Assembly (NCBI GenBank): GCA_964522105.1
Contig: CAZFVA010000004.1
Span: forward strand, 24,740-88,739
Source: an uncultured Anaeromyxobacteraceae bacterium
Lineage (GTDB): Bacteria > Myxococcota_A > UBA9042 > DTJE01
Length of the DNA: 64,000 nt
Reading direction: 5' to 3'
The position numbers and the translations under genes were made by a program. Below are positions 1 to 64,000 of the stretch, in pieces; positions within the stretch are counted from its first letter, which is position 1; every line of letters starts with the position of its first letter. The notes below the pieces were generated by a model. It ran no database searches, was not told where the DNA came from, and saw only the letters and a list, made by a program, of their open reading frames with translations.

Positions 1-966
1 CAGTGAACCAAGCGAAACTTCCTCGTACCCGCACTGGCGTATCGCCTCGAGGCTGTCATGCAGAACCTTCGCCGGGTCGCGATCCCGCAGCGGCCGATAC
101 GAAAAACCGGCCTCACAGAACCTGCACCCTTCCGAACATCCGCGGGCAATTTCCATCGAAACACGATCAAAAACAGCGCGGTTCCATGGCATCAATGATC
201 TGGTCGGAATCGGATAATCATCCAGTCTTTCAAGAACCACTTTTCTAACACTGGCCGGAACCCCGTCAAAAGCCGGTTTGGGAATCAGGAACCCCGAAAC
301 ATCATCACGTTCGACGTTATAAAATGACGGAACGTACATTCCCGGCATTTGCGAAAGGCTTTTATGTATGTCTTTTCTGGAAGCACCGGCACGCCGCATC
401 CGACCGACAGTCCTGACAATATCAGCCAGTGAAGCCTCGGCCTCCCCGATAAAAACGGCGTCAAAAAACGGGGCCATAGGCTCGGGATGGGATGCACACG
501 GACCACCGGCCAGAATTATCGGATGCGTATCATCACGATCAACCGTTCGCAGCGGAATGCCTGAAAGTTCAAGGCCGGCCAGGACATTGGTATAGCAGAG
601 CTCATGCTGCAGTGAAAAACCGATCAGATCAAACTGACCAAGCGGGGTCCAGGTTTCCAGTGAAACCATCGGCAACTTTCTGGTGCGAAGTTCCGCCTCG
701 AGGTCAGGCCACGGGGAAAAAGCCCGTTCAACTGCGATATCTTTTTCTGCGGACAGATATGAATACAGTATATGGGTGCCCAGATGGGACATCCCGACTT
801 CATAAGCATCCGGGAAGAAAAGGGCTATTGAGCTGGACGCCCCCGGGTTGGCCGATGACCCGTATTCACCCCCGACATAACGCGACGGCTGTGCCAGATC
901 ATGCAAAAAGTCGGCCCAGGGATGGTTCGCCATGTTCCGGGCCACTTTATTTTCAGTTTCAATCAT
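1..966 (-). CDS. radical SAM protein, TIGR03960-like (B12-binding-like N-terminal domain), 5' part only; gene continues beyond window start
   Basis: Manual translation of the minus strand from ATG at 966..964: MIETENKVARNMANHPWADFLHDLAQPSRYVGGEYGS...ALFFPDAYEVGMSHLGTHILYSYL...GGPCASHPEPMAPFFDAVFIGEAE...RGCSEGCRFCEAG. The family-typical N-terminus and the CxxxCxxC radical SAM cluster motif are both present. The ORF is absent from the track only because it is truncated by the window edge. Confidence 0.75.
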   Translation of the reverse strand, partial: MIETENKVARNMANHPWADFLHDLAQPSRYVGGEYGSSANPGASSSIALFFPDAYEVGMSHLGTHILYSYLSAEKDIAVERAFSPWPDLEAELRTRKLPMVSLETWTPLGQFDLIGFSLQHELCYTNVLAGLELSGIPLRTVDRDDTHPIILAGGPCASHPEPMAPFFDAVFIGEAEASLADIVRTVGRMRRAGASRKDIHKSLSQMPGMYVPSFYNVERDDVSGFLIPKPAFDGVPASVRKVVLERLDDYPIPTRSLMPWNRAVFDRVSMEIARGCSEGCRFCEAGFSYRPLRDRDPAKVLHDSLEAIRQCGYEEVSLGSL

Positions 967-983
967 CGATTTTTGATGCTCTT

Positions 984-3026
984 TTACGCCAGATTAAGCG
1001 TCACACGATCACGCCTTGGATCAACTTCACGCACAACCATGCGCAAACGACTGCCGGGCAACGCCCGACCGGCTCCGGGAACCGGCAGCACAAGCCCTGT
1101 TTCATCAAGTTCAACAAGAGCCCTGGCGCCGATCTGGGCAACAACCTCACCCTCAACCTGTTGCCCGAGCCCTGCCTGAAGGTACTTCAACACCCAGTAT
1201 CTTCTGGCTTCTCTCTCGACCTTTGTAAGGATTTCAGTCCTGTTTTCCAGCTCACCGAACATCACCAGAAGCCGATCCTTATCAATCGGGGCCACGCCAT
1301 CTTGCAGAAATCCTTTGATCTGCACGTGTGCCACAAAATCCTGGAACCTGCGAAGCGGCGATGTGACCTGGGTATAACCAACTACCCCCAGGGAAAAATG
1401 AAAGCCCGGTATTGTAGTTAATTCGCCGCGTTTCATTGACCGCAGCAGCGTATATGCCATGGCCTTGGAGTCCTGCGGGATACCCTTGAGCCTGTCCTCA
1501 ATCTGCCCGTCCGGCGCATCCTGTCTGCGGTACACGACCGGAATATTATTCTGACGCGCGAATCCACCGGCTACAGCCCCGGCCAGAATCATGAATTCAG
1601 CCACCAGACCGCGCGAACGCGACGTGCCTGAAATCCTTTTGACAACCGGCTCGCCATCAACAAGATAGACCGAGTATTCATCGCGGTTCAGGATCACGGC
1701 CCCTTCGGCCAGGCGCTTATTCCGCAGAACAACAGCCAGCGTGTCCAGTTGACGAAGCGCCTCTGAAACCGTACCGGCGGACGCTGGATCACCCAGAATA
1801 CTGTCTACTTCGTCATATGTGACGCGCGCCTGAATCCGTCCGACAACCGGCACAATCTTGAAATCTACCTGTTCACCATCGGCCGTCACAGTTACAACGA
1901 AGTCCAGCATCGGCCTGTCACCACCGGGCGAAAGCGACAGCGCACCTTCTGACAACACGGCTGGAAACATCGGGATAGTACCGGTCGGCACATAAAGACT
2001 GGACGCCCGGGACATACCGGCCCGACCGACTTCAGATTCAAGACTGATCGTCGAACTCGGATCGGCCACCAGAATGTGAACCCGGAAAGCACCTTCGACC
2101 TGCTCGACCATCAGCGCATCATCGACGTCTTTAGTCCTGATATCATCGATGGCCAGCGGACCGCAGCCACCTTCAGGCCAGACCAGTCTGACAGCACCAG
2201 GGGCTGCGCTGACTTTGCCCGCAAGCATTTCGGCTTCTACATCAACTGCCGGCGAAAACTGAGTTGAAATCCTGTTGCGCCGAATCGAAATTATCTCGTT
2301 CTCGTCCAGTATCCCCAGGCGCACAAGGTATTCAAACGCCACAAACTCAGGCTCACCGGTCGAGTCCCCACCCCTGAGTGCCTCGACAAGCGCAATCCCG
2401 CGTTTGCCATCGCGACCTTCCGGTCCTTCATAAACAAGACCGGTCAACCACCCGACACCTGCCGCGCCCAGTGGGTCTGCCATGTCAACCGACTCGCCGG
2501 CCTTCATCTTTTCAACCAGAACTTCACAGACGCGGGCCATCCTTTCACGTTCCTGATCACCCTGAAACTTGACGGTCATGGCCGACTCAACCGCTTTTAC
2601 TGAATAAGGCTGATAGCGGCCGTCTTTTACACGCTTGAAATACACGCCGTCCTGCGCCAGCGTCCACGCCGCCGCAGCCTGGTGCTCGGGACCGTTATTG
2701 CCAAACATCAGTTCGGCAACCGCAGCGGCAGTAAACAGGTCACCCTCTCCGGCCAGCAGCTCCCAGGCCCCGGCAAGATCAGCATCTTTAATAAGAATAT
2801 CAACGCGATTCCAGAAAGCGGCAAGTCCTGCGACGGCAGATTGAACCGGATGAACCGGAACCTTGACCGTGGTTACAAAAATGATGCGGTCTTCGACCCA
2901 GGTCTCTTTTGAGCCGGTCTGGGTAATAACGGTCAATCTACCGTTTTTTGATTCAATTACAGCCCCGAACGCCGGCCCTTTGTCTGCACCGGCAAGGACC
3001 ACGCAACCTGTATCATTCGATCCCAT
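984..3026 (-). CDS. rnr: ribonuclease R / RNase II-family 3'-5' exoribonuclease
   Basis: 680-aa ORF with the RNB catalytic core, including the DVDDAL-type motif (IDDIRTKDVDDALMVEQ), and a C-terminal S1-like region. Typical RNase R length. Confidence 0.85.
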   Translation of the reverse strand: MGSNDTGCVVLAGADKGPAFGAVIESKNGRLTVITQTGSKETWVEDRIIFVTTVKVPVHPVQSAVAGLAAFWNRVDILIKDADLAGAWELLAGEGDLFTAAAVAELMFGNNGPEHQAAAAWTLAQDGVYFKRVKDGRYQPYSVKAVESAMTVKFQGDQERERMARVCEVLVEKMKAGESVDMADPLGAAGVGWLTGLVYEGPEGRDGKRGIALVEALRGGDSTGEPEFVAFEYLVRLGILDENEIISIRRNRISTQFSPAVDVEAEMLAGKVSAAPGAVRLVWPEGGCGPLAIDDIRTKDVDDALMVEQVEGAFRVHILVADPSSTISLESEVGRAGMSRASSLYVPTGTIPMFPAVLSEGALSLSPGGDRPMLDFVVTVTADGEQVDFKIVPVVGRIQARVTYDEVDSILGDPASAGTVSEALRQLDTLAVVLRNKRLAEGAVILNRDEYSVYLVDGEPVVKRISGTSRSRGLVAEFMILAGAVAGGFARQNNIPVVYRRQDAPDGQIEDRLKGIPQDSKAMAYTLLRSMKRGELTTIPGFHFSLGVVGYTQVTSPLRRFQDFVAHVQIKGFLQDGVAPIDKDRLLVMFGELENRTEILTKVEREARRYWVLKYLQAGLGQQVEGEVVAQIGARALVELDETGLVLPVPGAGRALPGSRLRMVVREVDPRRDRVTLNLA

Positions 3027-4032
3027 TATTCTCCGGTACGGTCGATTTGCTGCCGTTTTTAATGTTCAGACCTGACTTACGTTTTACGGCGTACATCACC
3101 GCACCAAAAATGAACAACGGAATTCCGGCCGCCTGCGACGATGACAGGCCAAAAACTTCGCCCCGCGCATCGGCCCTTAAAAATTCAACAGCGAACCTTG
3201 CAACCGCATATGCCATGCAGAACACAAAAAACAACTGCCCTGAAAACTTCTTACGAGGGCGTAACCAGAAATAGATCCAGGCAAAGATCAGCAGACAGGC
3301 GGCCGCCTCGTAAAGCTGAGTCGGATGCACCGGAAGCGACTGAGTCGCCGTCTTCGCAATCAGACCGTCATCAAGATGAAGCTTCCATGCCGGGCTCCCT
3401 TTCGGAAAAGCTATACCGGGGGGTGCGGCACACGTCCGTCCGAAGCAGCAACCGGCCAGAAAACAACCTATTCTTCCAAAAACAAGGCCCAGTGGGATTG
3501 CGTAGCCCCCGAGATCTGTAATCTCCCACAACGGGTACCGGCGGCGCATTATGTACCAGAAGCCGACAACACAGGCCAGCCCGAGGCCCCCATAAAACGT
3601 CAACCCGCCATACCAGAATTTGACCGCCCGCAGACAGTCCCTTCCCTGATGACACTTTCCGGTTTCGGCATTACACAGCTCACCTTTCTTCGCGGTAATA
3701 CAGTCCTGCGCCGTTACGCATTTCCTGTCACCGGGGATCAGTTCCCCTTCAACCTTGTAAGGGTCTGTACAAAGATGAACGTAATCCATGAAGTAGCCGT
3801 CGACAGTCACGTGCATCAGCCTGGCGCCAAGCAGCCCGACAAGGATCATCATGATGCCGAGGTCCAGAATGATGTTTCCGTCCAGGCCACGCCTGATCCA
3901 GTCGCGGTGCGCCAGCATGATTACAAGCGTGTACCCGCCCATCAACATCGTGAAGTAGGCCGGAAAATCCATACCGAAGATTGTGAAGGTGCCGTGCACA
4001 TGGCCTCCGCTTTCAACGAACCTATTGTACAA
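3013..4032 (-). CDS. lgt: prolipoprotein diacylglyceryl transferase with an unusual Cys-rich loop insertion
   Basis: Lgt signature GRIGCFLAGCCFG, the HPTQLYE motif, multiple TM helices, and Y..DP...W.GG.TFYGG. About 45 extra residues containing 6 Cys sit between DP and W.GG. Confidence 0.85.
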   Translation of the reverse strand: MYNRFVESGGHVHGTFTIFGMDFPAYFTMLMGGYTLVIMLAHRDWIRRGLDGNIILDLGIMMILVGLLGARLMHVTVDGYFMDYVHLCTDPYKVEGELIPGDRKCVTAQDCITAKKGELCNAETGKCHQGRDCLRAVKFWYGGLTFYGGLGLACVVGFWYIMRRRYPLWEITDLGGYAIPLGLVFGRIGCFLAGCCFGRTCAAPPGIAFPKGSPAWKLHLDDGLIAKTATQSLPVHPTQLYEAAACLLIFAWIYFWLRPRKKFSGQLFFVFCMAYAVARFAVEFLRADARGEVFGLSSSQAAGIPLFIFGAVMYAVKRKSGLNIKNGSKSTVPENNGIE

Positions 4033-4118
4033 GGATATGGTGTTTCTGAAACGGTATCAGCAGCACCTGGTGATTAATGATTTATCAGAAGAAAAATTGC
4101 CGGGAAAGCGAGTCGATC

Positions 4119-5909
4119 CTAGAAGATTCCGCCAAGAATATCAGCGATATCAAAACACATATTCTGGGGGAATGACGGTGAGAGCTGTCCTCCGGGACAG
4201 ATCAGATCGCCCATGCCCGCAAGAAGCGAACCCAGGACGCAGAGGATAGACATGTCGGTACATGTCTTGCCACTCAAACACGGATTATCAGCGTCACAGG
4301 CGCAATAGCCGGAACCGGTCGAAGGAATTTCCATCGGCATTCCGCCGCCGCCCATAACACCGAACAGCAGAACGATAAGGTCAAAGCACTTCTGTCCGGG
4401 GGCGCAACAGGCCGAGCTGCCGTCGCAGGTGCCGGCCGGGTCATAGCAGATACCGCTTCCGCCGACCTGTGCACAGGCAAGGGACGCGCCGGTCGAAGCT
4501 GGCGGACAATCGATGTCAGTGGTACACATCGCTGCGCAACTTCCTTCCTTCTGACAGATAGCGCCGACATCATCTACACATGAATAAATCGGGTCGCCGG
4601 TGCAGGTACAGGCCGGGCCGACAAGGGCGCAATCAGCGTCAACCTTGCACTGGACACACTGCTCAACGCCTTGAACAATGGCGCAGATCGGGAAGTCGGC
4701 TGTGCACAGACCGCCGCACTGAACGACGCCTTCACAGGTGCCTTCGGGAAGACAGTAACCGGTAGCTTCCTCGTATTCCAGGCAGTCATCATCAACGCAG
4801 CACTGTTTGCATTCGCCGTCATCACACATCTTGGTGCCGGTTGAGCAGGTGCTGACTTCACAGGTGTGGGTGCCGGTGTCGCACTCGTCATCACCTTCAC
4901 AGTTATCCGAGGTCAGGCATTCGACGCAGGTGCCGTCTTCAAGCGGATACGGGGTATCGCCTTCGCAGCCCTTGCAACCTTCGCCGGTCGGGACGCACAT
5001 CTTGACGCCCTTGCCATTGTCGGTACAGGCCTGAGTAGCGGTATCCGGGCAAGTACCGTCGGCACATTCAGGTACGCACACGCCGGTCGGGCTTCCAGTT
5101 TCTTTGTAGCAGCGCAGATCAGCGGCGCAATCGTAATCGTATGTACAGCTGAGGCACTCAGCTTTGCATGCCTTACACGCACCGGAGTTCAAGTCGCAGC
5201 ACATACCTTCATCACAGGGGGTATCGGAGGCGCATGTCGGACAACTGTATGAAACGGGCAGACAGCTCTTGGAGCCGCCCGACGCGTAACAGATGTATCC
5301 GGGCTCACAGTTGCCATCATCAGCGCATTCACGCAGACAATGTTTTTCAGCGCCGACCGGCTGGCAGGAATATCCAGCGCCGCAATCAACGTTGGTCTCA
5401 CACGTGGCGCAGTCCTTAACTTCATCGGGAATAATGATTTCCGGCACAACGTCTGCCGTGACTACAGTGTCTTCTCTGGGGACATCTGCCTCAACGGTAT
5501 CTTCAATGGTATCACCGGTCGTCGTCTTCACTTCGCACAGGCCATCTTTACATTCGGTGTTGATATCAACACACGCCTTGGCCGGGTAACAGACCAGGCC
5601 CGCATCTTCCAGGCAGGGCTGATCGGCATAGCAAAGCGGGGCCGAGCAGTACTTCCACTGGGCATCTTTACCGACACGATCGCCGGGGAAACAGAATTCG
5701 CCGCTCTGGCAATCTGCTTTAGTGTTACAGGGACTCTCTTTGCAGACCAGCTCCCCGCAGACTTCACCGGCGGGACAATCAAAACTCGTAACACAGGCGT
5801 CCGTCGTGCCGCTTCCGCAAGCAACGGCGAACATTGCCACAAACGATGCGGCCAGAATAACCAGAGCAACCTTTCTCATATTCCCTCTCCTAACCAGATT
5901 TGGAACCAA
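4119..5909 (-). CDS. very cysteine-rich secreted lipoprotein (likely start at MRKVAL, about 5879)
   Basis: N-terminal signal plus lipobox (LAASFVAMFAVAC). Hundreds of residues of repeated C..DC..G..C spacing. No enzymatic motif recognised. Confidence 0.6.
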   Translation of the reverse strand: MVPNLVRRGNMRKVALVILAASFVAMFAVACGSGTTDACVTSFDCPAGEVCGELVCKESPCNTKADCQSGEFCFPGDRVGKDAQWKYCSAPLCYADQPCLEDAGLVCYPAKACVDINTECKDGLCEVKTTTGDTIEDTVEADVPREDTVVTADVVPEIIIPDEVKDCATCETNVDCGAGYSCQPVGAEKHCLRECADDGNCEPGYICYASGGSKSCLPVSYSCPTCASDTPCDEGMCCDLNSGACKACKAECLSCTYDYDCAADLRCYKETGSPTGVCVPECADGTCPDTATQACTDNGKGVKMCVPTGEGCKGCEGDTPYPLEDGTCVECLTSDNCEGDDECDTGTHTCEVSTCSTGTKMCDDGECKQCCVDDDCLEYEEATGYCLPEGTCEGVVQCGGLCTADFPICAIVQGVEQCVQCKVDADCALVGPACTCTGDPIYSCVDDVGAICQKEGSCAAMCTTDIDCPPASTGASLACAQVGGSGICYDPAGTCDGSSACCAPGQKCFDLIVLLFGVMGGGGMPMEIPSTGSGYCACDADNPCLSGKTCTDMSILCVLGSLLAGMGDLICPGGQLSPSFPQNMCFDIADILGGIF

Positions 5910-6225
5910 ACAATAACAAAGCCAAGGGATTATATTAGATTATCAGGCTGATATTCAAGTACGACCTTCCTGACGTTCAAAAAACCTGCATGTCTTCGAT
6001 TTTCCAGTTTTTTTTCACTTCCAAACCGATACCGCTACGGCAATAACATCAATCATTTTCCCCAATACCCTTGTCAAATCGAACATTTCCACTCCAGTTT
6101 GAACAGGTCCACTCCTTATATAGCGTCGACTGGATCGTTGACTGGAACACAGGCGGGCCTGATAATCTGCCGGTTGTTTCTAACCGGACCGGCAACATTT
6201 TCAGCCGGACTGGAGTCGCTTTCAG

Positions 6226-7575
6226 ATGGATAACCCGCTTTTCGTAAAAGGAATGGACAGCCCGAAGAAAAATCGCTTCAGCGCCGGGATTGCCTTCATC
6301 ATTATTGCTGCTGCCGCCCTTTTCAACCATCTGATTACCGATCACGACGCCGCAACGCGTACGACCGGCCCGTCGCTTGAAGTCAGACTGGCAGGCCCGA
6401 TATCAGCAACCGAGGACCGGACAACGGTCAGGCCGGAAGCTGAATACGCCGGACCTGTTGAAACGACCAGAACCGTTTCTGTCAAATTGAGATCGGGCGA
6501 AACGGCGGCCGGGGCACTCGCCCGCGTCGGCGTTGATCCTGTAAGTGCGGGAATGGCCCTTGGCGCCCTCAGCGATGATGTCAACATGAAGTCGCTGCGG
6601 CCCGGCCAGCAAATCACCGCAGACATCAATATGGAAGGACGCGTGAAGGCGCTCAGATTTCCACTGAATCACATCGATTATCTGGAGTCTGTCCCTGACG
6701 CGTCCGGGACCGGCTTTGAAGCGGTCAGAAAGGAATTGCCGACAGACAAGGAAATCATCGAAGCCGCCTGCAGACTGAAAGGATCTCTGTACGACAGTTT
6801 CAGAGCCTGTGATCTGGACACCGACCTTGTCTCGATCGTTGTTGGCCTTCTGGAAAGCCAGGTCGACTTTTTTACTGACATCAGAAAGGGCGACACGATC
6901 AGAATCGTCGTTGAAAAGGAAAGTATCAACGGGATTTTCATCCGTTATGGCAGCATCGAAGGCCTGATTCTGGACGGCAAGCTGGTTTCGGCCGGCGCCT
7001 TCATGCACAAATCTGCCGGCAACGAAGTCACCTACTACGATTCCGAAGGGTTCTCTGTTGAACGCCCGTTCCTGCGAACACCGCTCAAATACAACAGCGT
7101 CACTTCAAATTACTCGCACCGCCGCCTTGATCCCATTCTTCACGCATACACCCCCCAGAAGGCGGTGGACTACGCCGCCCCGAAGGGCACCCCGGTCTAT
7201 GCGGTCGGCGCCGGCGAAGTCATTTTCAGCGGACGCAAAGCTTCCAATGGAAATCTTGTAGTGATCGGGCATTCAGATGGCCTTCAATCGTATTACGCCC
7301 ATCTTGAAACTATCAGAAAGGGCATACGCCAGGGCGTTACAGTCGACAGAAGGATGCAGATCGGAACGGTCGGCGCGACAGGCAAAGCAAAAAACATTCA
7401 CCTGCATTTTGCAGCGGCCAGTTACGGCAAATTTGTCCATCCGAAAACGTTGACTGACAAGGCGGGCGTTCCAATTGGTGCTTCTGAAAAAGATGATTAT
7501 CTGGCATTTGTCGGAAGAATGACGGGCAGGCTCAAGTCACTCCCGGTCAGGGGCGTTGACTTGCCAACTCTATGA
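6226..7575 (+). CDS. M23 family metallopeptidase (LytM domain) with N-terminal membrane anchor
   Basis: N-terminal TM (IAFIIIAAAALF). C-terminal M23 motifs HSDGLQSYYAHL and NIHLHF. Confidence 0.8.
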   Translation: MDNPLFVKGMDSPKKNRFSAGIAFIIIAAAALFNHLITDHDAATRTTGPSLEVRLAGPISATEDRTTVRPEAEYAGPVETTRTVSVKLRSGETAAGALARVGVDPVSAGMALGALSDDVNMKSLRPGQQITADINMEGRVKALRFPLNHIDYLESVPDASGTGFEAVRKELPTDKEIIEAACRLKGSLYDSFRACDLDTDLVSIVVGLLESQVDFFTDIRKGDTIRIVVEKESINGIFIRYGSIEGLILDGKLVSAGAFMHKSAGNEVTYYDSEGFSVERPFLRTPLKYNSVTSNYSHRRLDPILHAYTPQKAVDYAAPKGTPVYAVGAGEVIFSGRKASNGNLVVIGHSDGLQSYYAHLETIRKGIRQGVTVDRRMQIGTVGATGKAKNIHLHFAAASYGKFVHPKTLTDKAGVPIGASEKDDYLAFVGRMTGRLKSLPVRGVDLPTL

Positions 7576-7584
7576 TAACGCCGC

Positions 7585-8316
7585 TTATTTATCCTTGATT
7601 TTCCAGTAATGTGTACACGCCTGTTTGATGCCTTTTTTGCACGCTGACTCAAGACTGATCTTCGCCTGGGCATAGTCGCCCTTCTGCTTCAAAACAAGGC
7701 CAAGACCAAACTCAGCCTTATTGAAGGTCGGATCACGCTCAAGCGCGACCTTGTACATGGCTATGGCGCCATCGAAATCTTCCTTCTTTCGCAGAACGTT
7801 CGCCGCCTTGAAAGCTGGCTGAACTTCTTTCGGGAACATCTTCATCGTCTTCTGATACTGCTCGAGCGCCTCGTCCAGCTTTCCCTGCCCGACATATGAC
7901 GCCGCCAGGCCCATCATCATATCCAGGTCCTTTTTTTCCAGCTTCATGGCCTTCAGGTATGAATCCTCGGCAACATCGCAAAAGCGGAGACGCTGGCAAA
8001 CTTCTGCATGACCTTTATGAGCCTTGAAGGCGCCCTTGTTCAAAGCGGCGGCGGCCTCGTATGCGGCCTGAGCCTCGGGCAGCCGGTTAAGCCAGTCGTA
8101 CGCATAGGCCAGATTAAGCTGATACTTGAAAACCTTCGGCTCGAAGGTCACAGCCTTCTGAAACTTGGAAAGCGCCTCTTCCATTTTCTTCTGCTTGGCC
8201 AGTTCGACACCATCAGTGAAGAACTTTTCCGCAATCGGGGATGTTGCGGCCGAAGCGTTTACAGCAAAAGAAAGACAAACAACGATTGATACTGCCAGAC
8301 CCCTGAAACTCATCAT
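7585..8316 (-). CDS. secreted TPR-repeat protein
   Basis: Signal peptide (MMSFRGLAVSIVVCLSFAVNASA) followed by repeated TPR-like A..Y/L..G units. Confidence 0.65.
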   Translation of the reverse strand: MMSFRGLAVSIVVCLSFAVNASAATSPIAEKFFTDGVELAKQKKMEEALSKFQKAVTFEPKVFKYQLNLAYAYDWLNRLPEAQAAYEAAAALNKGAFKAHKGHAEVCQRLRFCDVAEDSYLKAMKLEKKDLDMMMGLAASYVGQGKLDEALEQYQKTMKMFPKEVQPAFKAANVLRKKEDFDGAIAMYKVALERDPTFNKAEFGLGLVLKQKGDYAQAKISLESACKKGIKQACTHYWKIKDK

Positions 8317-8808
8317 TTACTCCTCCTGATCTTTGAACGCCTGAATTAACCGACCCCGGGTAACCTCAAGCGCCTCTGGAATAACCTTTACATCAGACAT
8401 GACAGAAATGAAATTGGTGTCTCCATTCCAACGCGGAACCACATGGATATGAACATGATCTTTAAGTCCGGCCCCTGCGGCCTGACCGACGTTCATTCCA
8501 ACATTAAAACCTTGAGGACAGTATGCCGCCCGCAGCGCCCGCAGACAGCGCTGCACAAGCAGGCCCATCTCCATCATTTCGGCAGACGACAGGTCTTCAG
8601 GGGCGGCGACATGGCGATAAGGGGCAATCATAATATGCCCCGACACGTATGGATAACGGTTCAATATCACGAAAGATTCGACGCCTTTGAAAATCACCAG
8701 ATTGGATTCATCAGGATTGCAATGCTTAACGGGACACAGAAAACAATCGCAATCCCCCCCTGATTCCTTGACGTACTGCATTCTCCAGGGGGCAAAAATC
8801 TGTTTCAT
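8317..8808 (-). CDS. HIT family hydrolase
   Basis: Histidine triad HVHIHVVPR near the C-terminus. About 160 aa. Confidence 0.75.
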   Translation of the reverse strand: MKQIFAPWRMQYVKESGGDCDCFLCPVKHCNPDESNLVIFKGVESFVILNRYPYVSGHIMIAPYRHVAAPEDLSSAEMMEMGLLVQRCLRALRAAYCPQGFNVGMNVGQAAGAGLKDHVHIHVVPRWNGDTNFISVMSDVKVIPEALEVTRGRLIQAFKDQEE

Positions 8809-8841
8809 CTGGTGGTCTTATTATAGTCCTTGATCCCGGGA

Positions 8842-10104
8842 TCAAGCGGTTTGGGCCTCTTCCGAATAAACTACTAGAGGTCTTTCACCCCTGACTACAG
8901 CGTCCTCGCTGATTACAACTTCTTTGACGCCTTTTTCACCTGGAAGCTCAAACATCAGATCCAGCATCACTTTTTCCATTATGGAACGAAGTCCGCGCGC
9001 GCCGGTACCCCTTTCCACAGCCTGATGCGCCACAGCCTGAAGGGCCTCAGCTGTGTATCTGACCCCGATTCCTTCCATCTCAAAAATAGCCTGATACTGT
9101 TTGGTCAGCGCATTTCTGGGCTCTGTCAAAATTCTGACCAGCGCCGCCTGATCAAGCACGTCCAGACTGGCCGTAATGGCAAAACGACCGACAAATTCAG
9201 GAATAAGACCAAATTTAATCAAATCTTCAGGTTCTGTATTTTTCAGAATTTCGCCGACAGACGTTGCCTTCCTGGAGTTGGACCTGGTGCCAAAACCGAT
9301 CGTTCCGCCCCGCATCCTTTCGGAAACAACGCTGTCCAGACCCACAAAAGCACCACCGCAGATAAACAGAATGTCAGTGGTATCTACTTGAATATATTCC
9401 TGTTGTGGATGTTTCCGCCCACCTTTCGGGGGCACGTTGGCGACAGTCCCTTCCAGAATTTTCAACAGGGCCTGCTGCACTCCCTCACCAGAAACATCCC
9501 GTGTAATAGACGGGCTGTCGCCTTTGCGGGCAATCTTATCTATTTCATCAATATAGATGATGCCGCGCCTGGCAGCTTCAATATCCCAATCTGCCGCCTG
9601 CAGCAAAGAAAGAATAACGTTTTCAACATCTTCACCGACATATCCGGCTTCAGTCAAAGACGTCGCGTCAACAATCGTAAATGGTACATTCAGGACTCTG
9701 GCCAGAGTCTGGGCAAGCAGTGTCTTTCCGCTGCCTGTAGGCCCGAGCATCAGAATATTGCTTTTTTGAATCTCGACCCCGTCCCGACGTTTCCTGTAAC
9801 CACTTTGAATTCTCATGTAGTGGTTATAAACAGCAACGGCCAGAACCTTTTTGGCATACTCCTGACCAATCACATATTCATCAAGAACAGCGACAAGTTC
9901 CCTCGGCCTCAGTATTCCACCAAGACCAGGGGCAGTTTTATCCCCGGCATCCCTGTCATTATTAATAAGACCGTTACACATCTCGATACATTCATCGCAG
10001 ATGTAAACGTTAGGCCCGGCAATCAGTCGCCTGGCCTGCGTCTTAGGTTTTCCGCAGAAAGAACAGAAGACCTTTCGACGTTGATTGTCCTCGTCACGCA
10101 CCAT
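8842..10104 (-). CDS. clpX: ATP-dependent Clp protease ATP-binding subunit ClpX
   Basis: N-terminal C4 zinc finger (CSFCGK...CDEC), Walker A GPTGSGKT, and the IGF-like region. 420 aa. Confidence 0.9.
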
Positions 10105-10561
10105 TTGTTAACTCCGGAAATATCTTTAACGGTCCGGTAAACCGGATCGCTACCATTGTAAAGGTACAGGAACAGTATGGCAAACTCAGGACTCCTGTAG
10201 ATAACCCGGTTCAAAAACAAATCATAACCCTGTCTGATGTCTGTAGAGGGCCGGTTGAACGATTATCAAAACTGATCAGGCCGTCAGCCCTGATGTTCAA
10301 TGATGAACTTTGTGAACTGGTTCGTTCTGATAATTTGAACACTGCAAATCATGTAAATATGACATTAACTTCAAAGACTTATACATTTGTACAGACAAAG
10401 CTGACACCCTTGTTCTCTGTACTGATCCAAATTCTATAGATTCAATAATTAAGAATAGAAATAGTCGAAGAGTTGTTAATTGACCAAGATGAGCGGTCGA
10501 CAACCAGCAGGTCCAAAACTAGAATCACGTTTATGCAGGGTCTGTTCGTGTCCTGAAAGAT
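10105..10561. promoter_or_regulatory. AT-rich 457-bp intergenic region between the divergent clpX and an unknown 808-aa gene; presumed divergent promoters
   Basis: Conspicuously lower GC than the flanks (runs such as aatcatgtaaatatgacattaacttcaaag). No ORF present. Confidence 0.3.
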
Positions 10562-12988
10562 TTGAGGTGTTTTTTTCTGATGATCGAAAAAGGTTCAAGC
10601 ACTGATCTTGTTCCTGTCGTTTCAGGATCGCGAAGGGAAAAGAGTTTTTTCTCTCTGGAAATGACTCCCGGCGGGGTACGTATCTGCCTGGATCATGCAG
10701 TATCCAAATTATCGGGTGGAACGGTTGCAATATCAGAACTGAGTCTTTCGGTACCGTGGGTCAAGTTTCCTTTCGACTACACATCCGGCCCCAGAGCTCT
10801 TCAATCTCATCTGACAGTTTTTGAATCTGTAACTGTTGATATTGGTTTCGATTTAATAAAAAAGTTCTGTTCATCAAACTCTATTGTAAAGGCCGTTGAT
10901 GTTGAAATAGACGCTGCTCGTGCAGATGGATTTGTTTTATCCGGGAGTGCGGCGGGATCTTCCTTTTCTGTAAGGACAAGTTTTGTTTCAGGTTCAAAAG
11001 GTGATTTAAAAGTAGTTTTCGAATATCCCAGAATTTTTGGATTGTCCGATCTATCCTGGTCACAGCTTCCCGGTGAATTGTATTCAGGACTTCCAGATTG
11101 TGTTGTGGCCGGGGATTTTGAAATCAATGTGCTCAGGCCGGTCTTAAAATCGTTTATGGCGGGTCTTGGATTCAAACTTCCATTGATCGATCGATGTGTA
11201 CTGAAATCTGCCAGAGTGGTTGCTGAAAGGGTTTCTTTCAGATTTGTCAGGGGGTGTGATGATGATCTCAATCCTGATAAACACAATCCTGCTGTTACGG
11301 TTGACTCATTTGATTCCGGTAATGATCCTTCCGATGTTTTCGGCAGATTGAATGCCGGTGGGCGCGGGCCGGAAGCCGTAATCAATTTTATTGAATCAGG
11401 CATCGGCTGTTCAGTCTTATGGCCGGAAATACTGGCCAGATCGCTGGCTCTGGGTCACGAACATCCTGAGTGTGTTTCAGCTCTCCTGGCATCAGTGCTG
11501 GCCGGTGCCGAGAATCCCGGGTGGATCAGCCCGATTGAAATGAGTCTTATCTGTAAACGTCTTCTGGCCGCTGTTGAAATTGAAGGCTCCGGCTGTGAAC
11601 TGATAAGATCAGCGACTTTGATAGCGTCGATTGTTGATCGTTTTGATCCATTTGAAGCCATGCTCCTTCTGGATGAAATCCGGGGAGCCGGTATCGAGAA
11701 TCAGCCTGTTCTGGAAGCTGTCGCCATTACTTTTGACAGGCTGGCGCGCCATTTTGATGCATCAACGACCAGATTACGAGCTCTGGCCATGGTGCCTGCC
11801 CCATACGTATCTGACGCCGTCAGGAACATGGTGGACAGAATGGATGCCAACGGTTTCCAGCAGCAGGCATCGGCATGGCTTGCTGATATTTCCGAGCTTT
11901 GTCTGAAGGGACGATTTGGTTCCGCCAGTGGGGCAATTCACAGAACGGCGGTGATTCTGATCGTTTCGCGGGAAATGCCATCTGTAAAAGAGTCTTCCTG
12001 GAAAATGTTGCGACAGTTACTTTCAACAGACCCCGGGGATGCTGAAGTTCTTGCTTTGATGCTGGCGCTGGCCGGTGAAAAGCATGAAGTGGTTGAAGTT
12101 ATTGATTTGTTCCGCGCCGCTGCCGAATCTGTTGACGGTCCCGGGAGGTGCAGTCTGTTGATGACTGCCGGTCGGGCGGTGTATGAAAGATTTGGTCTTC
12201 GCCATCGTGCAGCCGAATTGCTTGTGCTGGCTTTGAAGGCTGATCCCGGTTGCAGGGATGCTGCCGAGTTGCTGGATTCCATTTACGAGGCCCTCGGCAA
12301 ATCATCCGAAAGAGTCTCTCTGGCTGAACAGAGGCTTGAACATTGTTCCGATATTGCGGAACGAATTCCAATACTTATCACATTGATGACGACTGCTGAA
12401 GCCTGCGGATTCAATGACCGCGCTTCGGCAGCCGTGAAGAGTCTGTTAAGGCTTGATCCTGCCAATATTGCTTATTTGAAGGCAGCTACGGAAATCTTTA
12501 TTAAATCCGGTGATCTTGAAGCTTTAAGGGAAGCGCGCGAGGCAATTGAGGATCTCGGGTCGGGGTCGGTCGCCGGACCTGTGGAACGGTTGATTCAGGC
12601 GTCCGAGCTGGCCTTGATGGCCGGATTGCTTGAAGACGCTTCACAATTATTGATTAGACTGGCCGGGATTGATCCCCGGGCCGCGGTCGTGGCGGCTGTC
12701 GGGGCGCTGGCAGTTCAGGGAAAAGGCTCATTGGAACTGATGCTTCCTGTCATCAGGCAGGCTGCCTCTGCCAGCCCGGGTGTGGGCAAGCAGACCGAAG
12801 TGGCTGCAATATTGTTCAAAGCTGCTGAAAGAATGCTGGATACTTCCGTTGAGGTGGCGCTGCCCCTCCTTGAAATGGCTGTTTTTCTTGATCCGGATAA
12901 TGTATCAGCGGTGATGACTCTGGCAGCGGTTTATGAATCTATGGGTATGGCCGCGGAATCTGAGTCACTGCTGGCGAATATGAATTAA
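10562..12988 (+). CDS. hypothetical protein with alpha-helical (TPR-like) C-terminal half
   Basis: 808-aa ORF with no recognisable catalytic motif. Start may be internal (MTPGGVRI...). Confidence 0.45.
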   Translation: MRCFFLMIEKGSSTDLVPVVSGSRREKSFFSLEMTPGGVRICLDHAVSKLSGGTVAISELSLSVPWVKFPFDYTSGPRALQSHLTVFESVTVDIGFDLIKKFCSSNSIVKAVDVEIDAARADGFVLSGSAAGSSFSVRTSFVSGSKGDLKVVFEYPRIFGLSDLSWSQLPGELYSGLPDCVVAGDFEINVLRPVLKSFMAGLGFKLPLIDRCVLKSARVVAERVSFRFVRGCDDDLNPDKHNPAVTVDSFDSGNDPSDVFGRLNAGGRGPEAVINFIESGIGCSVLWPEILARSLALGHEHPECVSALLASVLAGAENPGWISPIEMSLICKRLLAAVEIEGSGCELIRSATLIASIVDRFDPFEAMLLLDEIRGAGIENQPVLEAVAITFDRLARHFDASTTRLRALAMVPAPYVSDAVRNMVDRMDANGFQQQASAWLADISELCLKGRFGSASGAIHRTAVILIVSREMPSVKESSWKMLRQLLSTDPGDAEVLALMLALAGEKHEVVEVIDLFRAAAESVDGPGRCSLLMTAGRAVYERFGLRHRAAELLVLALKADPGCRDAAELLDSIYEALGKSSERVSLAEQRLEHCSDIAERIPILITLMTTAEACGFNDRASAAVKSLLRLDPANIAYLKAATEIFIKSGDLEALREAREAIEDLGSGSVAGPVERLIQASELALMAGLLEDASQLLIRLAGIDPRAAVVAAVGALAVQGKGSLELMLPVIRQAASASPGVGKQTEVAAILFKAAERMLDTSVEVALPLLEMAVFLDPDNVSAVMTLAAVYESMGMAAESESLLANMN

Positions 12989-13000
12989 CAGGTATCGATC

Positions 13001-14404
13001 TTGCTTCGGTTTTTAATACTTGCCCCAGTCCTGTCTATTATTGTGCTTTCAGCCGACATCGTTCTGGCCATGGAAGTCCGCCCTGCCGTTCTGCTGGTTG
13101 ATGCCAGCCTTGCAGCGGACAGTAATGCTGCAATCGCAGTGGCGGCGGCATCTGAATTGGCCGGTTCGGTATTTCAGGTCACACCGCTGGTCGCGGTTGA
13201 CAGCCTGTGGCCTGAATTCAAGGCAGCGCGTGATTGTGGTCCCGATCTTGTGGAATCTGAAAAGGTACAGTTGAAACAAAGTCTTGCGGCCGGCCGGAGA
13301 GCTTTTTTTCAAGAAATGGACACGGGTAAGGCTGCGGAAATTCTGGAGCCCGGTCTGAACAGGTATTTTGCGATGCCGTGTCTGGCGTATTCTGATGCGG
13401 CCTTGAAGACTGAATTGTGCCGGGCCGGGGTTCTTTTTGCCAGACTTCAGCTTCTGCTCGGCAAGCCCGAGGCCGCATCTGCGCATACCGTTGTGCTGGC
13501 AGAACATTGTCTGCGTGACGATTTGATGCGTGAGGATGTGCCGCCCGATGTCAGGTCTCTAAGTGAAAAAGTCATTGCGGAAGTCGAGGCCCGCCGGCTG
13601 GCATCACGGAATGATATCGACATAATCTGCACAGGCACCTGCTTGAATATTTTCGTTGACGGACGTCTTCTGGAAGCCGGTTCGACGCAAGATTCCGATG
13701 TAAGCTCTTCCTCTTCAGTCAGGCCGGTACAACGTCGGGAAGGCATGTCTGTCAAGGTCCTGCCCGGTCATCACGTCGTTGAAGTCAGAGTTTCAGAAAC
13801 AGAGTGGATGTCCGCAGAATTTGATTATGACGGCGGTCATCGTACCCTGTTTCTTGATCCGCAGTCCCTTGTCGGGCTTACTGCTGGAGGCGGGATGGTG
13901 GCCGGTGGTCCGATTGAAGCGGTCGCCACTGAACTGGAGTCCATTTCCGGCCTGGCAGTTCTTGGTATCGTGCCAGGTCCCGCACAGTCAAAACGATGGC
14001 AATTAGTTGTCTTGCGCGACCCCGCTGGTGTGATGACCGGTCGCGTTCTGGCCGTCCTGGGGGCCGAGGGCGAATCTATAAGGTTCACTACCGTCACCGG
14101 TTCTCCGCTTATGTTTGCTCCGAAGAAGGCGTGGCCATGGCCCTGGGTAACAGGCAGTTTTGCCGCAGCATTTCTGACCGCCGGAATCACGCTGAACGTG
14201 TATGCCAATAAAGCCTGGCAGGACGCAGAAGCAGGCACGATTACGAGGGATCGCGGGGACGCTTTGAATTCCGGGGCTATAGCCGGATATGTTCTTGCCG
14301 GTGCGGGGACCCTGGCTACGGTGCTTCTGGCAGTATTAAGACCGTCGCAGGATCAATCGGTTCTGGTCGAACCGACCAGCTCCGGTTTCAGACTGAAATT
14401 CTAG
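13001..14404 (+). CDS. hypothetical membrane protein (N-terminal signal/TM, PEGA-like segment, C-terminal TM)
   Basis: 467 aa. N-terminal hydrophobic stretch LILAPVLSIIVL. The segment CLNIFVDGRLLEAGST...LPGHHVVEV resembles a PEGA domain. C-terminal TM GYVLAGAGTLATVLLAVL. Confidence 0.45.
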   Translation: MLRFLILAPVLSIIVLSADIVLAMEVRPAVLLVDASLAADSNAAIAVAAASELAGSVFQVTPLVAVDSLWPEFKAARDCGPDLVESEKVQLKQSLAAGRRAFFQEMDTGKAAEILEPGLNRYFAMPCLAYSDAALKTELCRAGVLFARLQLLLGKPEAASAHTVVLAEHCLRDDLMREDVPPDVRSLSEKVIAEVEARRLASRNDIDIICTGTCLNIFVDGRLLEAGSTQDSDVSSSSSVRPVQRREGMSVKVLPGHHVVEVRVSETEWMSAEFDYDGGHRTLFLDPQSLVGLTAGGGMVAGGPIEAVATELESISGLAVLGIVPGPAQSKRWQLVVLRDPAGVMTGRVLAVLGAEGESIRFTTVTGSPLMFAPKKAWPWPWVTGSFAAAFLTAGITLNVYANKAWQDAEAGTITRDRGDALNSGAIAGYVLAGAGTLATVLLAVLRPSQDQSVLVEPTSSGFRLKF

Positions 14405-14487
14405 TTCAAGTCCCCCGGGATCCTCAGCAATTTGATTTAATGCCAGAACAGGTTGAAATTTAAGCAATATTGATAGATTGACAGTCA

Positions 14488-14958
14488 GTGCGTCGGACTG
14501 GTATCTTGGCCCTGTTCAAATGGATTCCGTCGATAATGGGCGATATTGGATCACTGCTTCGGGACAGTCGCAAAAAGGCCGGGCTCGGGCGTGAAGAACT
14601 TGCCAGAACTATCAGGGTATCTCTGTCTACAATCGAGGCTCTTGAAGAAGAAAGGTGGGATGCTCTGCCAGCCCCTGTGTTTGTGCGTGGTTTTGTGAAT
14701 TCGTGGTGTCGCGCTGTTGGTGTTGATGAGGATGTCGCCCGGGAAGCTCTGGCGCGTTCATTGAAAGAAAGGCCCGTCGGGTCGGATAACATCCCGAGAC
14801 CATTCCATGATACCGGGATTCTGGTAGGTCGGAGAAGCAGTCTTGTGACTGTAAAGGCCCGTCGGAAATTTCTAATCGCGGCCGTGCTGTTAATTGTGGC
14901 GGCGCTCGTTTTCTTCCTGATTGACGGTGGTTTCTCGATATCAGGAATCACGGACTGA
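14488..14958 (+). CDS. XRE-type helix-turn-helix protein with C-terminal TM anchor (RodZ-like architecture)
   Basis: HTH region LGREELARTIRVSLSTIEALE. C-terminal TM LIAAVLLIVAALVFFLI. The true start is probably the internal MGDIGSLL. Confidence 0.55.
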   Translation: MRRTGILALFKWIPSIMGDIGSLLRDSRKKAGLGREELARTIRVSLSTIEALEEERWDALPAPVFVRGFVNSWCRAVGVDEDVAREALARSLKERPVGSDNIPRPFHDTGILVGRRSSLVTVKARRKFLIAAVLLIVAALVFFLIDGGFSISGITD

Positions 14959-14959
14959 T

Positions 14960-15757
14960 ATGCCCGAAAAGGTGCTCACACCTGCCGTCATTGTTTCAAG
15001 AACGCCCTATCAGGAAAGGGACCTCATCCTGGGTCTGCTTACCAGAAATGAAGGTCTTGTATCTGTCATGGCCAGGTCTGCAAGGGCCAGCCGCAGGCGC
15101 TTTCCGGGGGTTCTGGATCTTTTTGTAGTGTTTGACGCCGAATATTCTTTGAATCGAGGCTCGCTTCCCGTTCTTTCTGCTGCCGAGCCTTTAATGTATT
15201 TTCCCGGGATTTTAGAGGATCTGGATCGTCTTGAAGCCGGCCAGATGATTATTCAGGTTGTCCGTGAGCTTCTTCGCGACGCGCCTGCGCCTGCGCATGT
15301 TTTTGATATGGTCGTGCAGTCTTTCAGGTATCTCGAAGAATCTACACCTGCATTCGCGTATCTGATTCTTCTTGAGTTGGTCTTGTGGATGGCCGGCGAT
15401 CTCGGTCATGTTCCCGTAAATGGCCATTGTCCGGGGTGCGGCAGGCTGGCGCGGGAAGCTGGCCTGGCTCATGACGGAAGAGTGCTCTGCCGGGATTGTT
15501 GTGTCGGGCCCGGATACCGGTTGCAGGCCGTCGCAAGTTATCCTGAATCATATTGTACGCGGCGGTTTCTTGCTGTTAATCCGGCATGTTCCCCGGCGGG
15601 GGGCGCCACGGATTGCCCGGTTCCCGATCGCGAGCAGGCGATGGAGTTGATTTCAGCCGTTGTTGTCGGGATAACTGGTGGTACAAGTCTTTTTACGGGA
15701 TATGGTTCGCGCAACTGCCAGGGTCATGACAAGTGCCAGTGCCAGAATAATCAATGA
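14960..15757 (+). CDS. recO: DNA repair protein RecO
   Basis: Starts MPEKVLTPAVIVSRTPYQERDLILGLLTRNEGLVSVMARSARASRRRF (RecO N-terminal OB fold). C-terminal zinc motif CPGCGR...CRDCC. The 3' end overlaps the convergent gene by about 100 nt. Confidence 0.75.
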   Translation: MPEKVLTPAVIVSRTPYQERDLILGLLTRNEGLVSVMARSARASRRRFPGVLDLFVVFDAEYSLNRGSLPVLSAAEPLMYFPGILEDLDRLEAGQMIIQVVRELLRDAPAPAHVFDMVVQSFRYLEESTPAFAYLILLELVLWMAGDLGHVPVNGHCPGCGRLAREAGLAHDGRVLCRDCCVGPGYRLQAVASYPESYCTRRFLAVNPACSPAGGATDCPVPDREQAMELISAVVVGITGGTSLFTGYGSRNCQGHDKCQCQNNQ

Positions 15758-17290
15758 TATCGGGGTACTGTTGGCGTTTATACTGTTAATCGAGCAGCCG
15801 GCCGAAGGCTTTTCACACTCCAGCTCATCGGTTTCGCCGTCACAGTCGTCGTCAATCTGATCGTTGCAGATTTCGTTCGATGGTGTTCCTTCAACGGCCG
15901 CGCATTCCACGTCAAGCAGGCTCCTCGAGCAGACGAACTTGCTGACCGAAAGGCAGGCGCCCCGCCCTGCCGAACACGCTTCACCCACCGGGAAACCTTC
16001 GTCAGTGAATCCGTCACAGTCGTTATCCAGACGGTCTCCGCACAGCTCTGTATCTGCGTTGCCCGGTATCGCGTTGCATCTCGATTTCGAGGTGCCGTCG
16101 CATTCGATGACGCCGTTTCGAAGACATATTCCAAGTCCGGCGCTGCAAAGGTCGTTGATGTGAAAACCTTCGTCAGTAAACCCGTCGCAATCGTTGTCTT
16201 TTTTGTCGCATTTTTCCGACGATGATCCTGGTTCGGTGCCATCAGGAAGTGTCGAGCATGTCGGCCGCAGGGTAGTGGACGAACAGACGACGGTGCCCTT
16301 TCCGCATTCCCCCGGCGCGTTGCACATGGCGTCAAGGGCCAGCCCGTTGAAGGTCATATTTTCATCGGTCGTTCCGTCACAGTCGTTGTCCAGATGGTCG
16401 CACATCGTCTCGTCGTCAATTTCCCACCCGGGGGTATCGGGACAGATGAATCCGGATGTGCCTTCGCACAGGGGGACAATTGCTGCGCAGACGCCTTTGT
16501 CCGGGCACGTTCCGGTTGGCGGCGAGACTTCTTCGTCGGTCAGGCTGTTGCAGTTGTCATCAAGTCCGTTACAGGATTCCGTGCCGCCTGGTTTGACTAC
16601 CGGGTTGGTGTCGTCGCAGTCGCCTTCGTCTTCCGAGAACGAATCAAGATCATCATCACAATATGTGTTGGCACGCCCGGGGGTTCCGAAGTCGCCCAGT
16701 CCGTAAGGAATGCGCGCCAGACACCAGTTAGGGACGTCAACAGCTCCCGGTTCAAGCGACAGCGAGTAGCCTTTTTCAATCTGGATCCCGCCGCCGCCAT
16801 AGGACACATAATCGACCAGCTTTCCATCTCTCATCAGCAGAATGACGTCTGAAACCGGGTTCAAAGGAAAATCATTTCCGTACGAATAGTCGACAGGGAC
16901 TCTCCCGTTGACCTCCTGGTCCAGCCTGCTTCCAATCAGAAGTATCTGCCCCGGTGCAAGAATAAGTTCGGTAGCCGGGATGATGACGTGAAAGCCATCT
17001 GATGATGTCGACATCAGGACAATTCCCTGCATGTTGACCGGTGTTTCCGTCAGGTTCTGCAGTTCAAGCCACTGCCCCGATGCCGAATCGACCTTTGCCG
17101 GGTGGGCCATGATTTCGGTTATGGTTACGGTCTGCCAGTATGGGGAATCGATACCTCCGGCCCGTGGCGCGGCAAAGCCTGTTGCCGGCTGCGCCATGAC
17201 GACCGCAGATCCCGTCGCGATAAGTGTTGAAGTGATGATGATTTGTGTCAGGACTCGATTCATGTCTCTGATCCTACAGAATTGCAGCAA
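15653..17290 (-). CDS. secreted lamin-tail-domain (LTD) protein with 5 MopE-like Cys-rich repeats and a MYXO-CTERM-like C-terminal anchor
   Basis: Signal peptide. LTD motif ITEIMAHPAKVDSASGQWLELQNLTETPVNMQGIVL. Repeats CNGLDDNCNSLTDE, CDHLDNDCDGTTDE, CDKKDNDCDGFTDE, CGDRLDNDCDGFTDE and CNDQIDDDCDGETDE. C-terminus GCS...LIILALALVMTLAVARTISRKK. Confidence 0.65.
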   Translation of the reverse strand: MLQFCRIRDMNRVLTQIIITSTLIATGSAVVMAQPATGFAAPRAGGIDSPYWQTVTITEIMAHPAKVDSASGQWLELQNLTETPVNMQGIVLMSTSSDGFHVIIPATELILAPGQILLIGSRLDQEVNGRVPVDYSYGNDFPLNPVSDVILLMRDGKLVDYVSYGGGGIQIEKGYSLSLEPGAVDVPNWCLARIPYGLGDFGTPGRANTYCDDDLDSFSEDEGDCDDTNPVVKPGGTESCNGLDDNCNSLTDEEVSPPTGTCPDKGVCAAIVPLCEGTSGFICPDTPGWEIDDETMCDHLDNDCDGTTDENMTFNGLALDAMCNAPGECGKGTVVCSSTTLRPTCSTLPDGTEPGSSSEKCDKKDNDCDGFTDEGFHINDLCSAGLGICLRNGVIECDGTSKSRCNAIPGNADTELCGDRLDNDCDGFTDEGFPVGEACSAGRGACLSVSKFVCSRSLLDVECAAVEGTPSNEICNDQIDDDCDGETDELECEKPSAGCSINSINANSTPISLIILALALVMTLAVARTISRKKTCTTSYPDNNG

Positions 17291-17310
17291 AAACCGGTAC
17301 TCAGTTTAAC

Positions 17311-19155
17311 ATGAGTACGGGCACGTCCATTGACAGCGGGGGGCTTTTCAACATAGCATCTGCGGACTATTCCGGGGGTTGCGTGAACGGTTCAACCCAA
17401 AAATCAAAGCGACAGGGACGCTCACTGTTAAGTCTGGTGGCGGCGATCTGTTGTCTGTTTCAGGCTTTTGCCGCGTCGGCTCAGGTTGCCCCGGTCGAGC
17501 ATCTCGATGAATCTGCGGGTGGCACCCAGCTTGTTGTGCCCCAGACCGATGATACCGATATCGCGACCAAACCATTCGTAACATTCGAAAATCATGGATA
17601 TTTCAGGTTCAGATTCAACACCCTCTACAATTTTGATCTCGGTATGGCGGCTCGTGGCGCCAACGACATCTGGACCCCACCTACAGCCGATTCTCAGGGC
17701 GCCAAAGGCAGCGTCGGTAATGTTTCAGACACCGCAACATCTGCAAATATAAGATTCAGGTACGCGCCCCTGGTCAGGATTGGCGAAATTCTGACAGTCG
17801 GCGGAACTTTTGATTTTCTTGATAATCTTGTTCTCGGGCAAACGCCTGACATCGGCAGTGCAGGATATCCACTGGCATTTCAGACCAGATCTCAGGTGTG
17901 GCCTTCTTCCGGGATATCCGGATTCAAGGATTCGGTACGAATCAAGTCGATGTGGGCAGATCTTTACCTGTTCGGCGTAGTCCACATCATGGGCGGCAGA
18001 ATGCCCGAGCATTTCGGGCTCGGGATCGTCAGAAACGGCGGCTATTCGCTTGATTCTGATTTCGGTGATTACGTTGACGGTCTGTTCATAAAGGCCAGGG
18101 TCGGCCCGACATATCTGCGTGTCGGCCTCGAGATTGTCGGGCAGGGCGTTTCGTCCGATTCTCCGTTCGGTTATTTTGTCTATCCTTCAGATTATTCGAC
18201 GATGGACGACACCCTCCGCTGGGTTTTCGGGGCTGATTCAACTCCTGGTACCCCTGAAGAAAAAGCGAAGCAGAAACGGGACCTTGAGAACCATAAACCG
18301 GTCGTTGACTGGGGTATATACAACGCAATCACTACGCAGAACCTGTCGTCTGACAGAATACTGACTTCCAACCTCGAGCTTGCAGGTCATGACGCCAATG
18401 CTGATGGCTACGACTACGACAAGTACACGGTCGTGCCCAGGGGCGCGTTCTTCTGGACCCCGAGCGTCTGGACAAAATTGAAGTACAGCCCGCGGCCCGG
18501 CCTTCAATTCCGCCTTGAAGTCGAACTTTCAATGACTTACGGCTGGGTTGACCACATGCAGAGCTCTGTCGAGGACATCGACACATCGAAAGATTTCCTG
18601 TCTTTCGGCGGCGCGCTCGAGTTCGACATTGATATTGGAAAGAACAATGTTTCATTCCTGACTGGTGCTGCCAGTGGCGGAAATACCCTTGGTTATTACG
18701 GAATCAACGATCGCCACACCCTCGCATGTCCTGATAACAACTGTTACAGCGCCTCGAATCCCGAAGTTTTCCTGACCAAAAATATTCATCACTTTGTCTT
18801 TAATCGCGATTACAGGATCGACTCAATTCTGTTCCGCGAAATTATCGGATCCGTGACCAACGCCTTCTATTTCAAGCCCGGTTACTACAGAACGTTCTAC
18901 AAACAGGGTGATTGGAAGGTCGGCGGCGGCGTCAGCCTGGTCGCATCATTTGCGTGTATCAAGGAAGGTACCCCCGGTGGCAAGTTGCCTCTTGGTGTCG
19001 AGCCCGGCCTGAAGCTTGACGCGACGTGGCGGGATATCCTGTCGCTTACTGCCGATGCTGCCGTCCTGTTCCCATTGTCCGGTATGAAGTATCCTGACGC
19101 CGACGATCCTTCGCCCGCTTCTGCTCTGCGAGTCCGTGCCCAGGTCGTTTTTTGA
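17311..19155 (+). CDS. outer-membrane beta-barrel protein (porin-like); alternative GTG start near 17383
   Basis: Signal peptide RSLLSLVAAICCLFQAFAASAQ. Alternating amphipathic segments. C-terminal residue is Phe (...LRVRAQVVF), typical of OMP barrels. Confidence 0.55.
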   Translation: MSTGTSIDSGGLFNIASADYSGGCVNGSTQKSKRQGRSLLSLVAAICCLFQAFAASAQVAPVEHLDESAGGTQLVVPQTDDTDIATKPFVTFENHGYFRFRFNTLYNFDLGMAARGANDIWTPPTADSQGAKGSVGNVSDTATSANIRFRYAPLVRIGEILTVGGTFDFLDNLVLGQTPDIGSAGYPLAFQTRSQVWPSSGISGFKDSVRIKSMWADLYLFGVVHIMGGRMPEHFGLGIVRNGGYSLDSDFGDYVDGLFIKARVGPTYLRVGLEIVGQGVSSDSPFGYFVYPSDYSTMDDTLRWVFGADSTPGTPEEKAKQKRDLENHKPVVDWGIYNAITTQNLSSDRILTSNLELAGHDANADGYDYDKYTVVPRGAFFWTPSVWTKLKYSPRPGLQFRLEVELSMTYGWVDHMQSSVEDIDTSKDFLSFGGALEFDIDIGKNNVSFLTGAASGGNTLGYYGINDRHTLACPDNNCYSASNPEVFLTKNIHHFVFNRDYRIDSILFREIIGSVTNAFYFKPGYYRTFYKQGDWKVGGGVSLVASFACIKEGTPGGKLPLGVEPGLKLDATWRDILSLTADAAVLFPLSGMKYPDADDPSPASALRVRAQVVF

Positions 19156-19249
19156 TGTTTTATCTGATTTAGTGTTGTCCTGTCTTATTGACTCAATCTC
19201 CATGCCGTTCTACCTTGGTCATGTCATGAAACAGCCCCGGGGTCAGTGA

Positions 19250-19501
19250 ATGTTCGGACTGGGAACTTACGGTGCCTGGGTAGTATTTGATCTGCGGCTT
19301 GCGGCTTTCCTGCTTTCGCTTTCAATCGGGATTTCATTGCTGATTATTGGCTTGTCTGCCCGCCGGGGCCGTCACTGGCATCAGAATCTTACGCTGTTCG
19401 TTTCGCTTGTTTCGGTGTTCTGTCTGGTTGGATTTATTCTGCTTCAGACCGTTTTTCATTACCCGGTGTTCGTTCTGCGCGATATTTTTCCAATCGATTG
19501 A
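19250..19501 (+). CDS. small 2-TM membrane protein (hypothetical; holin-like topology)
   Basis: 83 aa with two hydrophobic helices separated by RRGRHWHQN. Convergent with the CIS hub gene. Confidence 0.3.
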   Translation: MFGLGTYGAWVVFDLRLAAFLLSLSIGISLLIIGLSARRGRHWHQNLTLFVSLVSVFCLVGFILLQTVFHYPVFVLRDIFPID

Positions 19502-19529
19502 TGGTGGCTGCGTTTCCGGTTGCTTCTTC

Positions 19530-20675
19530 TCACATGCCCATGTCAGTTCGTGCCACTTCAACTTTTGACGTAAAGCCCTTTCGCGCCGGATCAAGGCTGT
19601 GCACAGCTCTGGTAACAAGATAACGCCCACTGAACAGCTTGCCGAACCCTTTGAATTCAACGGTATTTCCGGCAAGGATTTGTGCGTTGCCCTTTGTTTC
19701 CATCCTTCCTCTGATAAAGCGCAAAGCAGTTCTTGTCAGAATCCTGGCTGCGATTTCTTCAGCTTCCTTTTCTGACCAGACAGGTATGTCAGTAATTCTA
19801 AGTACTCTTCCGGCATCCGGGTCTTCCCAGAAAGCCTTTCCCACGGCAACTCCGCCGCTTTCTCCGCCGAATTCAAGGTCTGGTGTTTCGGCTTTGCCGG
19901 AAATAACTTTCTTGTTAACCGGGTCCCAGGAGCGAATTTCAACGGCTCTGTATTGTCTGGATGCGCACAGCCTGAATTCGGCGTCACCGGCCAGAATGCC
20001 TCCGTTGCTGCAGGCGTCTGTCGTTCTGACAAAAACCAGAGAGGCGTCATCAAGAACTTCCGGCTTAAGAAAGTTCAATTTTCTGTTGTTGTCCGGCTCA
20101 GATTTTATGAAACCGCCGTTGGCCAGTGCAAGCCAGTCGCATAAAGCCCGGTCAGAAGCGTTCATCTGCGGGATGTAGTAGTGACCGTCTCTCCCCGGAA
20201 TGGTTTTACCTGGCTCAAGCGCCGAATCTGGCCCGCTGTCTCCGCCGGATTCCCTGATGATTTCCTTCAGCAGAGCATCTGATTGCACCGACGGTTTTCT
20301 GCCATCACCCCATACGCGGGTTCTTGAACCCATTGACAGTCGGTGGGAAAAATCGAATCCTGAAATGGTCACAAATGAAGGTTGTTCTACGGAAAAATGG
20401 GGCTCGATGGTGTTAATTTCCCCAAGGATCAACCCGTTTTCCTTGCTTGATTGTCCAATGCCCAGGCGGACTTCCATGCCCGTTTTGATTTCATCCAGAA
20501 GCTCAACTCCAGCTCGAAGTGTCATTTTGATTTCGAATGAGGACGGTTCCATCAGGCGCAGGTCAGCCGTTGCTTTTTCCACCAGGGCTGCAAATGGCAC
20601 TCCGGTTTTTCCTGCAGAATCTTTGCCGGCTATGGAGATATTGCAACTCGCGGTGTCTCCATTCATGTCATTCAC
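19530..20675 (-). CDS. phage late control gene D (gpD/gp27-like) baseplate hub protein of the CIS cluster
   Basis: 381 aa. C-terminal GRYLVTRAVHSLD...KVEVAR typical of the Phage_GPD family. No gp5-like spike extension. Last gene of the operon, overlapping the upstream gene by 4 nt. Confidence 0.75.
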   Translation of the reverse strand: MNDMNGDTASCNISIAGKDSAGKTGVPFAALVEKATADLRLMEPSSFEIKMTLRAGVELLDEIKTGMEVRLGIGQSSKENGLILGEINTIEPHFSVEQPSFVTISGFDFSHRLSMGSRTRVWGDGRKPSVQSDALLKEIIRESGGDSGPDSALEPGKTIPGRDGHYYIPQMNASDRALCDWLALANGGFIKSEPDNNRKLNFLKPEVLDDASLVFVRTTDACSNGGILAGDAEFRLCASRQYRAVEIRSWDPVNKKVISGKAETPDLEFGGESGGVAVGKAFWEDPDAGRVLRITDIPVWSEKEAEEIAARILTRTALRFIRGRMETKGNAQILAGNTVEFKGFGKLFSGRYLVTRAVHSLDPARKGFTSKVEVARTDMGM

Positions 20676-21391
20676 TCCTTGTTCTTGCGTCCAAGCTTCA
20701 GTTTGATTCCATCCAGGTCGGCCAGAGGGTTTTCAATTCCACTGGCAACGGCGATGTTCTGCCACTCTTCCGGGGAGTCGTAGAATCTTGTTGCAATTCC
20801 CGTCAGGGTGTCGTCAGTGCCAGCCGTGATCTCCCGGTCTCCGTTGCCCGTGGCGGTCTGTCTGGAAATCTGGTCACCGGCAGGTGTTGCCTCGATCAGA
20901 TCAATTTCCACGCGGGCCCGGACCGGGGTTCCATCGGACAGGAACATGACATAAGCGACCTTGATTCTTTTGACATACCAGGGGCATGAATTGTAGGAGT
21001 CGTTTTCGGACATGAAACGGCCCCATTGAAATAGAACTTTAGGGGGGCGCTTGAGGTCGGGGTCCTGGTGTACAAGGGCCTCCAGCTTGTCAATGTAGCG
21101 GCGTCTGACGTTTTGCCGTTCTTCGTAAGTATCAAAATACAGATTTCCAAGGGCCAGCTTTCTGGAGGTGCCATGGGTCCACTCCTTGTCTCCGGAGTCC
21201 AGTCCGTGGCGACTGTGTTCCTTGAATTCCGTGGATTTCTCGACTGTTATGGCTGCGGGGTTGTAGTTGAACACGAAATCAGCGCCGCCATCCCGGGGAA
21301 AACCGCCCCAACCTCTGTCGATGACATGAAGAAATGCTTTGGAGAGCGAACCGTTTGAAGCGTGACATCCAGAAAGAAAATCCATTACCAA
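20672..21391 (-). CDS. tube-initiator-like protein with C-terminal LysM domain (Afp7/Pvc7-like)
   Basis: N-terminal tube-like segment FVFNYNPAAITVEKSTEFKEH. C-terminal LysM-like DTLTGIATRFYDSPEEWQNIAVASGIENP. Translationally coupled to both flanking genes. Confidence 0.6.
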   Translation of the reverse strand: MVMDFLSGCHASNGSLSKAFLHVIDRGWGGFPRDGGADFVFNYNPAAITVEKSTEFKEHSRHGLDSGDKEWTHGTSRKLALGNLYFDTYEERQNVRRRYIDKLEALVHQDPDLKRPPKVLFQWGRFMSENDSYNSCPWYVKRIKVAYVMFLSDGTPVRARVEIDLIEATPAGDQISRQTATGNGDREITAGTDDTLTGIATRFYDSPEEWQNIAVASGIENPLADLDGIKLKLGRKNKE

Positions 21392-23556
21392 CCTCTTTCA
21401 AATTCCTGTTCGATCGTTCTCATGATTCGCTCGTAGACTTTTTCAGTCAGTATTTCGACGTCTGAAAGATCGGGATTATCCAGGACTCGGTTGTAAGTTT
21501 TATTCTGGTCTTCTTCTGGTACAAAACTATCGCTGTTCGGGTTGTCGTTTCGATTTGCTGCGTTTCTGCCTGTCAGTATTGAGCTTTGTTCGGCAGCCCA
21601 TAAGCCGGGTTGTCCAGTCTGCAACTGGTTTTCGCCCGCCCATTGATTGACGGCTCCATTGTGTCCTGAAGACATATCGTTCTGTGAGGACTTGCGGCCT
21701 GACTGGTTCAGTCCATGCAGATTGTTTGGTGTCGATAGTGTTCCTGAACTTGCCCGTTCTTTTTTGTCGAAGCTCGGGAGCGTCATCTCTGGTGATTTGA
21801 AAGAACTGACTGTTTCGTTGTGCAGACTGACAGTGGGTAGATTGTCTTGCGCAGCGTCAGTGGCATAGCCCGATTCCGCTCGTTTTGGCAGTTCGGGTGT
21901 CAAGTGGGATTGCAGCAGCGTCGGATACAGCAAAGATTTTGTTGCTTCGATGGCGGCTGAAGGCTGCCGGGCACCTGGCATGTGGATGTCATCATTATTG
22001 CCGGACTGCCTGTCCCCCGTTGAATCCGCTGATCGCGACAGCTTAAAGGCTCCGAGTTCAGTGGCAAATGGTGATAGCGAAGCATAAGGTCTAGTTGTGG
22101 CCGGTTCATATGGCTCTGCAGACAAGTCTGTGAATGTGCGCGTGGGTGCAGGCTCTTTCCGGGTAATGTTTTCCATTTTCGTGGACAGAGGCTTAATCGG
22201 TGATATGCCGGGGTAGTCAACGAGGTTCGAATAATTCCCGCGCGTGGACAGCCCGGGCTCAGTCGCCTGTTGTAAGACAGGGCGCTTGCGGACCTCTTTC
22301 TCCGGGTTGCTTCGAACGGTTGTTTCAAACTTATCGGATTGATTTCTGTCATAAGTCGACAGGAGCTCCGGCTTGTCTGGTAAAGCTTGTTCGGGCTTAA
22401 CTGACGTTATTAATGCGGCAAATTCAGGTTGAAAGTTTTTGAAATCAGAACCGGACATTTTACCGTATTTTTCAGGTATGGATTCGATTGCGCCGGTACT
22501 GTCTTGTTTCTGTGCGTTCGGTCTGGCTGGCAAGGCGGCACATTCATTCCTGCGGCTGTGCGCTGAAACGGTTTCCGGTTGGCTCGAAGCATTTGCAAGA
22601 TAGATGGAATCTGACAATTCTGATGCTGAATAAGTCGCGCTCAGTCTGCTTTTGAATTGATCGGCGCGGTTAACAGTTTGAAAAAAGGAGTTGTCAGTTC
22701 CTGCATCAATAGTTGTCCGGCGACCATTCTGCGCCGTGACATTGTTTCTTTCCTGTACCGATGCGGCTTTGTCGAATGTCGGCGTGCGCCCGGCTTCAGT
22801 GTTCAGGATCTGCGTAAGGTTTTTTGCGGAAGAAATGCAGCAGGTGGTGGCCTCGTCACCCGGCCTGAATTTTTCGGTGACTGATGGTGTGTTTTGAAGT
22901 ATTGACGGTGGTTCTGCCGGTCGAGTTGACAGCGCAAGGCCATCCTGGTGCCAGCCATTTGAATTGATTGAACTTATCGTGTGTTTCGGGCAGTCGGCCT
23001 TCCTGCCGGCCTTTCTTTCGGTCCGAATGGTCACAGCTTCGCCGTATGGCTGCAGTCCTGTTGAGCTGTCGGCCGAAGTGTGTGGCGGGCTTTTAATAGC
23101 GGTATTTCTGCCCTGGATATCTTTGTCGGCTAAAACCCCTGAGTACTCGGATCGGGATGAAAAGGTGTTGATAATATTTGTGGAGCAATCTGTTCTATGG
23201 ACGCAGCAGTCTTCAAAGCTGGTCGAGGCTTCGCGTTTTGCGTATGCGGGGACAAAGGTAAGGTTGCTCCTGCCGTGCGTTGCCAGCAAAGATTGGCAGA
23301 TGTCCGGAGAGCGCAAGTCTCTGTGTGTCAGCCCGGCGTGTCTTTCTGTAATTCGGTCGTATTCATGTGGCTCTTCGTTCTTTCGTTTTGACAGCCTCAG
23401 GTTTGTTTGAAGTGGAAAGTCTACCTCGAGGTCCTGCTGTTCACTGCTTTGCGCGTTGCTGCCAAGTGTTGTCTTGAAAGGTCTGGCCCCGATTGTTTTT
23501 ACTGGAAGGCTTTGATACCTGTCGGCAATGCGCCCGAAAGGGCCGGTCATTTCCAT
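21385..23556 (-). CDS. tape-measure-like protein; low-complexity S/T/N/Q/P-rich with a conserved-looking C-terminus
   Basis: 723 aa. Sits between the tube gene and the tube-initiator/hub genes (the conserved TMP position). Long polar low-complexity body with an ordered-looking C-terminus LTEKVYERIMRTIEQEFERGW. Confidence 0.5.
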   Translation of the reverse strand: MEMTGPFGRIADRYQSLPVKTIGARPFKTTLGSNAQSSEQQDLEVDFPLQTNLRLSKRKNEEPHEYDRITERHAGLTHRDLRSPDICQSLLATHGRSNLTFVPAYAKREASTSFEDCCVHRTDCSTNIINTFSSRSEYSGVLADKDIQGRNTAIKSPPHTSADSSTGLQPYGEAVTIRTERKAGRKADCPKHTISSINSNGWHQDGLALSTRPAEPPSILQNTPSVTEKFRPGDEATTCCISSAKNLTQILNTEAGRTPTFDKAASVQERNNVTAQNGRRTTIDAGTDNSFFQTVNRADQFKSRLSATYSASELSDSIYLANASSQPETVSAHSRRNECAALPARPNAQKQDSTGAIESIPEKYGKMSGSDFKNFQPEFAALITSVKPEQALPDKPELLSTYDRNQSDKFETTVRSNPEKEVRKRPVLQQATEPGLSTRGNYSNLVDYPGISPIKPLSTKMENITRKEPAPTRTFTDLSAEPYEPATTRPYASLSPFATELGAFKLSRSADSTGDRQSGNNDDIHMPGARQPSAAIEATKSLLYPTLLQSHLTPELPKRAESGYATDAAQDNLPTVSLHNETVSSFKSPEMTLPSFDKKERASSGTLSTPNNLHGLNQSGRKSSQNDMSSGHNGAVNQWAGENQLQTGQPGLWAAEQSSILTGRNAANRNDNPNSDSFVPEEDQNKTYNRVLDNPDLSDVEILTEKVYERIMRTIEQEFERGW

Positions 23557-24068
23557 GTTGAAAATCCGGCTTGAAGCGCCCCTTTCTTTTCGTTCTGGCT
23601 GCTGAAGTCAAATGATTCGTAAATGATTTCAATTTCTTCAAAAAGAAACCTGCTGGAATTTGAATCAAGAACAGGCCCTGAATATGCGGATAAAAAGGCG
23701 CCAAAAAGATTAAAACGCCCCGTCTCTTCTCCTTTGTCGTCGTTGATGATGATCGAAATACTTGTTCGTGCCTGTGGTTCTCTTGTCGGTCTGGATGAGG
23801 ATTTCATCCAGGAAACCAACTCTCTTGAGGCCGCGATGAACCCCCTTTTCAGCGTGAGAGGGGTAAATTTTCCCGGCCCTGGAAGAATGACCGGACCTGT
23901 CAGGTTGCCACCTTCTGAAAAGCTGAGGGTTTCTGATCGCCATTGAAGTCCGCGGGCTTCGGAAAATCTGCCGTGACAAATTCCATCTATTTCAATGGCA
24001 AATGAAAAGGATGTCAGAGGATCTGAGCGTCCGCTGCCGCCAGCGAGTTGTTCTAATGGATTGATCAT
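23547..24068 (-). CDS. contractile tail tube protein, paralog 2 (T4 gp19 / Afp1/5 family)
   Basis: FSFAIEIDGICHGRFSEARGL...ETLSFSEGG pattern typical of gp19-like tube proteins. 173 aa. Confidence 0.8.
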   Translation of the reverse strand: MINPLEQLAGGSGRSDPLTSFSFAIEIDGICHGRFSEARGLQWRSETLSFSEGGNLTGPVILPGPGKFTPLTLKRGFIAASRELVSWMKSSSRPTREPQARTSISIIINDDKGEETGRFNLFGAFLSAYSGPVLDSNSSRFLFEEIEIIYESFDFSSQNEKKGALQAGFSTWK

Positions 24069-24100
24069 CTGGACCCCCTTTGCTTTGAAAAAACTGTGCC

Positions 24101-25594
24101 CTATACGGTAGAGTCCATTCCAATCGAGATTCTGACGAATTTAGCCGGCTTGACTGGAGCCAGATCTATTTCGGCATGTATTCGGCCGGCCGAAATCTCT
24201 TCCGGGGGATTTGTTTCGAAATCGCACTTGACCCGCCATGCCTGTTCTGAAGTTTCCCCTGCGAGCATGCCTTTTTTGTGGAGTTCTCTTGCGAAGGCAG
24301 AAAGCTTTCTTGCGATCGTTTCCCACAGCGTTGCTTCATTCGGTTCGAATGCAGCCCACGCAAGACCCGGCTCGAGAGTTTTTCGTACCGCGTTAATGAA
24401 TCTGGCGGATCCCAGGTCCCATCCATCGGTGGTGACGGCTGCCCAGGGCCTGACACCTTGATGCTGGATAATGGTGTTCACGCCTGATGTGGCCAGGGTT
24501 GCCGCTGAGCCTGTGTTTGTAAACGAGGTCAGCTCTGCAACGTCGGTCAGTTTGATATTTGCCGGTGTTCGATGCGGGCCTGTTTCGTTGTCAATACGTG
24601 CGAAAAGCCCAGCGGCGTATGCGGAAGGAGGAGTCACCATTCCGGACGATGAAACAACCCACGGGTAATAGGCCGCTGCATGTCTTGATTGAAGTGGAAC
24701 GAACCAGTCGATTACTTCCTTCAAGCTGCAATGAGGCGGTGCGTCCAGGATGGCAATAGAGGCGCCTGTTCTGGTTGTGGCATTTACCAGAGCCATCTGT
24801 ACTTTCAGAACGCTGCTGATGTTCAGGAATGGCCCCATGCCAAGTTTTGCAGCTCTTGAATGCAGCCAGAATAAATCCGGGGCAAGAAAAGAGTCACATT
24901 CTTCTGTTCTGAGCAGGGCTTCAAGCGGAGAGTCTTCTTTTTGGAGTCTTTCGTTGGTGGAACCTGTGAAATCATCAGGCTCTGTCTCGTCGATAGCGTC
25001 CCGCCCTCCGGACATGATGATGTTCAGGCATTCGGGGATATTGGACAGATCGACTTGAAAAAGTCTTATTAAACGTTCTGCCGTGTTTGATCTGGCCGAC
25101 TGTAGATCAAAAAATTCGACAGTTTTTCTATTCAAGGCCGTTTTAAGCGCGCAAGAAATTTCGCCATTATGGATAGATAACGAAATGTTATTTCCAAACG
25201 CGCCTCTCTCCAGGGCTTCGGCACTGAAGATCGTTTTTCCTGATGAGTCAGTCAGGTTGTATCTTGCGCGGGAGGCATCTCTGGCAATAACTCTGCTTAC
25301 GAAGCAGCGTTCCCCGCCATTCATGAAATAGGCTCTGATGGAAGGTTCAAGCAGGCCACCGTCCGGAGATCCTCCAAATATTTGAATAAATTCATTTGGG
25401 CTGTGGATTTCCATGGCCTTTCTTTCCGGCCCGCGAACAGTCAGTCCCATAAACCCGGCCACACCAGTTTTGCGCAGCATGAGGGGTTGTTCTTGACGTA
25501 CAGAAGGTACAAAGAGGATGCCCGGTGTTTGATTGGTCATCTCTGTTTGATAACCCTGGTCTGTTCTGGTTGCGTCATGACGCTCTGGAATCAT
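24101..25594 (-). CDS. contractile tail sheath protein, paralog 2 (likely true start at MTNQTPGILF, about 25540)
   Basis: Sheath N-terminus TPGILFVPS...TGVAGFMGL. The segment ...YFMNGGERCFVSRV is equivalent to the sheath-1 motif FFSNGGGRCWIVNV. 497 aa. Confidence 0.85.
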   Translation of the reverse strand: MIPERHDATRTDQGYQTEMTNQTPGILFVPSVRQEQPLMLRKTGVAGFMGLTVRGPERKAMEIHSPNEFIQIFGGSPDGGLLEPSIRAYFMNGGERCFVSRVIARDASRARYNLTDSSGKTIFSAEALERGAFGNNISLSIHNGEISCALKTALNRKTVEFFDLQSARSNTAERLIRLFQVDLSNIPECLNIIMSGGRDAIDETEPDDFTGSTNERLQKEDSPLEALLRTEECDSFLAPDLFWLHSRAAKLGMGPFLNISSVLKVQMALVNATTRTGASIAILDAPPHCSLKEVIDWFVPLQSRHAAAYYPWVVSSSGMVTPPSAYAAGLFARIDNETGPHRTPANIKLTDVAELTSFTNTGSAATLATSGVNTIIQHQGVRPWAAVTTDGWDLGSARFINAVRKTLEPGLAWAAFEPNEATLWETIARKLSAFARELHKKGMLAGETSEQAWRVKCDFETNPPEEISAGRIHAEIDLAPVKPAKFVRISIGMDSTV

Positions 25595-25802
25595 TTATTT
25601 CTCTGTTTATTTCTGATATCTGCTGGACCCATTTGTGTCTTTCCCGGTGTTCCATTTCAAGGATTTCTTCCTGAGACCAGTGAAAATGGTACGCGACGAA
25701 GGCTACCTCCCTGTACAACTGGTCCAGGGGGTAGCGAATCATTCCCCCGGCTGGCAGTCTCCGCAGATGTCGTATTCGATTGATTGCGCACATGCCGGAC
25801 AT
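25575..25802 (-). CDS. small hypothetical protein in the −1 frame relative to the upstream small ORF (candidate assembly-chaperone partner)
   Basis: 75-aa ORF overlapping the 124-aa ORF by 64 nt. Its ATG follows a TAA in its own frame (AGC ATT AAA TGT vs TAA ATG). Confidence 0.4.
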   Translation of the reverse strand: MSGMCAINRIRHLRRLPAGGMIRYPLDQLYREVAFVAYHFHWSQEEILEMEHRERHKWVQQISEINREINDSRAS

Positions 25803-26113
25803 TTAATGCTGGCGATCGTTGAACCGTTTTCGTTGACCCGTTTGTACAATTCCTGCAGGTAGGCAAGGTCTGAAGCGTATAAATCTTCAATCACCGAAGG
25901 ATTAATTGATTTGAGATCTCCAAGGCTTGTGATTACGCGGGAAAGCAGTATTACCACCAGATAGGCTTTGTTCTGCTGGACTCTGTAATCCTGGAGCGGC
26001 GCAATTTCGTCTTTCGCGGTTGCCAGTCTCATCAGGCCCTTTTTGTGTACGCGCCCTTCCTTGTCTACAAAACCTTTTGGCAGAGTGAATTCGAATTCTG
26101 TTTTGAAGCTCAT
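25739..26113 (-). CDS. small hypothetical protein with C-terminal zinc-ribbon-like CPAC...CGDC (candidate tail assembly chaperone)
   Basis: 124 aa. AAGGA Shine-Dalgarno upstream. Sits between tube and sheath genes where phage tail chaperones usually lie. C-terminus IKCPACAQSIEYDICGDCQPGE. Confidence 0.45.
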   Translation of the reverse strand: MSFKTEFEFTLPKGFVDKEGRVHKKGLMRLATAKDEIAPLQDYRVQQNKAYLVVILLSRVITSLGDLKSINPSVIEDLYASDLAYLQELYKRVNENGSTIASIKCPACAQSIEYDICGDCQPGE

Positions 26114-26137
26114 GTTTTTCCTTTTTTGTTAGTGGGT

Positions 26138-26569
26138 TCAGGTGCGTTCAATTTTCTCTACTGCAAGTTCGATCTCTTCCACATTGACGTCAGATCCTTT
26201 GCCATCAAGAGAAAAGCCTTTCCATTTGCACGGCCAGGCATCGAAGAAGTTGTAGCGGACGATTTCTTCGCCATCGTCTGCGCATAGAATGATCGAGCCG
26301 GATTTGCGTTCTGCCTTGCCTTCGATCACTTTTTTCCGCCATTTCCAGAGTTCATCACTGGCAACATAGCCGCGCTTGAGCACAATGTTGGAGTACTTGG
26401 TTCTGCCAGGTCTTTTTCGCAATACGAGGTCATCACCATCCTGGTATTCGACGATCTCGGTTTCAGAGTCGAGGCCATCCACATTGCGAAAAGCCGCTTG
26501 AGTTACGCCTTCAATTTCAACTTTGAAATTGAAGTTTCCAATGTGGTCAAAATCCCTTCTGTTGTTCAT
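26138..26569 (-). CDS. contractile tail tube protein, paralog 1 (gp19 / Afp1 family)
   Basis: NFNFKVEIEGVTQAAFRNVDGL...EIVEYQDG, the classic tube-protein N-terminus. 143 aa. Confidence 0.85.
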   Translation of the reverse strand: MNNRRDFDHIGNFNFKVEIEGVTQAAFRNVDGLDSETEIVEYQDGDDLVLRKRPGRTKYSNIVLKRGYVASDELWKWRKKVIEGKAERKSGSIILCADDGEEIVRYNFFDAWPCKWKGFSLDGKGSDVNVEEIELAVEKIERT

Positions 26570-26601
26570 TCCGGTCCTCCATTCAAAGAATAGTCAGGTT
26601 G

Positions 26602-27810
26602 TTAATCCTTGACGTCCGCGCCGCCAGCCATCTGTCCGATCCTGAAGACAACGAATTCGGCAGGCTTTACCGGACTCATGCCGATATCGACGACGACCCT
26701 GCCTGCGTTTATTACTTCTTCGGGGTTAGTTTCCGAGTCGCATTTGACAAAAAAAGCTTGTTCCGGGGTTTTGCCGAAGAGGGCGCCCTGGCGCCACAGG
26801 CGCAGCAGAAATGCGGTAAGGTCGCGGCTGAGGCGCTTCCAGAGTCGCTCGTCGTTCGGTTCAAAAACGACCCAACCGGTGCCTCTTTCGATTGATTGTT
26901 CAGTCATCAGAAACAGGCGTCGCACATTTACATATCTCCAGACAGGGTCATCAGAAAGGGTTCTTGCGCCCCAGACTCTGATTCCGGAGCCTGGAAGGGC
27001 GCGAATGCAGTTGATGCCGCGCGGGTTAAGAAGGTCCTGTTCACCTGTTGTAATAAGGTACTTGAGGCCAAGAGCACCCCGGACAAGTTCGTTTGCCGGT
27101 GCTTTGTGAACGCCCCTTTCGGCGTCGCAGCGGGCATAGATGCCAGCTACAAAACCGGATGGTGCGGCCATGACACGGCCATGCACAGGGCTGGCAACTT
27201 CAATCCAGGGGAAGTAAATTGCGCCATGTTTTGAAGGCCTTGGCCTGGGGATGGTTTCGACCCCGCCTTTTTCAATTGTTTCGGGGCAGTCGAGAATTGC
27301 GAATCTGTATTTCATGATTTCGCAGTGAGTAAGGACAGCGTCCTGAATTTCGGGATCTGTTATGCCGGGTATGGCAACCAGACTGATGTCATCCAGCGTT
27401 TCAAGGGACTTAAGACCTGTTTTTCTACCTATGCCATCGTCGCGGCCGGCAAAACGGGCAATTTTGTCGGGTCTTGTCTTTCTGGCACTTTTCTTCGGTC
27501 GCTCCGGGTTGTCCGGCTCGATTTCTTCTGTATCGCCAGATTCGCTGAGGCCGACGTTGACGATCCAGCAGCGTCCCCCGCCGTTGGAAAAGAAACCGTA
27601 GACTGCCTGCGCAAGGTGCTCACTGTCCGAGAAGTCACCGAAGGTCTTTGTGAACATGCTCCAGTTGCAACAAAGGAACGGTTCATCAATCGGTCCTTTT
27701 CTGCATTCTCCGAGGAATGCCGCTGTACTTGAGCCGACCATTTCGAGAGGTCGTGCGCCGGAATCGACTTCCTCTACATAAACGCCGGGGGAGAGGTAAT
27801 TTGCTGCCAT
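26602..27810 (-). CDS. contractile tail sheath protein, paralog 1
   Basis: MAANYLSPGVYVEEVDSG...TAAFLG...FFSNGGGRCWIVNV and a C-terminal sheath domain. 402 aa. Confidence 0.85.
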   Translation of the reverse strand: MAANYLSPGVYVEEVDSGARPLEMVGSSTAAFLGECRKGPIDEPFLCCNWSMFTKTFGDFSDSEHLAQAVYGFFSNGGGRCWIVNVGLSESGDTEEIEPDNPERPKKSARKTRPDKIARFAGRDDGIGRKTGLKSLETLDDISLVAIPGITDPEIQDAVLTHCEIMKYRFAILDCPETIEKGGVETIPRPRPSKHGAIYFPWIEVASPVHGRVMAAPSGFVAGIYARCDAERGVHKAPANELVRGALGLKYLITTGEQDLLNPRGINCIRALPGSGIRVWGARTLSDDPVWRYVNVRRLFLMTEQSIERGTGWVVFEPNDERLWKRLSRDLTAFLLRLWRQGALFGKTPEQAFFVKCDSETNPEEVINAGRVVVDIGMSPVKPAEFVVFRIGQMAGGADVKD

Positions 27811-27842
27811 TTTGAGACTCCTGCCGTTTGCTGATAGTCAAG

Positions 27843-28436
27843 TCAGCGATTCGGGACAATCGAGAGGTCCCGCGCTGATACGCGCCTGAGGTCTTTCGAT
27901 CTGCGTTCGGATTCGATCCGGAATCGGACCAGGTAGAACAGTGTCGGCTTCATGTCACGCCCAAGGGTCTTCCAGAGGGAGAGGCATTCTGAAAAGTCGG
28001 TTTCGAGGTCCGGAAAGACTTCAAGGTGGTCGTTTTCAAGAAATGAGTCCCCGATAAGATCGCGGCCGGATATGAAGGGTTTTTCCAGCATGGATTTGAT
28101 GCAGAGACCGAGGAGAGTGTGTTCTTCCGGGGGAGTTCGAGCGTGTGCAGAGATGGCCAGTCGAGCGTGGAGTATCGCCGGGGCGTCTTCGTAGTATTCG
28201 ATCTTTTTTCCGGTTGCGTCTGTGCTGGTAACAATTCGATCGGTGCGTTCGCGGTAGCCGGGAGCGAACCGGATTCCGCAGATAAACATGCTGATTACGG
28301 GGAGGTTGCGAAGATTATCGCGAGTTGGAGTGTCTGTTGAGATGCGGACGGTTTCGAAACCTTCGCGGGAAGTTGTATCGCGGACGATTTTTTCAATGGT
28401 TGGGCAGATGTCCCGGATAACGTCAAAACGCGACAT
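27843..28436 (-). CDS. DUF4255-like tail terminator/cap protein (Afp16/Pvc16-like)
   Basis: 197 aa. N-terminal pattern M..DVIRDI...VRISTDTPTRDNLRNLPVISMFICGIRFAPGYRER parallels the DUF4255 consensus (V.ISFDAPTR...PTLNLFLYDIRENR). First gene of the operon. Confidence 0.55.
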   Translation of the reverse strand: MSRFDVIRDICPTIEKIVRDTTSREGFETVRISTDTPTRDNLRNLPVISMFICGIRFAPGYRERTDRIVTSTDATGKKIEYYEDAPAILHARLAISAHARTPPEEHTLLGLCIKSMLEKPFISGRDLIGDSFLENDHLEVFPDLETDFSECLSLWKTLGRDMKPTLFYLVRFRIESERRSKDLRRVSARDLSIVPNR

Positions 28437-28484
28437 GGGTGTCTCTTGTTTGAGCGATTTGCGTCTTTCGAAGTTTGAGCTGAT

Positions 28485-31334
28485 TTATTTCGGAAAAAGG
28501 ATGTCTTTGAGGGCTGTTCCGGTGCAGGACATTGGATTATCTGCAAGCTGTTCCGGGGTTCCGGAAGCGACTACATAGCCGCCGCCTTCGCCGCCTTCGG
28601 GGCCAAGATCGATAATGTGATCGGCGACTTTCATGATTTCCAGGTTGTGTTCGATCATCAGGACCGTGTTTCCCACTGAAACCAGGCTGTCTATTACCTT
28701 CAGAAGCTTTGCGACATCGTCGAAGTGCAGGCCGGTGCTCGGTTCATCCATTATATAGATGGTGCGGCCGGTCGCTGATCTTGCAAGCTCCCTGGACAGT
28801 TTGATGCGCTGGGCTTCGCCGCCTGAAAGGGTTGTAGATGGCTGGCCGAGGCCGATGTATCCAAGGCCTACGGCCTGAAGGGTCGTCAGGATCTTGGAAA
28901 TGCCCCGGGTGTTCTTGAATACCTCGGCGGCCTGGTCAACGGTCAGGTTCAGGACGTCCGAGATGCTCAGGTCTTTGTATTTGACACGCAGGGTCGCTTC
29001 ATTGAAGCGTTTGCCGCCACATTCGTCGCATGTCACGAAGACGTCGGGAAGAAAGTGCATTTCAACCCGGATGGCCCCGGCGCCCTGGCAGTTTTCGCAC
29101 CGCCCGCCGCGAACATTGAAAGAGAACCTGCCCGGTTGGTAGCCGAACGTTCTGGATTCCCGGGTTTCGGCAAAGACTTTTCTGATGTGATCAAAAAGCT
29201 TTGTGTAGGTGGCGGGGTTGGACCTGGGGGTTCTGCCGATAGGTTCCTGATTGATTACAATGACTTTGTCCAGATGTTTCAGGCCTTCGATGCTGTCAAA
29301 CGGCAGGCAGTGGGACGCTGACTGGAAAAAGTGGTTTTGAAGCGCCTTGCTTAATGTTTTTGTTACCAGTGACGACTTTCCGGCACCGGAAACGCCGGAA
29401 ACTACAGTGAAGGTGCCAAGGGGGATCGTTACATCAATGTTTTTAAGGTTATGACCTGTGGCGCCTTTGATGATCAGAGAGTGTTCCGATTTTCGGCGCT
29501 GGTCAGGTATCGGGATCGTTTTTCTACCCGAGATGTAGGCGCCGGTCAGCGATGATGCGGACTTCAGCATGTCGGCCGGCCGGCCTTCGAATATGATTTC
29601 GCCGCCGTGTATGCCTGCGCCGGGTCCGAACTCGATGATGTGGTCCGCGGCCATTATTGCGTCCCGGTCATGTTCGACTACAAGGACTGTGTTTCCAAGA
29701 TCCCGAAGCCTTTCAAGGGTTTGAATCAGCCTGCCGTTGTCCCTCGGGTGAAGGCCTATTGAAGGTTCATCAAGGATGTACGTGACTCCTGTCAGCTCGC
29801 TGCCCAGTTGACTGGCAAGTCGAATTCTTTGTGCTTCACCGCCTGAAAGGCTTGCGCCGCCGCGTGACAGGGTCAGATAGCCAAGTCCCAGATTCTTCAA
29901 AAGATTCAGTCGCGAAAGTATTTCCCGGCTCAGCTCTTCAGTGACCGGGGAGTTTTGTGAGTTAATCCTGATGTTTTCAATTACTTCGATAAGGTTTCCG
30001 ATTGCCATGTCTGACAGGTCAGAGATGCTGAAACCGGAGATTTTTACAGCCAGAGCTTCCTGTTTGAGCCTGTGTCCCCCACATTTCTCGCACGGCTGGT
30101 CAGTCAGAAAACGCTGGTAGTAGGCCCGCATTTCTTCGGATTTTGTTTCCCGCAACCGCCGCAGCAGCATGTTTGCGACCCCTTCGAACCGGACTGCCAG
30201 AGAGCCGTTGAAGCTCTTGGATTTCCATTCGACAGGAATTCGCTGGCTGTGACCGAACAGGATTAAATGTTGATGTGCAGTCGGGAGGTCTTTGAATGGA
30301 ATCTCCAGATCAATATTATGCTTTCTTGCATAACCCTGCAGTATTCCACCGGTTAATCCGTTGTCTTCAATTGCCTTCGCCCACGGTTCAATTGCGCCTG
30401 CGGATATTGAAAGGGTGGGATCCGGGATTACTTTTGAAGGGTCAATGGTCAGCGAGCGCCCGAGTCCGTTGCATTCCGGGCATGCACCGGCAGGATTATT
30501 GAAAGAAAACAATTGTGGAGTCAGTTCCGGGAATGAAACTCCGCAGTCTTCGCATGCCAGGTGTTCAGAAAAGATCCTTTCCTGACCGTCTTCAAGAATC
30601 ACAATCACGCGGCCTTTGCCGACCCTGAGTGCGGTTTCAATGGAATCTGTCAGTCTGGCCTCTGATCCTTCACGAATCAGAGCCCGGTCTATAATCACGT
30701 CCAGGTCGTGTTTTTTGTTTTTGTCGAGCGGTTCAAGTTCCGAAATTCTTGAAATAACGTCATTTATCCGGACTCTGACGAACCCGTCGGCTTCAAGCGA
30801 TTTCAGTAGATCCTTGAATTCGCCTTTTCGGTTGCGCACGACAGGTGCCAGGATTGTTGTTTTTGTGCCTGCCGCGTCTTTTGAAGTCGAAGTTTCTGCG
30901 GCAAGAGAAATAATTTCCCGCAGAATCTGGGCCGGTTCCTGTTTTGAGACGGTCTTTCCGCACAGGTGACAGTGTTGCCGTCCGGCTCGTGCAAACAGGA
31001 CGCGCAGATAATCATGGATTTCGGTGATCGTTCCGACTGTCGAACGCGGGTTTGATGATGCGCTTTTCTGTTCAATTGCTATGGTTGGCGTAAGACCTTG
31101 AATTCCATCATACTTTGGCCTTTCGAGCTGACCCAGAAACTGACGGGCATACGTTGAAAGGGATTCGATGTAGCGGCGCTGGCCCTCTGCAAAAACAGTG
31201 TCGAATGCCAGCGAAGTTTTCCCTGAGCCGCTCACCCCGGAAAAAACTACAAAACGTAGTTTAGGTATTTTGACCGTGACATTTTTCAGGTTGTGCTCTT
31301 TCGCGCCGGTCACAATTATGTGGTCGCTTGTCAT
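28485..31334 (-). CDS. uvrA: excinuclease ABC subunit A
   Basis: 949 aa. Two ABC modules (GVSGSGKSSL / [10 protein letters not shown] Walker A, LSGGEAQR signatures) and zinc-finger Cys pairs. Confidence 0.95.
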
Positions 31335-31495
31335 TATTGCCTCCAGGGCATCTGGAATTATATTGATGAACCGGCCAGAAGCCAGCCTTCTTGCAGCAGG
31401 CTGTTGATTGAAAAAGGTAATCTTTGGCTCTACATCGTTGACTTGATAACTGATTGCTGTGAAAGTTGAATGGGTGATACCATGTCACGACGCGG

Positions 31496-32275
31496 GTGTT
31501 TCCGGAGGAGTTGATGGAATTGCGATATGCGGGGGCGACCGACATCGGTCGTAAAAGAGATCACAACGAAGATAATCTGCTGCTTCAACCCGAAAACAGC
31601 CTGTTTGTAGTCTGCGACGGCATGGGAGGGCACGCCTGCGGAGAGGTTGCGTCTCAGATAGCCGTTGACGAGATTGGGCATTTTTTCAATTCCGCAAATG
31701 GGGATGGCGACGTCACATGGCCTTATAAGCCGGATTCCAGACTGTCAGCGCCGGAAAATAGACTTTCGGTCGGGATCAAGTGGGCGAATTTCAAGGTTCA
31801 TGAAATGGCGTCCAGCTCGGTTGAAAAGAAAGGGATGGGGACAACCTGTGTGGCAATGTATGTGGATGACGATCATGCATCGATTGCGCACGTGGGGGAC
31901 TCGAGGTGTTACCGGGTTCGTGATGGTCACATTGAACAGCTCACGACAGACCATTCCCTGCTTGAACAATATAAGCAACTGGCCAAGATTTCAGATGAGG
32001 AAATCAAGAACTTTCCTTATAAAAACATTATAGTACGTGCTCTTGGCATGAAGGAAACTGTTGTCGTAGACACCAGGTTCGAGGAATTCAGGCCCGGAGA
32101 TTGTTATCTTCTGTGTTGTGATGGGTTGTCCGGGGAACTGGACGACGAGGAGATCCTTGAAACGTGCGTGGAGTTTCAGGATGATCTTGATCGGTGCTGC
32201 GCGGAACTTGTTGAAAGGGCGAACACCAAGGGTGGTCGTGACAACATAACTGTGGTTTTAGTTAAGGGCGGTTGA
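31496..32275 (+). CDS. PP2C-family Ser/Thr protein phosphatase
   Basis: ATDIGRKRDHNEDN...VCDGMGGHACGEVAS...VGDSRCYRV...LLCCDGLS, the PPM motifs. Confidence 0.85.
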   Translation: MFPEELMELRYAGATDIGRKRDHNEDNLLLQPENSLFVVCDGMGGHACGEVASQIAVDEIGHFFNSANGDGDVTWPYKPDSRLSAPENRLSVGIKWANFKVHEMASSSVEKKGMGTTCVAMYVDDDHASIAHVGDSRCYRVRDGHIEQLTTDHSLLEQYKQLAKISDEEIKNFPYKNIIVRALGMKETVVVDTRFEEFRPGDCYLLCCDGLSGELDDEEILETCVEFQDDLDRCCAELVERANTKGGRDNITVVLVKGG

Positions 32276-32309
32276 TCCTTCCAGCCCTGAATTTCCTGGA
32301 GGTCGTCCG

Positions 32310-34556
32310 ATGAAGCGGCCGATGAAGAGCCTTTGCCTTATTTGTTTAGTCATTATGGTTGCTTCGTGTGGCACTTCCACAGGGGGGCCTGACACCTCGA
32401 TTCAGGATACTCTGACGGAAGATCCAGGAATTGATCTTGTAATTGCTTATGACACCGGTAGTGACGAATCGGATGGCCGCGATATTGTTTCCGATATTGT
32501 CGAAATCGAGGATTTTGATACGGTTGAGGTTGATACCGGCATAGAGCCTGGATATTTCGGATACCCGTGCACTGACAATCGGGAATGTTTTGTAAGTTTC
32601 TGCGTTCAGTCTGCCGAAGGAAATATCTGCACCAAGAACTGCTATGAAGAAGGGGACTGCCCCGAGTCGTGGAAGTGCAGATCCATCGCTGGTGCCGGCG
32701 GAGATCCAATCTATATCTGTCTGCCATCGGGCATCTGGCTCTGCAAGCCGTGTGAAACAAATGATGCCTGTTCTTCAACCATAAATGTTTCAAACGACCG
32801 GTGTGTCGTTTATGGGTCGGCCGGTAATTATTGTGGTGTTTCCTGCGGTCAGAAAGATGATCCCGAATGTCCGGGTGGTTTTTCCTGTCAGGAAGTCTCG
32901 ATTGTTGGTGGCGGAACAGCGTTTCAGTGTGTGCCGGACAATCAGGAGTGCACCTGCTCGGAAGCTGCCATTACTGCGTCAGCGTCTACGGCCTGTTTTG
33001 TTTCGAATCCGTCCGGGGTCTGTCGTGGAAGGCGGGAATGCGTTGATGGCGGGTTGACCCCGTGTGATGCAAGAACTCCGGCTGCCGAGACCTGCAATGG
33101 CTTCGATGATAATTGTGATGGCACTACTGACGAGGAAGGGTCTGAGGGCTGTCGCCCTTATTACATTGATAATGATCAGGACGGTTGGGGAATAGGTCTT
33201 GCCCATTGCCTCTGTGGTGACCCGGGACCTAGTTACACGACGAAACCTGGTGACTGTAACGACTCGTCTCTCGGTATGAATCCGTCGGTTCGCGAAGTTT
33301 GTAACGGGATGGATGATGACTGCAACGGAATAACAGATGAACAGAATTCATTCGGTTGCACCGATTATTCCCTTGATAATGATGGTGACGGGTTCGGTCA
33401 GCCAGGTGAAAAACGGTGTCTCTGCCAGAAAACGCCGCCTTTTACCGGTGCGGCTGTGGGCGATTGTGATGATGCCAGGGCGGATATCTGCCCCGACATC
33501 GGTAAGTGCAGGGAAAAATGTGACACCGTTGATAATGATTGTGATGGATCAACTGATGGCGAAAACGCTCTCGGTTGTACACCGTTCTATTTTGACGCTG
33601 ACCAGGATACATATGGGCTTCCCAGTAAGTTCAAGTGCCTTTGTGGTGCGTTAGGTCTGTACACTGCCACGAGGGCCGGCGATTGCAATGACACTGATCC
33701 AGAAATCAATTCAACGGGCGACGAAATCTGCAATGCCCTTGATGACAATTGCAACGGCAAGACGGACGAAGGTGTAGATGCAGATCTGTGTCCGCCACCA
33801 CCAGGCGTTGTTCTTCATGGATCCACGGGTTGCGATAAGCAATGCAAGCTCACTTCTTGTGACGGGGCAACTGTTGATGGCATTGGTAATTACGTTCCGG
33901 CCTGGTACGACGTTAATGGTGTCGTAAATGACGGCTGTGAATGTCAGGCAGATGTCGGCGAACAGCGTGGCGGACAGACCTGCAATTCGGCCATCAATCT
34001 GGGGGCCGTTCCAGACAGCGGATTCAAGGTTTCTTCTGACAATACGAGAGGCTCGGCTATACCGGCTTCCGACGTTGACTGGTATGTGTTCCAGGCCTCA
34101 GATCCAACTTGGAATGGCGAGACCGGGAACTGTGATTACTACAACGTTAGAATAAGGTTTATTACGAACCCTTCGAATCAGTTTGTTTTTGATGTGTTCC
34201 GCGGGTCGTGCGCCGGTGCCGATCAGATTTGCAGTGAAAAACTTAATCATGAGTGGGCAGTAAATTTTATTTCAGGAAGCGGGTCGGCAAAGCGCGGGGA
34301 ATGCCCATGTTCCGCCAATTATCAGGCCAATTGTGATGCACCGGACAATTATCAGGAATGTTTGAGAGTTCAGGGAACGCCTCAGAATTGTAATTCCTGT
34401 CCCGGATACGGGTCTCCAAACAACAACGTCTGCACCGACAATTCAGCCAGGGTTTATGTGAAGGTTTTCAGAGATCCGCTGGTGGCCCCGACTTGTGCAA
34501 CCTATGAGTTGGAGATCAGCAACGGGTTGTATCCATTCTCGGGTACGATCAATTAG
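32310..34556 (+). CDS. secreted Cys-rich lipoprotein with MopE-like putative metal-binding repeats
   Basis: Lipobox IMVASCGT. Repeats CNGFDDNCDGTTDE, CNGMDDDCNGITDE, CDTVDNDCDGSTDG, CNALDDNCNGKTDE and others spaced by Cys-rich modules. Confidence 0.65.
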   Translation: MKRPMKSLCLICLVIMVASCGTSTGGPDTSIQDTLTEDPGIDLVIAYDTGSDESDGRDIVSDIVEIEDFDTVEVDTGIEPGYFGYPCTDNRECFVSFCVQSAEGNICTKNCYEEGDCPESWKCRSIAGAGGDPIYICLPSGIWLCKPCETNDACSSTINVSNDRCVVYGSAGNYCGVSCGQKDDPECPGGFSCQEVSIVGGGTAFQCVPDNQECTCSEAAITASASTACFVSNPSGVCRGRRECVDGGLTPCDARTPAAETCNGFDDNCDGTTDEEGSEGCRPYYIDNDQDGWGIGLAHCLCGDPGPSYTTKPGDCNDSSLGMNPSVREVCNGMDDDCNGITDEQNSFGCTDYSLDNDGDGFGQPGEKRCLCQKTPPFTGAAVGDCDDARADICPDIGKCREKCDTVDNDCDGSTDGENALGCTPFYFDADQDTYGLPSKFKCLCGALGLYTATRAGDCNDTDPEINSTGDEICNALDDNCNGKTDEGVDADLCPPPPGVVLHGSTGCDKQCKLTSCDGATVDGIGNYVPAWYDVNGVVNDGCECQADVGEQRGGQTCNSAINLGAVPDSGFKVSSDNTRGSAIPASDVDWYVFQASDPTWNGETGNCDYYNVRIRFITNPSNQFVFDVFRGSCAGADQICSEKLNHEWAVNFISGSGSAKRGECPCSANYQANCDAPDNYQECLRVQGTPQNCNSCPGYGSPNNNVCTDNSARVYVKVFRDPLVAPTCATYELEISNGLYPFSGTIN

Positions 34557-34680
34557 GCCCAATTCTTTTGACTTCCTAAAGATAATAGAATCTTGTATGC
34601 TATCACGCCTTTGGTTTACGTCAGGCGAAGCAGGCGTGGCGCCTGCGCCGCACCCGCATAAATGAAACCGGAGTTTCAGG

Positions 34681-36453
34681 GTGTCCGCAGATTTTGAACA
34701 GGCGGTACGGGAGATTCTTGACCGGGTTGATCTGGTCAAGCTGGTATCGGAATATGTTCAACTTTCCAGACGGGGCGCAACCTGGTGGGGGCTTTGTCCG
34801 TTTCATTCTGAAAAGACGCCGTCATTTTCTGTAAATCCCAAGAAAGGTTTCTATTATTGTTTTGGATGTCAGAGTGGTGGAAACGCAATTTCATTTTTGA
34901 AGCAGGTTGATGGTCTTTCAGGTCGCGAGACTATTTTGCGTCTTGCGGCAGAGGTCGGGGTCGAACTTCCGGATTCGGCAGCAGCAGATCCGGCAGAAGA
35001 GGCGGCTGCAAAAGAACGATCCGGGATTATGCATGCCCTGGCGGTGGCTCAGGAGTATTTCGTGAGTGTTCTGTATGGCGCTGATGGCGGTGAAGCTCGT
35101 CAGTATCTTATGGGGCGCGGAATAGACCCTGAAACTGCAACGTTGTTCGGGCTTGGTTACGGTGGCGATGGCGAGGGGCTGTCCAGGGCGCTGGTTTCCA
35201 GAGGGGTGTCAACAAAGATGGCAGAGGCCGCCGGCCTGATATCCCCAAAGAAATTCGGTTCTGGCTGGTATGAAAGATTCAGGGGGCGGGTAATTTGCCC
35301 CGTTTATAGTAATGAGGGTGCGCCAATAGCTTTTTCGGCAAGAATATTAAGTGCTTCTGATGAAGGTCCGAAGTACATGAACAGCCCTGAAACACTGGTT
35401 TTCAGGAAGAGTAATTCGGTGTTCGGCCTTTATCAGGCTAAACAGGCCATAAGGCAGGCTCACCGCGTGATTCTGGTTGAGGGTAATTTTGACGTTATAT
35501 CTTTAGCCGCTGCCGGTATCAGGAACGTTGTGGCCCCGCTGGGAACGGCTCTGACGTCATCCCAGGTCAGGCAGATGTCGCGGTTTACGGATCGGGTGAC
35601 CGTTTTTTTTGATGGTGATGAAGCCGGGTTCAAGGCTTCACGCAGGGCTGTCGGGATCCTTGTCGAAGAGGGTGTAGACGGCAGTGTGGTTGTGGCACCA
35701 GCTGGTGAAGATCCTGATTCCATTGTGACTGCGGGGGGTCGGGTTGCTGTCGAGGCCGCGGTCGAGCGTGCGAAGCCGATGGTTTCCTGGCTTGTTGATT
35801 CGCTGGTTTCTGTTCACGGTAGAACGCCTCATGGTATCAGGGCGGTGGTGCAGGATGTCACGGAAGTCCTGTCAGGCGAAAAAGATCGGATCAGATCTGG
35901 ATTGTACCGTGAAGAGATTGCACGGATTCTGGGGATTGATGTCAGGGAACTTAAAGCAGTGATGGGGAATCCGACTTCCAGGGCTTGCAGGCCGGAAGGC
36001 GACGAGCAGCCTAAAGCAGAAGTGACGATGCTTAAACTGCTGCTTCTGGATTCATGCTTGATAGATACATTGCTCGAGAAAGGTGGGCGCGAGCTGTTTA
36101 CGTCTGCCGAAACCCGGGCATTGCTTCAGGAAATGATAGACCTTGTTCTTGATGGTAAAGAGCCGGACAGAGAGATGGTAACCGGTGCTGTTGAGGCAGG
36201 TACGACGAAGGCTTCGGTTCTGAGTGTGCTTGCCGAACCCTTGACGTATCCAGATCCGCTGAAGGCGTTTGATGAGACTTTTTTCGAGCTCAGGATTGCC
36301 TTCCTGAACAGGCGTATCTGTGAACTGAATCGTGAAATGTGTGAGACGGTTGAGGATGACGAGAAGCTGCGATTGCTTCAGGAAGTCTCGACTATTGAAA
36401 AAGAGCTCAAGAACACCGGACCCTCCCAGTGGAGATTTCGGGGGGCTTTATAA
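34681..36453 (+). CDS. dnaG: DNA primase
   Basis: CHC2 zinc finger CPFHSEKTPSF...YYCFGCQSGGNAISF. TOPRIM region ...ILVEGNFDVISL...FFDGDEAG. Confidence 0.9.
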   Translation: MSADFEQAVREILDRVDLVKLVSEYVQLSRRGATWWGLCPFHSEKTPSFSVNPKKGFYYCFGCQSGGNAISFLKQVDGLSGRETILRLAAEVGVELPDSAAADPAEEAAAKERSGIMHALAVAQEYFVSVLYGADGGEARQYLMGRGIDPETATLFGLGYGGDGEGLSRALVSRGVSTKMAEAAGLISPKKFGSGWYERFRGRVICPVYSNEGAPIAFSARILSASDEGPKYMNSPETLVFRKSNSVFGLYQAKQAIRQAHRVILVEGNFDVISLAAAGIRNVVAPLGTALTSSQVRQMSRFTDRVTVFFDGDEAGFKASRRAVGILVEEGVDGSVVVAPAGEDPDSIVTAGGRVAVEAAVERAKPMVSWLVDSLVSVHGRTPHGIRAVVQDVTEVLSGEKDRIRSGLYREEIARILGIDVRELKAVMGNPTSRACRPEGDEQPKAEVTMLKLLLLDSCLIDTLLEKGGRELFTSAETRALLQEMIDLVLDGKEPDREMVTGAVEAGTTKASVLSVLAEPLTYPDPLKAFDETFFELRIAFLNRRICELNREMCETVEDDEKLRLLQEVSTIEKELKNTGPSQWRFRGAL

Positions 36454-36468
36454 TACAAGCGCTGAAAC

Positions 36469-38226
36469 GTGCCCGGCAGCCTTGAACAGAGGTGGCGAAT
36501 GGAAACTACAGAGATCAAACGTCTTGTTGACATGGGAAAAAAGCGTGGCGGGCATTTGACCTTCGATGAGCTGAACGTGGCGATATCGAAGAGTAATGTG
36601 CCTGTTGATGACATTGATGATGTCTTGACGCAGCTTAGAACGGCCGGCGTTGAAGTTGTGGAAGGCAACGCAACGAAGTCATCAAAGATGAAGGACTCGG
36701 TGTCAGTTCCTGTGGACGAGGATTCGTACTCGGAAGCCTATGGAAAGTCCAATGATCCCGTCAGGATGTATCTGAGGCGGATGGGCGAGGTGCCTCTTCT
36801 GAATCGTGAAGGCGAAGTTGAGATCGCCAAACGGATCGAGGAAGGGGAACTGGAAGTTTTCGGTCTGATCATGGAGACCGACATCGCAATCGCTGAAATC
36901 CTGTCCCTTGAGGATCGGCTTAGAAGAAATCGGGTCAGCATCAAACAGATAGTCAAAGACCTTGATGAAGATGAAGAGGTCGGGGACGAGGTAGCCACCC
37001 GCAAAAGAGTGCTGGATCTGCTGGATCGGGCAAAAGAACTGGATAAGGTCATTCATCGCGAGGCGATGCTGCTTGAAAAGCCAAATCAGTCTCAGAAGGC
37101 CCGGACGGCGCTTGAGGCCCAGCTTGAGGCTCATAAGTATGAGATGAAGATGGTCCTGGTCGGGATGAGGCTGAATCAGTATCTTATTCGCGAGATCGTC
37201 GAGAAGCTGAAGGACCATGTAAAGAAGGTTAACGTTGCAAGATGTGAAATCAGGTCTGTCGAGCGCATGGTTGGCGATGACCTTTCCAACCTTCGCAGAT
37301 TGCTTCGCGACGCCAAGGTGTCTGAAGACCGCAAAGCAATAACAGATGACAGCCGGGCCTTTGATCTTGAGCAGCTCGAGGAGATGGAGCACAAGGTTCA
37401 GAACGCCCGCAAACGCATAAGGGCTGTTGAACAGAAGGCTAATCTGGAGGCTGATAATCTGCTGAGTACTCAGCAGGCGATTATGTCTGCCGAGAAGCGG
37501 ACCGAGAAGGCGAAGTGGGAGTTGGTTGAAGCCAATCTGCGGCTGGTCGTCTCGATTGCCAAGAAATACACCAACCGTGGCCTGCAGTTTCTGGATCTGA
37601 TTCAGGAAGGCAATATCGGCCTGATGAAGGCTGTCGAGAAGTTTGAATATCGCAGGGGATACAAGTTTTCGACGTATGCCACCTGGTGGATTCGTCAGGC
37701 GATTACGCGCGCAATCGCTGATCAGGCAAGGACGATTCGAATTCCGGTTCATATGATTGAAACCATCAACAAGCTGGTTCGCACCAGCAGATATCTGGTC
37801 CAGGAGTACGGTCGTGAGCCGACACCTGAAGAGATCAGCGAAAAGATGGAGATTCCGGTCGAGAAGGTTCGCAAGGTAATGAAGATTGCCAGAGAGCCTA
37901 TCTCGCTTGAAACCCCGATCGGTGAAGAAGAAGACTCGCATCTCGGCGATTTCATTGAAGATAAAAAGACGCCGTCACCGGCTGATTCGGTAGTTAAGGC
38001 AAACCTGGCCGAACAGATGCGCAAAGTGTTGTGCGGCCTGGGTACCAGGGAAGAAAAGGTTCTGCGCATGCGTTTCGGGATTGGGGAAAAGAGCGATCAC
38101 ACCCTTGAAGAAGTCGGTCAGGAGTTCAGAGTAACTCGTGAACGAATTCGTCAGATCGAAGCCAAGGCGCTGCGTAAGCTTCGGCATCCTTCCAGATCAA
38201 AGAAACTGAAAACATTCCTTGAGTAG
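36469..38226 (+). CDS. rpoD: RNA polymerase primary sigma factor (sigma-70)
   Basis: Regions 1.2 to 4 present: [43 protein letters not shown], and the [27 protein letters not shown] 4.2 HTH. Confidence 0.95.
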
Positions 38227-38259
38227 CCGAAATCATTCCGCAATTCCGGAATCAATTTA

Positions 38260-39531
38260 ATGGATGACATTCTGAAGTTAAGTTTTCTTGGCCATCTTCA
38301 GCGCTCGGGGATAGTTCCCGGTCTGGAGAGGATGAGAGAACTGATGGAGGCGACAGGTCATCCACAGTTGGCATATCCGACAATTCTGGTGACCGGGACT
38401 AACGGGAAGGGTTCGACAGCTTGTTTGATCGAATCAATTCTGCGGACTGCCGGGTACAGGACCGGGCGCTTCACATCGCCCCATCTGGTTGACGTTCGTG
38501 AACGGATCGTGATTGACGGCAAGATGATTGATGAGGCGACTTTTGCGGAAATTGGCGCCACGCTTGCGCAAGTGATGAATGAGCGGGGCATTCAGGCGAC
38601 CTTTTTCGAGGCGCTGTCTGCAGTTGGCTTTCTGGCTTTTCGAAAGGCTGAAGTTGATATCGCGGTCGTGGAAATTGGAATGGGCGGGCGGTTTGATTCC
38701 ACTAACGTTGCGGAGCCTGTCGTGTCGGTTCTGACAAATGTGGGCCTCGATCATGTCAATTTTCTGGGGAACAGTCGCAGGGCGATTGCCGGGGAAAAAG
38801 TCGGCGTTGCCAGGGCGGGCCGCCCATTTGTAACGGCGGTTGATGATGACATTTTTGATTCGACGGTCGGCCCGGAGTTATTGAGAGTCGGAGCCGTTCC
38901 GGTTCGTGCTGACAGGGATTTCAAGTATTTCGATGGGCCGGATGGGCTTGACTGGTGTGGAAGTTCCCGGGAATACAGGGGTCTTGTGTCAGGCCTCAAG
39001 GGGAAATTTCAGGCGGCAAATATTGCGGTGGCTGTTGCGGCCGTCGAATGCCTTTGTGAGAGTGGGTCTGGTTTCTGTGTTGATGAAGGGGCAATCAGGA
39101 AAGGTCTGAGCGCGGCAGTCTGGCCAGGTAGATTTCAGGTTGTGTCTACAGGGCCGACGGTCATTGTTGACGGGTGCCATAATGTGCATGCGGCGCAAAG
39201 CCTGCGGGAAGATCTGGCGTCACTTGCCGGGCCGATGATTCTGGTCCACGGCAGCAGGCCGGAGAAGGATTATGGCGGCGTGTTGAAGCTGATTGCCCCA
39301 TTTTTTGATGCTGTTATTGAAACCGGTTTCATCGGTGGCGCAGATCCGGTTGATCTTGGCAGGGCGGCGCGTGATTGTGTTCGAGACGGTGTCTGTGTTG
39401 AAGAGATTCCTGATCTGGTAACGGCAATCACGAAGGCCACCGAGCTGTCAGGTACTGCGGGAACCGTCGTTATTACAGGTTCACTTTACATGATTGGCGC
39501 TGCAATCCGGGACATGGGCTGGGGCGTTTGA
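38260..39531 (+). CDS. folC: bifunctional folylpolyglutamate synthase / dihydrofolate synthase (Mur ligase family)
   Basis: P-loop VTGTNGKGST. Mur-ligase middle and C-terminal domains. 423 aa. Confidence 0.8.
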   Translation: MDDILKLSFLGHLQRSGIVPGLERMRELMEATGHPQLAYPTILVTGTNGKGSTACLIESILRTAGYRTGRFTSPHLVDVRERIVIDGKMIDEATFAEIGATLAQVMNERGIQATFFEALSAVGFLAFRKAEVDIAVVEIGMGGRFDSTNVAEPVVSVLTNVGLDHVNFLGNSRRAIAGEKVGVARAGRPFVTAVDDDIFDSTVGPELLRVGAVPVRADRDFKYFDGPDGLDWCGSSREYRGLVSGLKGKFQAANIAVAVAAVECLCESGSGFCVDEGAIRKGLSAAVWPGRFQVVSTGPTVIVDGCHNVHAAQSLREDLASLAGPMILVHGSRPEKDYGGVLKLIAPFFDAVIETGFIGGADPVDLGRAARDCVRDGVCVEEIPDLVTAITKATELSGTAGTVVITGSLYMIGAAIRDMGWGV

Positions 39532-39599
39532 CGTGATACTATCTGGTGGCAGACGCAGGCCGGTCTGAACGTTTTCTTATTAAGCAAGGCGGACGCAGG

Positions 39600-40139
39600 A
39601 TGGAATTTCTGCCCGGGGAAGAACCGGAAAAAATCTTGATGGTTCTGGCTTCGAAGGATTTCAGCGATGACGAATATCTGATTTCCAGAGCAGCGTTTGA
39701 AGAGGCTGGATTTCAGGTTGTCGTGTGTTCTTCAGTTCCAGGCAGGATCAGGGGTGCGGCCGGCACGTGGGTTATCGTTGATCAGTTGATTTATGAAGTC
39801 CGCGCCCACGGTTTTGCGGCCCTTGTTTTTGTTGGCGGTGACGGCGCGTCAGAGTATTTCAGTTCGAAGGTTGCCCATCGTCTTGCAGCCGAGGCCGAAG
39901 CAGGCGCCGTGGTCATCGGGGCGATATGTGTTGCGCCATCAATACTTGCGGAAGCCGGGATGCTTGAGATGCGCAGGGCAACGTGTCATGTCAGCCGCCG
40001 GGAACATCTGAACTGCAGTAAAGCGGTCATGGTTGATGAGCCCGTGGTCAGTTCGGAATGGATTGTCACCGCGTCAGGTCCGGCCGTTTCAAAAAGATTT
40101 GCGGCGGCAGTTCTTGAATTGATTGCCAGACGCAGATAA
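39600..40139 (+). CDS. DJ-1/PfpI family protein
   Basis: ILMVLASKDFSDDEY...GAICVAPSILAEAGML (nucleophile-elbow Cys). The ORF track starts it at 39546; MEFLP is the more plausible start. Confidence 0.65.
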   Translation: MEFLPGEEPEKILMVLASKDFSDDEYLISRAAFEEAGFQVVVCSSVPGRIRGAAGTWVIVDQLIYEVRAHGFAALVFVGGDGASEYFSSKVAHRLAAEAEAGAVVIGAICVAPSILAEAGMLEMRRATCHVSRREHLNCSKAVMVDEPVVSSEWIVTASGPAVSKRFAAAVLELIARRR

Positions 40140-40298
40140 CTAAAGCAAATTCAATTAGTTAATCCTGTTTTTGCCTGCAGGGCCAATGTGTCAAAACTTG
40201 ACATGATCGCCGTGATGTTGGAATCTCACGTCCGGACGGACACCGGGGCATTGCCCGGTGTACCTGGCTTATGGCTGGTCCATATGGAGGAGATTTCG

Positions 40299-40862
40299 AT
40301 GAGCAAGATTCTTGTAACGCTGGCGGCATGTTCGGCACTGGCTCTTGTTAGTGCGGGATGCGCGAAGAAGCAGGCTGCTGAACCGGTTAAGGTTGAATCT
40401 GCACAGAAGGCCGAGGCCCCGGCACCGGTTGAAGCTGTGAAGGCACCGGAAGTTGTAAAGGCGGTTGAGGCGGCCCCTGCCCCGGCCGGTGAACAGAAAG
40501 CGGAGGGAACAGTGGAAGCGGTAGAAGTGACGACCCCGAGTGGCCTCAAGTTTGTTGAATTGAAGATCGGCGAAGGCGAACTGCCGCAGGCCGGACAGAC
40601 CGTTATTGTTCACTATACCGGCACACTGACCGATGGAAAGAAGTTCGACAGCTCGGTTGATCGTGGCCAGCCTTTCAGCTTTGTGCTGGGAAAGGGCATG
40701 GTTATCAAGGGTTGGGACGAAGGCCTTTCGACGATGAAGATTGGCGGCAAGCGCAAGCTTATCATTCCGCCGGAACTCGGTTATGGCGCCCGTGGAGCTG
40801 GTGGAGTTATCCCGCCGAATGCCACACTGCTGTTTGACGTTGAACTGATTGGCGTGAAGTAG
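40299..40862 (+). CDS. FKBP-type peptidyl-prolyl cis-trans isomerase, lipoprotein
   Basis: GGAGGA Shine-Dalgarno 7 nt before ATG 40299. Lipobox LVSAGC. FKBP domain [18 protein letters not shown]...[16 protein letters not shown]...[10 protein letters not shown]. Confidence 0.8.
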
Positions 40863-42179
40863 TCAGTTTTCGGTTTCGTCCGCGACCTTATTAATAAATT
40901 CAATAGCTTCAGCGTGCGTTGTTATTTTTCCGCGCAGTTGTTCGTCTTCAATCATTGTAAGTGTTGAAGCTATCCGTGGTCCCCTTGGTATCCCGGCCGC
41001 AATTACGTCATTTCCTGAAACGACAGGCTGTGGATGCAGGTCTTGCGCGGTCCATGAAAGAAGGCGCGTTCTGGCCGCTTCCACCGGGGCCGTCGATTTT
41101 TCAGCGGCTTTCTGGCGCGCATCAAGAAGGCTGACGCCATCGGCAAAATCTGGAAGTCTGACCAGCCTTTTTTCCGCCGCAACGTCGTCATATGGCAGAA
41201 GTTCCGCTTCTGTTGCGCAACTGATTATGCTGTAAACGGAGGCTATCTGTTGATTGCTTCTTTTGAGCCGTCGCAAAACGGCTGCGGCACCTTCCGGGCC
41301 AAGCGGGAAAAGGACGGCGGCCCACATCAGGTTGGCGCCTGTTCCTTTCAGCCTGTCGATGACAGCAGTAGTGAACGGGATGTCTTTAATATCAAATAGT
41401 TCTGGAATTATGACGTCAAGCAGACCGGTTTCGTCGGCCAGTCGGAATCCGGTAACGGGGTCGCGGGCTTCAAATAACTTTCGCAGCTCTTCTGAAATGC
41501 GCTCGACACTTACCTGCCTTACAAGGGCGGCATGTTGTTTGATTGCGTTCAGTGTGTCTTTTTCAATACTGAATCCGGTTACAGCGGCAAACCTGACAGC
41601 CCGCAATGGTCTGAGGTGGTCTTCTTCGAATCGTTTAACAGGTTCGCCAATGGCCCGGATGACGCCGGCGTTTATGTCCGGAATGCCCCCGACCAGATCA
41701 GTTACAATTCCGGTGTGCGGGTCAAGCGCCAGGCCGTTCATCGTGAAGTCACGCCGAAGTACGTCTTCCTTCAGATCGGTGAATCGGACGCCGTCAGGTC
41801 GCCTGCCGTCAGAGTAACTGGAGTCGGCCCGCAGAGTGGCGACTTCGAATTCCATGCCGGATATCCGCACAATAATGACCCCGAACTGGGCACCCACCGG
41901 AATCGTATGTTGAAAAAGGCCCTGAACATCGTTCGGAGTTGCTGATGTCGCAATGTCATAATCAACGGGCGTGATACCCATGATCATGTCACGGACGGCC
42001 CCACCTATGATCCAGGCTTCAAATCCAGATTTCTTCAGGATATTAACGACTTTTGATGCCCGCACAAATGCTGGTGATTTGATCGGCAGGGTAATCTGGA
42101 CTGTGACCGCATCGCTGCCATCGCTTGTCAGGGGCGATGTCATCAGATGTCTTCCCCCGAAACGACGCTGAAGCGCCAC
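40863..42179 (-). CDS. CCA tRNA nucleotidyltransferase / poly(A) polymerase family protein
   Basis: Pol-beta NTase head GFEAWIIGGAVRDMIMG...DYDIATSATP, plus an HD-like C-terminal region. Confidence 0.75.
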   Translation of the reverse strand: MALQRRFGGRHLMTSPLTSDGSDAVTVQITLPIKSPAFVRASKVVNILKKSGFEAWIIGGAVRDMIMGITPVDYDIATSATPNDVQGLFQHTIPVGAQFGVIIVRISGMEFEVATLRADSSYSDGRRPDGVRFTDLKEDVLRRDFTMNGLALDPHTGIVTDLVGGIPDINAGVIRAIGEPVKRFEEDHLRPLRAVRFAAVTGFSIEKDTLNAIKQHAALVRQVSVERISEELRKLFEARDPVTGFRLADETGLLDVIIPELFDIKDIPFTTAVIDRLKGTGANLMWAAVLFPLGPEGAAAVLRRLKRSNQQIASVYSIISCATEAELLPYDDVAAEKRLVRLPDFADGVSLLDARQKAAEKSTAPVEAARTRLLSWTAQDLHPQPVVSGNDVIAAGIPRGPRIASTLTMIEDEQLRGKITTHAEAIEFINKVADETEN

Positions 42180-43153
42180 TTGCTCATCGTGACCTCGATT
42201 GGTCCGATGTCCTGGTAAAGTTCGCCATCAAGCGTGAAATTACCGTCAGTCAATATGCGGTGCGTGCGTGGTCTGGCTGCAATCATCGGATGCTGCAGTT
42301 CCCAAAGAAGGTATGGGATAAGCCGGACAACGTCTGACGGGTTCTTCGCGTGTATGGCCTTTGAGTGAAAGCCGTCTTCAGGGTCTGTCGCCGAAAGCGC
42401 CCACACAAGGCCGCGTACCAGTTTGATGTCAATTGTGGATGCGACAACGCCGATCGTCCCACGGTTGGACAGGCCGTCGATTTCGATCGATCGTTTGTTT
42501 GGCTCCAGTCGCCAGCGATTTTCCTTGAAAAACGAAGACTTAAGGAAGTAACCAAGAGTCCCTTTCGCCAGAAAAGCTGCCAGTCCGGGATAGCCGCCAC
42601 CGATGCTGTCGCAAAGTTCCAGTGTATTGGCAATAACCTGCGATCCGAAGACCATTCCCAGCAAAGCCTTGTCAGGCTCGGCACCAATTGGCTGGACCTT
42701 AAGCAGGCCGATTTCCCTTGTGGAAATTGAATCGAGCGGCCTGTTTTTCCACCGCGTCAGGAATCTGGTCAGCGTGTCTTCCGGGTTGTGGTTTGTGCGC
42801 ATGGCGCGACTGGCGATGTTGTAGGTTCCGCCGTTCAACAGCAGCAAGGTCGGTTTGCGAACCGGTTCCCCGGAGTCATATGTGACGCCGGATTCCAGCA
42901 GCCTGGCCAGGGCATTGATCGTGCTGTGGATAGTGCCGTCGCCACCATTGATTCCAAGCACGTTTATCTTCTGGTCAACCAGCAGGCAGCGGACTGCTTC
43001 AGATATTTCTGATTCGCAGGCGGTAACGATGGCATCGGCAGTTGATGAAAGTTTTTCTTCGATGCGCTTATGGGTAAAGGGGAACCGCTCGTTATGTTGA
43101 GCTGAAGGGTTTGTAAGAACACCCAGACGCACTGTTTGCGGATTTATTGTCAT
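42143..43153 (-). CDS. diacylglycerol-kinase catalytic-domain (YegS/BmrU-like) lipid kinase family protein
   Basis: GINGGDGTIHSTINAL motif (DAGK_cat GGDGT). 336 aa. Confidence 0.55.
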   Translation of the reverse strand: MTINPQTVRLGVLTNPSAQHNERFPFTHKRIEEKLSSTADAIVTACESEISEAVRCLLVDQKINVLGINGGDGTIHSTINALARLLESGVTYDSGEPVRKPTLLLLNGGTYNIASRAMRTNHNPEDTLTRFLTRWKNRPLDSISTREIGLLKVQPIGAEPDKALLGMVFGSQVIANTLELCDSIGGGYPGLAAFLAKGTLGYFLKSSFFKENRWRLEPNKRSIEIDGLSNRGTIGVVASTIDIKLVRGLVWALSATDPEDGFHSKAIHAKNPSDVVRLIPYLLWELQHPMIAARPRTHRILTDGNFTLDGELYQDIGPIEVTMSKWRFSVVSGEDI

Positions 43154-43164
43154 CGGTTTTCTGG

Positions 43165-45210
43165 TCAGTTCCGGATGCCCCAGAATCTGCCAATGGGGTC
43201 ATAGGTGTAACTGCCGATAATGAGGTTAGCGTCCCAGTTACACTGCTCCATCTTGTTTCCGATCGTGTCGAATTCCATATTGCGGTCGGTGTCGATCATG
43301 TGGGCCGGGTCATCAATCGGTGTTCCAACCCTGAAATTGTCCGGGGTCCCGTCAAGTCCATTAAGCTGGTCGCGAATGTAACCCACCACTGTAGTCATCA
43401 GTGCATCACATGCACCTTCAGCAATACCGGCCGGCAGCCACGTGTACTTGGCCACCAGGGTGGCGTCGAAGTCACTGCAGCATGACATCGTCTGCAGGCA
43501 CTGGCGTCCGGCAAGAAGTGACCCGATCAGGGCTTCGTAAGAATCAACGGCCGGCAGTCCGGATGAATCGGTGCCGTCACCGAAGATTTGCGGCAGAAGG
43601 ATCTTTTCAAGGGCGAAGTTAATAAGCGCCCCGTACTTCAGGTTGACCGGGTGCGGGTCGATTTGCAGGTACGCGCCGTCAATCAGTTTGCCACTGATAT
43701 CTGCCCTGATGGCGTTTCCAATTCCAGGTATTGCAGCCATCGAGAAGTAAACTGCGCCGCATTCGTCATCAGCCGGGTCGCAGTCCTTGCCCAGCGACCA
43801 TCTGAATATAACCGTGTGCCAGACTTCCTTGCAGTCGCCAAGCGCGATGATTCCGTCCGGCCCCGGGTCTTTAGTGCAGGTCATTGTCGATTTGATTCTG
43901 AATTTCTGCAGAATGGCACCGACGTCCTTGCCGCCGAAATAGATCTTTTCGCACAGGGACGGATCATTTTCGTATGGACAGTTATTCTTCAACAGGTTCT
44001 CGATAATGGCGTCAATGATTCCGACCACGAAAGAACCGATCGTTCCGTATTCACCAAGAACCGGATCTTCAGCGTCGGCAAATATGTAACCACAGATGTC
44101 AGTGCCGATGTTGATACCGAGTATTGTTTCGTCGCACATCAGCATCAGCAACTGGCCTGTCGGCGAAGTGAACAGACCGATCAGGATGTCCAGGATCTTG
44201 TCGACAGTGGGCGGCAGGCCGGACGTCAGGTCGAAATTGCTGTCAATGTCGTAGGACCCGATGATCGACGGCGGAATGTCAATCAGGGTAAGGACAACGG
44301 TCTTCATGTTGCCGTATTCGACATGGCCGTTCGTATCGTCGCATGCCCAGGCCCGCACAAGGTCTGAGTCCTGTTCGTAGGCAAGGGCAACGATGGTGTA
44401 GTCCTGCGCAAGTTCAGTTTCAAGGCCGGGAAGTGATTTGAATATGACCTGGCCTCCGATGACCATGACATTGGCGCTCTCGATTGTGGCAGGCGGCAGA
44501 TTTTTGCGATCGAGAGAGGCACATTCGTAAAGGTGCTCTGCGTCTTTCTTGAAAATGCGGACCTTGGCAGTTTTCAGCATCGGATACATGCCGCCGTATA
44601 CGTCGAACTCGACTTTGAGTGGCGGAATTCCTTTAGGATCAACAAACACGGTAATTTCTACACAGTCGTCTTCAGAACCATATACGCATGCTTTGATGTG
44701 GCAATAGCCCCGGTTCTGAAAGCTCTTGACTGAACCGTAGGCAATACCGTCTTCGCCTGTGTAAGCTGTTGTGACGTCAAGCTGGCAGTATTCTTCGCCG
44801 TCAAGCAGTTCAAAGCTGATGGCCCGGTCCGCGTCATCACCGTTGCAATCGCGGTAGAACACAGACACTGATCTTGTCTGGGTAGTAGACATCCAGATGT
44901 GGACTCCGCCTGCAGCATCATCCATCTCGCCTTCAAATCCGAAACCGGCCACGCATATTGTGTCTGCCGAATCCGATCCGATCTGGTCCCTGTCCGATGA
45001 GTCTGTTTCTGTATTTGAACCATCAAGGGTATCAAAGCCGGGAAGCTCGGTCGGCGGGATATCTTCGCCCGTGATGTTGTTATCCCCACAACCGGCAAAC
45101 CCTGCGATTGCCACTAGAAGCATTCCGGAAAGTAAAGCGTATCTCATTGTGCGTCCTTTCTGGCGAACCAGTAATCGCCTGAATAACCAGCTATTTACCG
45201 TTCGGAACAA
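43165..45210 (-). CDS. hypothetical lipoprotein
   Basis: Lipobox LLVAIAGFAGCGD after an internal Met (MRYALLSG). Acidic linker. No known domain recognised. Confidence 0.45.
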   Translation of the reverse strand: MFRTVNSWLFRRLLVRQKGRTMRYALLSGMLLVAIAGFAGCGDNNITGEDIPPTELPGFDTLDGSNTETDSSDRDQIGSDSADTICVAGFGFEGEMDDAAGGVHIWMSTTQTRSVSVFYRDCNGDDADRAISFELLDGEEYCQLDVTTAYTGEDGIAYGSVKSFQNRGYCHIKACVYGSEDDCVEITVFVDPKGIPPLKVEFDVYGGMYPMLKTAKVRIFKKDAEHLYECASLDRKNLPPATIESANVMVIGGQVIFKSLPGLETELAQDYTIVALAYEQDSDLVRAWACDDTNGHVEYGNMKTVVLTLIDIPPSIIGSYDIDSNFDLTSGLPPTVDKILDILIGLFTSPTGQLLMLMCDETILGINIGTDICGYIFADAEDPVLGEYGTIGSFVVGIIDAIIENLLKNNCPYENDPSLCEKIYFGGKDVGAILQKFRIKSTMTCTKDPGPDGIIALGDCKEVWHTVIFRWSLGKDCDPADDECGAVYFSMAAIPGIGNAIRADISGKLIDGAYLQIDPHPVNLKYGALINFALEKILLPQIFGDGTDSSGLPAVDSYEALIGSLLAGRQCLQTMSCCSDFDATLVAKYTWLPAGIAEGACDALMTTVVGYIRDQLNGLDGTPDNFRVGTPIDDPAHMIDTDRNMEFDTIGNKMEQCNWDANLIIGSYTYDPIGRFWGIRN

Positions 45211-45339
45211 GAATAGCCCTTTGTATTGTACCTATTGGAATCAACAATCGCAACGTGACGAACCTTAATGATTTAGATCCTGTACTTGAAGTTTGTAATA
45301 ATGTAGGATTTCGCCGACAGATTGACCCGGGAGGCAGTC

Positions 45340-45747
45340 ATGTTGACCAGAAAGTTTCTGACAGGAAAGATTCACAGGGCGACCGTAACAAGCGCCGATG
45401 TGAGCTATGTTGGTTCCATAACGATCGACAGGGATCTTATGGAGGCAGTAGATTTTCGCCCCCTCGAAGAGGTGGAAATCTGGGACGTGACAAACGGCGC
45501 CAGGTTTTCAACCTACTGTCTGCCTGGTGAACGAGGCTCCGGCATCATTCAGATAAACGGGGCTGCGGCGCACCTGGCTCATAAAGGTGACAAGATAATC
45601 GTTGCTTCGTACGGCATTTTTGATTCGGAATCGCTTGGTAAACATGTTGTTCCAGTCGTCATTCCTGATGACAACAACATGATTCTTCGGCGGTTGGAAT
45701 ACAGAGCCGATCTTGCCAACGGTGATTTTGAGGTTGTTGACCTGTAA
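45340..45747 (+). CDS. panD: aspartate 1-decarboxylase
   Basis: MLTRKFLTGKIHRATVTSADVSYVGSITID, including the Gly-Ser self-cleavage site. The internal start at 45340 is preferred over the ORF-track start. Confidence 0.85.
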   Translation: MLTRKFLTGKIHRATVTSADVSYVGSITIDRDLMEAVDFRPLEEVEIWDVTNGARFSTYCLPGERGSGIIQINGAAAHLAHKGDKIIVASYGIFDSESLGKHVVPVVIPDDNNMILRRLEYRADLANGDFEVVDL

Positions 45748-45825
45748 GCTGACAACTTTCATACCTGACAAATATTGATCTGAAATGTATCTGACAGATT
45801 TTGAACGTGGTGCGGAGGTTTTTTT

Positions 45826-46620
45826 GTGGGTCTGTTCAACAACAGGGAACTTCTGGATCTCCGTTTAGAACTTGACCGCATCAAAACCAGTCTGGAAAAG
45901 GCAGAAGCCGATTTGAAAGTCGCGACCGGCAGGGCTGTCGCTGCAGAAGAAGCTTTGTTGGCGACTGGCAAGGCTGTCGAAACACTTAATAAAGAAAATA
46001 AAGACCTCAAGGTTCAGGTTGACAGGCTTCTGGAATGTCGAGTCAGGGCCGAGAAGGCGGCGTCCTTTTTTGAAGAAAGGTTCAATGCGGTCAGGCGCGA
46101 ACTGGATTTTGCGAAAGGCGCCGTTGAATCGTCGCGGGCTGGTGAAGGCTCAAGGGCGGTTGGAGCTCAACTTAAAGGTGAAAACAGCAGGCTCAAGGTC
46201 GAGCTCGAGCTTTTTGCTGCGCAGGTCGAGCGATTGAAGGTTCAACTTGAGCAGGCGAAGTCTGAAATTCCTGCTGTTGGTCTTAACGTGATCAAGGCAG
46301 GTCAGTCCGATGGCGATGACTTCGCCGTTCTGCGGAGTGAACTTGACAGCACCCGGCGTCGCCTTGCTGAATCTGAAGAGATGCGGCGGCTTGCGGTTCG
46401 TAAAGCTGAACATAACCGGCGCGCATGGGTGACTACGCAGATGCAGCTTGACCTTGCAGAAGACAGACTTTGCCTGATAACGACAGGGAAACCACGGCCG
46501 GTTAGCGATGATTTGCGGTACGCCACCAGCGAAGGCGATGAAATGATTCAGGCCGACGACGTGGACGCCGGTAATAAAATCGTTGAAACTGTCATGGTCC
46601 AGACGGAAATTGTGGAATGA
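45826..46620 (+). CDS. coiled-coil protein, hypothetical
   Basis: Heptad-rich sequence (LELDRIKTSLEKAEADLKVATGRAVAAEEAL...). Stop overlaps the next gene's start by 4 nt. Confidence 0.45.
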   Translation: MGLFNNRELLDLRLELDRIKTSLEKAEADLKVATGRAVAAEEALLATGKAVETLNKENKDLKVQVDRLLECRVRAEKAASFFEERFNAVRRELDFAKGAVESSRAGEGSRAVGAQLKGENSRLKVELELFAAQVERLKVQLEQAKSEIPAVGLNVIKAGQSDGDDFAVLRSELDSTRRRLAESEEMRRLAVRKAEHNRRAWVTTQMQLDLAEDRLCLITTGKPRPVSDDLRYATSEGDEMIQADDVDAGNKIVETVMVQTEIVE

Positions 46621-47204
46621 GCTGCTTCATAAAAATCTTTATGGTCGTTCTGGTCATATTCACAACGGCCTGTGATTCCAGCCGTTTAATCAGCGGAGTA
46701 TATAGATCTGAAGATAAGGTGATTATCGAGGGCGTGGAAGGATTTACTGAAGGTGTATGGGTCGAGCTTGTTCTGGGGCAGTTCGGGCCTGACTTGACCG
46801 GGCTGGTCAAGGTATATCCAAATGACCAGTTTCTTGGATCGTTGGAAGGTATGTGCGGGTGCAGGTTTATTGATGAAGGAACAGTCATCGGGTCTGATGT
46901 GAGCTTCATTTTCAGGTCAAATGGGAATTGTTCTGATTCAGAAAACGCACCCCTGCTGCTGGCCGCCATGACTTTTGATGATCCGGGGCCTGTCATTGAT
47001 CAGACATCGGGACAATATCTTTCCGGAACTATTGTTCTGGAGGGCTCGGATGCAGGCAACGCGCCGACGTTGACGTTTCGGCGGGTACTCGGGATAAATG
47101 AACTTGGCGCCTCAGATCTTGTTTGTGATGATCCTCTTGTTCGCGGGATTCAGGCTGCGGCGGTCGTATCGGGGCTGACTATTGACGGGGGGCTGCCTGA
47201 ATGA
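46617..47204 (+). CDS. hypothetical lipoprotein
   Basis: Signal plus lipobox VIFTTACDSS. 195 aa. 4-nt overlap with both neighbours. Confidence 0.45.
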   Translation: MSCFIKIFMVVLVIFTTACDSSRLISGVYRSEDKVIIEGVEGFTEGVWVELVLGQFGPDLTGLVKVYPNDQFLGSLEGMCGCRFIDEGTVIGSDVSFIFRSNGNCSDSENAPLLLAAMTFDDPGPVIDQTSGQYLSGTIVLEGSDAGNAPTLTFRRVLGINELGASDLVCDDPLVRGIQAAAVVSGLTIDGGLPE

Positions 47205-48661
47205 CGGCGGGCGAAAGACTTCTGTCGATGGCCTTTCTGGTCCTGGCTGTAGTCGCCCCTTCTGCGGTTTCTGCCGCCGATGCTGTTAAAACTGCGGAAG
47301 CCTCTTTCCCAAAAAAACGCGTCATCCTGATTCCCGGCAGGGATTTCAGAATAGATCCGGAAGCTTTGTTCTTTGAAGGGGACGTTGCCGGTCCTGCAGG
47401 TCAGGAGATTGGAAAGGCTTGTACGACTGCGGCCGAGTTTATTTCCGAGGAACCTGAAATCGAGCTTACCGATTTGACGGCCGGTCGCGGACAGCTTGAA
47501 GTTGAAGGTCTGCAGAATCAGGAACTTGTTGTCAGGGGCCTGCTGCACCTCGGGATTGAACGGTACCGTGACATTAATCTGAAGGAAGCAATCAGTGTTC
47601 TGGAAGAAGGTATAAAGGTTTCGCTGCATGGATATGCTGACGTTCTGCATCCGACGCTTGTTTCAGACCTTTATCTATATCTTGGCTTGACGCGCCTGGA
47701 GACGGGCGAGCCGGAGCTTGCCCATATTGCTTTGAAAAACATGTTTCTTCTGACCCCGGACAAGCGGTTTCGTTCGGGCTGGTTTCCGCAGAAAGTTGAA
47801 AAGGCACTGCGGGCGGCTGCCGTCGATTTTGTTCAGTCCCCCCCTCGGGAAAATCCCCTTGGTACAACGGAAAGGGTCGCCGGATTTTTGAAGGCAAACA
47901 GGGCAAACGCCTTGATGTACCTGTATCTGGAGTCGGGCAGTGATAAGACCGTGATGCTGGAAACCAGAGTTTTCGAGATGCCGCGCAAGGAGTCTGATTC
48001 AATGGGGATGACGAGGGACAGTCGCCGGTGGGACGGCGTGACCTCGGCTTCTTTAGCGGTTTCGGCATGGCTGGCGTGCGCGGACCTCCCTTCAAGAATT
48101 GATACCAGCCGCAGGTTGCCCAGAATATTCCTGGAGACAGGCGCGTCTTACAGCATGTTCCTGGCCGACAATACGACCAGAACAGGGTTTCATAATCTTG
48201 GTGGTGCAGTAAGCCTTGCCTATCAGATACAACCCGGCCTTGACACGTTTATCAAGTTCAATTTCTACAGGTCGGTTGAAGATTCATACGGTGATTTGTT
48301 GGATGATTTCTGGAGTATCAGGACAGCAATCGGGGTCGGATATTCTGCAGTATTTTCGTGGGGTCGCGTGTTTACTCACTTCGGTTTCGAGATGAATTAT
48401 CTGAGCGGTTTTCGTTCCAGCACGGATCCGCGCTGCAAGCTGTGGCCGGATGATCCTGAACTGTGTGAATCGTCAACTGTCAGCAAGCCGTCTTTTCTGT
48501 TCGGGGCCATGGGACTGGTCGGCGTGAATGTGTTCCTGTCGCGCCAGGTCTTCATGACGATGCAGGTCGGAGTGTCAGGATATTTTGTGGCCAATGAAAA
48601 CCTGAGCGACCTGAATTCGCCTTTCGTCACTGAAATTGGTTTTGGATACGCCTTCTTTTGA
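47201..48661 (+). CDS. secreted protein with C-terminal beta-barrel-like region ending in Phe (OMP-like)
   Basis: Signal peptide LVLAVVAPSAVSAADA. C-terminus ...VTEIGFGYAFF. Confidence 0.45.
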   Translation: MTAGERLLSMAFLVLAVVAPSAVSAADAVKTAEASFPKKRVILIPGRDFRIDPEALFFEGDVAGPAGQEIGKACTTAAEFISEEPEIELTDLTAGRGQLEVEGLQNQELVVRGLLHLGIERYRDINLKEAISVLEEGIKVSLHGYADVLHPTLVSDLYLYLGLTRLETGEPELAHIALKNMFLLTPDKRFRSGWFPQKVEKALRAAAVDFVQSPPRENPLGTTERVAGFLKANRANALMYLYLESGSDKTVMLETRVFEMPRKESDSMGMTRDSRRWDGVTSASLAVSAWLACADLPSRIDTSRRLPRIFLETGASYSMFLADNTTRTGFHNLGGAVSLAYQIQPGLDTFIKFNFYRSVEDSYGDLLDDFWSIRTAIGVGYSAVFSWGRVFTHFGFEMNYLSGFRSSTDPRCKLWPDDPELCESSTVSKPSFLFGAMGLVGVNVFLSRQVFMTMQVGVSGYFVANENLSDLNSPFVTEIGFGYAFF

Positions 48662-48667
48662 AATGAA

Positions 48668-50941
48668 TCAGCGTGATGTCAATTTGATAAGAAATTCGCG
48701 AGTCTGCGGGTCGCGTTCATCTGCCAGCATCTGTTTCAGAAGCGGCTCAGCCGTCCGTGTATCGAATCTGAAAATTGCCTCTGCGACCGCTTGACGGACG
48801 CCCGTGTCCGAGTCTTTAATGACCTTGGTGATGTATGTCAAAGCGGTTTGATTCCGGGTTTTCCCCAGTGATTTTACAGTTGCGGCCCTGACGATCGGGG
48901 ATACATCAATGACAAGTGCCCCGACGGCATTAATTGACTGACTGTCGGTCAGTTCGTCCATTGAGGTAACTGCCGTCACGCGAATTTGTTCATCAGGATC
49001 GAAAAGCAGGCCGGCAAGGAAAGTAGATCGAATGGCGTCATCGCCAGGTTCAAGGGAAGCCAGATAAGCCGAAACCGCAGGCCTTCTGATTTCGGGCCGT
49101 GCGTTGCCGGCCAGCATCTTCAGACGTGGCTTTGTACCTGGAACCGGCTTTTGTATAAGTGCTTCGATCGCGGTGATTCTGACCGGGGTTGAAAGATCTT
49201 CCAGTCCTTTTTTCAGGACCGTAAATGACTTTTCGTCGCTGTTCTTTGAAGCGGCGGTTACTGCGGCCTGACGGATACCTTCGTCGGCATCGTCGATGCC
49301 ATCAATGACCAGGCTGGATACACGGGCATCGCGTGCATTGGCAAGGGCCTTGACGGCACCGCGCCTGATTTCAAGGTCATTGTTTTTCATCAGATTCTTC
49401 AGTGTCGCCACTGTAGCCGCTTCGAGATCTGATGCATTGGCCGCATTTGCCACGGCTTCAAGAGCAAGAAGGCTGCGCAGGCGGTCGCCTTCGGCTATCA
49501 GCCTGATCAGCGCCGGTTGCGGCAGTCTGGAAAGCACTTTAGTCGCCGCTGCTCTGGCCTCGGCGCCGTCTTTTTTGTCAGGGATCAGGGGTACAAGGAT
49601 ACTGAGGACGGCCGGGTCGGTCAGATTTCCGAGGCCTCTCATGGCATCGACTCTGGTTCCAGGCTTCTTCAAGGCTTCAGTCAGAATGGCCACTTTGTTT
49701 GCCGGGTTGCCGCACGCCTTGTCGGCGGGATGATTAGCAACGGCCATTCGAACGGCCAGGGCCGCCCCTTCCGGCGACCCTTCCGACACCAGGAAGGTCA
49801 GCGTGTCGCTGTTGTCGGGACACGACGACGTAATTTCGACGGCCAGTCGCTCGCGCTCTTTCACTGGAATTCTGGAGTTTTTCAGGGCCCTTATCATGAC
49901 GTCGGTGGCTTTCATCCCTTTCAAGGCATTTACCGCGACTGACCTTACCTCGGCATTATCTGATTCAAGAGCCATGCCGACGGCTGGCGCGATGTCTGTC
50001 TTGCCGGAAGCTGTCAGTCTGCGCAGAGCGGCAATAACGACTGCAGGGTCGCGACTTTTCAGGTTCTCCATTTCAAGCAGGTGGTCGTAGTTGTGGACGC
50101 CCCTGGCCGAAAGAGTTCTTGCTGCCGAAAGCTTCAGTTCCGGGTCGCGGTCGTTTTCGGCAATTTGAATGATTTCATCGTTCTGGGCCTTGATCTTTCC
50201 AGACTCAATCAATTTCAGAACGGCCTTTCTTATTGCCGCAGAGGCATCCTTGAGCATGCCTGCAAGTTGAATATCGGCCGGTACTGTCTTGAACGTGGAA
50301 ACTGCCGCAATCGACGCCAGCCTGATACTTTCATCTTCAGCGGCCAGGCCTTTCTGAACAATGTTGATTAATGAAGAGTCCCCCGATTCAAGGCCTTTTC
50401 TGAATGCGGCCGACGAAGTCATCGAGTTCTGGTCAAGTGCCACAATCATTGTTTCAGGCGCATCACTGCCGAACGCCCTGTACCACGGCTGAACTGTTAC
50501 CAGAACCGGCGTCTTAATGAGCGTTGGATTGACAGGTCCTTTTGAAAATTTTGGTGCCGATATCTGGCCGAACCCTAATGATTTCAAGGTGTAATATGTT
50601 TCGGCAATTACAAGATCCCAACTTTCCGGTTTTGAAGCATCAAGGCTTATTATCGCCGTCGGTTCCGCACCTTCCGTTGCTGACAGGGTTGTTGACCCGT
50701 AGGCCGCCGGGAAACGGGCTTTCATGCTTTCAAAAAGGCGTATGGCGGTACCGCGGAGGTTGCCTTGTTGTCCGGCGAAAGCAGCCTTTGGAAGCGGCCT
50801 CGGCATCACTACAACCAACTGCGTTCCCGTGCTGTCAAAGGATGTTGCCTCGTAAATCATCGGGATCGGCTGCGCTGTGGCCGAAGCGGATTGCGCTGTA
50901 CAAATCAGAACGGTCAGAATTGGTATAAGTATCAGCTTCAT
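48668..50941 (-). CDS. secreted HEAT/PBS-lyase-like repeat protein
   Basis: Signal peptide. Many repeats of type DP.VR..A..AL..xG.... Confidence 0.6.
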   Translation of the reverse strand: MKLILIPILTVLICTAQSASATAQPIPMIYEATSFDSTGTQLVVVMPRPLPKAAFAGQQGNLRGTAIRLFESMKARFPAAYGSTTLSATEGAEPTAIISLDASKPESWDLVIAETYYTLKSLGFGQISAPKFSKGPVNPTLIKTPVLVTVQPWYRAFGSDAPETMIVALDQNSMTSSAAFRKGLESGDSSLINIVQKGLAAEDESIRLASIAAVSTFKTVPADIQLAGMLKDASAAIRKAVLKLIESGKIKAQNDEIIQIAENDRDPELKLSAARTLSARGVHNYDHLLEMENLKSRDPAVVIAALRRLTASGKTDIAPAVGMALESDNAEVRSVAVNALKGMKATDVMIRALKNSRIPVKERERLAVEITSSCPDNSDTLTFLVSEGSPEGAALAVRMAVANHPADKACGNPANKVAILTEALKKPGTRVDAMRGLGNLTDPAVLSILVPLIPDKKDGAEARAAATKVLSRLPQPALIRLIAEGDRLRSLLALEAVANAANASDLEAATVATLKNLMKNNDLEIRRGAVKALANARDARVSSLVIDGIDDADEGIRQAAVTAASKNSDEKSFTVLKKGLEDLSTPVRITAIEALIQKPVPGTKPRLKMLAGNARPEIRRPAVSAYLASLEPGDDAIRSTFLAGLLFDPDEQIRVTAVTSMDELTDSQSINAVGALVIDVSPIVRAATVKSLGKTRNQTALTYITKVIKDSDTGVRQAVAEAIFRFDTRTAEPLLKQMLADERDPQTREFLIKLTSR

Positions 50942-50964
50942 GATTCCTCCGGAAATTCCGGCTG

Positions 50965-53217
50965 TTGACAGAAGGATATGACTTAAATCAAACGAGGCCG
51001 CCTGTCTATTCCCATTTTGCAGATCAGGCGTGTTTTGTTTTGGCTATACTGCACAACATGATGGATTTTTCACATGGCCGGTCTGCCCAGACAGCTTTGA
51101 CCGGGGAACTTGTCAGGGTCAGGTACGAGGACGACCAGCAGGGTTTCTCGGTGTTCGACGTACAGGTCGACGCGCCGCAATCGCTTGCCGGCACGACTGT
51201 TACGGCCGTTGGCAGTATACAGGAGCTTGCCGAGGGTCTTGAAGTTCGTCTTTCCGGTGAATTCCGCACCCACCCGCGTTTCGGGCGGCAGTTCAAGTTT
51301 TCTTCAGGGATGGTTCTGCCACCGGGAACCGGACGGGGCATCAGAGCTTTTCTGGCGTCCGGTCGCGTTGAGGGTATAGGCAGAGTTCTGGCGGAAAGGC
51401 TGTCTTCACATTTTGGTGATGGGCTCAGGGAAGCGCTTGATGCCGGCGAGAAGCGTCTGGTTGAATGTCCGGGGATCGGGCCGGGTCGTGCCGGGACGAT
51501 TGCGGCGGCGTGGCGGCGAAGTGCTTCTTTGCGCGAGGTCGTGATCCTGCTTTGTGATATGGGGCTGACTCCCGCTCAGGCGTCCAGGATTGCGGCCAGG
51601 TGGGGTGAAGCGGCCCCGACAAGGGTTGCGGCCGATCCGTATGAACTTCAAAGACAGTTAAGGGGTTTCGGGTTTCGTTCAGCCGATTTGATAGCTTCTG
51701 CCATCGGCATTGCCCCCGACTCCCCGCTGCGGTTGAAGGCGGCCGTCAGGTATATGCTTTCCAGCGCTGAAGATGCCGGGCACCTGTACATGAATTCTGA
51801 CAGTCTTGTCGAGGAAGCTGCGGCAATAACCGGGACCGGTCCGGACGTTATAAGTTCTATCGTGTCCACGATGATCGAGCAGGGGGATTTATCCGCCGAC
51901 CGCGATGATTCGGGTGATGTCGTATACCTTCCAGAAAATCTGAAAATGGAAGTTGCAGGTGCTGCTGCCGTTCATGTCCTTGTTTCTGCCGGTCCGGGGC
52001 GGGCTGTAAGCCTGGCTGGCTGTGCTGGCGGCTTTCTGGCCCCGTCACAGATAAAGGCATTGAATGTTTTGATTTCTTCGACGGTTTCCATCCTGACCGG
52101 CGGGCCTGGAACCGGCAAGACCACGGTTACCGCTGAATTGATAAGGCTTTGTGCCCTTTCCGGAATGTCTGTAGCCCTTGCCGCGCCGACCGGACGCGCC
52201 GCGATGAGGCTTCGCGAGACATCAGGCCATGAGGCCATGACGCTTCACAGGTTACTGGAGTTCAATCCGGCAGATGGCCGCTTCACAAGATGCAGGGCCA
52301 ACCCGCTTGATGTTGACTGGGTCATTGTCGACGAGTCATCCATGATCGACATGTCCATGTTTTCTACTTTGCTTTCCGCTATCCGTCCGGGATGTCGCCT
52401 TACGCTGGTTGGCGATGCCGATCAGCTTCCGCCGGTCGGTCCCGGGGATCCTTTCAGGCAGTTGATTTCATCAGGCTGTGTTCCGGTTGCAAGGCTGTCC
52501 GAAGTTTTCCGTCAGGGGGAAGGAAGCTCAATAGTTTCGGCTGCCCACAGAATAATATCCGGGATGATGCCTGATTCCGATCGGTCCGGTCCTTTAGATC
52601 CCGGTGAATTTCATATCGTTATGAAAGAGAACCCGGAAGATGCGGCTGACATGGTTGTAACCCTGGTTTGTGAAAGGATTCCGGCACGTTTCGGTCTGGA
52701 TCCACTCAGGGATATTCAAGTTCTTGCCCCGATGAAGAAGGGTTCCTGTGGTACCGATGCCTTGAACTACGCCATCCGACAGCGGTTGAGGCCTGATGCG
52801 GCACCTGTTTTGTCGCCCGGCGACAGGGTTATTCAGACAAGAAACAACTATCAGCTTGATGTTTTTAACGGTGACATCGGTTTGATCGTGTCGCGTCAAG
52901 CCGACGGCGGTCTGATTGTTCGGTTTGATCAGCGCGAGGTGTCCTTTTCCAGCTCGGACGCTGACGATCTTGCCCCGGCGTCGGCGGTTACCGTCCATAA
53001 GTCGCAGGGCAGCGAATTTCCCGCTGTTGTGGTCTGTATGCATAACCAGCATTTCGTCATGCTTCGGCGCAATCTGCTTTATACGGCCGTGACCCGTGGC
53101 CGGAGGCTTGTGGTTGTCGTCTGCAGTGATAAAGCACTCGGCATGGCGGTCCGGAATTTCCGGGAAGAGCCCAGAAATACAATGTTTTCAAGGCGTCTGG
53201 TCAGTCTGACAGGATGA
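50965..53217 (+). CDS. recD2: ATP-dependent RecD-like DNA helicase (RecD2 type); true start probably internal near 51058
   Basis: Walker A ILTGGPGTGKTT. SF1 motifs VIVDESSMID and VGDADQLPPVGPG. HhH/N-terminal RecD2 module. C-terminal ...VTVHKSQGSEF. Confidence 0.85.
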   Translation: MTEGYDLNQTRPPVYSHFADQACFVLAILHNMMDFSHGRSAQTALTGELVRVRYEDDQQGFSVFDVQVDAPQSLAGTTVTAVGSIQELAEGLEVRLSGEFRTHPRFGRQFKFSSGMVLPPGTGRGIRAFLASGRVEGIGRVLAERLSSHFGDGLREALDAGEKRLVECPGIGPGRAGTIAAAWRRSASLREVVILLCDMGLTPAQASRIAARWGEAAPTRVAADPYELQRQLRGFGFRSADLIASAIGIAPDSPLRLKAAVRYMLSSAEDAGHLYMNSDSLVEEAAAITGTGPDVISSIVSTMIEQGDLSADRDDSGDVVYLPENLKMEVAGAAAVHVLVSAGPGRAVSLAGCAGGFLAPSQIKALNVLISSTVSILTGGPGTGKTTVTAELIRLCALSGMSVALAAPTGRAAMRLRETSGHEAMTLHRLLEFNPADGRFTRCRANPLDVDWVIVDESSMIDMSMFSTLLSAIRPGCRLTLVGDADQLPPVGPGDPFRQLISSGCVPVARLSEVFRQGEGSSIVSAAHRIISGMMPDSDRSGPLDPGEFHIVMKENPEDAADMVVTLVCERIPARFGLDPLRDIQVLAPMKKGSCGTDALNYAIRQRLRPDAAPVLSPGDRVIQTRNNYQLDVFNGDIGLIVSRQADGGLIVRFDQREVSFSSSDADDLAPASAVTVHKSQGSEFPAVVVCMHNQHFVMLRRNLLYTAVTRGRRLVVVVCSDKALGMAVRNFREEPRNTMFSRRLVSLTG

Positions 53218-53230
53218 TTGGGCAGATATT

Positions 53231-54208
53231 CTATTTAAGACGTTCGGAAACCTTTGTCGCAAGTTCCATCAGCTTTTCGCCATCGCAGAACGACCTTCCA
53301 CAGGACATAATGACCACAAGATTTTTGGCCGGGTGAACAAATCCGATGTGAAGGACTTCGTCCCAGTAGGAAAAGAAAGTCTTGCCGGAAACCGATGCGA
53401 TTTCCTGTGCTGACGGGTAGGAAGCCTGGAAAGTTTCGAATCTTTTCTTTGTGTCCTGAGCGTTTTTGCTTCTGAAAAGCTGCAAGGCAAATCCGAACGT
53501 ATTCCCTTTTTCCGGTGTGTAGAAGATTGAATCGGTGTCTTCGGTTCTTGGAACACCCGGAAGTGGCGATCTGCGAAATTTTGCTTTTGCCGGTGCGACC
53601 TTTTCGATGTCGGCAAGCGTAAGCAGAAGTCGTGGATCTGAAAGAACAGGTCTTGATGGATCCGGTGCAGGTGCCGCAGCCGCTTTCTGAGTTGCGGGGC
53701 CTGCTGTTTTTGCGGTTTCTGCCGGTCTGGCAGCTTCCACCGTTTTGCCAGCTTCAGTCGGTTTGCCCGCTTCAGCCGGTTTGCCAGTTTCCCCCGTTTT
53801 GCCCGCTTCCGCCGGCTGTCCGCCCTTGACGTCGCCAACTACCTTTCCAGCCGGTTCCGTACCCTTGTCACCTGACTTATCTACTGACTTGTCACTGTCC
53901 GCCGAGCTCCCGGCTGCAGCAGCAGCAACCTGGTCTGCCTTTCTGGTGTGAGTTGTTATCCCGGCTGAATCGGGTCTAGGTGCCGCTGAATCCCTGCCCT
54001 GTTCTTTCGAATCGGTCTTGGCGGCAGCTTTCTTAGTTTTCTTGATTGTTTCCGAAACGGCCTTGTCCGCAGGTTTCGGATCCTTTGAACAACCAATCCA
54101 GCAGACAGAAATTCCCACGAATAGACAAAATACGGCAGCATGTGCCAATAAAGGCCACTTTTCGCGCTTGAAATGCATCGAATCCTCCATCAGTTCCGCG
54201 TTGAGCAT
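53231..54208 (-). CDS. hypothetical anchored protein with a P/A/E/G/K-rich tandem-repeat linker
   Basis: N-terminal TM. Repeats PAEAGKTGETGKPAEAGKPTEAGKTVEAARPAETAK are mirrored by DNA tandem repeats at about 53700..53830. Confidence 0.45.
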   Translation of the reverse strand: MLNAELMEDSMHFKREKWPLLAHAAVFCLFVGISVCWIGCSKDPKPADKAVSETIKKTKKAAAKTDSKEQGRDSAAPRPDSAGITTHTRKADQVAAAAAGSSADSDKSVDKSGDKGTEPAGKVVGDVKGGQPAEAGKTGETGKPAEAGKPTEAGKTVEAARPAETAKTAGPATQKAAAAPAPDPSRPVLSDPRLLLTLADIEKVAPAKAKFRRSPLPGVPRTEDTDSIFYTPEKGNTFGFALQLFRSKNAQDTKKRFETFQASYPSAQEIASVSGKTFFSYWDEVLHIGFVHPAKNLVVIMSCGRSFCDGEKLMELATKVSERLK

Positions 54209-54617
54209 AGATTCTTGTTCCCGTCTCTGTCAACGAAGGCTCGCGCTGCCATATGACAAAGATATTTGCAGCGCGACAAAATCCGCGTCTTTGCTGGGTG
54301 ATCCCAATATTGTTCAAGGCCTTCACTACCATGATCAGCACGAAATAATACGAACTGGTGGCGAAGTGGCACGAAGGATGCTAAAATTAATTCATGGTGT
54401 GGGGTCGGCTTTCGTTAAGGCCGTCCGGAATGACGTAACTCTGTGAAATAGTAATTTTTTAGAGCTAACGGTTCCGGAGGGGGGACGCGTCGCTACGAAA
54501 ATGATGCGTACCCAGTGGCAAGAAACGGCGGAAGTTCGTCTCCTGGTAGATGCTGTCGACCGACCGGCGGTTGGTGGTACGTTGATGAACTGATGGTTTT
54601 GGACTGGAGGTGACACT

Positions 54618-57600
54618 ATGAAGTCGCTTCTCAAGTATGTGGCGGCGGTCGTTCTGTGTGCAGGACTGATTGCGCCTGATGCTCTTGCTATTGAAGTTGT
54701 GCCTCACAACATTAATATCCAGGGTGTCCTGAGAAACGTGGCGGGCGATGTTGTAACGGGAACTTACTCAATGAAGTTCTCCCTTTATGACGCTGGTACT
54801 GGCGGTACCGTGCTCTGCCAGAACATTTCCAACTTGACGGTGACCGGTGGTGTTTTCAATACCAGCGTTACCTGTCTTGCTTCGGCGTTCATCAACAGAA
54901 CGGCCGTCTGGCTCGGGATTACCGTAGGCGCTGATGCTGAACTCGAGAGAGTTCCGCTTGCGTCAGTTGGATTCGCCATTCAGGCGGAACATGCCGAGCA
55001 GGCTGATGAGCTTCTCGGAGCGGCCAGAGACGTGGACTGCACCGGTTGTGTTGGTGATACGGAAGTGTCATTCAATTACGCCTCCAGTGACAGTAAAGCC
55101 GGCCCGGCAAACGGTCTTGTTTGCGCCGGTTGCGTAAGCGGTGGTACTGGCGCTACGAGCGACATTGCTGCAGCAACGATTACGTCTGACAACATCGGGG
55201 CCGGACAGGTTGCGACTGGTAACATCGCGGCTGGCGCGGTTACCAATGCGAAGCTTGGCGCTGATGCTGTCAAGACCGGTAATATTGAAGACTATCAGGT
55301 GACGACGAATGACCTCGCCAACGGTTTGCTGACCTCGGCAAAATTTGGCGTCAATTCGGTTCCTGAAAGTGCCATTATTCCCCTGTACGCTCTCGGCGAT
55401 GCCAAGAGTGGCAACGCGAAGGGCCTGAACTGTTCGCCGGCATGCGTATCCGCTGCTGAAGTCAGTTTTACTTTCGCGGCATCCGGCACTCAGGGCGGAC
55501 CGGCATCGAACGTTGACTGTCTGGCCATCACCGGTGGATGTATCGAGGCTGGCGAAGTCAGTTTCAATTATGCAGCATCGGGTACGAAGGGCGGCGCAGC
55601 TTCAGATCTCAACTGCACCAACTGTGTTGCAAGCGGCGAAGTCGAGTTCAATTACGCGGGTTCTGCATCCGAGGGTGGCCCGGCGTCTGACCTTTCCTGC
55701 GCCAACTGTGTCGCTCTGGAAGAAGTCGGATTCAATTATGCCGGATCGCTTACGAAGGGCGGCGCGGCCAGTAAGGTCGAATGTACCGGCGCAGATGCCC
55801 CGTGTATCAGCACCGGCGAAGTTGATTTCTACTGGGCGGCCAGTGCCACAAAGGGCGGTGCCGCAAACGATCTGATCTGCACCACGTGCGTTCAGACCAC
55901 AGATCTTGACACGGCATCGGTTACTGACGTGAAGGTCGCCTCGGGAATCGCAGGTTCGAAGATTACCCAGGCTTCTGCGACCGCCTTTGGAACAGTGAAG
56001 ACCGGTCTTGGTATCACGGCGACGGGCGGTATCATAACCCCCGACTGGAATGAAGTCGCAACGAAGACTCACGCCCATACATCCTACTTCGCCAATGGTA
56101 CTGATAACCTGTCCATCGGCGATGGCAAGTACATTGACTTCGTCGATCCAGGTGATAACCCGGGTTCGTACGCGGCAAGACTGAGTGAAGCCTCCGCTGC
56201 GTCCGGTGGTGATGCTGTTCTGAGAGCGTCCCTTGGTGTTGCGTCTGCAACTCCGAGAGGGTCCTTCTTCGAAGTCTATGCTGAAGGCGGCATTGTTGGC
56301 AGTAAGCATAAGCTGTATGCCGGCGGTGATGCGTGGCATGCCGGCAATCTTCAGATTGACGGTACGCTCAGTTGCTCGGGCACTGGTTGTGTAGACAGCG
56401 CTGACATTACCAATGAATCCATTACCGGAACAGATATTCTGAACGGATCAGTGACCGGCGCGGATCTGGATCCGGCTCTGGCACTTACAACGACCGGGAA
56501 GATCACGGCTGGCGAAGTCTGGGCAACAAAGTTTGTCGATTCTAATGCCTCGGGATACTTCGCAGATCCGAATGCAGAGTCGAACATGAAGGATATCAAG
56601 TTTGATAACCTGAAGCTCGGCACGAACACGGTCTACGGTCTTATGAACAACGGAACAAGTACCCCTCTGTCCCTTTACACCAGCACGATTGATGCCGGTC
56701 AGGGTGGTGAAATCCTTTACATTCAGAAGAACAAGTGCGGCCTTATTGATGTTTATGGTGGCAGCGCATGCGCTCAGAACATCATGACCGTCCACGGTAC
56801 TGTGAAGGCCAGCCTGTTCTATGATGCAGACGGAGCGTACTACGTTGACCCGAATTCACACAGCTTGATCAAGTCCCTGAAGACTGACACGGTTGAAATA
56901 CCCAGAACTGGTACGACCACCAACTTCATCAGCGGCGTGACGACCACTTTCGATGTGCCGTGGAAGGACGCTCAGGGCGGTGACTATCAGGTTGATCCGA
57001 GTGGTGACACCAAGCTCAATGTCCTTTATGCCAATGGTGTTCGCCTGAACACGTCGTGGCCAGGTGATCCTGCTTCTGGTTCTGCTCAGGTTGCGAACCT
57101 GTCTCATAACCTTGTGCTGTCCCCGGACGCCATTGGTGGTGGCCAGTTCGTTTATATGAGGTATAACGGTGCCAATAGATTCTCGTTCGGTACGGCCGGT
57201 GGCGCGGACATCAACGTCCCGGGCTTCAGAACCGACGGCGGTTACCTTGTCATGAATTCCGGCGTTTCCAGTAAGCAAATCTACATGAACTGGGACTTCG
57301 GCGGCGGTACCGTTAATATCAACGGCGATCTGAACGCTGCAAGGTTGCTGGATCAAAGCGCGCTCGGCTGCGTGATGGATCCCGGCGCGGACTCGGCCAC
57401 ATGGCACATCTATTCAGCGTATATGTCTGCGCACTACATGAGGGTTCACCAGGGACTGCGCGTTGACGGCACCGGTATTTTCGTTGTCGGTAACGGCGAC
57501 TGGGGCACCGGTATCAGAATGAACGGTAATACCTCGATTATGCCGGTAGGCGATGCCGCTGGTATGATTGGATCGTCGTATCACCGCTTCTATTACATGC

Positions 57601-58013
57601 ATGCGGTGCAGTTCTTCGGTGCATTCTATGCTGGTATATCCAACAGAGAAGCGAAGAAGGACATCAAGTATCTGAACAACACCGACATGGAATCCATCGG
57701 TAACGCAATTCAGCAGATTAAGCCGACGACCTGGCTGTACAAAGAAGAAGTTATGGCGGGCAAGGTGCCGGAAGGAACTAAAGAGGCCTATATTCGTAAT
57801 GTGCCGCACGTCGGCGCAATCCTGGACGAAATGCCTGCTCTGATTTCCAACGGTGGAGCCACATGGTTCCTGAATGACTCAGTCGGCTTCCTTCTGGTCG
57901 CCAGTAAGTATCTTGACGACAAGATCAACAAGCAGGCTGGACAGCTTCGTGACCTGGAAGATCGCCTTGCGATCCTCGAACAGGCCGTTGTTGACGCTGG
58001 TCTGTACAACTGA
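54618..58013 (+). CDS. secreted tail-fibre-like protein with C-terminal S74-type intramolecular chaperone (autoproteolytic) domain
   Basis: GGAGGTGA Shine-Dalgarno. Signal peptide MKSLLKYVAAVVLCAGLIAPDALA. Tail-fibre-type repeats GNIAAGAVTNAKLGADAVKTGNI. About seven CxxC repeats (EVSFNYAASGTKGGAASDLNCTNCV). C-terminal ISNREAKKDIKYLNNTDMESIGNAIQQIKPTTWLYKEE...LEQAVVDAGL resembles the endosialidase/tail-spike chaperone domain. Confidence 0.7.
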   Translation: MKSLLKYVAAVVLCAGLIAPDALAIEVVPHNINIQGVLRNVAGDVVTGTYSMKFSLYDAGTGGTVLCQNISNLTVTGGVFNTSVTCLASAFINRTAVWLGITVGADAELERVPLASVGFAIQAEHAEQADELLGAARDVDCTGCVGDTEVSFNYASSDSKAGPANGLVCAGCVSGGTGATSDIAAATITSDNIGAGQVATGNIAAGAVTNAKLGADAVKTGNIEDYQVTTNDLANGLLTSAKFGVNSVPESAIIPLYALGDAKSGNAKGLNCSPACVSAAEVSFTFAASGTQGGPASNVDCLAITGGCIEAGEVSFNYAASGTKGGAASDLNCTNCVASGEVEFNYAGSASEGGPASDLSCANCVALEEVGFNYAGSLTKGGAASKVECTGADAPCISTGEVDFYWAASATKGGAANDLICTTCVQTTDLDTASVTDVKVASGIAGSKITQASATAFGTVKTGLGITATGGIITPDWNEVATKTHAHTSYFANGTDNLSIGDGKYIDFVDPGDNPGSYAARLSEASAASGGDAVLRASLGVASATPRGSFFEVYAEGGIVGSKHKLYAGGDAWHAGNLQIDGTLSCSGTGCVDSADITNESITGTDILNGSVTGADLDPALALTTTGKITAGEVWATKFVDSNASGYFADPNAESNMKDIKFDNLKLGTNTVYGLMNNGTSTPLSLYTSTIDAGQGGEILYIQKNKCGLIDVYGGSACAQNIMTVHGTVKASLFYDADGAYYVDPNSHSLIKSLKTDTVEIPRTGTTTNFISGVTTTFDVPWKDAQGGDYQVDPSGDTKLNVLYANGVRLNTSWPGDPASGSAQVANLSHNLVLSPDAIGGGQFVYMRYNGANRFSFGTAGGADINVPGFRTDGGYLVMNSGVSSKQIYMNWDFGGGTVNINGDLNAARLLDQSALGCVMDPGADSATWHIYSAYMSAHYMRVHQGLRVDGTGIFVVGNGDWGTGIRMNGNTSIMPVGDAAGMIGSSYHRFYYMHAVQFFGAFYAGISNREAKKDIKYLNNTDMESIGNAIQQIKPTTWLYKEEVMAGKVPEGTKEAYIRNVPHVGAILDEMPALISNGGATWFLNDSVGFLLVASKYLDDKINKQAGQLRDLEDRLAILEQAVVDAGLYN

Positions 58014-58132
58014 TTCTTTCGTTACCGCCAACCTGCAACTAATCACTTAGCTTTGTTATGAAAATCAGCAAGGGACGAATTTGATCCGGATGTGGCGCGG
58101 ATTGAATTGGTCGTCTTTTCCCGTCATGGGTT

Positions 58133-59230
58133 ATGCTTGGTCAGGCGGCTTTTTCTGCGGAAAGGATTATAACGATGAGCACCCCTACAGTCATGCAGGT
58201 GTCAGACGCTTTTGTGGCCTTTGAGGCTGGGGCGTCTGCGCCCGGTTTCAGTGTTACACGGCTTCCCGGAGATGCTTCAAACAGGTCGTATTTCAGGATC
58301 AGGCAGGAATCGGGCAGTCAGTCATGGATGATCATGAAGTTGGCGTCGGAGCCTTTTAAAAGCGAGGAAGGTCAGGGTGCCGGTACCGTGCAACGTCTTC
58401 CTTTTTCCGAGGTTTCCGAGTACCTGAGCCGTGGCGGGATTGGCGTTCCGGCGATTCTGGCAGAAGAAGTCGAGCGCGGGTTTCTGGTGCTGGAAGACCT
58501 TGGCGATGTGACTGTCGAACGGGCGCTTGTGGCCGGTGGCAGCAAGGTTGAGCTTTATCAGTGGGCTATTGATGTGCTTGTTGATATGCAGGCCTGGGCC
58601 AGGTCCAATCCCGACCCGGCTAACATCGCTTTTAATCGCAAATTTGATGCTGCTCTGCTGTTGTGGGAGTTTGAGCATTTCTATGAATGGGGGCTTGTCG
58701 AGTTGACCGGGACTGTTCCGGATGAGCATGACAGGGCCGTTCTGAAGGCTTTTTTTGATACGGTGACCAGCCGGTTGTGCAGCATCCCGCAGGGGTTTGT
58801 TCACAGGGATTTCCAGAGTCGTAATCTGATGATTCATGACGGCAGGATGCGTCTGATTGATTTTCAGGATGCGCTTGTCGGGCCGTTCATTTATGACATG
58901 GTCGCGCTGCTGCGGGATTCATACGTGAAGTTCACGCCGGAAGAGGTCGAGTATTTCCTTGGATACTATGCCGACGTCGGGGCCGGTGTCGGCCTTGTCC
59001 TGCCGCCGATTGAAGAGATGAAGAAGATGTTCCATATGCAGGCGCTTCAGCGGAAGCTGAAGGATGCCGGTCGTTTTGTGTTCATCGATCGGGTAAAGGG
59101 GAATCCGAAGTTTCTTCCGAATATCCCCCGGTCGCTGGCTTATGTCAGGGAGGCTTTTGATAATCTTCCAGAATTTAATGAAGTCAGGCTGGTCCTTGCT
59201 AAATATCTGCCGGAGCATTTCGGGCAATGA
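58133..59230 (+). CDS. aminoglycoside-phosphotransferase-fold kinase (AmgK-like anomeric sugar kinase candidate)
   Basis: APH-family motifs FVHRDFQSRNLMI and LIDFQDA. 4-nt overlap with the downstream nucleotidyltransferase gene. Confidence 0.6.
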   Translation: MLGQAAFSAERIITMSTPTVMQVSDAFVAFEAGASAPGFSVTRLPGDASNRSYFRIRQESGSQSWMIMKLASEPFKSEEGQGAGTVQRLPFSEVSEYLSRGGIGVPAILAEEVERGFLVLEDLGDVTVERALVAGGSKVELYQWAIDVLVDMQAWARSNPDPANIAFNRKFDAALLLWEFEHFYEWGLVELTGTVPDEHDRAVLKAFFDTVTSRLCSIPQGFVHRDFQSRNLMIHDGRMRLIDFQDALVGPFIYDMVALLRDSYVKFTPEEVEYFLGYYADVGAGVGLVLPPIEEMKKMFHMQALQRKLKDAGRFVFIDRVKGNPKFLPNIPRSLAYVREAFDNLPEFNEVRLVLAKYLPEHFGQ

Positions 59231-60231
59231 AAGGGTTTATTCTGGCTGCCGGTCTTGGTACCAGACTGAGGCCTTATACCGATGTGATTCCCAAACCTCT
59301 GTTCCCCGTTCTTGGAATACCATTGATTCACTGGGTTCTGAGAGGTATGAGGCAGGCCGGGGTTTGCGATGTCATGGTGAACCTGCACCATCTTCCCGAC
59401 GCAATAGTCAGCAATCTTGGCGATGGTGATGCGTTCGGGATGAACATCAGCTACCAGTTCGAGCCGCAGATTCTGGGCACCGGCGGGGCACTTGTCGCAG
59501 CAGATTCTTTTCTGCGGGATGACGACAGCTTCATTCTTCATAACGGTGACATTTTTACGGATTGGGATCTGCGAAGGCTTCTGGCGGATGGAGCGGCAGG
59601 TCCGGTGCTGGCTGTCGTTGACGGGCCGGGACTTGCCGAATCTGACAGGCGTGTTGAACTTGATTGCGCAGGACACGTGGCCAGTCTTCGCGGATTGCCT
59701 GTGGCTGGAAGTGGCCCAAAGGTTGTGTATGGTGGTGTTTCCCTGTTGAATCAGGATGTTATTAGATTACTTGGGGCGGCGACGTCTGGACGCAGCTCCG
59801 GGGAAGCGTGCCTGGTGGCGGATGCCCTTATCCCGATGCTTGCGGCTGGTCAGCCAGTTAATTCGGTCGATTATGACGGTCGCTGGTATTGTGATATCGG
59901 TACGCCCGCCAGTTATCTTGATTTGAATATGCGAGCTGTTCTTGATCCGGTTTGGCTGATGGCGAAAAGGGGTTTTGATGTGCCGGTGCAGATCGAACCA
60001 GGTGTGTTTGCGAGTGGCGACTGTAAGATTGGAAAAGGTGTGTCGTTTACCGGTCCCGCGATGATTTGTTCAGGGGCGGTAATCGGGGATGGTGCGGCAG
60101 TCGGCCCCGGAGCTGTGATCAGCGGCCATGTGGCAGGCGGGGCTTGTGTGTCGAGTGCAGTGGTTATGGCCGGGGCAGTCGCTGCAGGGGTCGTTTCAGG
60201 AATTGTCATGCCGGGTTATTCAATTAGATGA
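59227..60231 (+). CDS. sugar-1-phosphate nucleotidyltransferase (MurU-like) with C-terminal left-handed beta-helix domain
   Basis: MKGFILAAGLGTRLRPYTDVIPKPL (the G-x-G-T-R NTP-transferase motif). C-terminal hexapeptide repeats. Confidence 0.6.
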   Translation: MKGFILAAGLGTRLRPYTDVIPKPLFPVLGIPLIHWVLRGMRQAGVCDVMVNLHHLPDAIVSNLGDGDAFGMNISYQFEPQILGTGGALVAADSFLRDDDSFILHNGDIFTDWDLRRLLADGAAGPVLAVVDGPGLAESDRRVELDCAGHVASLRGLPVAGSGPKVVYGGVSLLNQDVIRLLGAATSGRSSGEACLVADALIPMLAAGQPVNSVDYDGRWYCDIGTPASYLDLNMRAVLDPVWLMAKRGFDVPVQIEPGVFASGDCKIGKGVSFTGPAMICSGAVIGDGAAVGPGAVISGHVAGGACVSSAVVMAGAVAAGVVSGIVMPGYSIR

Positions 60232-60839
60232 GTGAAGGCAGCGTAAACAGGCGTCTGCTTGTCGTGGGGGGCCTGTTCTACGGGGTCCTGGCGGTCGCCA
60301 TAGTCCTGGTCGCCGTGCTGCTGCCCGATCTGTTCGGATTCAGAATCCTGCCCATGGAAACCGGCAAGTTTTTCTTCAGTTTGCTGTCCGGGCTGTTGGC
60401 CGGGGTCGGCATCGTCGGGATTTCGTGGCTTCTTGTGGTGTACACGTCCAGCGGGCGTCAGCTAGCGCGTAAGATGGCTGAGGCTGTCGGCAGACTTCGA
60501 CTTGTAGAGGCCCTCTTATTGTCGCTGATGGCTGGTGTCGTCGAAGAGGCTTTCTTTCGTGGTTCGCTGTGGACGCTTGTGGATCATTTTGTCGGACCGT
60601 GGCCGGCGCTGGCGGTGACTTCGGTGTTGTTCGGTTTTGCCCACGGTGCTTTTCGAAAGGGGCTCGGTCTGTGGGGTGCGTTTGCCCTGTTGAGCGGCCT
60701 TGTTGCCGGGGGCCTTAGAATATGGACCGGCGCAATTCTGGCCCCGGTCGTCATGCATGTATTGATTGATGCCGTGAATTTGCCGTTAATCGTTCGTTAT
60801 TTCAGCGTTTCCGACGGACAGCCATCCCGATTCCAATGA
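60228..60839 (+). CDS. CPBP family intramembrane metalloprotease (CAAX protease / Abi family)
   Basis: Motifs AGVVEEAFFRG and FGFAHG, plus multiple TM helices. Confidence 0.7.
   Translation: MSEGSVNRRLLVVGGLFYGVLAVAIVLVAVLLPDLFGFRILPMETGKFFFSLLSGLLAGVGIVGISWLLVVYTSSGRQLARKMAEAVGRLRLVEALLLSLMAGVVEEAFFRGSLWTLVDHFVGPWPALAVTSVLFGFAHGAFRKGLGLWGAFALLSGLVAGGLRIWTGAILAPVVMHVLIDAVNLPLIVRYFSVSDGQPSRFQ

Positions 60840-64000: not shown

Follow-up and report, generated by a model that had tools for sequence, protein, structure and literature searches.

Phage-tail-like contractile injection systems (CIS) of the non-Afp lineage have been solved in Streptomyces coelicolor (CIS-Sc; PDB 8bky, 8bl4, 9gtp, 9gtr and 9gts; PMC10066040, PMC12237407), in Algoriphagus (AlgoCIS; 7adz, 7aeb and 7aef) and in Anabaena, where the particle is thylakoid-anchored (tCIS; 7b5h). 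In the Streptomyces CIS the gp25-like Cis9 is bound by the first sheath layer (PMC12237407). PVC particles are abolished by a single deletion of Pvc4, 8, 9, 11 or 12, according to the passages of PMC12210884 cited here; in the same passages, CIS surveys recognise a locus only where trunk and baseplate genes occur together, and a cluster missing any of these genes is dropped. In the part of PMC11937823 cited here, the tube gene ranks among the top expressed genes of some Myxococcota MAGs and the clusters are described as PLTS/eCIS-like by analogy with Afp/PVC; separate trunk and baseplate operons are not reported in that part.

The locus described here lies in a 64-kb stretch of DNA, the window, from an uncultured, unusually low-GC (52%) and more divergent Myxococcota lineage. 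The system is a phage-tail-like CIS of the non-Afp lineage with the Streptomyces CIS, AlgoCIS and the Anabaena tCIS as its nearest solved relatives, and the locus is probably the trunk half of a split CIS locus. What is unusual is how the genes are laid out; the machine itself is of a known type.

Gene content of the operon

An ORF check found ten intact, tightly packed ORFs on the minus strand at 19530-28436, exactly where the sequence-only reading had placed ten coupled genes with overlaps or gaps of 32 nt or less. The gaps are 32, 32, 24 and 32 nt and the remaining junctions overlap by 4-20 nt. The order is cap, sheath, tube, chaperone, DUF6760, sheath, tube, long protein, Cis7 and hub (Table 1), and the cap gene, the first of the operon, starts 48 nt past the uvrA stop.

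Table 1. Products of the ten-gene operon in order of transcription.
Product	Length (aa)	Position	Strand	Evidence
Cap / tube terminator, Cis16 (Afp16/Pvc16)-like	197	27843..28436	-	Pfam Pvc16_N, E 3.9e-11
Main contractile sheath, Cis2-like	402	26602..27810	-	Phage_sheath_1 and Phage_sheath_1C
Inner tube, Cis1-like	143	26138..26569	-	Phage_T4_gp19, E 1.3e-40; TIGR02241
Tail-assembly-chaperone-like, C-terminal CxxC...CxxC	124	25739..26113	-	phrog_508 tail assembly chaperone, E 1.1e-7
DUF6760 small protein		25575..25802	-	Pfam DUF6760, E 7.5e-18
Second sheath paralogue	497	24101..25594	-	Phage_sheath_1 and Phage_sheath_1C
Second tube paralogue, probable tube adaptor (Cis5/Cis1b position)	173	23547..24068	-	Phage_T4_gp19, E 4e-26; TIGR02241
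Long low-complexity protein, tape-measure (Cis14) position	723	21385..23556	-	Position
Tube initiator, Cis7/Afp7-like, degenerate LysM C-terminus	239	20672..21391	-	Pfam CIS_tube, E 4e-18
Central hub, gp27 / Mu gp44 / P2 gpD-like	381	19530..20675	-	NCBIfam VgrG_rel, positions 53-349 of 547

Nine of the ten genes could be identified. The cap, which belongs to the Pfam family formerly named DUF4255 (Pvc16_N), matches the Streptomyces CIS cap Cis16 (9gts_0A, E 1.1e-6). The main sheath matches the Streptomyces CIS sheath (8bky_A/8bl4_V, E 1e-123 to 1e-120) and is 64-67% identical to its Myxococcota relatives. The second sheath also matches 8bky_A (E 1.9e-49) and has just 30-35% identity to the second sheath of the relatives, which is about 598 aa long. 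The inner tube matches the AlgoCIS tube (7adz_1a, E 1e-21) and the Anabaena tCIS tube; for the second tube the CIS1 and CIS5 families score below cutoff. The cap, both sheaths and both tubes named by the sequence-only reading were thus confirmed in HMM searches, with Pfam or TIGR02241 families and CIS structures in agreement. Its LysM tube-initiator-like gene was borne out by CIS_tube and by a match to Streptomyces Cis7 (9gtp_P, E 9e-11), and Afp7 was matched too; the LysM part itself is degenerate, falls under the Pfam threshold and is recognisable in alignment only. This protein is 51-56% identical to its clade A relatives.

The chaperone-like protein has no Pfam match and no PDB relative. 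Its family is strongly conserved, with identities of 50-72% across Myxococcota, archaea and Chloroflexota and of 69-72% between the window and the trunk-only relatives described below. In related loci the DUF6760 gene always follows directly after the chaperone-like gene. The DUF6760 ORF is 75 aa at its longest; gene callers start it at ATG 25742, which gives 55 aa, and the calls in metagenome contigs have this length and overlap by 4 nt.

The long protein of 723 aa is disordered, rich in S/T/P/N/Q and of low complexity rather than helical. It gave no family match in Pfam, NCBIfam or PHROG profile searches, and its one point of likeness to the proteins of 921-1329 aa found at the same position in the relatives is a helix motif at the C-terminus (...YERI...E.ERG). 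The earlier label of tape-measure-like therefore stands as to position and has no family behind it; the position and the short conserved C-terminal helix suggest a tape-measure-like role.

The hub can start at GTG 20675, with a 4-nt overlap, or at ATG 20666, the choice of the gene callers, which gives 378 aa. A Pfam search with this ORF was without match. The hub family profile aligns to the N-terminal 340 or so residues of Cis8/VgrG chains, including 9gtr_q (E 6.5e-32, residues 32-354 of 643). The AF2 model is complete with a pLDDT of 86.9, and in Foldseek it matched Cis8 of tCIS, AlgoCIS and CIS-Sc at TM(query) 0.76-0.77 and Mu gp44 and the R2 pyocin hub at TM(target) 0.72-0.76, as well as VgrG and T4 gp27. 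The claim of a gpD/gp27-like hub is thus upheld by VgrG_rel, by the family profile and by the structural comparison alike. The protein corresponds to the N-terminal half of Cis8/VgrG, and the gp5-like needle/OB part is absent from it. Many of its 1436 relatives are stand-alone hubs of 345-400 aa. In the comparison with related loci the window hub is 31-36% identical to all relatives.

Surroundings of the operon

The operon is flanked by the housekeeping genes uvrA, dnaG, rpoD, recO and clpX, with synteny conserved across species, and a PP2C phosphatase gene lies beside the trunk operon and uvrA. In GC content the cluster does not differ from its surroundings. The CIS is chromosomal and vertically inherited.

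Absences were called from Pfam scans of all large ORFs and from local HMMs run without filters at E<=10. These searches of the 64 kb gave no gp25, Baseplate_J, Tail_P2_I, spike, PAAR or Afp15-type ATPase gene, in accordance with the sequence-only reading, and no separate Phage_base_V or PAAR gene. The sole AAA+ protein in the window is ClpX (8842-10104). Capsid, terminase, portal and integrase genes are likewise absent from the 64 kb, as had been noted for the vicinity of the operon; the operon is a CIS core and not a prophage tail. Nor does the window contain fibre, holin or endolysin genes, a lysis cassette, a tRNA or a repeat boundary. Pfam scans of the window found no toxin or ATPase genes after the operon and no T6SS families.

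Related loci

Of 80 species loci that were fetched, 45 have the order (ATPase)-cap-sheath-tube-chaperone-DUF6760-(sheath)-tube-long protein-Cis7-hub-(spike/PAAR)-gp25-Cis11-Cis12. The window thus has the gene order that is standard for the non-Afp CIS lineage of the Streptomyces CIS, AlgoCIS and Anabaena tCIS type. The sequence-only reading had called it non-canonical; it differs only from Afp/PVC and is usual across the dozens of non-Afp CIS loci found.

In sister lineages (loci L030-34, 36, 38, 40, 44, 46, 57, 97 and 105) the locus is contiguous, and the genes after the hub are, in order, a Zn-ribbon gene, GPW_gp25, Baseplate_J (about 1000 aa) and Tail_P2_I, then one that is CIS13-like and two with FHA domains. 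Baseplate genes are missing after the hub in 16 of the 61 species loci with enough downstream sequence, and rearranged loci occur also in four spirochaete species. About 12 Myxococcota MAG species (L017-L027 and L052) have a trunk-only operon of the same ten genes with a hub of 374-412 aa as the last gene. Their neighbours are those of the window, with uvrA upstream and an 82-aa membrane ORF, HIT and ClpX downstream, and no baseplate genes were found in the approximately 8.8 kb beyond the hub. About a dozen species thus have the trunk operon conserved and intact, with protein identities of 45-72%; the housekeeping protein ClpX is 66-69% identical between the window and these relatives. The baseplate-proximal parts of the window operon are unusually divergent or shortened, which could reflect relaxed constraint and not the long branch of a 52% GC lineage.

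An Afp15-type ATPase was not present in the Myxococcota-type loci of the relatives within the stretches seen, and neither the trunk half nor the baseplate half of the Myxococcota-type system showed a Phage_base_V or PAAR gene.

Evidence for a split locus

Two related genomes show the trunk and the baseplate as separate operons. In GCA_045863395.1 the trunk is found on contig BTVJ01000080.1 (L035), adjoining uvrA and PP2C as in the window, and a baseplate operon (L108) lies mid-way in the 113-kb contig BTVJ01000018.1. In GCA_013360285.1 the trunk is on JABWCM010000075.1 (L029) and the baseplate operon on JABWCM010000016.1 (L182), where the flanking context is the same as that of L108, conserved and unrelated to the trunk. 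Further stand-alone baseplate operons were found (L114 and L121), and none of the four contains any trunk genes. A group of Myxococcota lineages thus keeps trunk and baseplate as two unlinked operons.

Because sister loci are contiguous and the baseplate of relatives is found in an unlinked operon, the window is best read as one half of a split locus. Because two related genomes show the split, the missing baseplate genes of the window organism are most likely located elsewhere in its genome. Of the three options left by the sequence-only reading (a split locus, a streamlined baseplate-less variant or a decaying remnant), the split is therefore the favoured one.

The two MAGs that show the split are not the closest to the window, their Cis7 being 37-40% identical to that of the window as against 51-56% for clade A, its closest trunk-only relatives. 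Within clade A itself, none of the assemblies with a trunk could be connected to a baseplate operon. A MAG bin may be a chimera, but here two MAGs of separate studies show the split alike, with GC that matches and contexts that are syntenic, which speaks against chimerism. The baseplate operon of the window organism was absent from 67 metagenome matches to a codon-biased Baseplate_J motif, and a search of IMG/VR found none.

Alternative explanations

A degenerating remnant, in which the baseplate half has been lost and the trunk is turning into pseudogenes or is kept without a working particle, is unlikely. It would agree with the negative outcome of every search for the baseplate genes of this organism. 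The hub, the second sheath, the long protein and the LysM region are also the parts most divergent or shortened compared with all relatives, and the window lacks the ORF of 142-199 aa that clade A has ahead of the cap gene. Against decay, all ten ORFs are intact and remain translationally coupled, with their overlaps and short gaps kept despite the ClpX distance to the relatives; the sheath, tube and chaperone are conserved at levels like those of housekeeping genes, and the hub model is confident and complete. The trunk-only layout is common to about 12 species and is therefore old and stable, and a trunk conserved and intact across that many species contradicts the notion of a decaying remnant.

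Still less probable is a streamlined system that has no wedge of the gp25/gp6/gp7 type and in which nothing but the hub and Cis7, or else unrelated host proteins, serves as the base for sheath and tube. Many species do keep trunk-only operons, no baseplate operon in the same genome has been tied to clade A or to the window, and the second sheath paralogue could, speculatively, take the role of initiator. Every characterised contractile system, however, needs gp25 and the wedge proteins, and in the sister lineages the wedge genes come directly after the hub. Both trunk-only MAGs that could be checked carry a baseplate operon on another contig, and stand-alone baseplate operons make sense only as partners of trunk-only operons. 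There is only a slim chance that the window lineage, and perhaps clade A, has a functional wedge-less sheath and tube nucleated on a needle-less hub with Cis7 alone or on non-homologous host proteins. If so, the lineage would possess a tail-like machine, contractile or rigid, that does without the canonical baseplate, and the operon might be read through from uvrA and so be coupled to DNA damage.

A third possibility is that the operon is the tail part of an R-type tailocin or of a prophage with a contractile tail. Its sheath and tube, the chaperone pair, the long protein between tube and initiator and the hub, which stands alone as Mu gp44 and P2 gpD do, are all parts known from phage tails, and tailocins too have no Afp15-type ATPase. 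This reading is effectively refuted by the absence from the 64 kb of head, packaging, integration and lysis genes, of a tRNA and of a repeat boundary, by the housekeeping flanks of equal GC and conserved synteny, by the CIS hallmarks (Pvc16_N cap, CIS_tube initiator, DUF6760, duplicated sheath and tube) and by nearest solved homologues that are CIS components and not phage tails.

Proposed assembly and significance

For a trunk encoded apart from its baseplate, the gp27-like hub and the Cis7 initiator would form the base on which the tube adaptor and then the tube polymerise. The two sheath paralogues would polymerise around the tube, the chaperone pair and the long protein in tape-measure position would assist or limit assembly, and the Cis16 cap would terminate the tube. 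The parts for nucleation and triggering of the sheath would be encoded elsewhere: a gp25-like initiator, a wedge of Baseplate_J and Tail_P2_I, and a Cis13-like fibre. The second, unlinked operon would then comprise Zn-ribbon, gp25, Baseplate_J, Tail_P2_I, Cis13-like, FHA and FHA/VWA genes. The window organism presumably produces particles, which may act outside the cell, at the membrane or in the cytoplasm.

Because surveys demand the co-occurrence of trunk and baseplate, split systems are systematically under-counted or misread as remnants. The window holds a real but ordinary CIS trunk and should not be counted as a baseplate-less novelty before the rest of the genome is seen. The split also offers a natural test of co-regulation, since it shows which parts need joint regulation, with two FHA genes in the baseplate half and uvrA and PP2C beside the trunk half. 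The Myxococcota-type CIS, which has no Afp15-type ATPase and no recognisable needle or PAAR, is under-studied. Tube genes of related MAGs are among the most expressed in situ in the cited part of PMC11937823. Such machines are abundant and active in predatory bacteria and have received little study.

Comparison with known systems

CIS-Sc, which is cytoplasmic, has the sheath (8bky_A, E 3e-123), Cis7, Cis16 cap and Cis8 N-terminal half closest to those of the window among solved systems, and it shares the two tube paralogues and the gene order of the non-Afp lineage. It differs in being encoded by one cluster that includes Cis9, Cis11, Cis12 and Cis15, which the window locus lacks. Cis8 of CIS-Sc is a VgrG-like spike of 643 aa and its sheath has 534 aa with an extra inserted domain, compared with a 381-aa hub only and a sheath of 402 aa in the window. 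CIS-Sc has no tape-measure gene, whereas the window has the 723-aa protein in that position, and the hosts are a monoderm actinomycete and a diderm myxobacterium, respectively.

AlgoCIS and tCIS gave the best matches to the hub model (TM 0.77, E 1e-29) and to the tube, and the set of trunk components is the same as in the window. Unlike the window, each is encoded by a contiguous locus that includes the full baseplate and an ATPase, and in their Cis8 of 580-589 aa hub and needle are fused. AlgoCIS is extracellular and tCIS thylakoid-anchored, and their modes of action are not transferable to the window system.

The clusters of the Zhenbei seamount Myxococcota MAGs, as described in the cited part of PMC11937823, and the Myxococcota loci of dbeCIS (PMC6899500) come from the same phylum and likewise have sheath and gp19 tube genes and no other phage genes. 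Compared with the MAGs of that part of PMC11937823, the window organism is of the more divergent, 52% GC lineage.

The cap, sheath, tube, Afp7 and N-terminal half of Afp8 of Afp/PVC (class I eCIS) are homologous to those of the window. Afp/PVC is a single operon with three sheaths, a fused VgrG-like Afp8, PAAR, gp25, Afp11/12, fibre, Afp14, the Afp15 ATPase and toxins, in the order tube-sheaths-tube-Afp6-Afp7-Afp8-gp25-PAAR-Afp11-12-fibre-TMP-ATPase-cap with toxins downstream, which is different from the order in the window. A class I eCIS of this type is ruled out by the gene order and by the lack of toxin and ATPase genes after the operon.

The hubs of phage Mu (gp44), P2 (gpD) and R2 pyocin are stand-alone, gp27-like proteins of about 330-390 aa without a needle, as is the hub of the window. 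In these a separate spike gene (Mu gp45, P2 gpV, PA0616) and wedge genes follow in the same module, which is not the case in the window.

Type VI secretion is ruled out by the single-chain sheath of phage type and by the absence of TssB/TssC, TssJLM, TssK and ClpV from the window, which has in addition a Pvc16_N cap and Cis7. The T6SS is nevertheless similar to the system proposed here in two respects. Its structural genes are commonly distributed over several loci, and FHA proteins and PP2C are tied to the control of its assembly; the baseplate operons of the relatives contain two FHA genes and the trunk operon of the window has PP2C nearby.

The trunk operon

The region 19530-28436 on the minus strand encodes ten open reading frames (ORFs) lying head to tail, with gaps of at most 32 nt and several overlaps of 4-20 nt. 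The ORFs, their spacing and their family matches bear out the ten-gene contractile injection system (CIS) operon of the sequence-only reading. By homology the operon supplies a hub, the Cis7 initiator, an adaptor for the tube, the tube itself, sheath(s), a cap and a chaperone pair.

Features of the trunk operon and its surroundings in the window, and of the baseplate operon in related loci
Feature	Position	Strand	Remarks
Cap, Pvc16_N (former DUF4255)	27843-28436	-	Pfam E 3.9e-11; Streptomyces Cis16 9gts_0A
Sheath, 402 aa	26602-27810	-	Phage_sheath_1 and 1C; Streptomyces CIS sheath 8bky_A E 3e-123
gp19-type tube	26138-26569	-	E 1e-40; among solved structures, closest to the AlgoCIS and Anabaena tCIS tubes
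124-aa chaperone-like protein	25739-26113	-	PHROG tail assembly chaperone E 1e-7; C-terminal CxxC...CxxC; no Pfam match
DUF6760	25575-25802	-	gene callers use ATG 25742, giving 55 aa
Second sheath, 497 aa	24101-25594	-	sheath paralogue
Second tube	23547-24068	-	tube paralogue
723-aa S/T/P/N/Q-rich protein	21385-23556	-	no family match
Cis7/Afp7-type tube initiator	20672-21391	-	CIS_tube E 4e-18; Streptomyces Cis7 9gtp_P
Hub	19530-20675	-	last gene of operon; profile and AlphaFold model
uvrA	28485-31334	-	co-directional with cap gene
PP2C phosphatase	31496-32275	+	divergent from uvrA; in L035 at 17359-18117
83-aa membrane ORF	19250-19501	+	convergent with hub
614-aa protein	17311-19155	+	TIGR04551 family E 1e-78 (below cutoff)
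Large secreted-looking proteins	15653-17290; 32310-34556	-; +	Cu-binding_MopE repeats; one also with lamin-tail domain
264-, 195- and 486-aa genes	45826-48661	+	overlapping; first coiled-coil-like; convergent with HEAT-repeat gene
lnt	60802-63414
Zn-ribbon gene, 62-65 aa	directly after hub in sister lineages; L108 9337-9525; L182 9401-9589; L097 9235-9432; L030 12115-12306; L114 ~3457-3645; L121 ~4870-5058		directly upstream of gp25; first gene after hub in contiguous loci only
GPW_gp25	after Zn-ribbon		sister lineages
Baseplate_J protein, ~1000 aa	after GPW_gp25		sister lineages
Tail_P2_I/PASTA protein	after Baseplate_J		sister lineages
510-526 aa protein	after Tail_P2_I/PASTA		sister lineages; CIS13-family N-terminus
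Two FHA-domain proteins	after CIS13-like		sister lineages; one with VWA

The family of the chaperone-like protein, for which the PDB search gave no solved relative, is 50-72% identical across Myxococcota, Chloroflexota, Blautia and the archaeon Methanolobus and is conserved far more than the surrounding structural proteins. The 723-aa protein is taken to be a length determinant or cargo, judging from its position and from a C-terminal helix common to the relatives' proteins found there. Three independent metagenome contigs of the window organism end in the C-terminal third of its gene (21396-21984), at 21396, 21891 and 21984, and another begins at 21810; these breaks suggest strain heterogeneity or an assembly-breaking sequence.

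Pfam finds no match for the hub, and the NCBIfam VgrG_rel match is restricted to positions 53-349 of 547. An exhaustive phmmer search gave 1436 relatives, the nearest being stand-alone proteins of 381-399 aa. The hub-family profile aligns with the N-terminal ~340 residues of Cis8/VgrG chains (530-643 aa) from the Streptomyces CIS, AlgoCIS, Anabaena tCIS, PVC and Afp, and also with the R2 pyocin hub (329 aa). The AlphaFold model built on the family alignment (pLDDT 86.9, pTM 0.86) superimposes over its full length on Cis8 chains with a TM of 0.76-0.77 when query-normalised and ~0.5 when target-normalised, and on the stand-alone hubs Mu gp44, MuSo2 43-kDa protein, R2 pyocin hub and T4 gp27 with a target TM of 0.63-0.78. 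Because of the profile matches to the N-terminal part of Cis8/VgrG and these superpositions, the hub is gp27/gpD-like, as first read, and lacks the gp5-like needle.

The Pfam scan covered every ORF of at least 110 aa in the 64 kb; neither it nor the NCBIfam and PHROGs scans gave a baseplate operon. HMMs for gp25, Baseplate_J, Cis12/Tail_P2_I, spike, PAAR and Cis15 ATPase were built from related loci and searched, unfiltered, against all ORFs of the window; ClpX was the only match above noise. The earlier observation that wedge, spike, PAAR and Afp15-like ATPase genes are absent from the window is thereby confirmed.

Gene order in the CIS lineage

A Cis7 alignment scan with one genome per species gave 80 loci, which were annotated with iteratively built HMMs (L-numbers are handles of CIS loci fetched from other genomes). 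The order (ATPase)-cap-sheath-tube-chaperone-DUF6760-(sheath)-tube-long protein-Cis7-hub-(spike/PAAR)-gp25-Baseplate_J-Cis12 is shared by loci of Myxococcota, Chloroflexota, Actinomycetota, Gemmatimonadota, Acidobacteriota and archaea, and the only layout from which it differs is that of Afp/PVC. It is the normal layout for the CIS lineage that includes the Streptomyces, Algoriphagus and Anabaena systems. The order had been regarded as non-canonical, which does not hold outside the comparison with Afp/PVC, and the supposedly non-canonical composition would largely be explained by the lineage-typical order together with a split locus.

Sequence of at least 3 kb beyond the hub was available for 61 species loci; baseplate genes are present there in 45 and absent in 16. 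Four of the 16 are spirochaete loci in which the order is rearranged (L043, L048, L050 and L053, from Spirochaetota MAGs and Alkalispirochaeta alkalica). Here the genes after the hub are those for an AAA ATPase, the chaperone and DUF6760, the Tail_P2_I, Cis13-like and small FHA genes are located upstream, and neither gp25 nor Baseplate_J is found within +-10 kb. Myxococcota are therefore not alone in having split or rearranged CIS loci.

The baseplate operon in other Myxococcota

In the sister lineages with contiguous trunk and baseplate (L030-34, 36, 38, 40, 44, 46, 57, 97, 105) the 364-398 aa hub gene is directly continued by baseplate genes. None of these loci showed a gene for an Afp15-type ATPase, a Phage_base_V spike or PAAR. 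The Zn-ribbon protein (CPxC...CxxC) is always encoded directly 5' of gp25, in contiguous loci as well as in stand-alone baseplate operons. Its gene takes the position held by the spike/PAAR genes in other CIS loci, and the protein is a candidate that may form the tip of the needle-less hub.

The Baseplate_J profile of the sister lineages also gave matches outside any contiguous locus, two of which were linked by cluster-member look-ups to MAGs with known trunk loci. GCA_045863395.1 (Myxococcales bacterium AMX-MBFR-64) carries the trunk on BTVJ01000080.1 (L035), where the hub is followed by a convergent gene and then uvrA and PP2C; the site is that of the window but the trunk operon is inverted. 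The genes Zn-ribbon-gp25-Baseplate_J-Tail_P2_I-Cis13-like-FHA-FHA are found in the middle of a 113-kb contig of the same genome, BTVJ01000018.1 (L108). Kazal, DsbH and PhoPQ-related genes flank them at one end and DctPQM genes at the other, and hub, Cis7 and sheath genes are absent within 10 kb. In GCA_013360285.1 (MAG_56) the trunk is on JABWCM010000075.1 (L029) and the baseplate operon on JABWCM010000016.1 (L182), in the same flanking context as L108. A binning artefact is an unlikely cause of the split, because the two MAGs that show it come from separate studies, each half has a syntenic context in both, and the GC matches. Baseplate operons with no trunk gene upstream were also found in L114 (on SLLD01000254.1, where genes of acyl-CoA metabolism come before it) and L121. 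In every case the break falls between the hub and Zn-ribbon genes. Two further Baseplate_J matches, P0298 and P0203, guessed to come from trunk-only lineages, were found to be ordinary contiguous loci.

Trunk-only relatives and divergence of the window system

Cis7 homologues with 51-56% identity belong to loci L017-L027 and L052, from ~12 Myxococcota MAG species here called clade A. These have the ten genes of the window in unchanged order, ending with a 374-412 aa hub, and baseplate genes are absent from the ~8.8 kb after it. They are flanked by uvrA upstream and by AhpC-like, VKOR, an 82-aa membrane ORF (homologue of the 83-aa ORF in the window), Lnt, HIT and ClpX downstream. The GC content of the window is 52.5% compared with 62-73% in nearly all relatives with this CIS type; the uvrA-CIS ... 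HIT-ClpX synteny is retained despite this. Identity to relatives is 66-69% for ClpX and 64-67% for the sheath, whereas among the others it is 73-94% and ~85%, respectively. By these measures the window organism is the outlier of the trunk-only group.

The baseplate-proximal parts are the most divergent of the system: the hub is 31-36% identical to all relatives, the second sheath is 100 aa shorter than theirs, the long protein has 723 aa compared with 921-1329 aa, and the LysM region of Cis7 is degenerate. This divergence is attributed mainly to the long branch of the lineage and the GC shift, but relaxed constraint after loss of the baseplate may be another cause. Contigs of the window organism are 99.5-100% identical to the window, and the five SNPs in the hub gene (two non-synonymous, three synonymous) are too few for pN/pS.

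The baseplate operon of the window organism itself was sought in several collections. The best 120 of 1968 Baseplate_J profile matches among 5.8 billion proteins were all from higher-GC lineages. When metagenome DNA was scanned with a Baseplate_J motif that allowed GAA codons only, favouring an organism of 52% GC, 67 loci were obtained, none from samples Ga0485166/7. In IMG/VR the best sheath match had 67% identity and Baseplate_J had no match. For sequence beyond the 5' end of the window the records have only a 4-kb contig, and the operon was not found there. For clade A, a baseplate operon was not found in the same assembly as a trunk, L114 (SLLD01) being stand-alone only. The split is demonstrated in two MAGs that are cousins of the window organism (Cis7 37-40% identical) rather than its closest relatives.

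Interpretation of the locus

The region 19530-28436 is probably the trunk half of a two-operon CIS. It would be paired with an unlinked baseplate operon elsewhere in the genome, as in L035/L108 and L029/L182. Of the three options first offered, the sister loci and the two split MAGs favour the split locus and make the others less likely. A degenerating remnant, to which relaxed constraint on the baseplate-proximal parts would belong, is improbable; the trunk-only layout is conserved in ~12 species, and ten intact, still-coupled ORFs across the ClpX distance of 66-69% point to purifying selection. A truly baseplate-less system, with which the lack of baseplate genes in the window would agree, is more doubtful still. 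For the CIS family the need for the baseplate half is established: PVC particles are abolished by single deletions of Pvc4, 8, 9, 11 or 12 (cited in PMC12210884), and the first sheath layer of the Streptomyces CIS binds the gp25-like Cis9, which is linked to the Cis11/Cis12 wedges (PMC12237407). A prophage or tailocin is rejected, since the Pfam scan found no head, packaging, integrase or lysis genes in the 64 kb (in agreement with the earlier remark that capsid, terminase and integrase genes are not nearby), the GC content of the cluster is that of its surroundings and the flanks are housekeeping genes.

Flanking genes

The uvrA gene ends 48 nt before the cap gene and is followed further upstream by the PP2C phosphatase gene, dnaG and rpoD; the genes downstream of the hub are recO, a HIT-family gene and clpX. 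A promoter/terminator scan gave counts at or below shuffled expectation, with nothing between uvrA and cap or after the hub. Because the 48-nt spacer (28436-28485) contains no terminator-like hairpin, and it has no promoter-like site either, transcription from uvrA may run on into the trunk operon. The adjacency to uvrA is kept in clade A, where one more ORF of 142-199 aa lies between the two, and in L035 with the trunk operon inverted. No tRNA or Rfam element was found in the 64-kb window.

The 83-aa membrane ORF is a neighbour by synteny rather than a component of the CIS, since its clade A homologue (E 1e-24) is located 3 kb further away beside VKOR and Lnt. The 614-aa protein has a signal peptide and a C-terminal Phe, consistent with the outer-membrane barrel proposed earlier. 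The two genes for large secreted-looking proteins bracket the uvrA-CIS region. The lnt gene, near the hub in relatives, is 40 kb off in the window. The operon of 264-, 195- and 486-aa genes has no similarity to the FHA/VWA genes of the relatives' baseplate operons.

Relation to known systems

MAGs of uncultured Myxococcota have been reported to carry eCIS-like clusters whose tube gene ranks with the most highly expressed genes in situ (PMC11937823); this kind of system, and its occurrence in Myxococcota, are thus already known. In targeted look-ups of limited coverage, the literature gave no description of a conserved separation of trunk and baseplate operons, and current survey pipelines would discard such split loci (PMC12210884).

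Every baseplate operon of the Myxococcota type includes two genes for FHA-domain proteins, one of which also has VWA (L097, L105, L108, L182, 3' of Tail_P2_I). The PP2C phosphatase gene is near the trunk operon in the window, and the same is seen in L035; no kinase gene was seen in the window. The occurrence of PP2C and FHA genes near the CIS halves recalls the threonine-phosphorylation control of the T6SS by Fha/PpkA/PppA.

What the first reader, a model, noticed from the sequence alone, without database searches (positions are those of the whole stretch)
21385..23556. Putative tape-measure protein is a 723-aa polar low-complexity protein rather than a helical TMP
The gene occupies the tape-measure position between the tube and the tube-initiator/hub genes. 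Nearly the whole protein is S/T/N/Q/P/R-rich with no hydrophobic heptads (for example SADSTGDRQSGNNDDIHMPGARQPSAAIEATKSLLYPTLLQSHLTPELPKRAESG). Only the last 35 or so residues (DLSDVEILTEKVYERIMRTIEQEFERGW) look ordered. This is unlike phage TMPs, which are long alpha-helices. It may measure length as an extended or disordered chain, or it may be a different kind of cargo or scaffold.
Basis: partly seen in the sequence, partly recalled or inferred. Interest (0 to 1): 0.55.

Follow-up and report, generated by a model that had tools for sequence, protein, structure and literature searches.

The report
Disordered tape-measure-like protein of injection systems
The 723-residue polar protein is a real gene from a widespread, unnamed family that sits where phage-tail-like injection machines keep their length ruler, and members also occur in well-studied Streptomyces and archaeal systems whose published descriptions say no ruler gene is present.

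Summary
The ORF is real: window 21385-23556, minus strand, 723 aa. It lies between a tube gene and the tube-initiator and hub genes of a contractile injection system (CIS) whose sheath is closest to the Streptomyces coelicolor CIS. It is the most hydrophilic of 44 window proteins. It has no repeats and is not low-complexity in the strict sense. It has no Pfam, NCBIfam, PHROG or PDB match.

Its only detectable relative among 1.8 billion representatives is an 84% identical orthologue. Between the two, dN/dS is 0.49, against 0.00-0.29 for the neighbouring genes.

In 67 of 80 related clusters from many bacterial and archaeal phyla, the gene at this position ends in the same roughly 30-residue helix (...VYxRLxRRLxxERERRG). 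The rest of each protein is 155-1986 aa, unalignable, and tracks genome GC.

Members include an unannotated 2203-aa ORF in Halogeometricum borinquense and a 1020-aa "hypothetical" in Streptomyces. A tail-assembly-chaperone homologue lies upstream.

Best reading: a tape-measure-like lumen protein with a largely unstructured body, anchored in the hub by its C-terminal helix. A ruler role is inferred, not shown. It is not a member of the Afp14/Pvc14 family.

The parts
21385..23556 (-). Gene for the 723-aa protein ('X723'): tape-measure-position protein of the CIS cluster
   Evidence: ORF. Orthologue P0002 has 84-86% identity, one in-frame 22-codon indel and dN/dS 0.49. No Pfam, NCBIfam or PHROG hit.
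21475..23556 (-). Hypervariable, hydrophobic-poor body (residues 1-694), probably largely unstructured
   Evidence: Lowest hydrophobicity of 44 window proteins. AF2 pLDDT below 50 almost throughout. No similarity to the bodies of about 70 positional equivalents (best E 0.11 in a tiny database). Residues 1-120 evolve at dN/dS about 1; residues 481-600 at 0.19.
21388..21474 (-). Conserved C-terminal amphipathic helix motif (residues 695-723, ...DLSDVEILTEKVYERIMRTIEQEFERGW)
   Evidence: An HMM built from 50 other family C-termini, excluding this protein, ranks it first of 1197 six-frame segments of the window (E=0.001; next best 1.2). AF2 helix 698-720. Residues 696-723 are identical in the orthologue.
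20672..21391 (-). Tube initiator (Cis7/Afp7-like, Pfam CIS_tube). Its probable ATG at 21385 overlaps the X723 stop codon (TAATG)
   Evidence: Pfam PF19266, 4e-18. Best PDB hit is 9gtp_P, a 'LysM domain-containing protein' chain of the S. coelicolor CIS model (9e-11). Junction sequence.
19530..20675 (-). Hub protein, gp27/VgrG N-terminal-like (381 aa)
   Evidence: PDB hits to the VgrG-type chains 9gtr_q, 9rce_F and 7b5h_AJ. The equivalents in L008 and L009 carry Phage_GPD.
23547..24068 (-). Second tube protein (173 aa). Its end overlaps the X723 start by 10 nt
   Evidence: Pfam Phage_T4_gp19, 4e-26.
24101..25594 (-). Second sheath protein (497 aa)
   Evidence: Pfam Phage_sheath_1 and Phage_sheath_1C.
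25575..25742 (-). Small DUF6760 ORF (55 aa), in the -1 frame relative to the chaperone-like gene and overlapping it by 4 nt
   Evidence: Gene call with PF20546 in the orthologous locus L001. ORF and frame shown.
25739..26113 (-). Tail-assembly-chaperone-like protein (124 aa) with a C-terminal zinc ribbon
   Evidence: PHROG 508 'tail assembly chaperone', E=1.1e-7. The same zinc-ribbon + DUF6760 pair lies directly upstream of the family member in Streptomyces and Methylobacterium.
26138..26569 (-). Main tube protein (143 aa)
   Evidence: Pfam Phage_T4_gp19, 1e-40.
26602..27810 (-). Main sheath protein (402 aa)
   Evidence: Pfam sheath domains. Best PDB hit is the S. coelicolor Cis2 chain of 8bky/9gtp, E=3e-123.
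27843..28436 (-). Tail terminator/cap (Pvc16_N, DUF4255)
   Evidence: Pfam PF14065, 4e-11.

Best explanation
X723 is a structural protein of a lineage-II contractile injection system. It plays the part that the tape measure protein plays in phage tails. Its conserved C-terminal helix (~30 aa, ending E-R-G-W) most likely docks in the cavity formed by the hub and tube-initiator proteins encoded just downstream. The remaining ~690 residues are hydrophobic-poor, proline-interrupted and fast-evolving. They probably run as a largely unstructured chain (likely several copies) up the tube lumen. The upstream chaperone homologue would keep the protein assembly-competent. Tube and sheath would polymerise around it until its N-terminal end is reached and the Pvc16-type cap binds, so that chain length rather than sequence sets particle length. 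At ~0.22 nm per residue this predicts a tube of about 160 nm (about 42 rings).

Shown: the gene is real and under weak purifying selection; it sits in the TMP position; the C-terminal motif is conserved across phyla; the body is hypervariable; there is a chaperone homologue.

Inferred: location in the lumen, docking in the hub, lack of fixed structure, and the ruler role.
For: 1. Position. The order is sheath, tube, chaperone homologue (PHROG 508, 1.1e-7), small -1-frame ORF, [sheath2, tube2], X723, tube initiator, hub. This mirrors the phage order tube, G/GT or E/E', TMP, hub. X723 is the largest ORF of the module and is translationally coupled on both sides.

2. Family. In 67 of 80 related loci the ORF just upstream of cis7 ends in the same motif. 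The hosts include Myxococcota, Planctomycetota, Chloroflexota, Cyanobacteria, Actinomycetota, Acidobacteriota, haloarchaea and Methanolobus. Lengths are 155-1986 aa, median 842. X723 is picked out by an HMM trained without it.

3. The body is unconstrained in sequence. dN/dS is 0.49, against 0.00-0.29 for neighbours. Bodies cannot be aligned. The G+A+P+R content runs from 15% to 57% and tracks locus GC (rho=0.90).

4. Length tends to be kept while sequence is not. Lengths are 1130 vs 1130 aa at 48% identity and 1250 vs 1248 aa at 33% identity, with the downstream cis7 proteins 64-67% identical (pairs chosen post hoc).

5. Calibration in H. borinquense. Contracted sheaths measure 220 +/- 16 nm at a 17.09 A rise, about 129 rings (PMC11566945). 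At the 38.5 A extended rise of the closest solved system (PMC10066040) that gives about 496 nm. Divided by the 2203-aa member, this is 0.225 nm per residue. The experimentally tuned Alg14 ruler gives 0.229, and the cross-CIS slope is 0.2156 (preprint 10.64898/2026.05.27.728243).

6. Calibration in Streptomyces. The member is 1020 aa, which predicts 220-234 nm. S. coelicolor particles are reported at 230-295 nm.

7. Particles in these systems have uniform length although the papers state that a TMP gene is absent.
Against: No experiment bears on this protein or on any family member.

Some members are too short to span the known particles. Actinomycete loci L068 and L079 have 287-290 aa and Methylobacterium has 257-339 aa, predicting only 55-75 nm.

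Halogeometricum pallidum has 546 aa against 2203 aa in H. borinquense. Close relatives also show 15-25% jumps in length.

The Streptomyces calibration uses a different species from the one measured. The S. coelicolor gene could not be examined, and the status of sco4249 is unclear.

No lumen density was seen in H. borinquense tubes.

The deposited S. coelicolor models contain no chain with the motif.

The disorder evidence rests on composition and evolution. AF2 confidence is uninformative with two sequences.

The window lacks the baseplate wedge, spike tip, PAAR and ATPase genes, so a complete machine is not demonstrated.
Confidence: 0.55

Rival explanations
1. It is a lumen cargo or cargo carrier, not a ruler. 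The C-terminal helix is a loading or anchoring signal that tethers an unfolded polypeptide to the spike complex for ejection. Particle length is set by something else.
For: Known eCIS cargo is loaded unfolded through disordered segments. Two of ten relatives tested carry the eCIS_core/DUF4157 domain typical of CIS cargo (L061, L079). The S. davawensis effector Tme also sits just upstream of the baseplate genes, is ~70% disordered and contacts the spike and tube initiator. Short members (257-290 aa) cannot measure long tubes.
Against: X723 has no toxin, enzyme or DUF4157 domain. Its body evolves almost neutrally and tracks GC, which is odd for an effector. Known cargo signals are N-terminal, whereas here the conserved part is C-terminal. 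A chaperone homologue and the phage-like gene order fit a TMP. The residue counts roughly match measured lengths in two systems.
Confidence: 0.2
2. It is an over-extended spike plug. The C-terminal module is the equivalent of Cis6/Afp6 (DUF5908), which seals the spike cavity. The long N-terminal part is a tolerated, drifting extension with no length-setting role.
For: Afp6 (55 aa) occupies exactly this position, immediately upstream of afp7. It also ends in a helix with ...LLERGCL. The Anabaena Cis6 trimer plugs the spike cavity and sends a flexible loop into the lumen. DUF5908 is the only Pfam family hit by more than one family C-terminus (3 of 39 and 3 of 55; best E 0.005). The haloarchaeal cluster is reported to lack both a plug and a TMP.
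Against: X723 itself does not hit DUF5908. The family HMM scores Afp6 and Pvc6 no better than shuffled sequences. hhalign against a two-sequence Afp6 + Pvc6 template gave a probability of 1%. A functionless 700-2200-aa extension kept open in 67 loci, with dN/dS below 1, is unlikely. This reading overlaps the best one, since a plug fused to a ruler is possible.
Confidence: 0.15
3. It is a spurious or decaying ORF, that is, non-functional sequence between two real genes.
For: It looks like an orphan: no family hit, and the N-terminal 120 aa have dN/dS of about 1. Gene callers often call only 33-84-aa fragments of family members.
Against: The 2.2-kb frame is kept open in the orthologue despite 8% nucleotide divergence and a 66-nt in-frame indel. 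Synonymous changes are in excess (p=2.8e-5). It is translationally coupled to both neighbours. Positional equivalents with the same C-terminus occur in 67 loci across two domains of life.
Confidence: 0.03

Closest known systems
Afp14 / Pvc14 / Alg14 tape measure proteins of lineage-I extracellular CIS (Pfam CIS_TMP, PF19268)
   Same: Presumed role: a lumen protein whose length relates to particle length. Alg14 was shown experimentally to act as a ruler at 0.229 nm per residue. Size is comparable: Afp14 is 535 aa.
   Different: There is no sequence relationship. Afp14 hits CIS_TMP at 2e-49, whereas X723 and the Streptomyces and Halogeometricum members have no hit even at E<=10. Afp14 lacks the C-terminal motif. 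It is encoded after the fibre gene rather than before cis7. It is more hydrophobic (33% vs 21%). The known eCIS TMPs are predicted to have a mainly alpha-helical centre.
Phage tape measure proteins (lambda gpH, P2 gpT) with their tail assembly chaperones
   Same: Gene order: tube, chaperone(s), TMP, hub. It is the largest ORF of the tail module. There is a chaperone homologue followed by a small ORF in the -1 frame.
   Different: Phage TMPs are long helices: proline 1.5-2.4% and 64-81% of residues in Pro-free stretches of 40 aa or more. X723 has 6.9% proline and 17%. There are no hydrophobic or transmembrane segments (highest 21-residue hydropathy 0.47) and no PHROG hit.
Cis6 / Afp6 / Pvc6 spike plug (DUF5908)
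   Same: Identical genomic position immediately upstream of cis7. It also has a C-terminal helix ending ...ERG. A flexible part of it reaches into the lumen.
   Different: Cis6 is about 55 aa, whereas X723 is 723 aa. Sequence support is weak and fails a shuffle control.
Tme of Streptomyces davawensis (tape-measure-related effector; PMC11126660)
   Same: A large, ~70% disordered protein encoded just upstream of the baseplate genes. It interacts with the spike and tube initiator.
   Different: Tme has DUF4157, transmembrane helices, coiled coils and a C-terminal nuclease domain. X723 has none of these, and its conserved element is a short C-terminal helix.

Membership tests
CIS_TMP (Pfam PF19268; Afp14/Pvc14/Alg14) | Sequence match to the CIS_TMP profile | tested here: not met
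   X723 has no Pfam hit at E<=10. The positive control Afp14 scores 1.9e-49.
CIS_TMP (Pfam PF19268; Afp14/Pvc14/Alg14) | Central region predicted mainly alpha-helical | tested here: inconclusive
   The AF2 model has about 10% helix, all of low confidence except residues 698-720. Helix-breaking prolines are frequent. AF2 is unreliable with a two-sequence alignment.
   The family C-terminal HMM gives Afp14 -3.0 bits, and not at its C-terminus. Afp14 ends ...WPLTDFTG. Pvc14 was not examined.
Phage-type tape measure protein (functional class) | Encoded between tube/tail-assembly-chaperone genes and hub/baseplate genes; largest ORF of the tail module | tested here: met
   Gene order and sizes. The chaperone homologue matches PHROG 508 at 1.1e-7.
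Phage-type tape measure protein (functional class) | Long alpha-helical or coiled-coil rod | tested here: not met
   Composition compared with lambda gpH and P2 gpT; AF2 model.
Phage-type tape measure protein (functional class) | Protein length proportional to tail or particle length | tested here: inconclusive
   Indirect only. The H. borinquense member (2203 aa) against about 129 sheath rings gives 0.225 nm per residue. The Streptomyces member (1020 aa) predicts 220-234 nm against reported 230-295 nm. Short members and within-genus jumps argue against.
Phage-type tape measure protein (functional class) | C-terminus lodged in the hub or spike cavity, body in the tube lumen | not testable with these tools
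   No complex prediction was available. No PDB chain carries the motif.
Unnamed family defined here (C-terminal ...VYxRLxRRLxxERERRG helix, gene upstream of cis7) | Motif at the extreme C-terminus | tested here: met
   With an HMM trained without X723, residues 698-721 score 13.7 bits. This is the top hit among all six-frame segments of the window (E=0.001).
Unnamed family defined here (C-terminal ...VYxRLxRRLxxERERRG helix, gene upstream of cis7) | Gene directly upstream of the CIS_tube/LysM tube-initiator gene (or of cis1b-cis7) | tested here: met
   The stop codon overlaps the cis7 start. The same arrangement is seen in 67 of 80 loci.
Cis6/Afp6 spike plug (DUF5908, PF19265) | Match to the DUF5908 profile | tested here: not met
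   The X723 C-terminus (48 or 75 aa) has no hit. Only 3 of 39 and 3 of 55 relatives hit, weakly, with best E 0.005. The reverse test fails.
DUF4157 / eCIS_core cargo-associated proteins (PF13699) | Presence of the eCIS_core domain | tested here: not met
   Absent from X723. Present in 2 of 10 relatives scanned.

The most novel reading that the evidence does not exclude
A polypeptide with essentially no sequence or fold constraint acts as the length ruler of a contractile nanomachine. Only its residue count and a ~30-aa C-terminal anchor are selected, and tube length follows at ~0.22 nm per residue. One possible mechanism, which is my own estimate and not a tool result, is that several chains confined in the ~4-nm lumen are forced to that extension. 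If so, this family would be the 'missing' tape measure, and perhaps also the missing spike plug, of lineage-II CIS. That group includes the Streptomyces CIS and the archaeal T6SS-like system, where published work states that none exists.
Probability: 0.4. Interest if true: 0.85.

Novelty: new variant of a known kind. Interest (0 to 1): 0.75.

Why it matters
Papers on the Streptomyces and haloarchaeal injection systems state that no tape measure gene is present. For S. coelicolor they also report particles of uniform length (PMC10066040, PMC12237407), and for H. borinquense a narrow length distribution of contracted sheaths (PMC11566945).

This finding names a concrete candidate gene in those very clusters. 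In H. borinquense it is a 2203-codon ORF of which RefSeq annotates only the last 182 codons. The question becomes directly testable by resizing the gene and measuring particle length.

If the ruler role holds, it would show that a molecular ruler need not be a rigid helix. It would also give a simple handle for tuning the length and cargo capacity of engineered injection systems.

Finally, it flags a systematic annotation gap. Gene callers truncate or miss these genes, and assemblies break inside them.

Tried and rejected
1. Homologue searches. The word-index search and the exhaustive phmmer search of 1.84 billion representatives found only the 84% identical orthologue. The family was reached through synteny instead.

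2. Domain libraries. Pfam, NCBIfam and PHROGs gave nothing for X723.

3. PDB. Searches with the C-terminal profile and with a cyanobacterial member found nothing relevant.

4. Afp14 C-terminus. There is no similarity.

5. Link to Cis6/DUF5908. The only support is weak Pfam hits for 3 relatives. hhalign against a two-sequence Afp6 + Pvc6 template gave a probability of 1%, and a shuffle test failed. I kept this as a rival reading, not a finding.

6. Last word-index search, with the C-terminal profile. It returned only 33-84-aa fragments, so it was useless for a length distribution. It does show that these genes get truncated by gene callers.

7. AF2 as a disorder test. It is undermined by the control: the 124-aa neighbour scored pLDDT 39. 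No fold search was run on such poor models.

8. Conserved N-terminal motif or any similarity between bodies. None was found.

9. S. coelicolor orthologue. I could not retrieve it. The P0067 look-up failed, and the S. venezuelae contig starts inside the gene.

10. Test of length conservation by random indel signs. It gave P=0.006-0.09 for five pairs and 0.17-0.64 for four others. The pairs were chosen after seeing the lengths, so it is only suggestive.
Full report
**1. The observation**

The ORF is at 21385-23556 on the minus strand and encodes 723 aa.

It belongs to a ten-gene minus-strand cluster:
- Pvc16_N cap, 27843-28436
- sheath, 26602-27810
- tube, 26138-26569
- a 124-aa protein, 25739-26113
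- a 55-aa DUF6760 ORF, 25575-25742
- second sheath, 24101-25594
- second tube, 23547-24068
- X723
- CIS_tube tube initiator, 20672-21391
- a 381-aa hub, 19530-20675

X723 overlaps the end of the upstream tube gene by 10 nt. Its stop codon overlaps the probable ATG of the tube initiator (TAATG), which has an AAAGAGG ribosome-binding site.

The closest solved system is the Streptomyces coelicolor CIS. The sheath matches 8BKY/9GTP at E=3e-123. The tube initiator matches 9GTP chain P at 9e-11.

**2. Is it a gene?**

A Logan assembly holds the same cluster (L001) with a 701-aa orthologue. The frame is kept open across 8% nucleotide divergence and one 66-nt in-frame indel.

dN/dS is 0.49, against 0.00-0.29 for ten neighbouring genes. 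Amino-acid identity is 86%, against 92-100%. The excess of synonymous changes is significant (p=2.8e-5).

Constraint is uneven: about 1.0 for residues 1-120 and 0.19 for residues 481-600. Residues 696-723 are identical in the two sequences.

So it is a real gene under weak purifying selection.

**3. What kind of protein?**

- It is the least hydrophobic of 44 window proteins: 21% ILVFMWY (z=-2.4) and GRAVY -0.83. Only 1.5% of its 9-mers are hydrophobic clusters, against a mean of 19%.
- It falls marginally on the disordered side of the charge-hydropathy boundary (-0.009). Globular controls are at +0.05 to +0.06.
- Proline is 6.9%. Only 17% of residues lie in Pro-free stretches of 40 aa or more, against 81% for lambda gpH and 64% for P2 gpT.
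- It is not low-complexity. No 12-mer falls below the SEG trigger, and there are no tandem or internal repeats.
- AlphaFold2 on the two-sequence alignment gives a mean pLDDT of 32.9. The only moderately confident element is helix 698-720.
- That low confidence is not proof of disorder. The conserved 124-aa neighbour, folded without an alignment, also scored 39.

The case for an unstructured body therefore rests mainly on composition and on its evolution.

**4. Relatives**

Direct searches fail. The only hit among 1.84 billion representatives is the orthologue. There is no Pfam, NCBIfam, PHROG or PDB match.

Synteny succeeds. Homologues of the downstream tube initiator led to sister Myxococcota clusters with the same ten genes next to uvrA. 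In those, the equivalent gene encodes 1200-1250 aa of P/G/A/R-rich sequence ending ...DLEGLAAEMTxRILRRLKRxKERRGF.

A genome-wide scan with the tube-initiator alignment gave 80 loci. Of the 80 loci (75 from this scan plus 5 fetched earlier) that had an ORF directly upstream, 67 end in this motif. The hosts are:
- Myxococcota
- Planctomycetota
- Chloroflexota
- Cyanobacteria
- Actinomycetota
- Acidobacteriota
- Zixibacteria
- Gemmatimonadota
- haloarchaea
- Methanolobus

An example is ELDIGSLADQVYERLVNRLANERERRGW in an Anaerolineae MAG, against DLSDVEILTEKVYERIMRTIEQEFERGW here.

An HMM built without X723 ranks its C-terminus first among all 1197 six-frame segments of the window (E=0.001; next best 1.2).

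The 48 complete, distinct members are 155-1986 aa long, with a median of 842. Their bodies cannot be aligned with X723 even in a database of about 70 sequences (best E 0.11). Their G+A+P+R content runs from 15% to 57% and tracks locus GC (rho=0.90). Selection therefore acts on the C-terminal helix and hardly at all on the sequence of the body.

**5. Members in characterised systems**

*Halogeometricum borinquense.* On plasmid pHBOR03, a 2203-codon ORF ends exactly at the LysM/cis7 gene and finishes ...DVDRLVDVLYRKLERKRRMERQRRGF. RefSeq annotates only its last 182 codons, plus small opposite-strand ORFs. By my own estimate, not a tool result, an open frame of that length at ~60% GC has a chance probability of about 1e-31. 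The paper on this system says no tape measure (cis14) or plug (cis6) homologue is present (PMC11566945).

*Streptomyces.* In Streptomyces sp. NBC_01324 the order is sheath, tube, zinc-ribbon protein, DUF6760, a 1020-aa P/A/G/T-rich 'hypothetical protein', tube-1b, LysM, VgrG. The 1020-aa protein ends ...MDELARRLLDPVARLLRTELRRGRDRTG. An S. venezuelae contig begins inside the equivalent gene.

Neither of these two proteins was in the HMM training set. Both score at their extreme C-termini, at 11.2 and 10.5 bits.

Four Streptomyces papers state that a tape measure gene is absent. The S. coelicolor papers among them also report particles of uniform length (PMC10066040, PMC12237407, PMC10286715). 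Chen et al. note that afp14 homologues are generally absent from lineage II (PMC6899500).

I found no paper in the held library that describes this family.

**6. Function**

The 124-aa protein after the main tube gene matches PHROG 508 'tail assembly chaperone' (E=1.1e-7). It is followed by the DUF6760 ORF in the -1 frame. In Streptomyces and Methylobacterium this pair lies directly upstream of the family member. That reproduces the phage order tube, chaperone(s), tape measure, hub.

*Length calibration.* H. borinquense contracted sheaths measure 220 +/- 16 nm at a 17.09 A rise, which is about 129 rings. At the 38.5 A extended rise of the S. coelicolor CIS that is about 496 nm, or 0.225 nm per residue for 2203 aa. 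The experimentally resized Alg14 ruler gives 0.229 nm per residue, and the slope across CISs is 0.2156.

The 1020-aa Streptomyces member predicts 220-234 nm. Reported S. coelicolor lengths are 230, 268 and 295 nm. This comparison is across species.

For X723 the prediction is about 156-166 nm.

*Length conservation.* Some diverged pairs keep their length. One pair is 1130 vs 1130 aa at 48% identity. Another is 1250 vs 1248 aa at 33% identity. Their cis7 proteins are 64-67% identical. These pairs were picked after seeing the lengths, and other pairs differ by 15-25%.

**7. Evidence against a universal ruler**

- Members of 257-339 aa occur in Methylobacterium and of 287-290 aa in two actinomycetes. 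The latter have a divergent motif; one was scanned and carries an eCIS_core/DUF4157 domain.
- H. pallidum has 546 aa against 2203 aa in H. borinquense.
- No lumen density was seen in H. borinquense.
- No PDB chain carries the motif.

The cargo reading and the 'extended Cis6 plug' reading therefore remain open. Afp6 sits at the same position and ends ...LLERGCL. DUF5908 is the only Pfam family hit by more than one family C-terminus. The reverse test fails, however.

**8. Comparison and verdict**

X723 works most like a tape measure protein, but it is not a member of the Afp14/Pvc14 CIS_TMP family. The profile match and the shared C-terminus were both tested and not met. It also lacks the helical-rod character of phage tape measure proteins.

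It is best filed as a member of an undescribed, widespread family: a new variant of the tape-measure idea with a fast-evolving, probably unstructured body and a short conserved C-terminal anchor.

My confidence that it is a hub-anchored lumen protein with a ruler-like role is 0.55. My confidence that the family and its motif are real is above 0.9.

Noticed in passing
L091 1672-8283 (+), i.e. NC_014736.1 about 65671-72282 (Halogeometricum borinquense pHBOR03): A 2203-codon open frame ends at the cis7/LysM gene and carries the family C-terminal motif. RefSeq annotates only its last 182 codons (HBOR_RS17605) plus small opposite-strand ORFs. The published description of this archaeal system lists the tape measure and plug as missing.
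   Followed up: partly
L092 16674-19736 (Streptomyces sp. NBC_01324 plasmid); L097 1-244 (S. venezuelae): Streptomyces CIS clusters carry a 1020-aa P/A/G/T-rich 'hypothetical protein' with the motif, between DUF6760 and tube-1b. An S. venezuelae assembly breaks inside the equivalent gene. I could not examine the S. coelicolor locus (the sco4249 region).
   Followed up: partly
window 25739-26113 (-) and 25575-25742 (-): The 124-aa zinc-ribbon protein matches a phage tail assembly chaperone family (PHROG 508, 1.1e-7). The DUF6760 ORF that follows is in the -1 frame. A G-run (GGGGGAA) just before the stop codon is conserved in Myxococcota and Streptomyces clusters, and Methylobacterium has a canonical G GGG GGA heptamer. 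This could be a G/GT-type programmed frameshift, or simply a ribosome-binding site with stop-start coupling.
   Followed up: partly
window 1-64000; L002, L004-L006: The cluster is only half a machine. No spike tip (Phage_base_V), PAAR, gp25, baseplate-J or AAA ATPase gene was found among the 21 larger flanking ORFs scanned against Pfam. The same ten-gene half-cluster sits among the same housekeeping neighbours in sister Myxococcota MAGs: uvrA in L004-L006 and clpX/HIT in L002 and L004-L006. This suggests a conserved split locus.
   Followed up: partly
proteins P0037-P0087: Public gene calls for family members are often 33-84-aa C-terminal fragments labelled 'hypothetical protein' or 'syndecan 1'. 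Some are on long contigs, for example 51 aa on a 441-kb Streptomyces radiopugnans contig. Gene callers appear to truncate these genes systematically.
   Followed up: no
L061 8145-9965; L079 9117-9989: Two family members (Myxococcaceae, 606 aa; Herbidospora, 290 aa) carry an eCIS_core (DUF4157) domain in the body. This links the family to CIS cargo-associated proteins.
   Followed up: no
window 17311-19155 (+): A 614-aa protein with no Pfam hit lies next to the cluster on the opposite strand. It is highly conserved in the orthologous locus (99.3% identity, dN/dS 0.02). I did not test whether it is connected to the injection system.
   Followed up: no
window 24101-25594 (-): The second sheath paralogue evolves faster than the other structural genes: 91.5% identity and dN/dS 0.20, against 0.00-0.08 for the main sheath, both tube proteins, the cap, the tube initiator and the hub.
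   Followed up: no
window 15653-17290 (-) and 32310-34556 (+): Two large cysteine-rich repeat proteins flank the region. Both carry the MopE metal-binding motif, and one also has a lamin-tail domain. Homologous proteins flank the cluster in the orthologous locus L001.
   Followed up: no

Follow-up and report, generated by a model that had tools for sequence, protein, structure and literature searches.

An uncultured Myxococcota bacterium carries a gene that probably encodes an exported, mosaic cell-surface fibre, likely homotrimeric, resembling the mosaic adhesive trimers (MATs) of predatory bacteria. The definition of MATs, together with a list of those present in the Myxococcales and Bradymonadaceae, has been given elsewhere (Caulton et al., 2024; PMC10769870). 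The architecture of the protein, its conservation and the mosaic structure of the family to which it belongs were all observed in the analysis described below, which covered a 64-kb stretch of DNA (the window).

The fibre gene and its product

54618..58013, + strand: fibre protein gene encoding a precursor of 1131 aa (116 kDa); single ATG-started open reading frame, with orthologs
54618..54689, + strand: Sec-type signal peptide, aa 1-24, predicted cleavage between ALA and IE (hydropathy, A-x-A site)

The reading frame of 1131 aa reported in the first-pass annotation was confirmed as a single frame starting with ATG, preceded by a GGAGGT Shine-Dalgarno sequence 6 nt 5' of the start codon. The peptides quoted from its translation are all present, namely GVLRNVAGD at aa 36, GNIAAGAVTNAKLGADAVKTGNIEDYQVT at aa 201, ISNREAKKDIKYLNN at aa 1007, WLYKEE at aa 1039 and LEQAVVDAGLYN at aa 1120. 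The gene is real and under selection, with at least 20 full-length orthologs at 30-60% identity. The hosts of these orthologs are exclusively uncultured Myxococcota. The GC content of the gene is that of the remainder of the window and no paralog was found within the 64 kb.

The N-terminus of the protein (MKSLLKYVAAVVLCAGLIAPDALA followed by IE) begins with a basic n-region, continues with a hydrophobic core of 13 residues and ends in an A-x-A site; nothing else in the protein looks like a TM segment. The orthologs retain the same arrangement, in agreement with the signal peptide and export proposed at first pass. The signal peptide was recognised heuristically from hydropathy and the A-x-A site rather than by a dedicated predictor. 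The presence of a signal peptide together with conserved cysteine pairs (see below), as disulfides would require, points to an extracytoplasmic location for the fibre. No route for the fibre across the outer membrane is evident, which counts against its identification as a surface fibre.

The N-terminal domain and its mosaic family

54696..55025, + strand: beta-rich N-terminal domain, aa 27-136, presumed cell-proximal anchor module (AF2 model; homologs)

The N-terminal domain noted at first pass is conserved: of 125 homologs retrieved, 110 carry it immediately behind their signal peptide. In the AF2 model it comprises six strands and one helix. With a pLDDT of 71-82 it is the one region to be modelled with confidence in the full-length monomer, the model of which is poor overall (pLDDT 40.5) and failed for the shaft. 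A profile search with the domain retrieved 81,995 clusters. The domain has no match in Pfam or among PDB sequences, its profile giving only chance WD40-like matches in the latter; the PDB holds no N-terminal sequence of any Bdellovibrio MAT. Homology searching with an alignment of the domain returned short fragments and no bridge to Bdellovibrio, and a cluster look-up of ten proteins bearing the domain produced a single name, from Elusimicrobia.

The homologs carry different C-terminal tips behind this domain. These include fibrinogen_C (PF00147), COLFI (PF01410), Lectin_C (PF00059), Xlink (PF00193), H_lectin/Gp53-like_C (PF09458/PF21882), pentaxin (PF00354), DUF4215 (PF13948) and canonical S74 (PF13884). 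At least six mosaic proteins with the N-terminal domain are encoded in one Myxococcales MAG, and two MAGs have two genes with the domain apiece. A constant N-terminal domain, varied C-terminal tips and several paralogs per genome constitute the mosaic design of the MAT superfamily, and the Bdellovibrio MAT fibres follow the same logic of swapped tips.

Shaft and head

55038..55937, + strand: shaft, aa 141-440 (repeat units; cysteine conservation; tail-fibre matches)
55938..57638, + strand: distal region or head, aa 441-1007 (ortholog conservation; motif scan)

The shaft is made up of eight cysteine-pair repeats of approximately 28-32 aa each, with the consensus C-x2-6-C-V-x3-E-V-x-F-N-Y-A-x-S-x2-K-G-G-x-A, the series being interrupted at aa ~176-262 by phage-fibre-like repeats of the form AVTxxKLAxDAV. 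All of the paired shaft cysteines are strictly or almost strictly conserved across 21 orthologs and, with two further pairs beyond the shaft, the conserved pairs number ten. The fibre-type repeats claimed in the first-pass annotation are supported by a match of aa 179-293 to a PHROG tail fibre (E 1.7e-4) and of the fibre to orf16 of Legionella phage LME-1 (chain H of capsid entry 9EG4, 9eg4_H; E 5.7e-4).

The head is conserved among orthologs and is not hypervariable. Invariant residues include H485-x-H487, H564 and H574; the two head cysteine pairs are 586/591 and 707/718, and there are in addition three Y-x-x-D-P-x3-S motifs and a pre-cleavage strand motif. The final ~50 aa of the head align with the pre-cleavage region of the L-shaped tail fibre of phage T5. 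No family annotation was obtained for aa 441-1007, and a comparison of the whole fibre protein with PDB sequences found nothing.

The C-terminal domain

57639..58010, + strand: divergent Peptidase_S74/intramolecular chaperone domain, aa 1008-1131 (PF13884, alignments, fold searches)
57639-57641, + strand: putative nucleophile Ser1008 (invariant in orthologs)
57654-57656, + strand: putative general base Lys1013 (invariant in orthologs)

The last 124 aa of the protein, from aa 1008 to the stop codon, lie directly behind the fibre region, end in a long helix (aa ~1085-1126) and had been likened at first pass to the S74 chaperone domain. The search with the PF13884 model that was suggested there gave a match that begins exactly at Ser1008, at profile position 1. 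It scores 16.5 bits when the entire protein is searched and 20.8 bits (E 4.9e-4) when only the domain is, both under the gathering score of 22. One homolog, P0028, the C-terminus of which matches that of the query (BLAST E 3e-19), scores 23.8 bits and so exceeds the threshold. Matches to PF13884 were obtained for 14 of 16 orthologous C-termini (best E 8.1e-5). The motif S1008-N-R-E-A-K1013 provides the S-x4-K arrangement, and neither S1008 nor K1013 varies in any of 21 sequences at 34-60% identity. The family has not kept the Asp found in the canonical SDxxxK motif.

An alignment of the family profile with the T5 fibre (4uw8; E 0.067) runs through the pre-cleavage strand and '(S->A)DARLK', placing Ser1008 at the S1264A site of T5 pb1. 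By hhalign, the domain also aligns in register with the canonical S74 domains of relatives that bear the same N-terminal domain (E 0.005), in which the motif is SSARYK. The AF2 model of aa 985-1131 (pLDDT 76.7) resembles S74 folds. Its best PDB matches by Foldseek are the MyRF ICA domain (7dc3), T5 (4uw8) and endoNF (3gw6), which represent the three solved S74 families, and its best 50 matches in BFVD are for the most part either named as S74, IMC, endosialidase-chaperone or tail-fibre proteins or without a name in the tables used (probabilities up to 1.00, TM 0.44-0.53). No E-value in the fold searches of PDB and BFVD reached 0.001. With the C-terminal profile, the PDB sequences gave coiled coils only and no S74 chain, Bd3182 632-922 included, and homology searching with the C-terminal alignment returned short fragments and no bridge to named S74 proteins. 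The proposed S74 chaperone domain is supported by the Ser/Lys pair, the alignments and the folds and falls short on the gathering score of the query, and it is only when the PF13884 match, the invariant residues, the T5 alignment, the above-threshold homolog and the fold searches are taken together that the assignment holds.

Neighbouring genes and promoter

53231..54208, - strand: putative lipoprotein gene, divergent from the fibre gene (lipobox; synteny)
54367..54382, + strand: sigma-54-type promoter match (TGGCACGAAGGATGCT) ~250 nt 5' of the ATG (motif scan; ortholog loci)
54492..54530, + strand: conserved 5' leader element (GCTACGAAAATGATGCGTACC..GTGGCAAGAAACGGCG)

The fibre family is single-copy and syntenic. 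In the ortholog loci the fibre gene lies 5' of amgK/murU-like genes and lnt, and the order lipoprotein, fibre, amgK-like, murU-like, lnt is conserved down to 30% fibre identity and in approximately 14 species-level genomes. In the product of the divergent gene a lipobox is followed by a linker of low complexity (A/K/P/E) and by a conserved domain of ~140 aa at the C-terminus. Of the 20 loci that contain the fibre start, 16 have this gene next to the fibre gene, two of the exceptions ending at a contig edge, and a lipobox is present in all eight orthologs of the lipoprotein with a readable N-terminus (L001, L004, L009, L011, L015, L016, L017 and L020). The lipoprotein has no match in Pfam, NCBIfam, PHROG or PDB and is, by synteny only, a candidate partner of the fibre.

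Two matches to the sigma-54 motif were observed in the window where 0.41 would be expected. All 20 fetched loci that include the start of the fibre gene (~16 distinct sequences) have the motif on the same strand, 224-323 nt 5' of the fibre ATG. The leader element may be the start of a short upstream ORF (MMRTQWQETA...). A search of the long conserved leader for an RNA element found no Rfam match, no consensus structure and no covariation.

Comparison with known fibres and chaperone domains

To our knowledge MAT-type fibres have so far been characterised only in Bdellovibrio, where they function in prey recognition and handling. One of these, Bd3182 of Bdellovibrio bacteriovorus, is a MAT of the S74 group (Caulton et al., 2024; PMC10769870). 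The likeness to the chimeric fibres of predatory bacteria drawn at first pass is supported as one of architecture: in both the fibre described here and the Bdellovibrio MATs a signal peptide leads into a conserved beta-rich N-terminal domain of ~110-130 aa, and with the Bd3182 type there is in common a repeat-rich length of ~1000 aa and, at the C-terminus, an S74 domain that carries an S-x4-K dyad. In each family an N-terminal domain is combined with many alternative tips, lectin-like and others, and there are several paralogs per genome. There are also differences. The shaft here consists of ~28-aa cysteine-pair repeats, whereas a beta-helix with V-G-G/N-x-x-x-P-x-x-x-L capping loops is described for Bdellovibrio MATs, a motif for which a scan of the whole fibre protein gave no match. 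The motif precedes the tip in several Bdellovibrio MATs and is not stated to be universal (PMC10769870, Supplementary Fig. 18). The S74 domain is divergent, with SNREAK as its motif and a score under the Pfam threshold, and, unlike the Bdellovibrio MATs, the fibre gene is a single-copy syntenic ortholog with a sigma-54 promoter in an uncultured Myxococcota host.

The L-shaped fibre pb1 of phage T5 (4UW8) has a C-terminal intramolecular chaperone to which the sequence likeness is marginal at the E-value given above (0.067); unlike the fibre it is a virion protein, synthesised in the cytoplasm, with neither signal peptide nor N-terminal anchor domain. The chaperone of the endosialidase endoNF (3GW6) is the founder of MEROPS S74 and PF13884. 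As is predicted for the fibre, it lies at the C-terminus behind a beta-rich stalk that is trimeric, has a Ser-Lys dyad and releases itself, and it was matched here by fold. The best PDB match of the C-terminal model, the ICA domain of MyRF (7DC3; TM 0.45, probability 0.69), has the same domain length and order of elements as the fibre C-terminus, although MyRF is a eukaryotic membrane-bound transcription factor and is related to the fibre only through the domain family.

A model for fibre maturation

Trimerisation, cleavage, surface display and the existence of a ligand are inferred from the architecture of the fibre and may be brought together as follows. Transcription would be driven by the sigma-54-dependent promoter and switched on by an enhancer-binding activator. 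The precursor, judging from its sequence, would be exported by Sec and its signal peptide cut off after Ala24. Outside the cytoplasm the S74 chaperone domains of three chains may come together and set off folding of the preceding beta-rich fibre, starting at its C-terminal end and running towards the N-terminus, a step suggested by the established behaviour of S74 domains, with the ten conserved cysteine pairs becoming disulfides as the fibre folds. Ser1008, activated by Lys1013, would cut the Ile1007-Ser1008 bond, as the invariance of these residues suggests, freeing a predicted 13.8-kDa chaperone fragment and leaving a mature fibre of 100 kDa (aa 25-1007) with an exposed new C-terminal tip. 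By analogy with the Bdellovibrio MATs, the N-terminal domain could hold this fibre at the cell envelope, possibly via the adjacent lipoprotein, and the distal head could bind a ligand on another surface. The family is single-copy and syntenic and does not form a diversifying arsenal, which accords better with a conserved ligand than with recognition of a broad range of prey.

Alternative explanations

An exported fibre matured by an S74 domain in the same way could instead have a structural or self-directed role as a matrix or fibril component, an envelope spacer or a means of recognising kin or self surfaces. Such a role would suit a single-copy, vertically inherited gene that in every genome has a fixed position by envelope-related genes (lipoprotein, amgK/murU-like, lnt), a head that is conserved among orthologs instead of hypervariable and a conserved sigma-54 control. 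However, characterised proteins of this architecture, both phage fibres and Bdellovibrio MATs, all bind foreign surfaces (PMC10769870) and related mosaic proteins bear classic carbohydrate-binding tips (lectins, fibrinogen-C); a structural or self-directed role is regarded as unlikely. A fortuitous S74 likeness, in which a coiled-coil tail with a chance S-x4-K undergoes no autoprocessing, would account for the position of the query under the Pfam threshold and for the recovery of coiled coils only by the C-terminal profile from PDB. Against this stand the Ser and Lys invariant in 21 sequences, the in-register alignments with the start of the Pfam model, T5 pb1 and canonical S74 domains, the one homolog above the Pfam threshold and the named matches among the best 50 in BFVD, which are almost all S74 or tail-fibre proteins, and a chance resemblance was rejected as improbable.

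The first-pass annotation had also raised the idea that the protein may supply the fibre which the contractile injection system (CIS) cluster lacks. The cluster lies at 19530-28436, and on this reading the fibre would be produced apart from it and then joined to the baseplate. Phage-fibre-type repeats and an S74 domain are indeed found in many phage and CIS fibres, and the cluster lies in the same window and has no fibre gene recognisable by Pfam or PHROG, but it is also without recognisable baseplate wedge and spike genes, so that a fibre is not its sole missing part. CIS particles (eCIS, T6SS) assemble in the cytoplasm, whereas the Sec signal peptide and the disulfide-type cysteine pairs indicate a location outside it. 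The two loci are 26 kb apart, with ~20 unrelated housekeeping genes on both strands between them (uvrA, PP2C, dnaG, rpoD, a Mur ligase, pcnB and recD2 included), and no CIS gene is found within 10 kb of any ortholog. The locus of a distant ortholog (L007) is syntenic on the amgK/murU/lnt side and not on the CIS-facing side, and the family of the N-terminal domain comprises ~82,000 clusters of proteins with signal peptides. A tail fibre of an extracellular CIS (Afp13/Pvc13-like) was rejected as very improbable, the gene lying outside the cluster, carrying an export signal and being inherited with conserved partners that are not CIS genes. A tail fibre of a prophage or prophage remnant, for which the PHROG tail-fibre match, the S74 domain and the HxH motif, all typical of phage fibres, might be cited, is scarcely credible and was likewise rejected: there are no flanking phage genes, the neighbours are housekeeping genes whose order is kept in ~14 species-level genomes, the composition is that of the host, a signal peptide is present and the sigma-54 promoter is conserved with the gene.

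Implications

The finding of a probable MAT-like surface fibre leaves current concepts unchanged and provides a good new example of a known fibre type, in showing that an uncultured Myxococcota lineage carries the MAT-type design. A more far-reaching proposal, which we consider doubtful, is that the fibre, rather than being one more exchangeable adhesin, belongs to a dedicated, vertically inherited surface apparatus that is sigma-54-controlled, stapled by disulfides through a previously undescribed 28-aa cysteine-pair repeat, anchored by the lipoprotein and tied to the MurNAc salvage genes (amgK/murU-like). Were this correct, the fibre could, for example, capture peptidoglycan-bearing prey or debris for the scavenging of cell-wall sugars. 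The family is a tractable one: its single conserved gene has a sigma-54 promoter that is also conserved and encodes a site at which self-cleavage is predicted, and the lipoprotein is a candidate partner, which could help to show how MAT-type fibres are anchored and exported, in Bdellovibrio as well. The family of the N-terminal domain is very large, with ~82,000 sequence clusters in many phyla, and is without a Pfam model, which points to a manner of building cell-surface fibres that is widespread and under-annotated.

The fibre gene and its product

The fibre gene occupies a single unbroken ORF at positions 54618-58013 on the + strand, which begins with an ATG preceded at six bases by a GGAGGT ribosome-binding site and encodes a protein of 1131 aa. 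The ORF and every peptide quoted from it in the first-pass annotation were found where expected. The GC content of the gene (0.53-0.54) is the same as that of the adjoining DNA, and public metagenomes contain one identical copy together with at least 20 full-length orthologs at 30-60% identity. The intact frame and ribosome-binding site, the matching GC content and the existence of orthologs indicate that this is a real gene under selection. Full-length orthologs were found only in MAGs of uncultured Myxococcota or 'Deltaproteobacteria', many of them from digesters and sludge.

Features of the fibre protein, its gene neighbourhood and the contractile injection system (CIS) cluster. Nucleotide coordinates are window positions.
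aa 1-24: Sec signal peptide, MKSLLKYVAAVVLCAGLIAPDALA followed after the cleavage point by IE; basic n-region, sole hydrophobic stretch of the protein, A-x-A site
54696-55025 (aa 27-136): N-domain, the first domain after the signal peptide
aa 1008-1131: putative S74 domain; Ser1008/Lys1013, similarity to PF13884
54367-54382 (+): sigma-54-type promoter motif TGGCACGAAGGATGCT, about 250 nt upstream of the fibre ATG
about 54492-54530, region to about 54595 (+): conserved 5' leader element GCTACGAAAATGATGCGTACC..GTGGCAAGAAACGGCG
53231-54208 (-): putative lipoprotein gene, divergent from the fibre gene and adjoining it in most orthologous loci
58133-60231 (+): amgK-like kinase and murU-like nucleotidyltransferase genes, directly downstream of the fibre gene
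19530-28436 (-): CIS cluster encoding a Pvc16-like cap, two sheath and two gp19-type tube proteins, a chaperone-like protein, a 723-aa protein, a CIS_tube-domain protein and a tail-protein-like protein

The C-terminal domain

The C-terminus had been read in the first-pass annotation as an S74-type intramolecular chaperone, and the search with PF13884 suggested there does return a match, but one that falls short of the gathering score of 22: the complete protein reaches 16.5 bits and the isolated domain 20.8 bits. This is inconclusive by itself. Several further comparisons agree with one another and support the S74 assignment in a divergent form. Position 1 of the model falls exactly on Ser1008, and both Ser1008 and Lys1013 (S-x4-K, here SNREAK) are invariant in 21 of 21 aligned sequences; the Asp of the canonical SDxxxK motif is not retained in the fibre family. 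PF13884 is matched by 14 of the 16 orthologous C-termini and, above threshold (23.8 bits), by the more distant homolog P0028, the C-terminus of which is clearly homologous to that of the query (BLAST E 3e-19). Against the L-shaped tail fibre of phage T5 (4uw8), the full-length family profile aligns over the pre-cleavage strand and the cleavage site, which in the deposited S-to-A mutant reads ADARLK. Profile-profile comparison with the canonical S74 domains of three N-domain-bearing relatives, including P0035 (PF13884, 39.1 bits), placed the domains in register with Ser on Ser and Lys on Lys (E 0.005). A PDB search with a profile of the C-terminal domain only returned coiled coils only, and no individual E-value for the S74 assignment is strong. 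Taken together, these comparisons make it very probable that the fibre ends in a divergent S74 domain.

Bd3182 is cleaved before Ser782 (Caulton et al., 2024, PMC10769870) and, by analogy, the fibre would be cut between Ile1007 and Ser1008, with computed masses of 100.1 kDa for the fibre and 13.8 kDa for the fragment. Three homologs outside the window (P0035, P0056 and P0065) carry the N-domain and a canonical S74 domain followed by a hydrophobic TM-like C-terminal segment. This topology resembles that of MyRF, in which autocleavage frees the protein from its membrane anchor.

The shaft and head

The shaft (aa 141-440) comprises eight repeats of about 28-32 aa, each opened by a Cys pair, with the consensus C-x2-6-C-V-x3-E-V-x-F-N-Y-A-x-S-x2-K-G-G-x-A. 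At aa ~176-262 these are broken up by 'AVTxxKLAxDAV' repeats, which match a PHROG tail-fibre family (E 1.7e-4) and orf16 of Legionella phage LME-1 (9EG4, capsid entry chain H; E 5.7e-4). Across 21 orthologs, the sixteen Cys residues of the repeats and the pairs 586/591 and 707/718 show little or no variation, as expected if an exported protein uses them for structural disulfides. No Pfam family covers the Cys-pair repeat. This repeat of about 28 aa, for which the repeat region of the query spans window 55038-55937, was also seen, in other contexts and at 50-70% identity per unit, in the proteins P0032, P0039, P0042, P0068, P0089 and P0115; some proteins match mainly through it, among them P0115, which is assigned to an Altiarchaeota MAG.

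A search for family annotation of the head (aa 441-1007) found none. In this region H485-x-H487, H564 and H574 are invariant, and the motif Y-x-x-D-P-x3-S occurs three times; metal-binding HxH motifs sit on the threefold axis of several phage fibres. In the distant orthologs P0018-P0025 (for example at 10001-13366 of the orthologous locus L007) the head has repeated 'NWFRAQGQxG.YF..YGGGW.M.D..WIRAYN' units, which hit Pfam Shufflon_N (PF04917; for P0021, E 1.6e-22), a family that represents the constant part of PilV-type pilus adhesins. No Shufflon_N match was returned for the head of the query.

The N-domain and a mosaic family of fibres

The signal peptide is a heuristic call, and its n-region, hydrophobic stretch and A-x-A site are all three kept in orthologs. 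The N-domain behind it is the only confidently predicted part of the full-length AlphaFold model (pLDDT 71-82) and has no match in the copy of Pfam used here or among PDB sequences. It directly follows the protein's own signal peptide in 110 of the 125 retrieved homologs, most of which share with the query only aa ~25-175 and differ in their C-terminal domains. The tips of these homologs include fibrinogen-C, fibrillar-collagen C-terminal, C-type lectin, Link, pentaxin and DUF4215 domains, as well as an H-type lectin with Gp53-like_C and canonical S74. At least six N-domain proteins are encoded by the Myxococcales MAG AMXMBFR64 and two each by two other MAGs. A profile built from 35 diverse N-domains matched 81,995 clusters among 1.84 billion representatives (E <= 1e-3), and named matches came also from KSB1, Verrucomicrobiota, Elusimicrobia, Saganbacteria and Bacteroidota. 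The family thus spans many phyla, usually with the domain right behind the signal peptide and with the motif '(V/I)PxxINYQG.L' (proteins P0171-P0308).

The mosaic adhesive trimer (MAT) fibres of Bdellovibrio bacteriovorus have a signal peptide, a long trimeric fibre and a tip formed by an S74 domain (SDxxxK) or another adhesive domain, are displayed on the surface and have a role in prey handling; MATs of Myxococcales and Bradymonadaceae are already listed in Supplementary Table S3 of that study (Caulton et al., 2024, PMC10769870). The query matches this architecture and its family the mosaic logic. A beta-helix capping-loop motif has been reported in several Bdellovibrio MATs (PMC10769870), whereas it is absent from the query protein, the shaft of which uses the Cys-pair repeat instead. 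Membership of the MATs is not fully proven; the likeness to the chimeric fibres of predatory bacteria proposed in the first-pass annotation does hold, on architecture and mosaic family, as that of a MAT-like fibre.

Promoter, leader and neighbouring genes

The sigma-54-type motif (TGGYAY-N6-TGCT) is present in all 20 fetched loci that include the fibre gene start (about 16 distinct sequences), on the same strand and 224-323 nt upstream; it is one of two matches in the 64-kb window and almost the sole match in each orthologous locus. The spacing between the leader element and the promoter is constant at about 135 nt. The element includes a partial inverted repeat, and neither a conserved RNA structure nor an Rfam match was found for it. 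It may start a short upstream ORF (MMRTQWQETA..., 10-47 codons by locus).

The conserved neighbourhood consists of the divergent lipoprotein gene, the fibre gene, the amgK-like and murU-like genes, sometimes a CPBP protease gene, and, on the other strand, lnt. Down to 30% fibre identity this order persists, with variation on the far upstream side, and the amgK-like and murU-like genes followed by lnt are found in all orthologous loci long enough to include them. The best NCBIfam matches of the two downstream proteins fall well under equivalog cut-offs, and no terminator-like site was found between the fibre gene and their genes. In all eight lipoprotein orthologs with a readable N-terminus, a lipobox is followed by a variable, disordered A/K/P/E linker of low complexity and then by a conserved domain of about 140 aa, which forms the C-terminal part and includes two conserved Cys. 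Searches of families and the PDB with the lipoprotein gave no match, leaving this domain without known relatives.

Relationship to the CIS cluster and to phage

The first-pass annotation had also offered the protein as possibly the missing fibre of the CIS. The cluster looks partial; comparison with Pfam and PHROGs recognised no baseplate wedge, spike, PAAR or AAA ATPase in it. Assembly of CIS particles takes place in the cytoplasm, whereas the fibre carries a signal peptide and cysteines of the disulfide type. The cluster is bordered on one side by uvrA; on the other, an unannotated ORF of 614 aa comes first, before an LTD/MopE-repeat protein. Between the cluster and the fibre gene lie unrelated genes on both strands (uvrA, PP2C phosphatase, a MopE-repeat protein, dnaG, rpoD, Mur ligase, pcnB, recD2 and others). 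Furthermore, no CIS gene lies within 10 kb of any fibre ortholog. We therefore consider a role as CIS tail fibre highly improbable, and origin of the gene from a prophage is equally unlikely, since it has no phage neighbours and its chromosomal position is conserved. Of the earlier interpretation, which is partly supported, the S74 domain and the MAT-like fibre stand and the CIS fibre falls away. Two large MopE-type putative metal-binding repeat proteins, one with a lamin-tail domain, flank the CIS/uvrA region at 15653-17290 (-) and 32310-34556 (+).

Proposed assembly and role

The order of the domains, the conserved residues, the mosaic nature of the family, the promoter motif and the synteny are observed features. 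As the most likely mechanism we infer that sigma-54-dependent transcription would be followed by Sec export and passage across the outer membrane. The S74 domains of three chains would associate and template folding of the fibre, with formation of disulfides, and self-cleavage at Ser1008/Lys1013 would then free the chaperone and expose the tip. The N-domain would anchor the fibre at the envelope, possibly via the adjacent lipoprotein, and the head would bind a surface ligand. The gene is single-copy and syntenic and its head is conserved; instead of recognising prey broadly, the fibre may therefore bind a conserved ligand or have a structural or self-directed role, an alternative to be taken seriously, although we regard it as rather unlikely. 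As a MAT-like fibre, the protein is distinguished by its Cys-pair shaft repeat, its divergent S74 domain, its putative sigma-54 control and its conserved lipoprotein neighbour.
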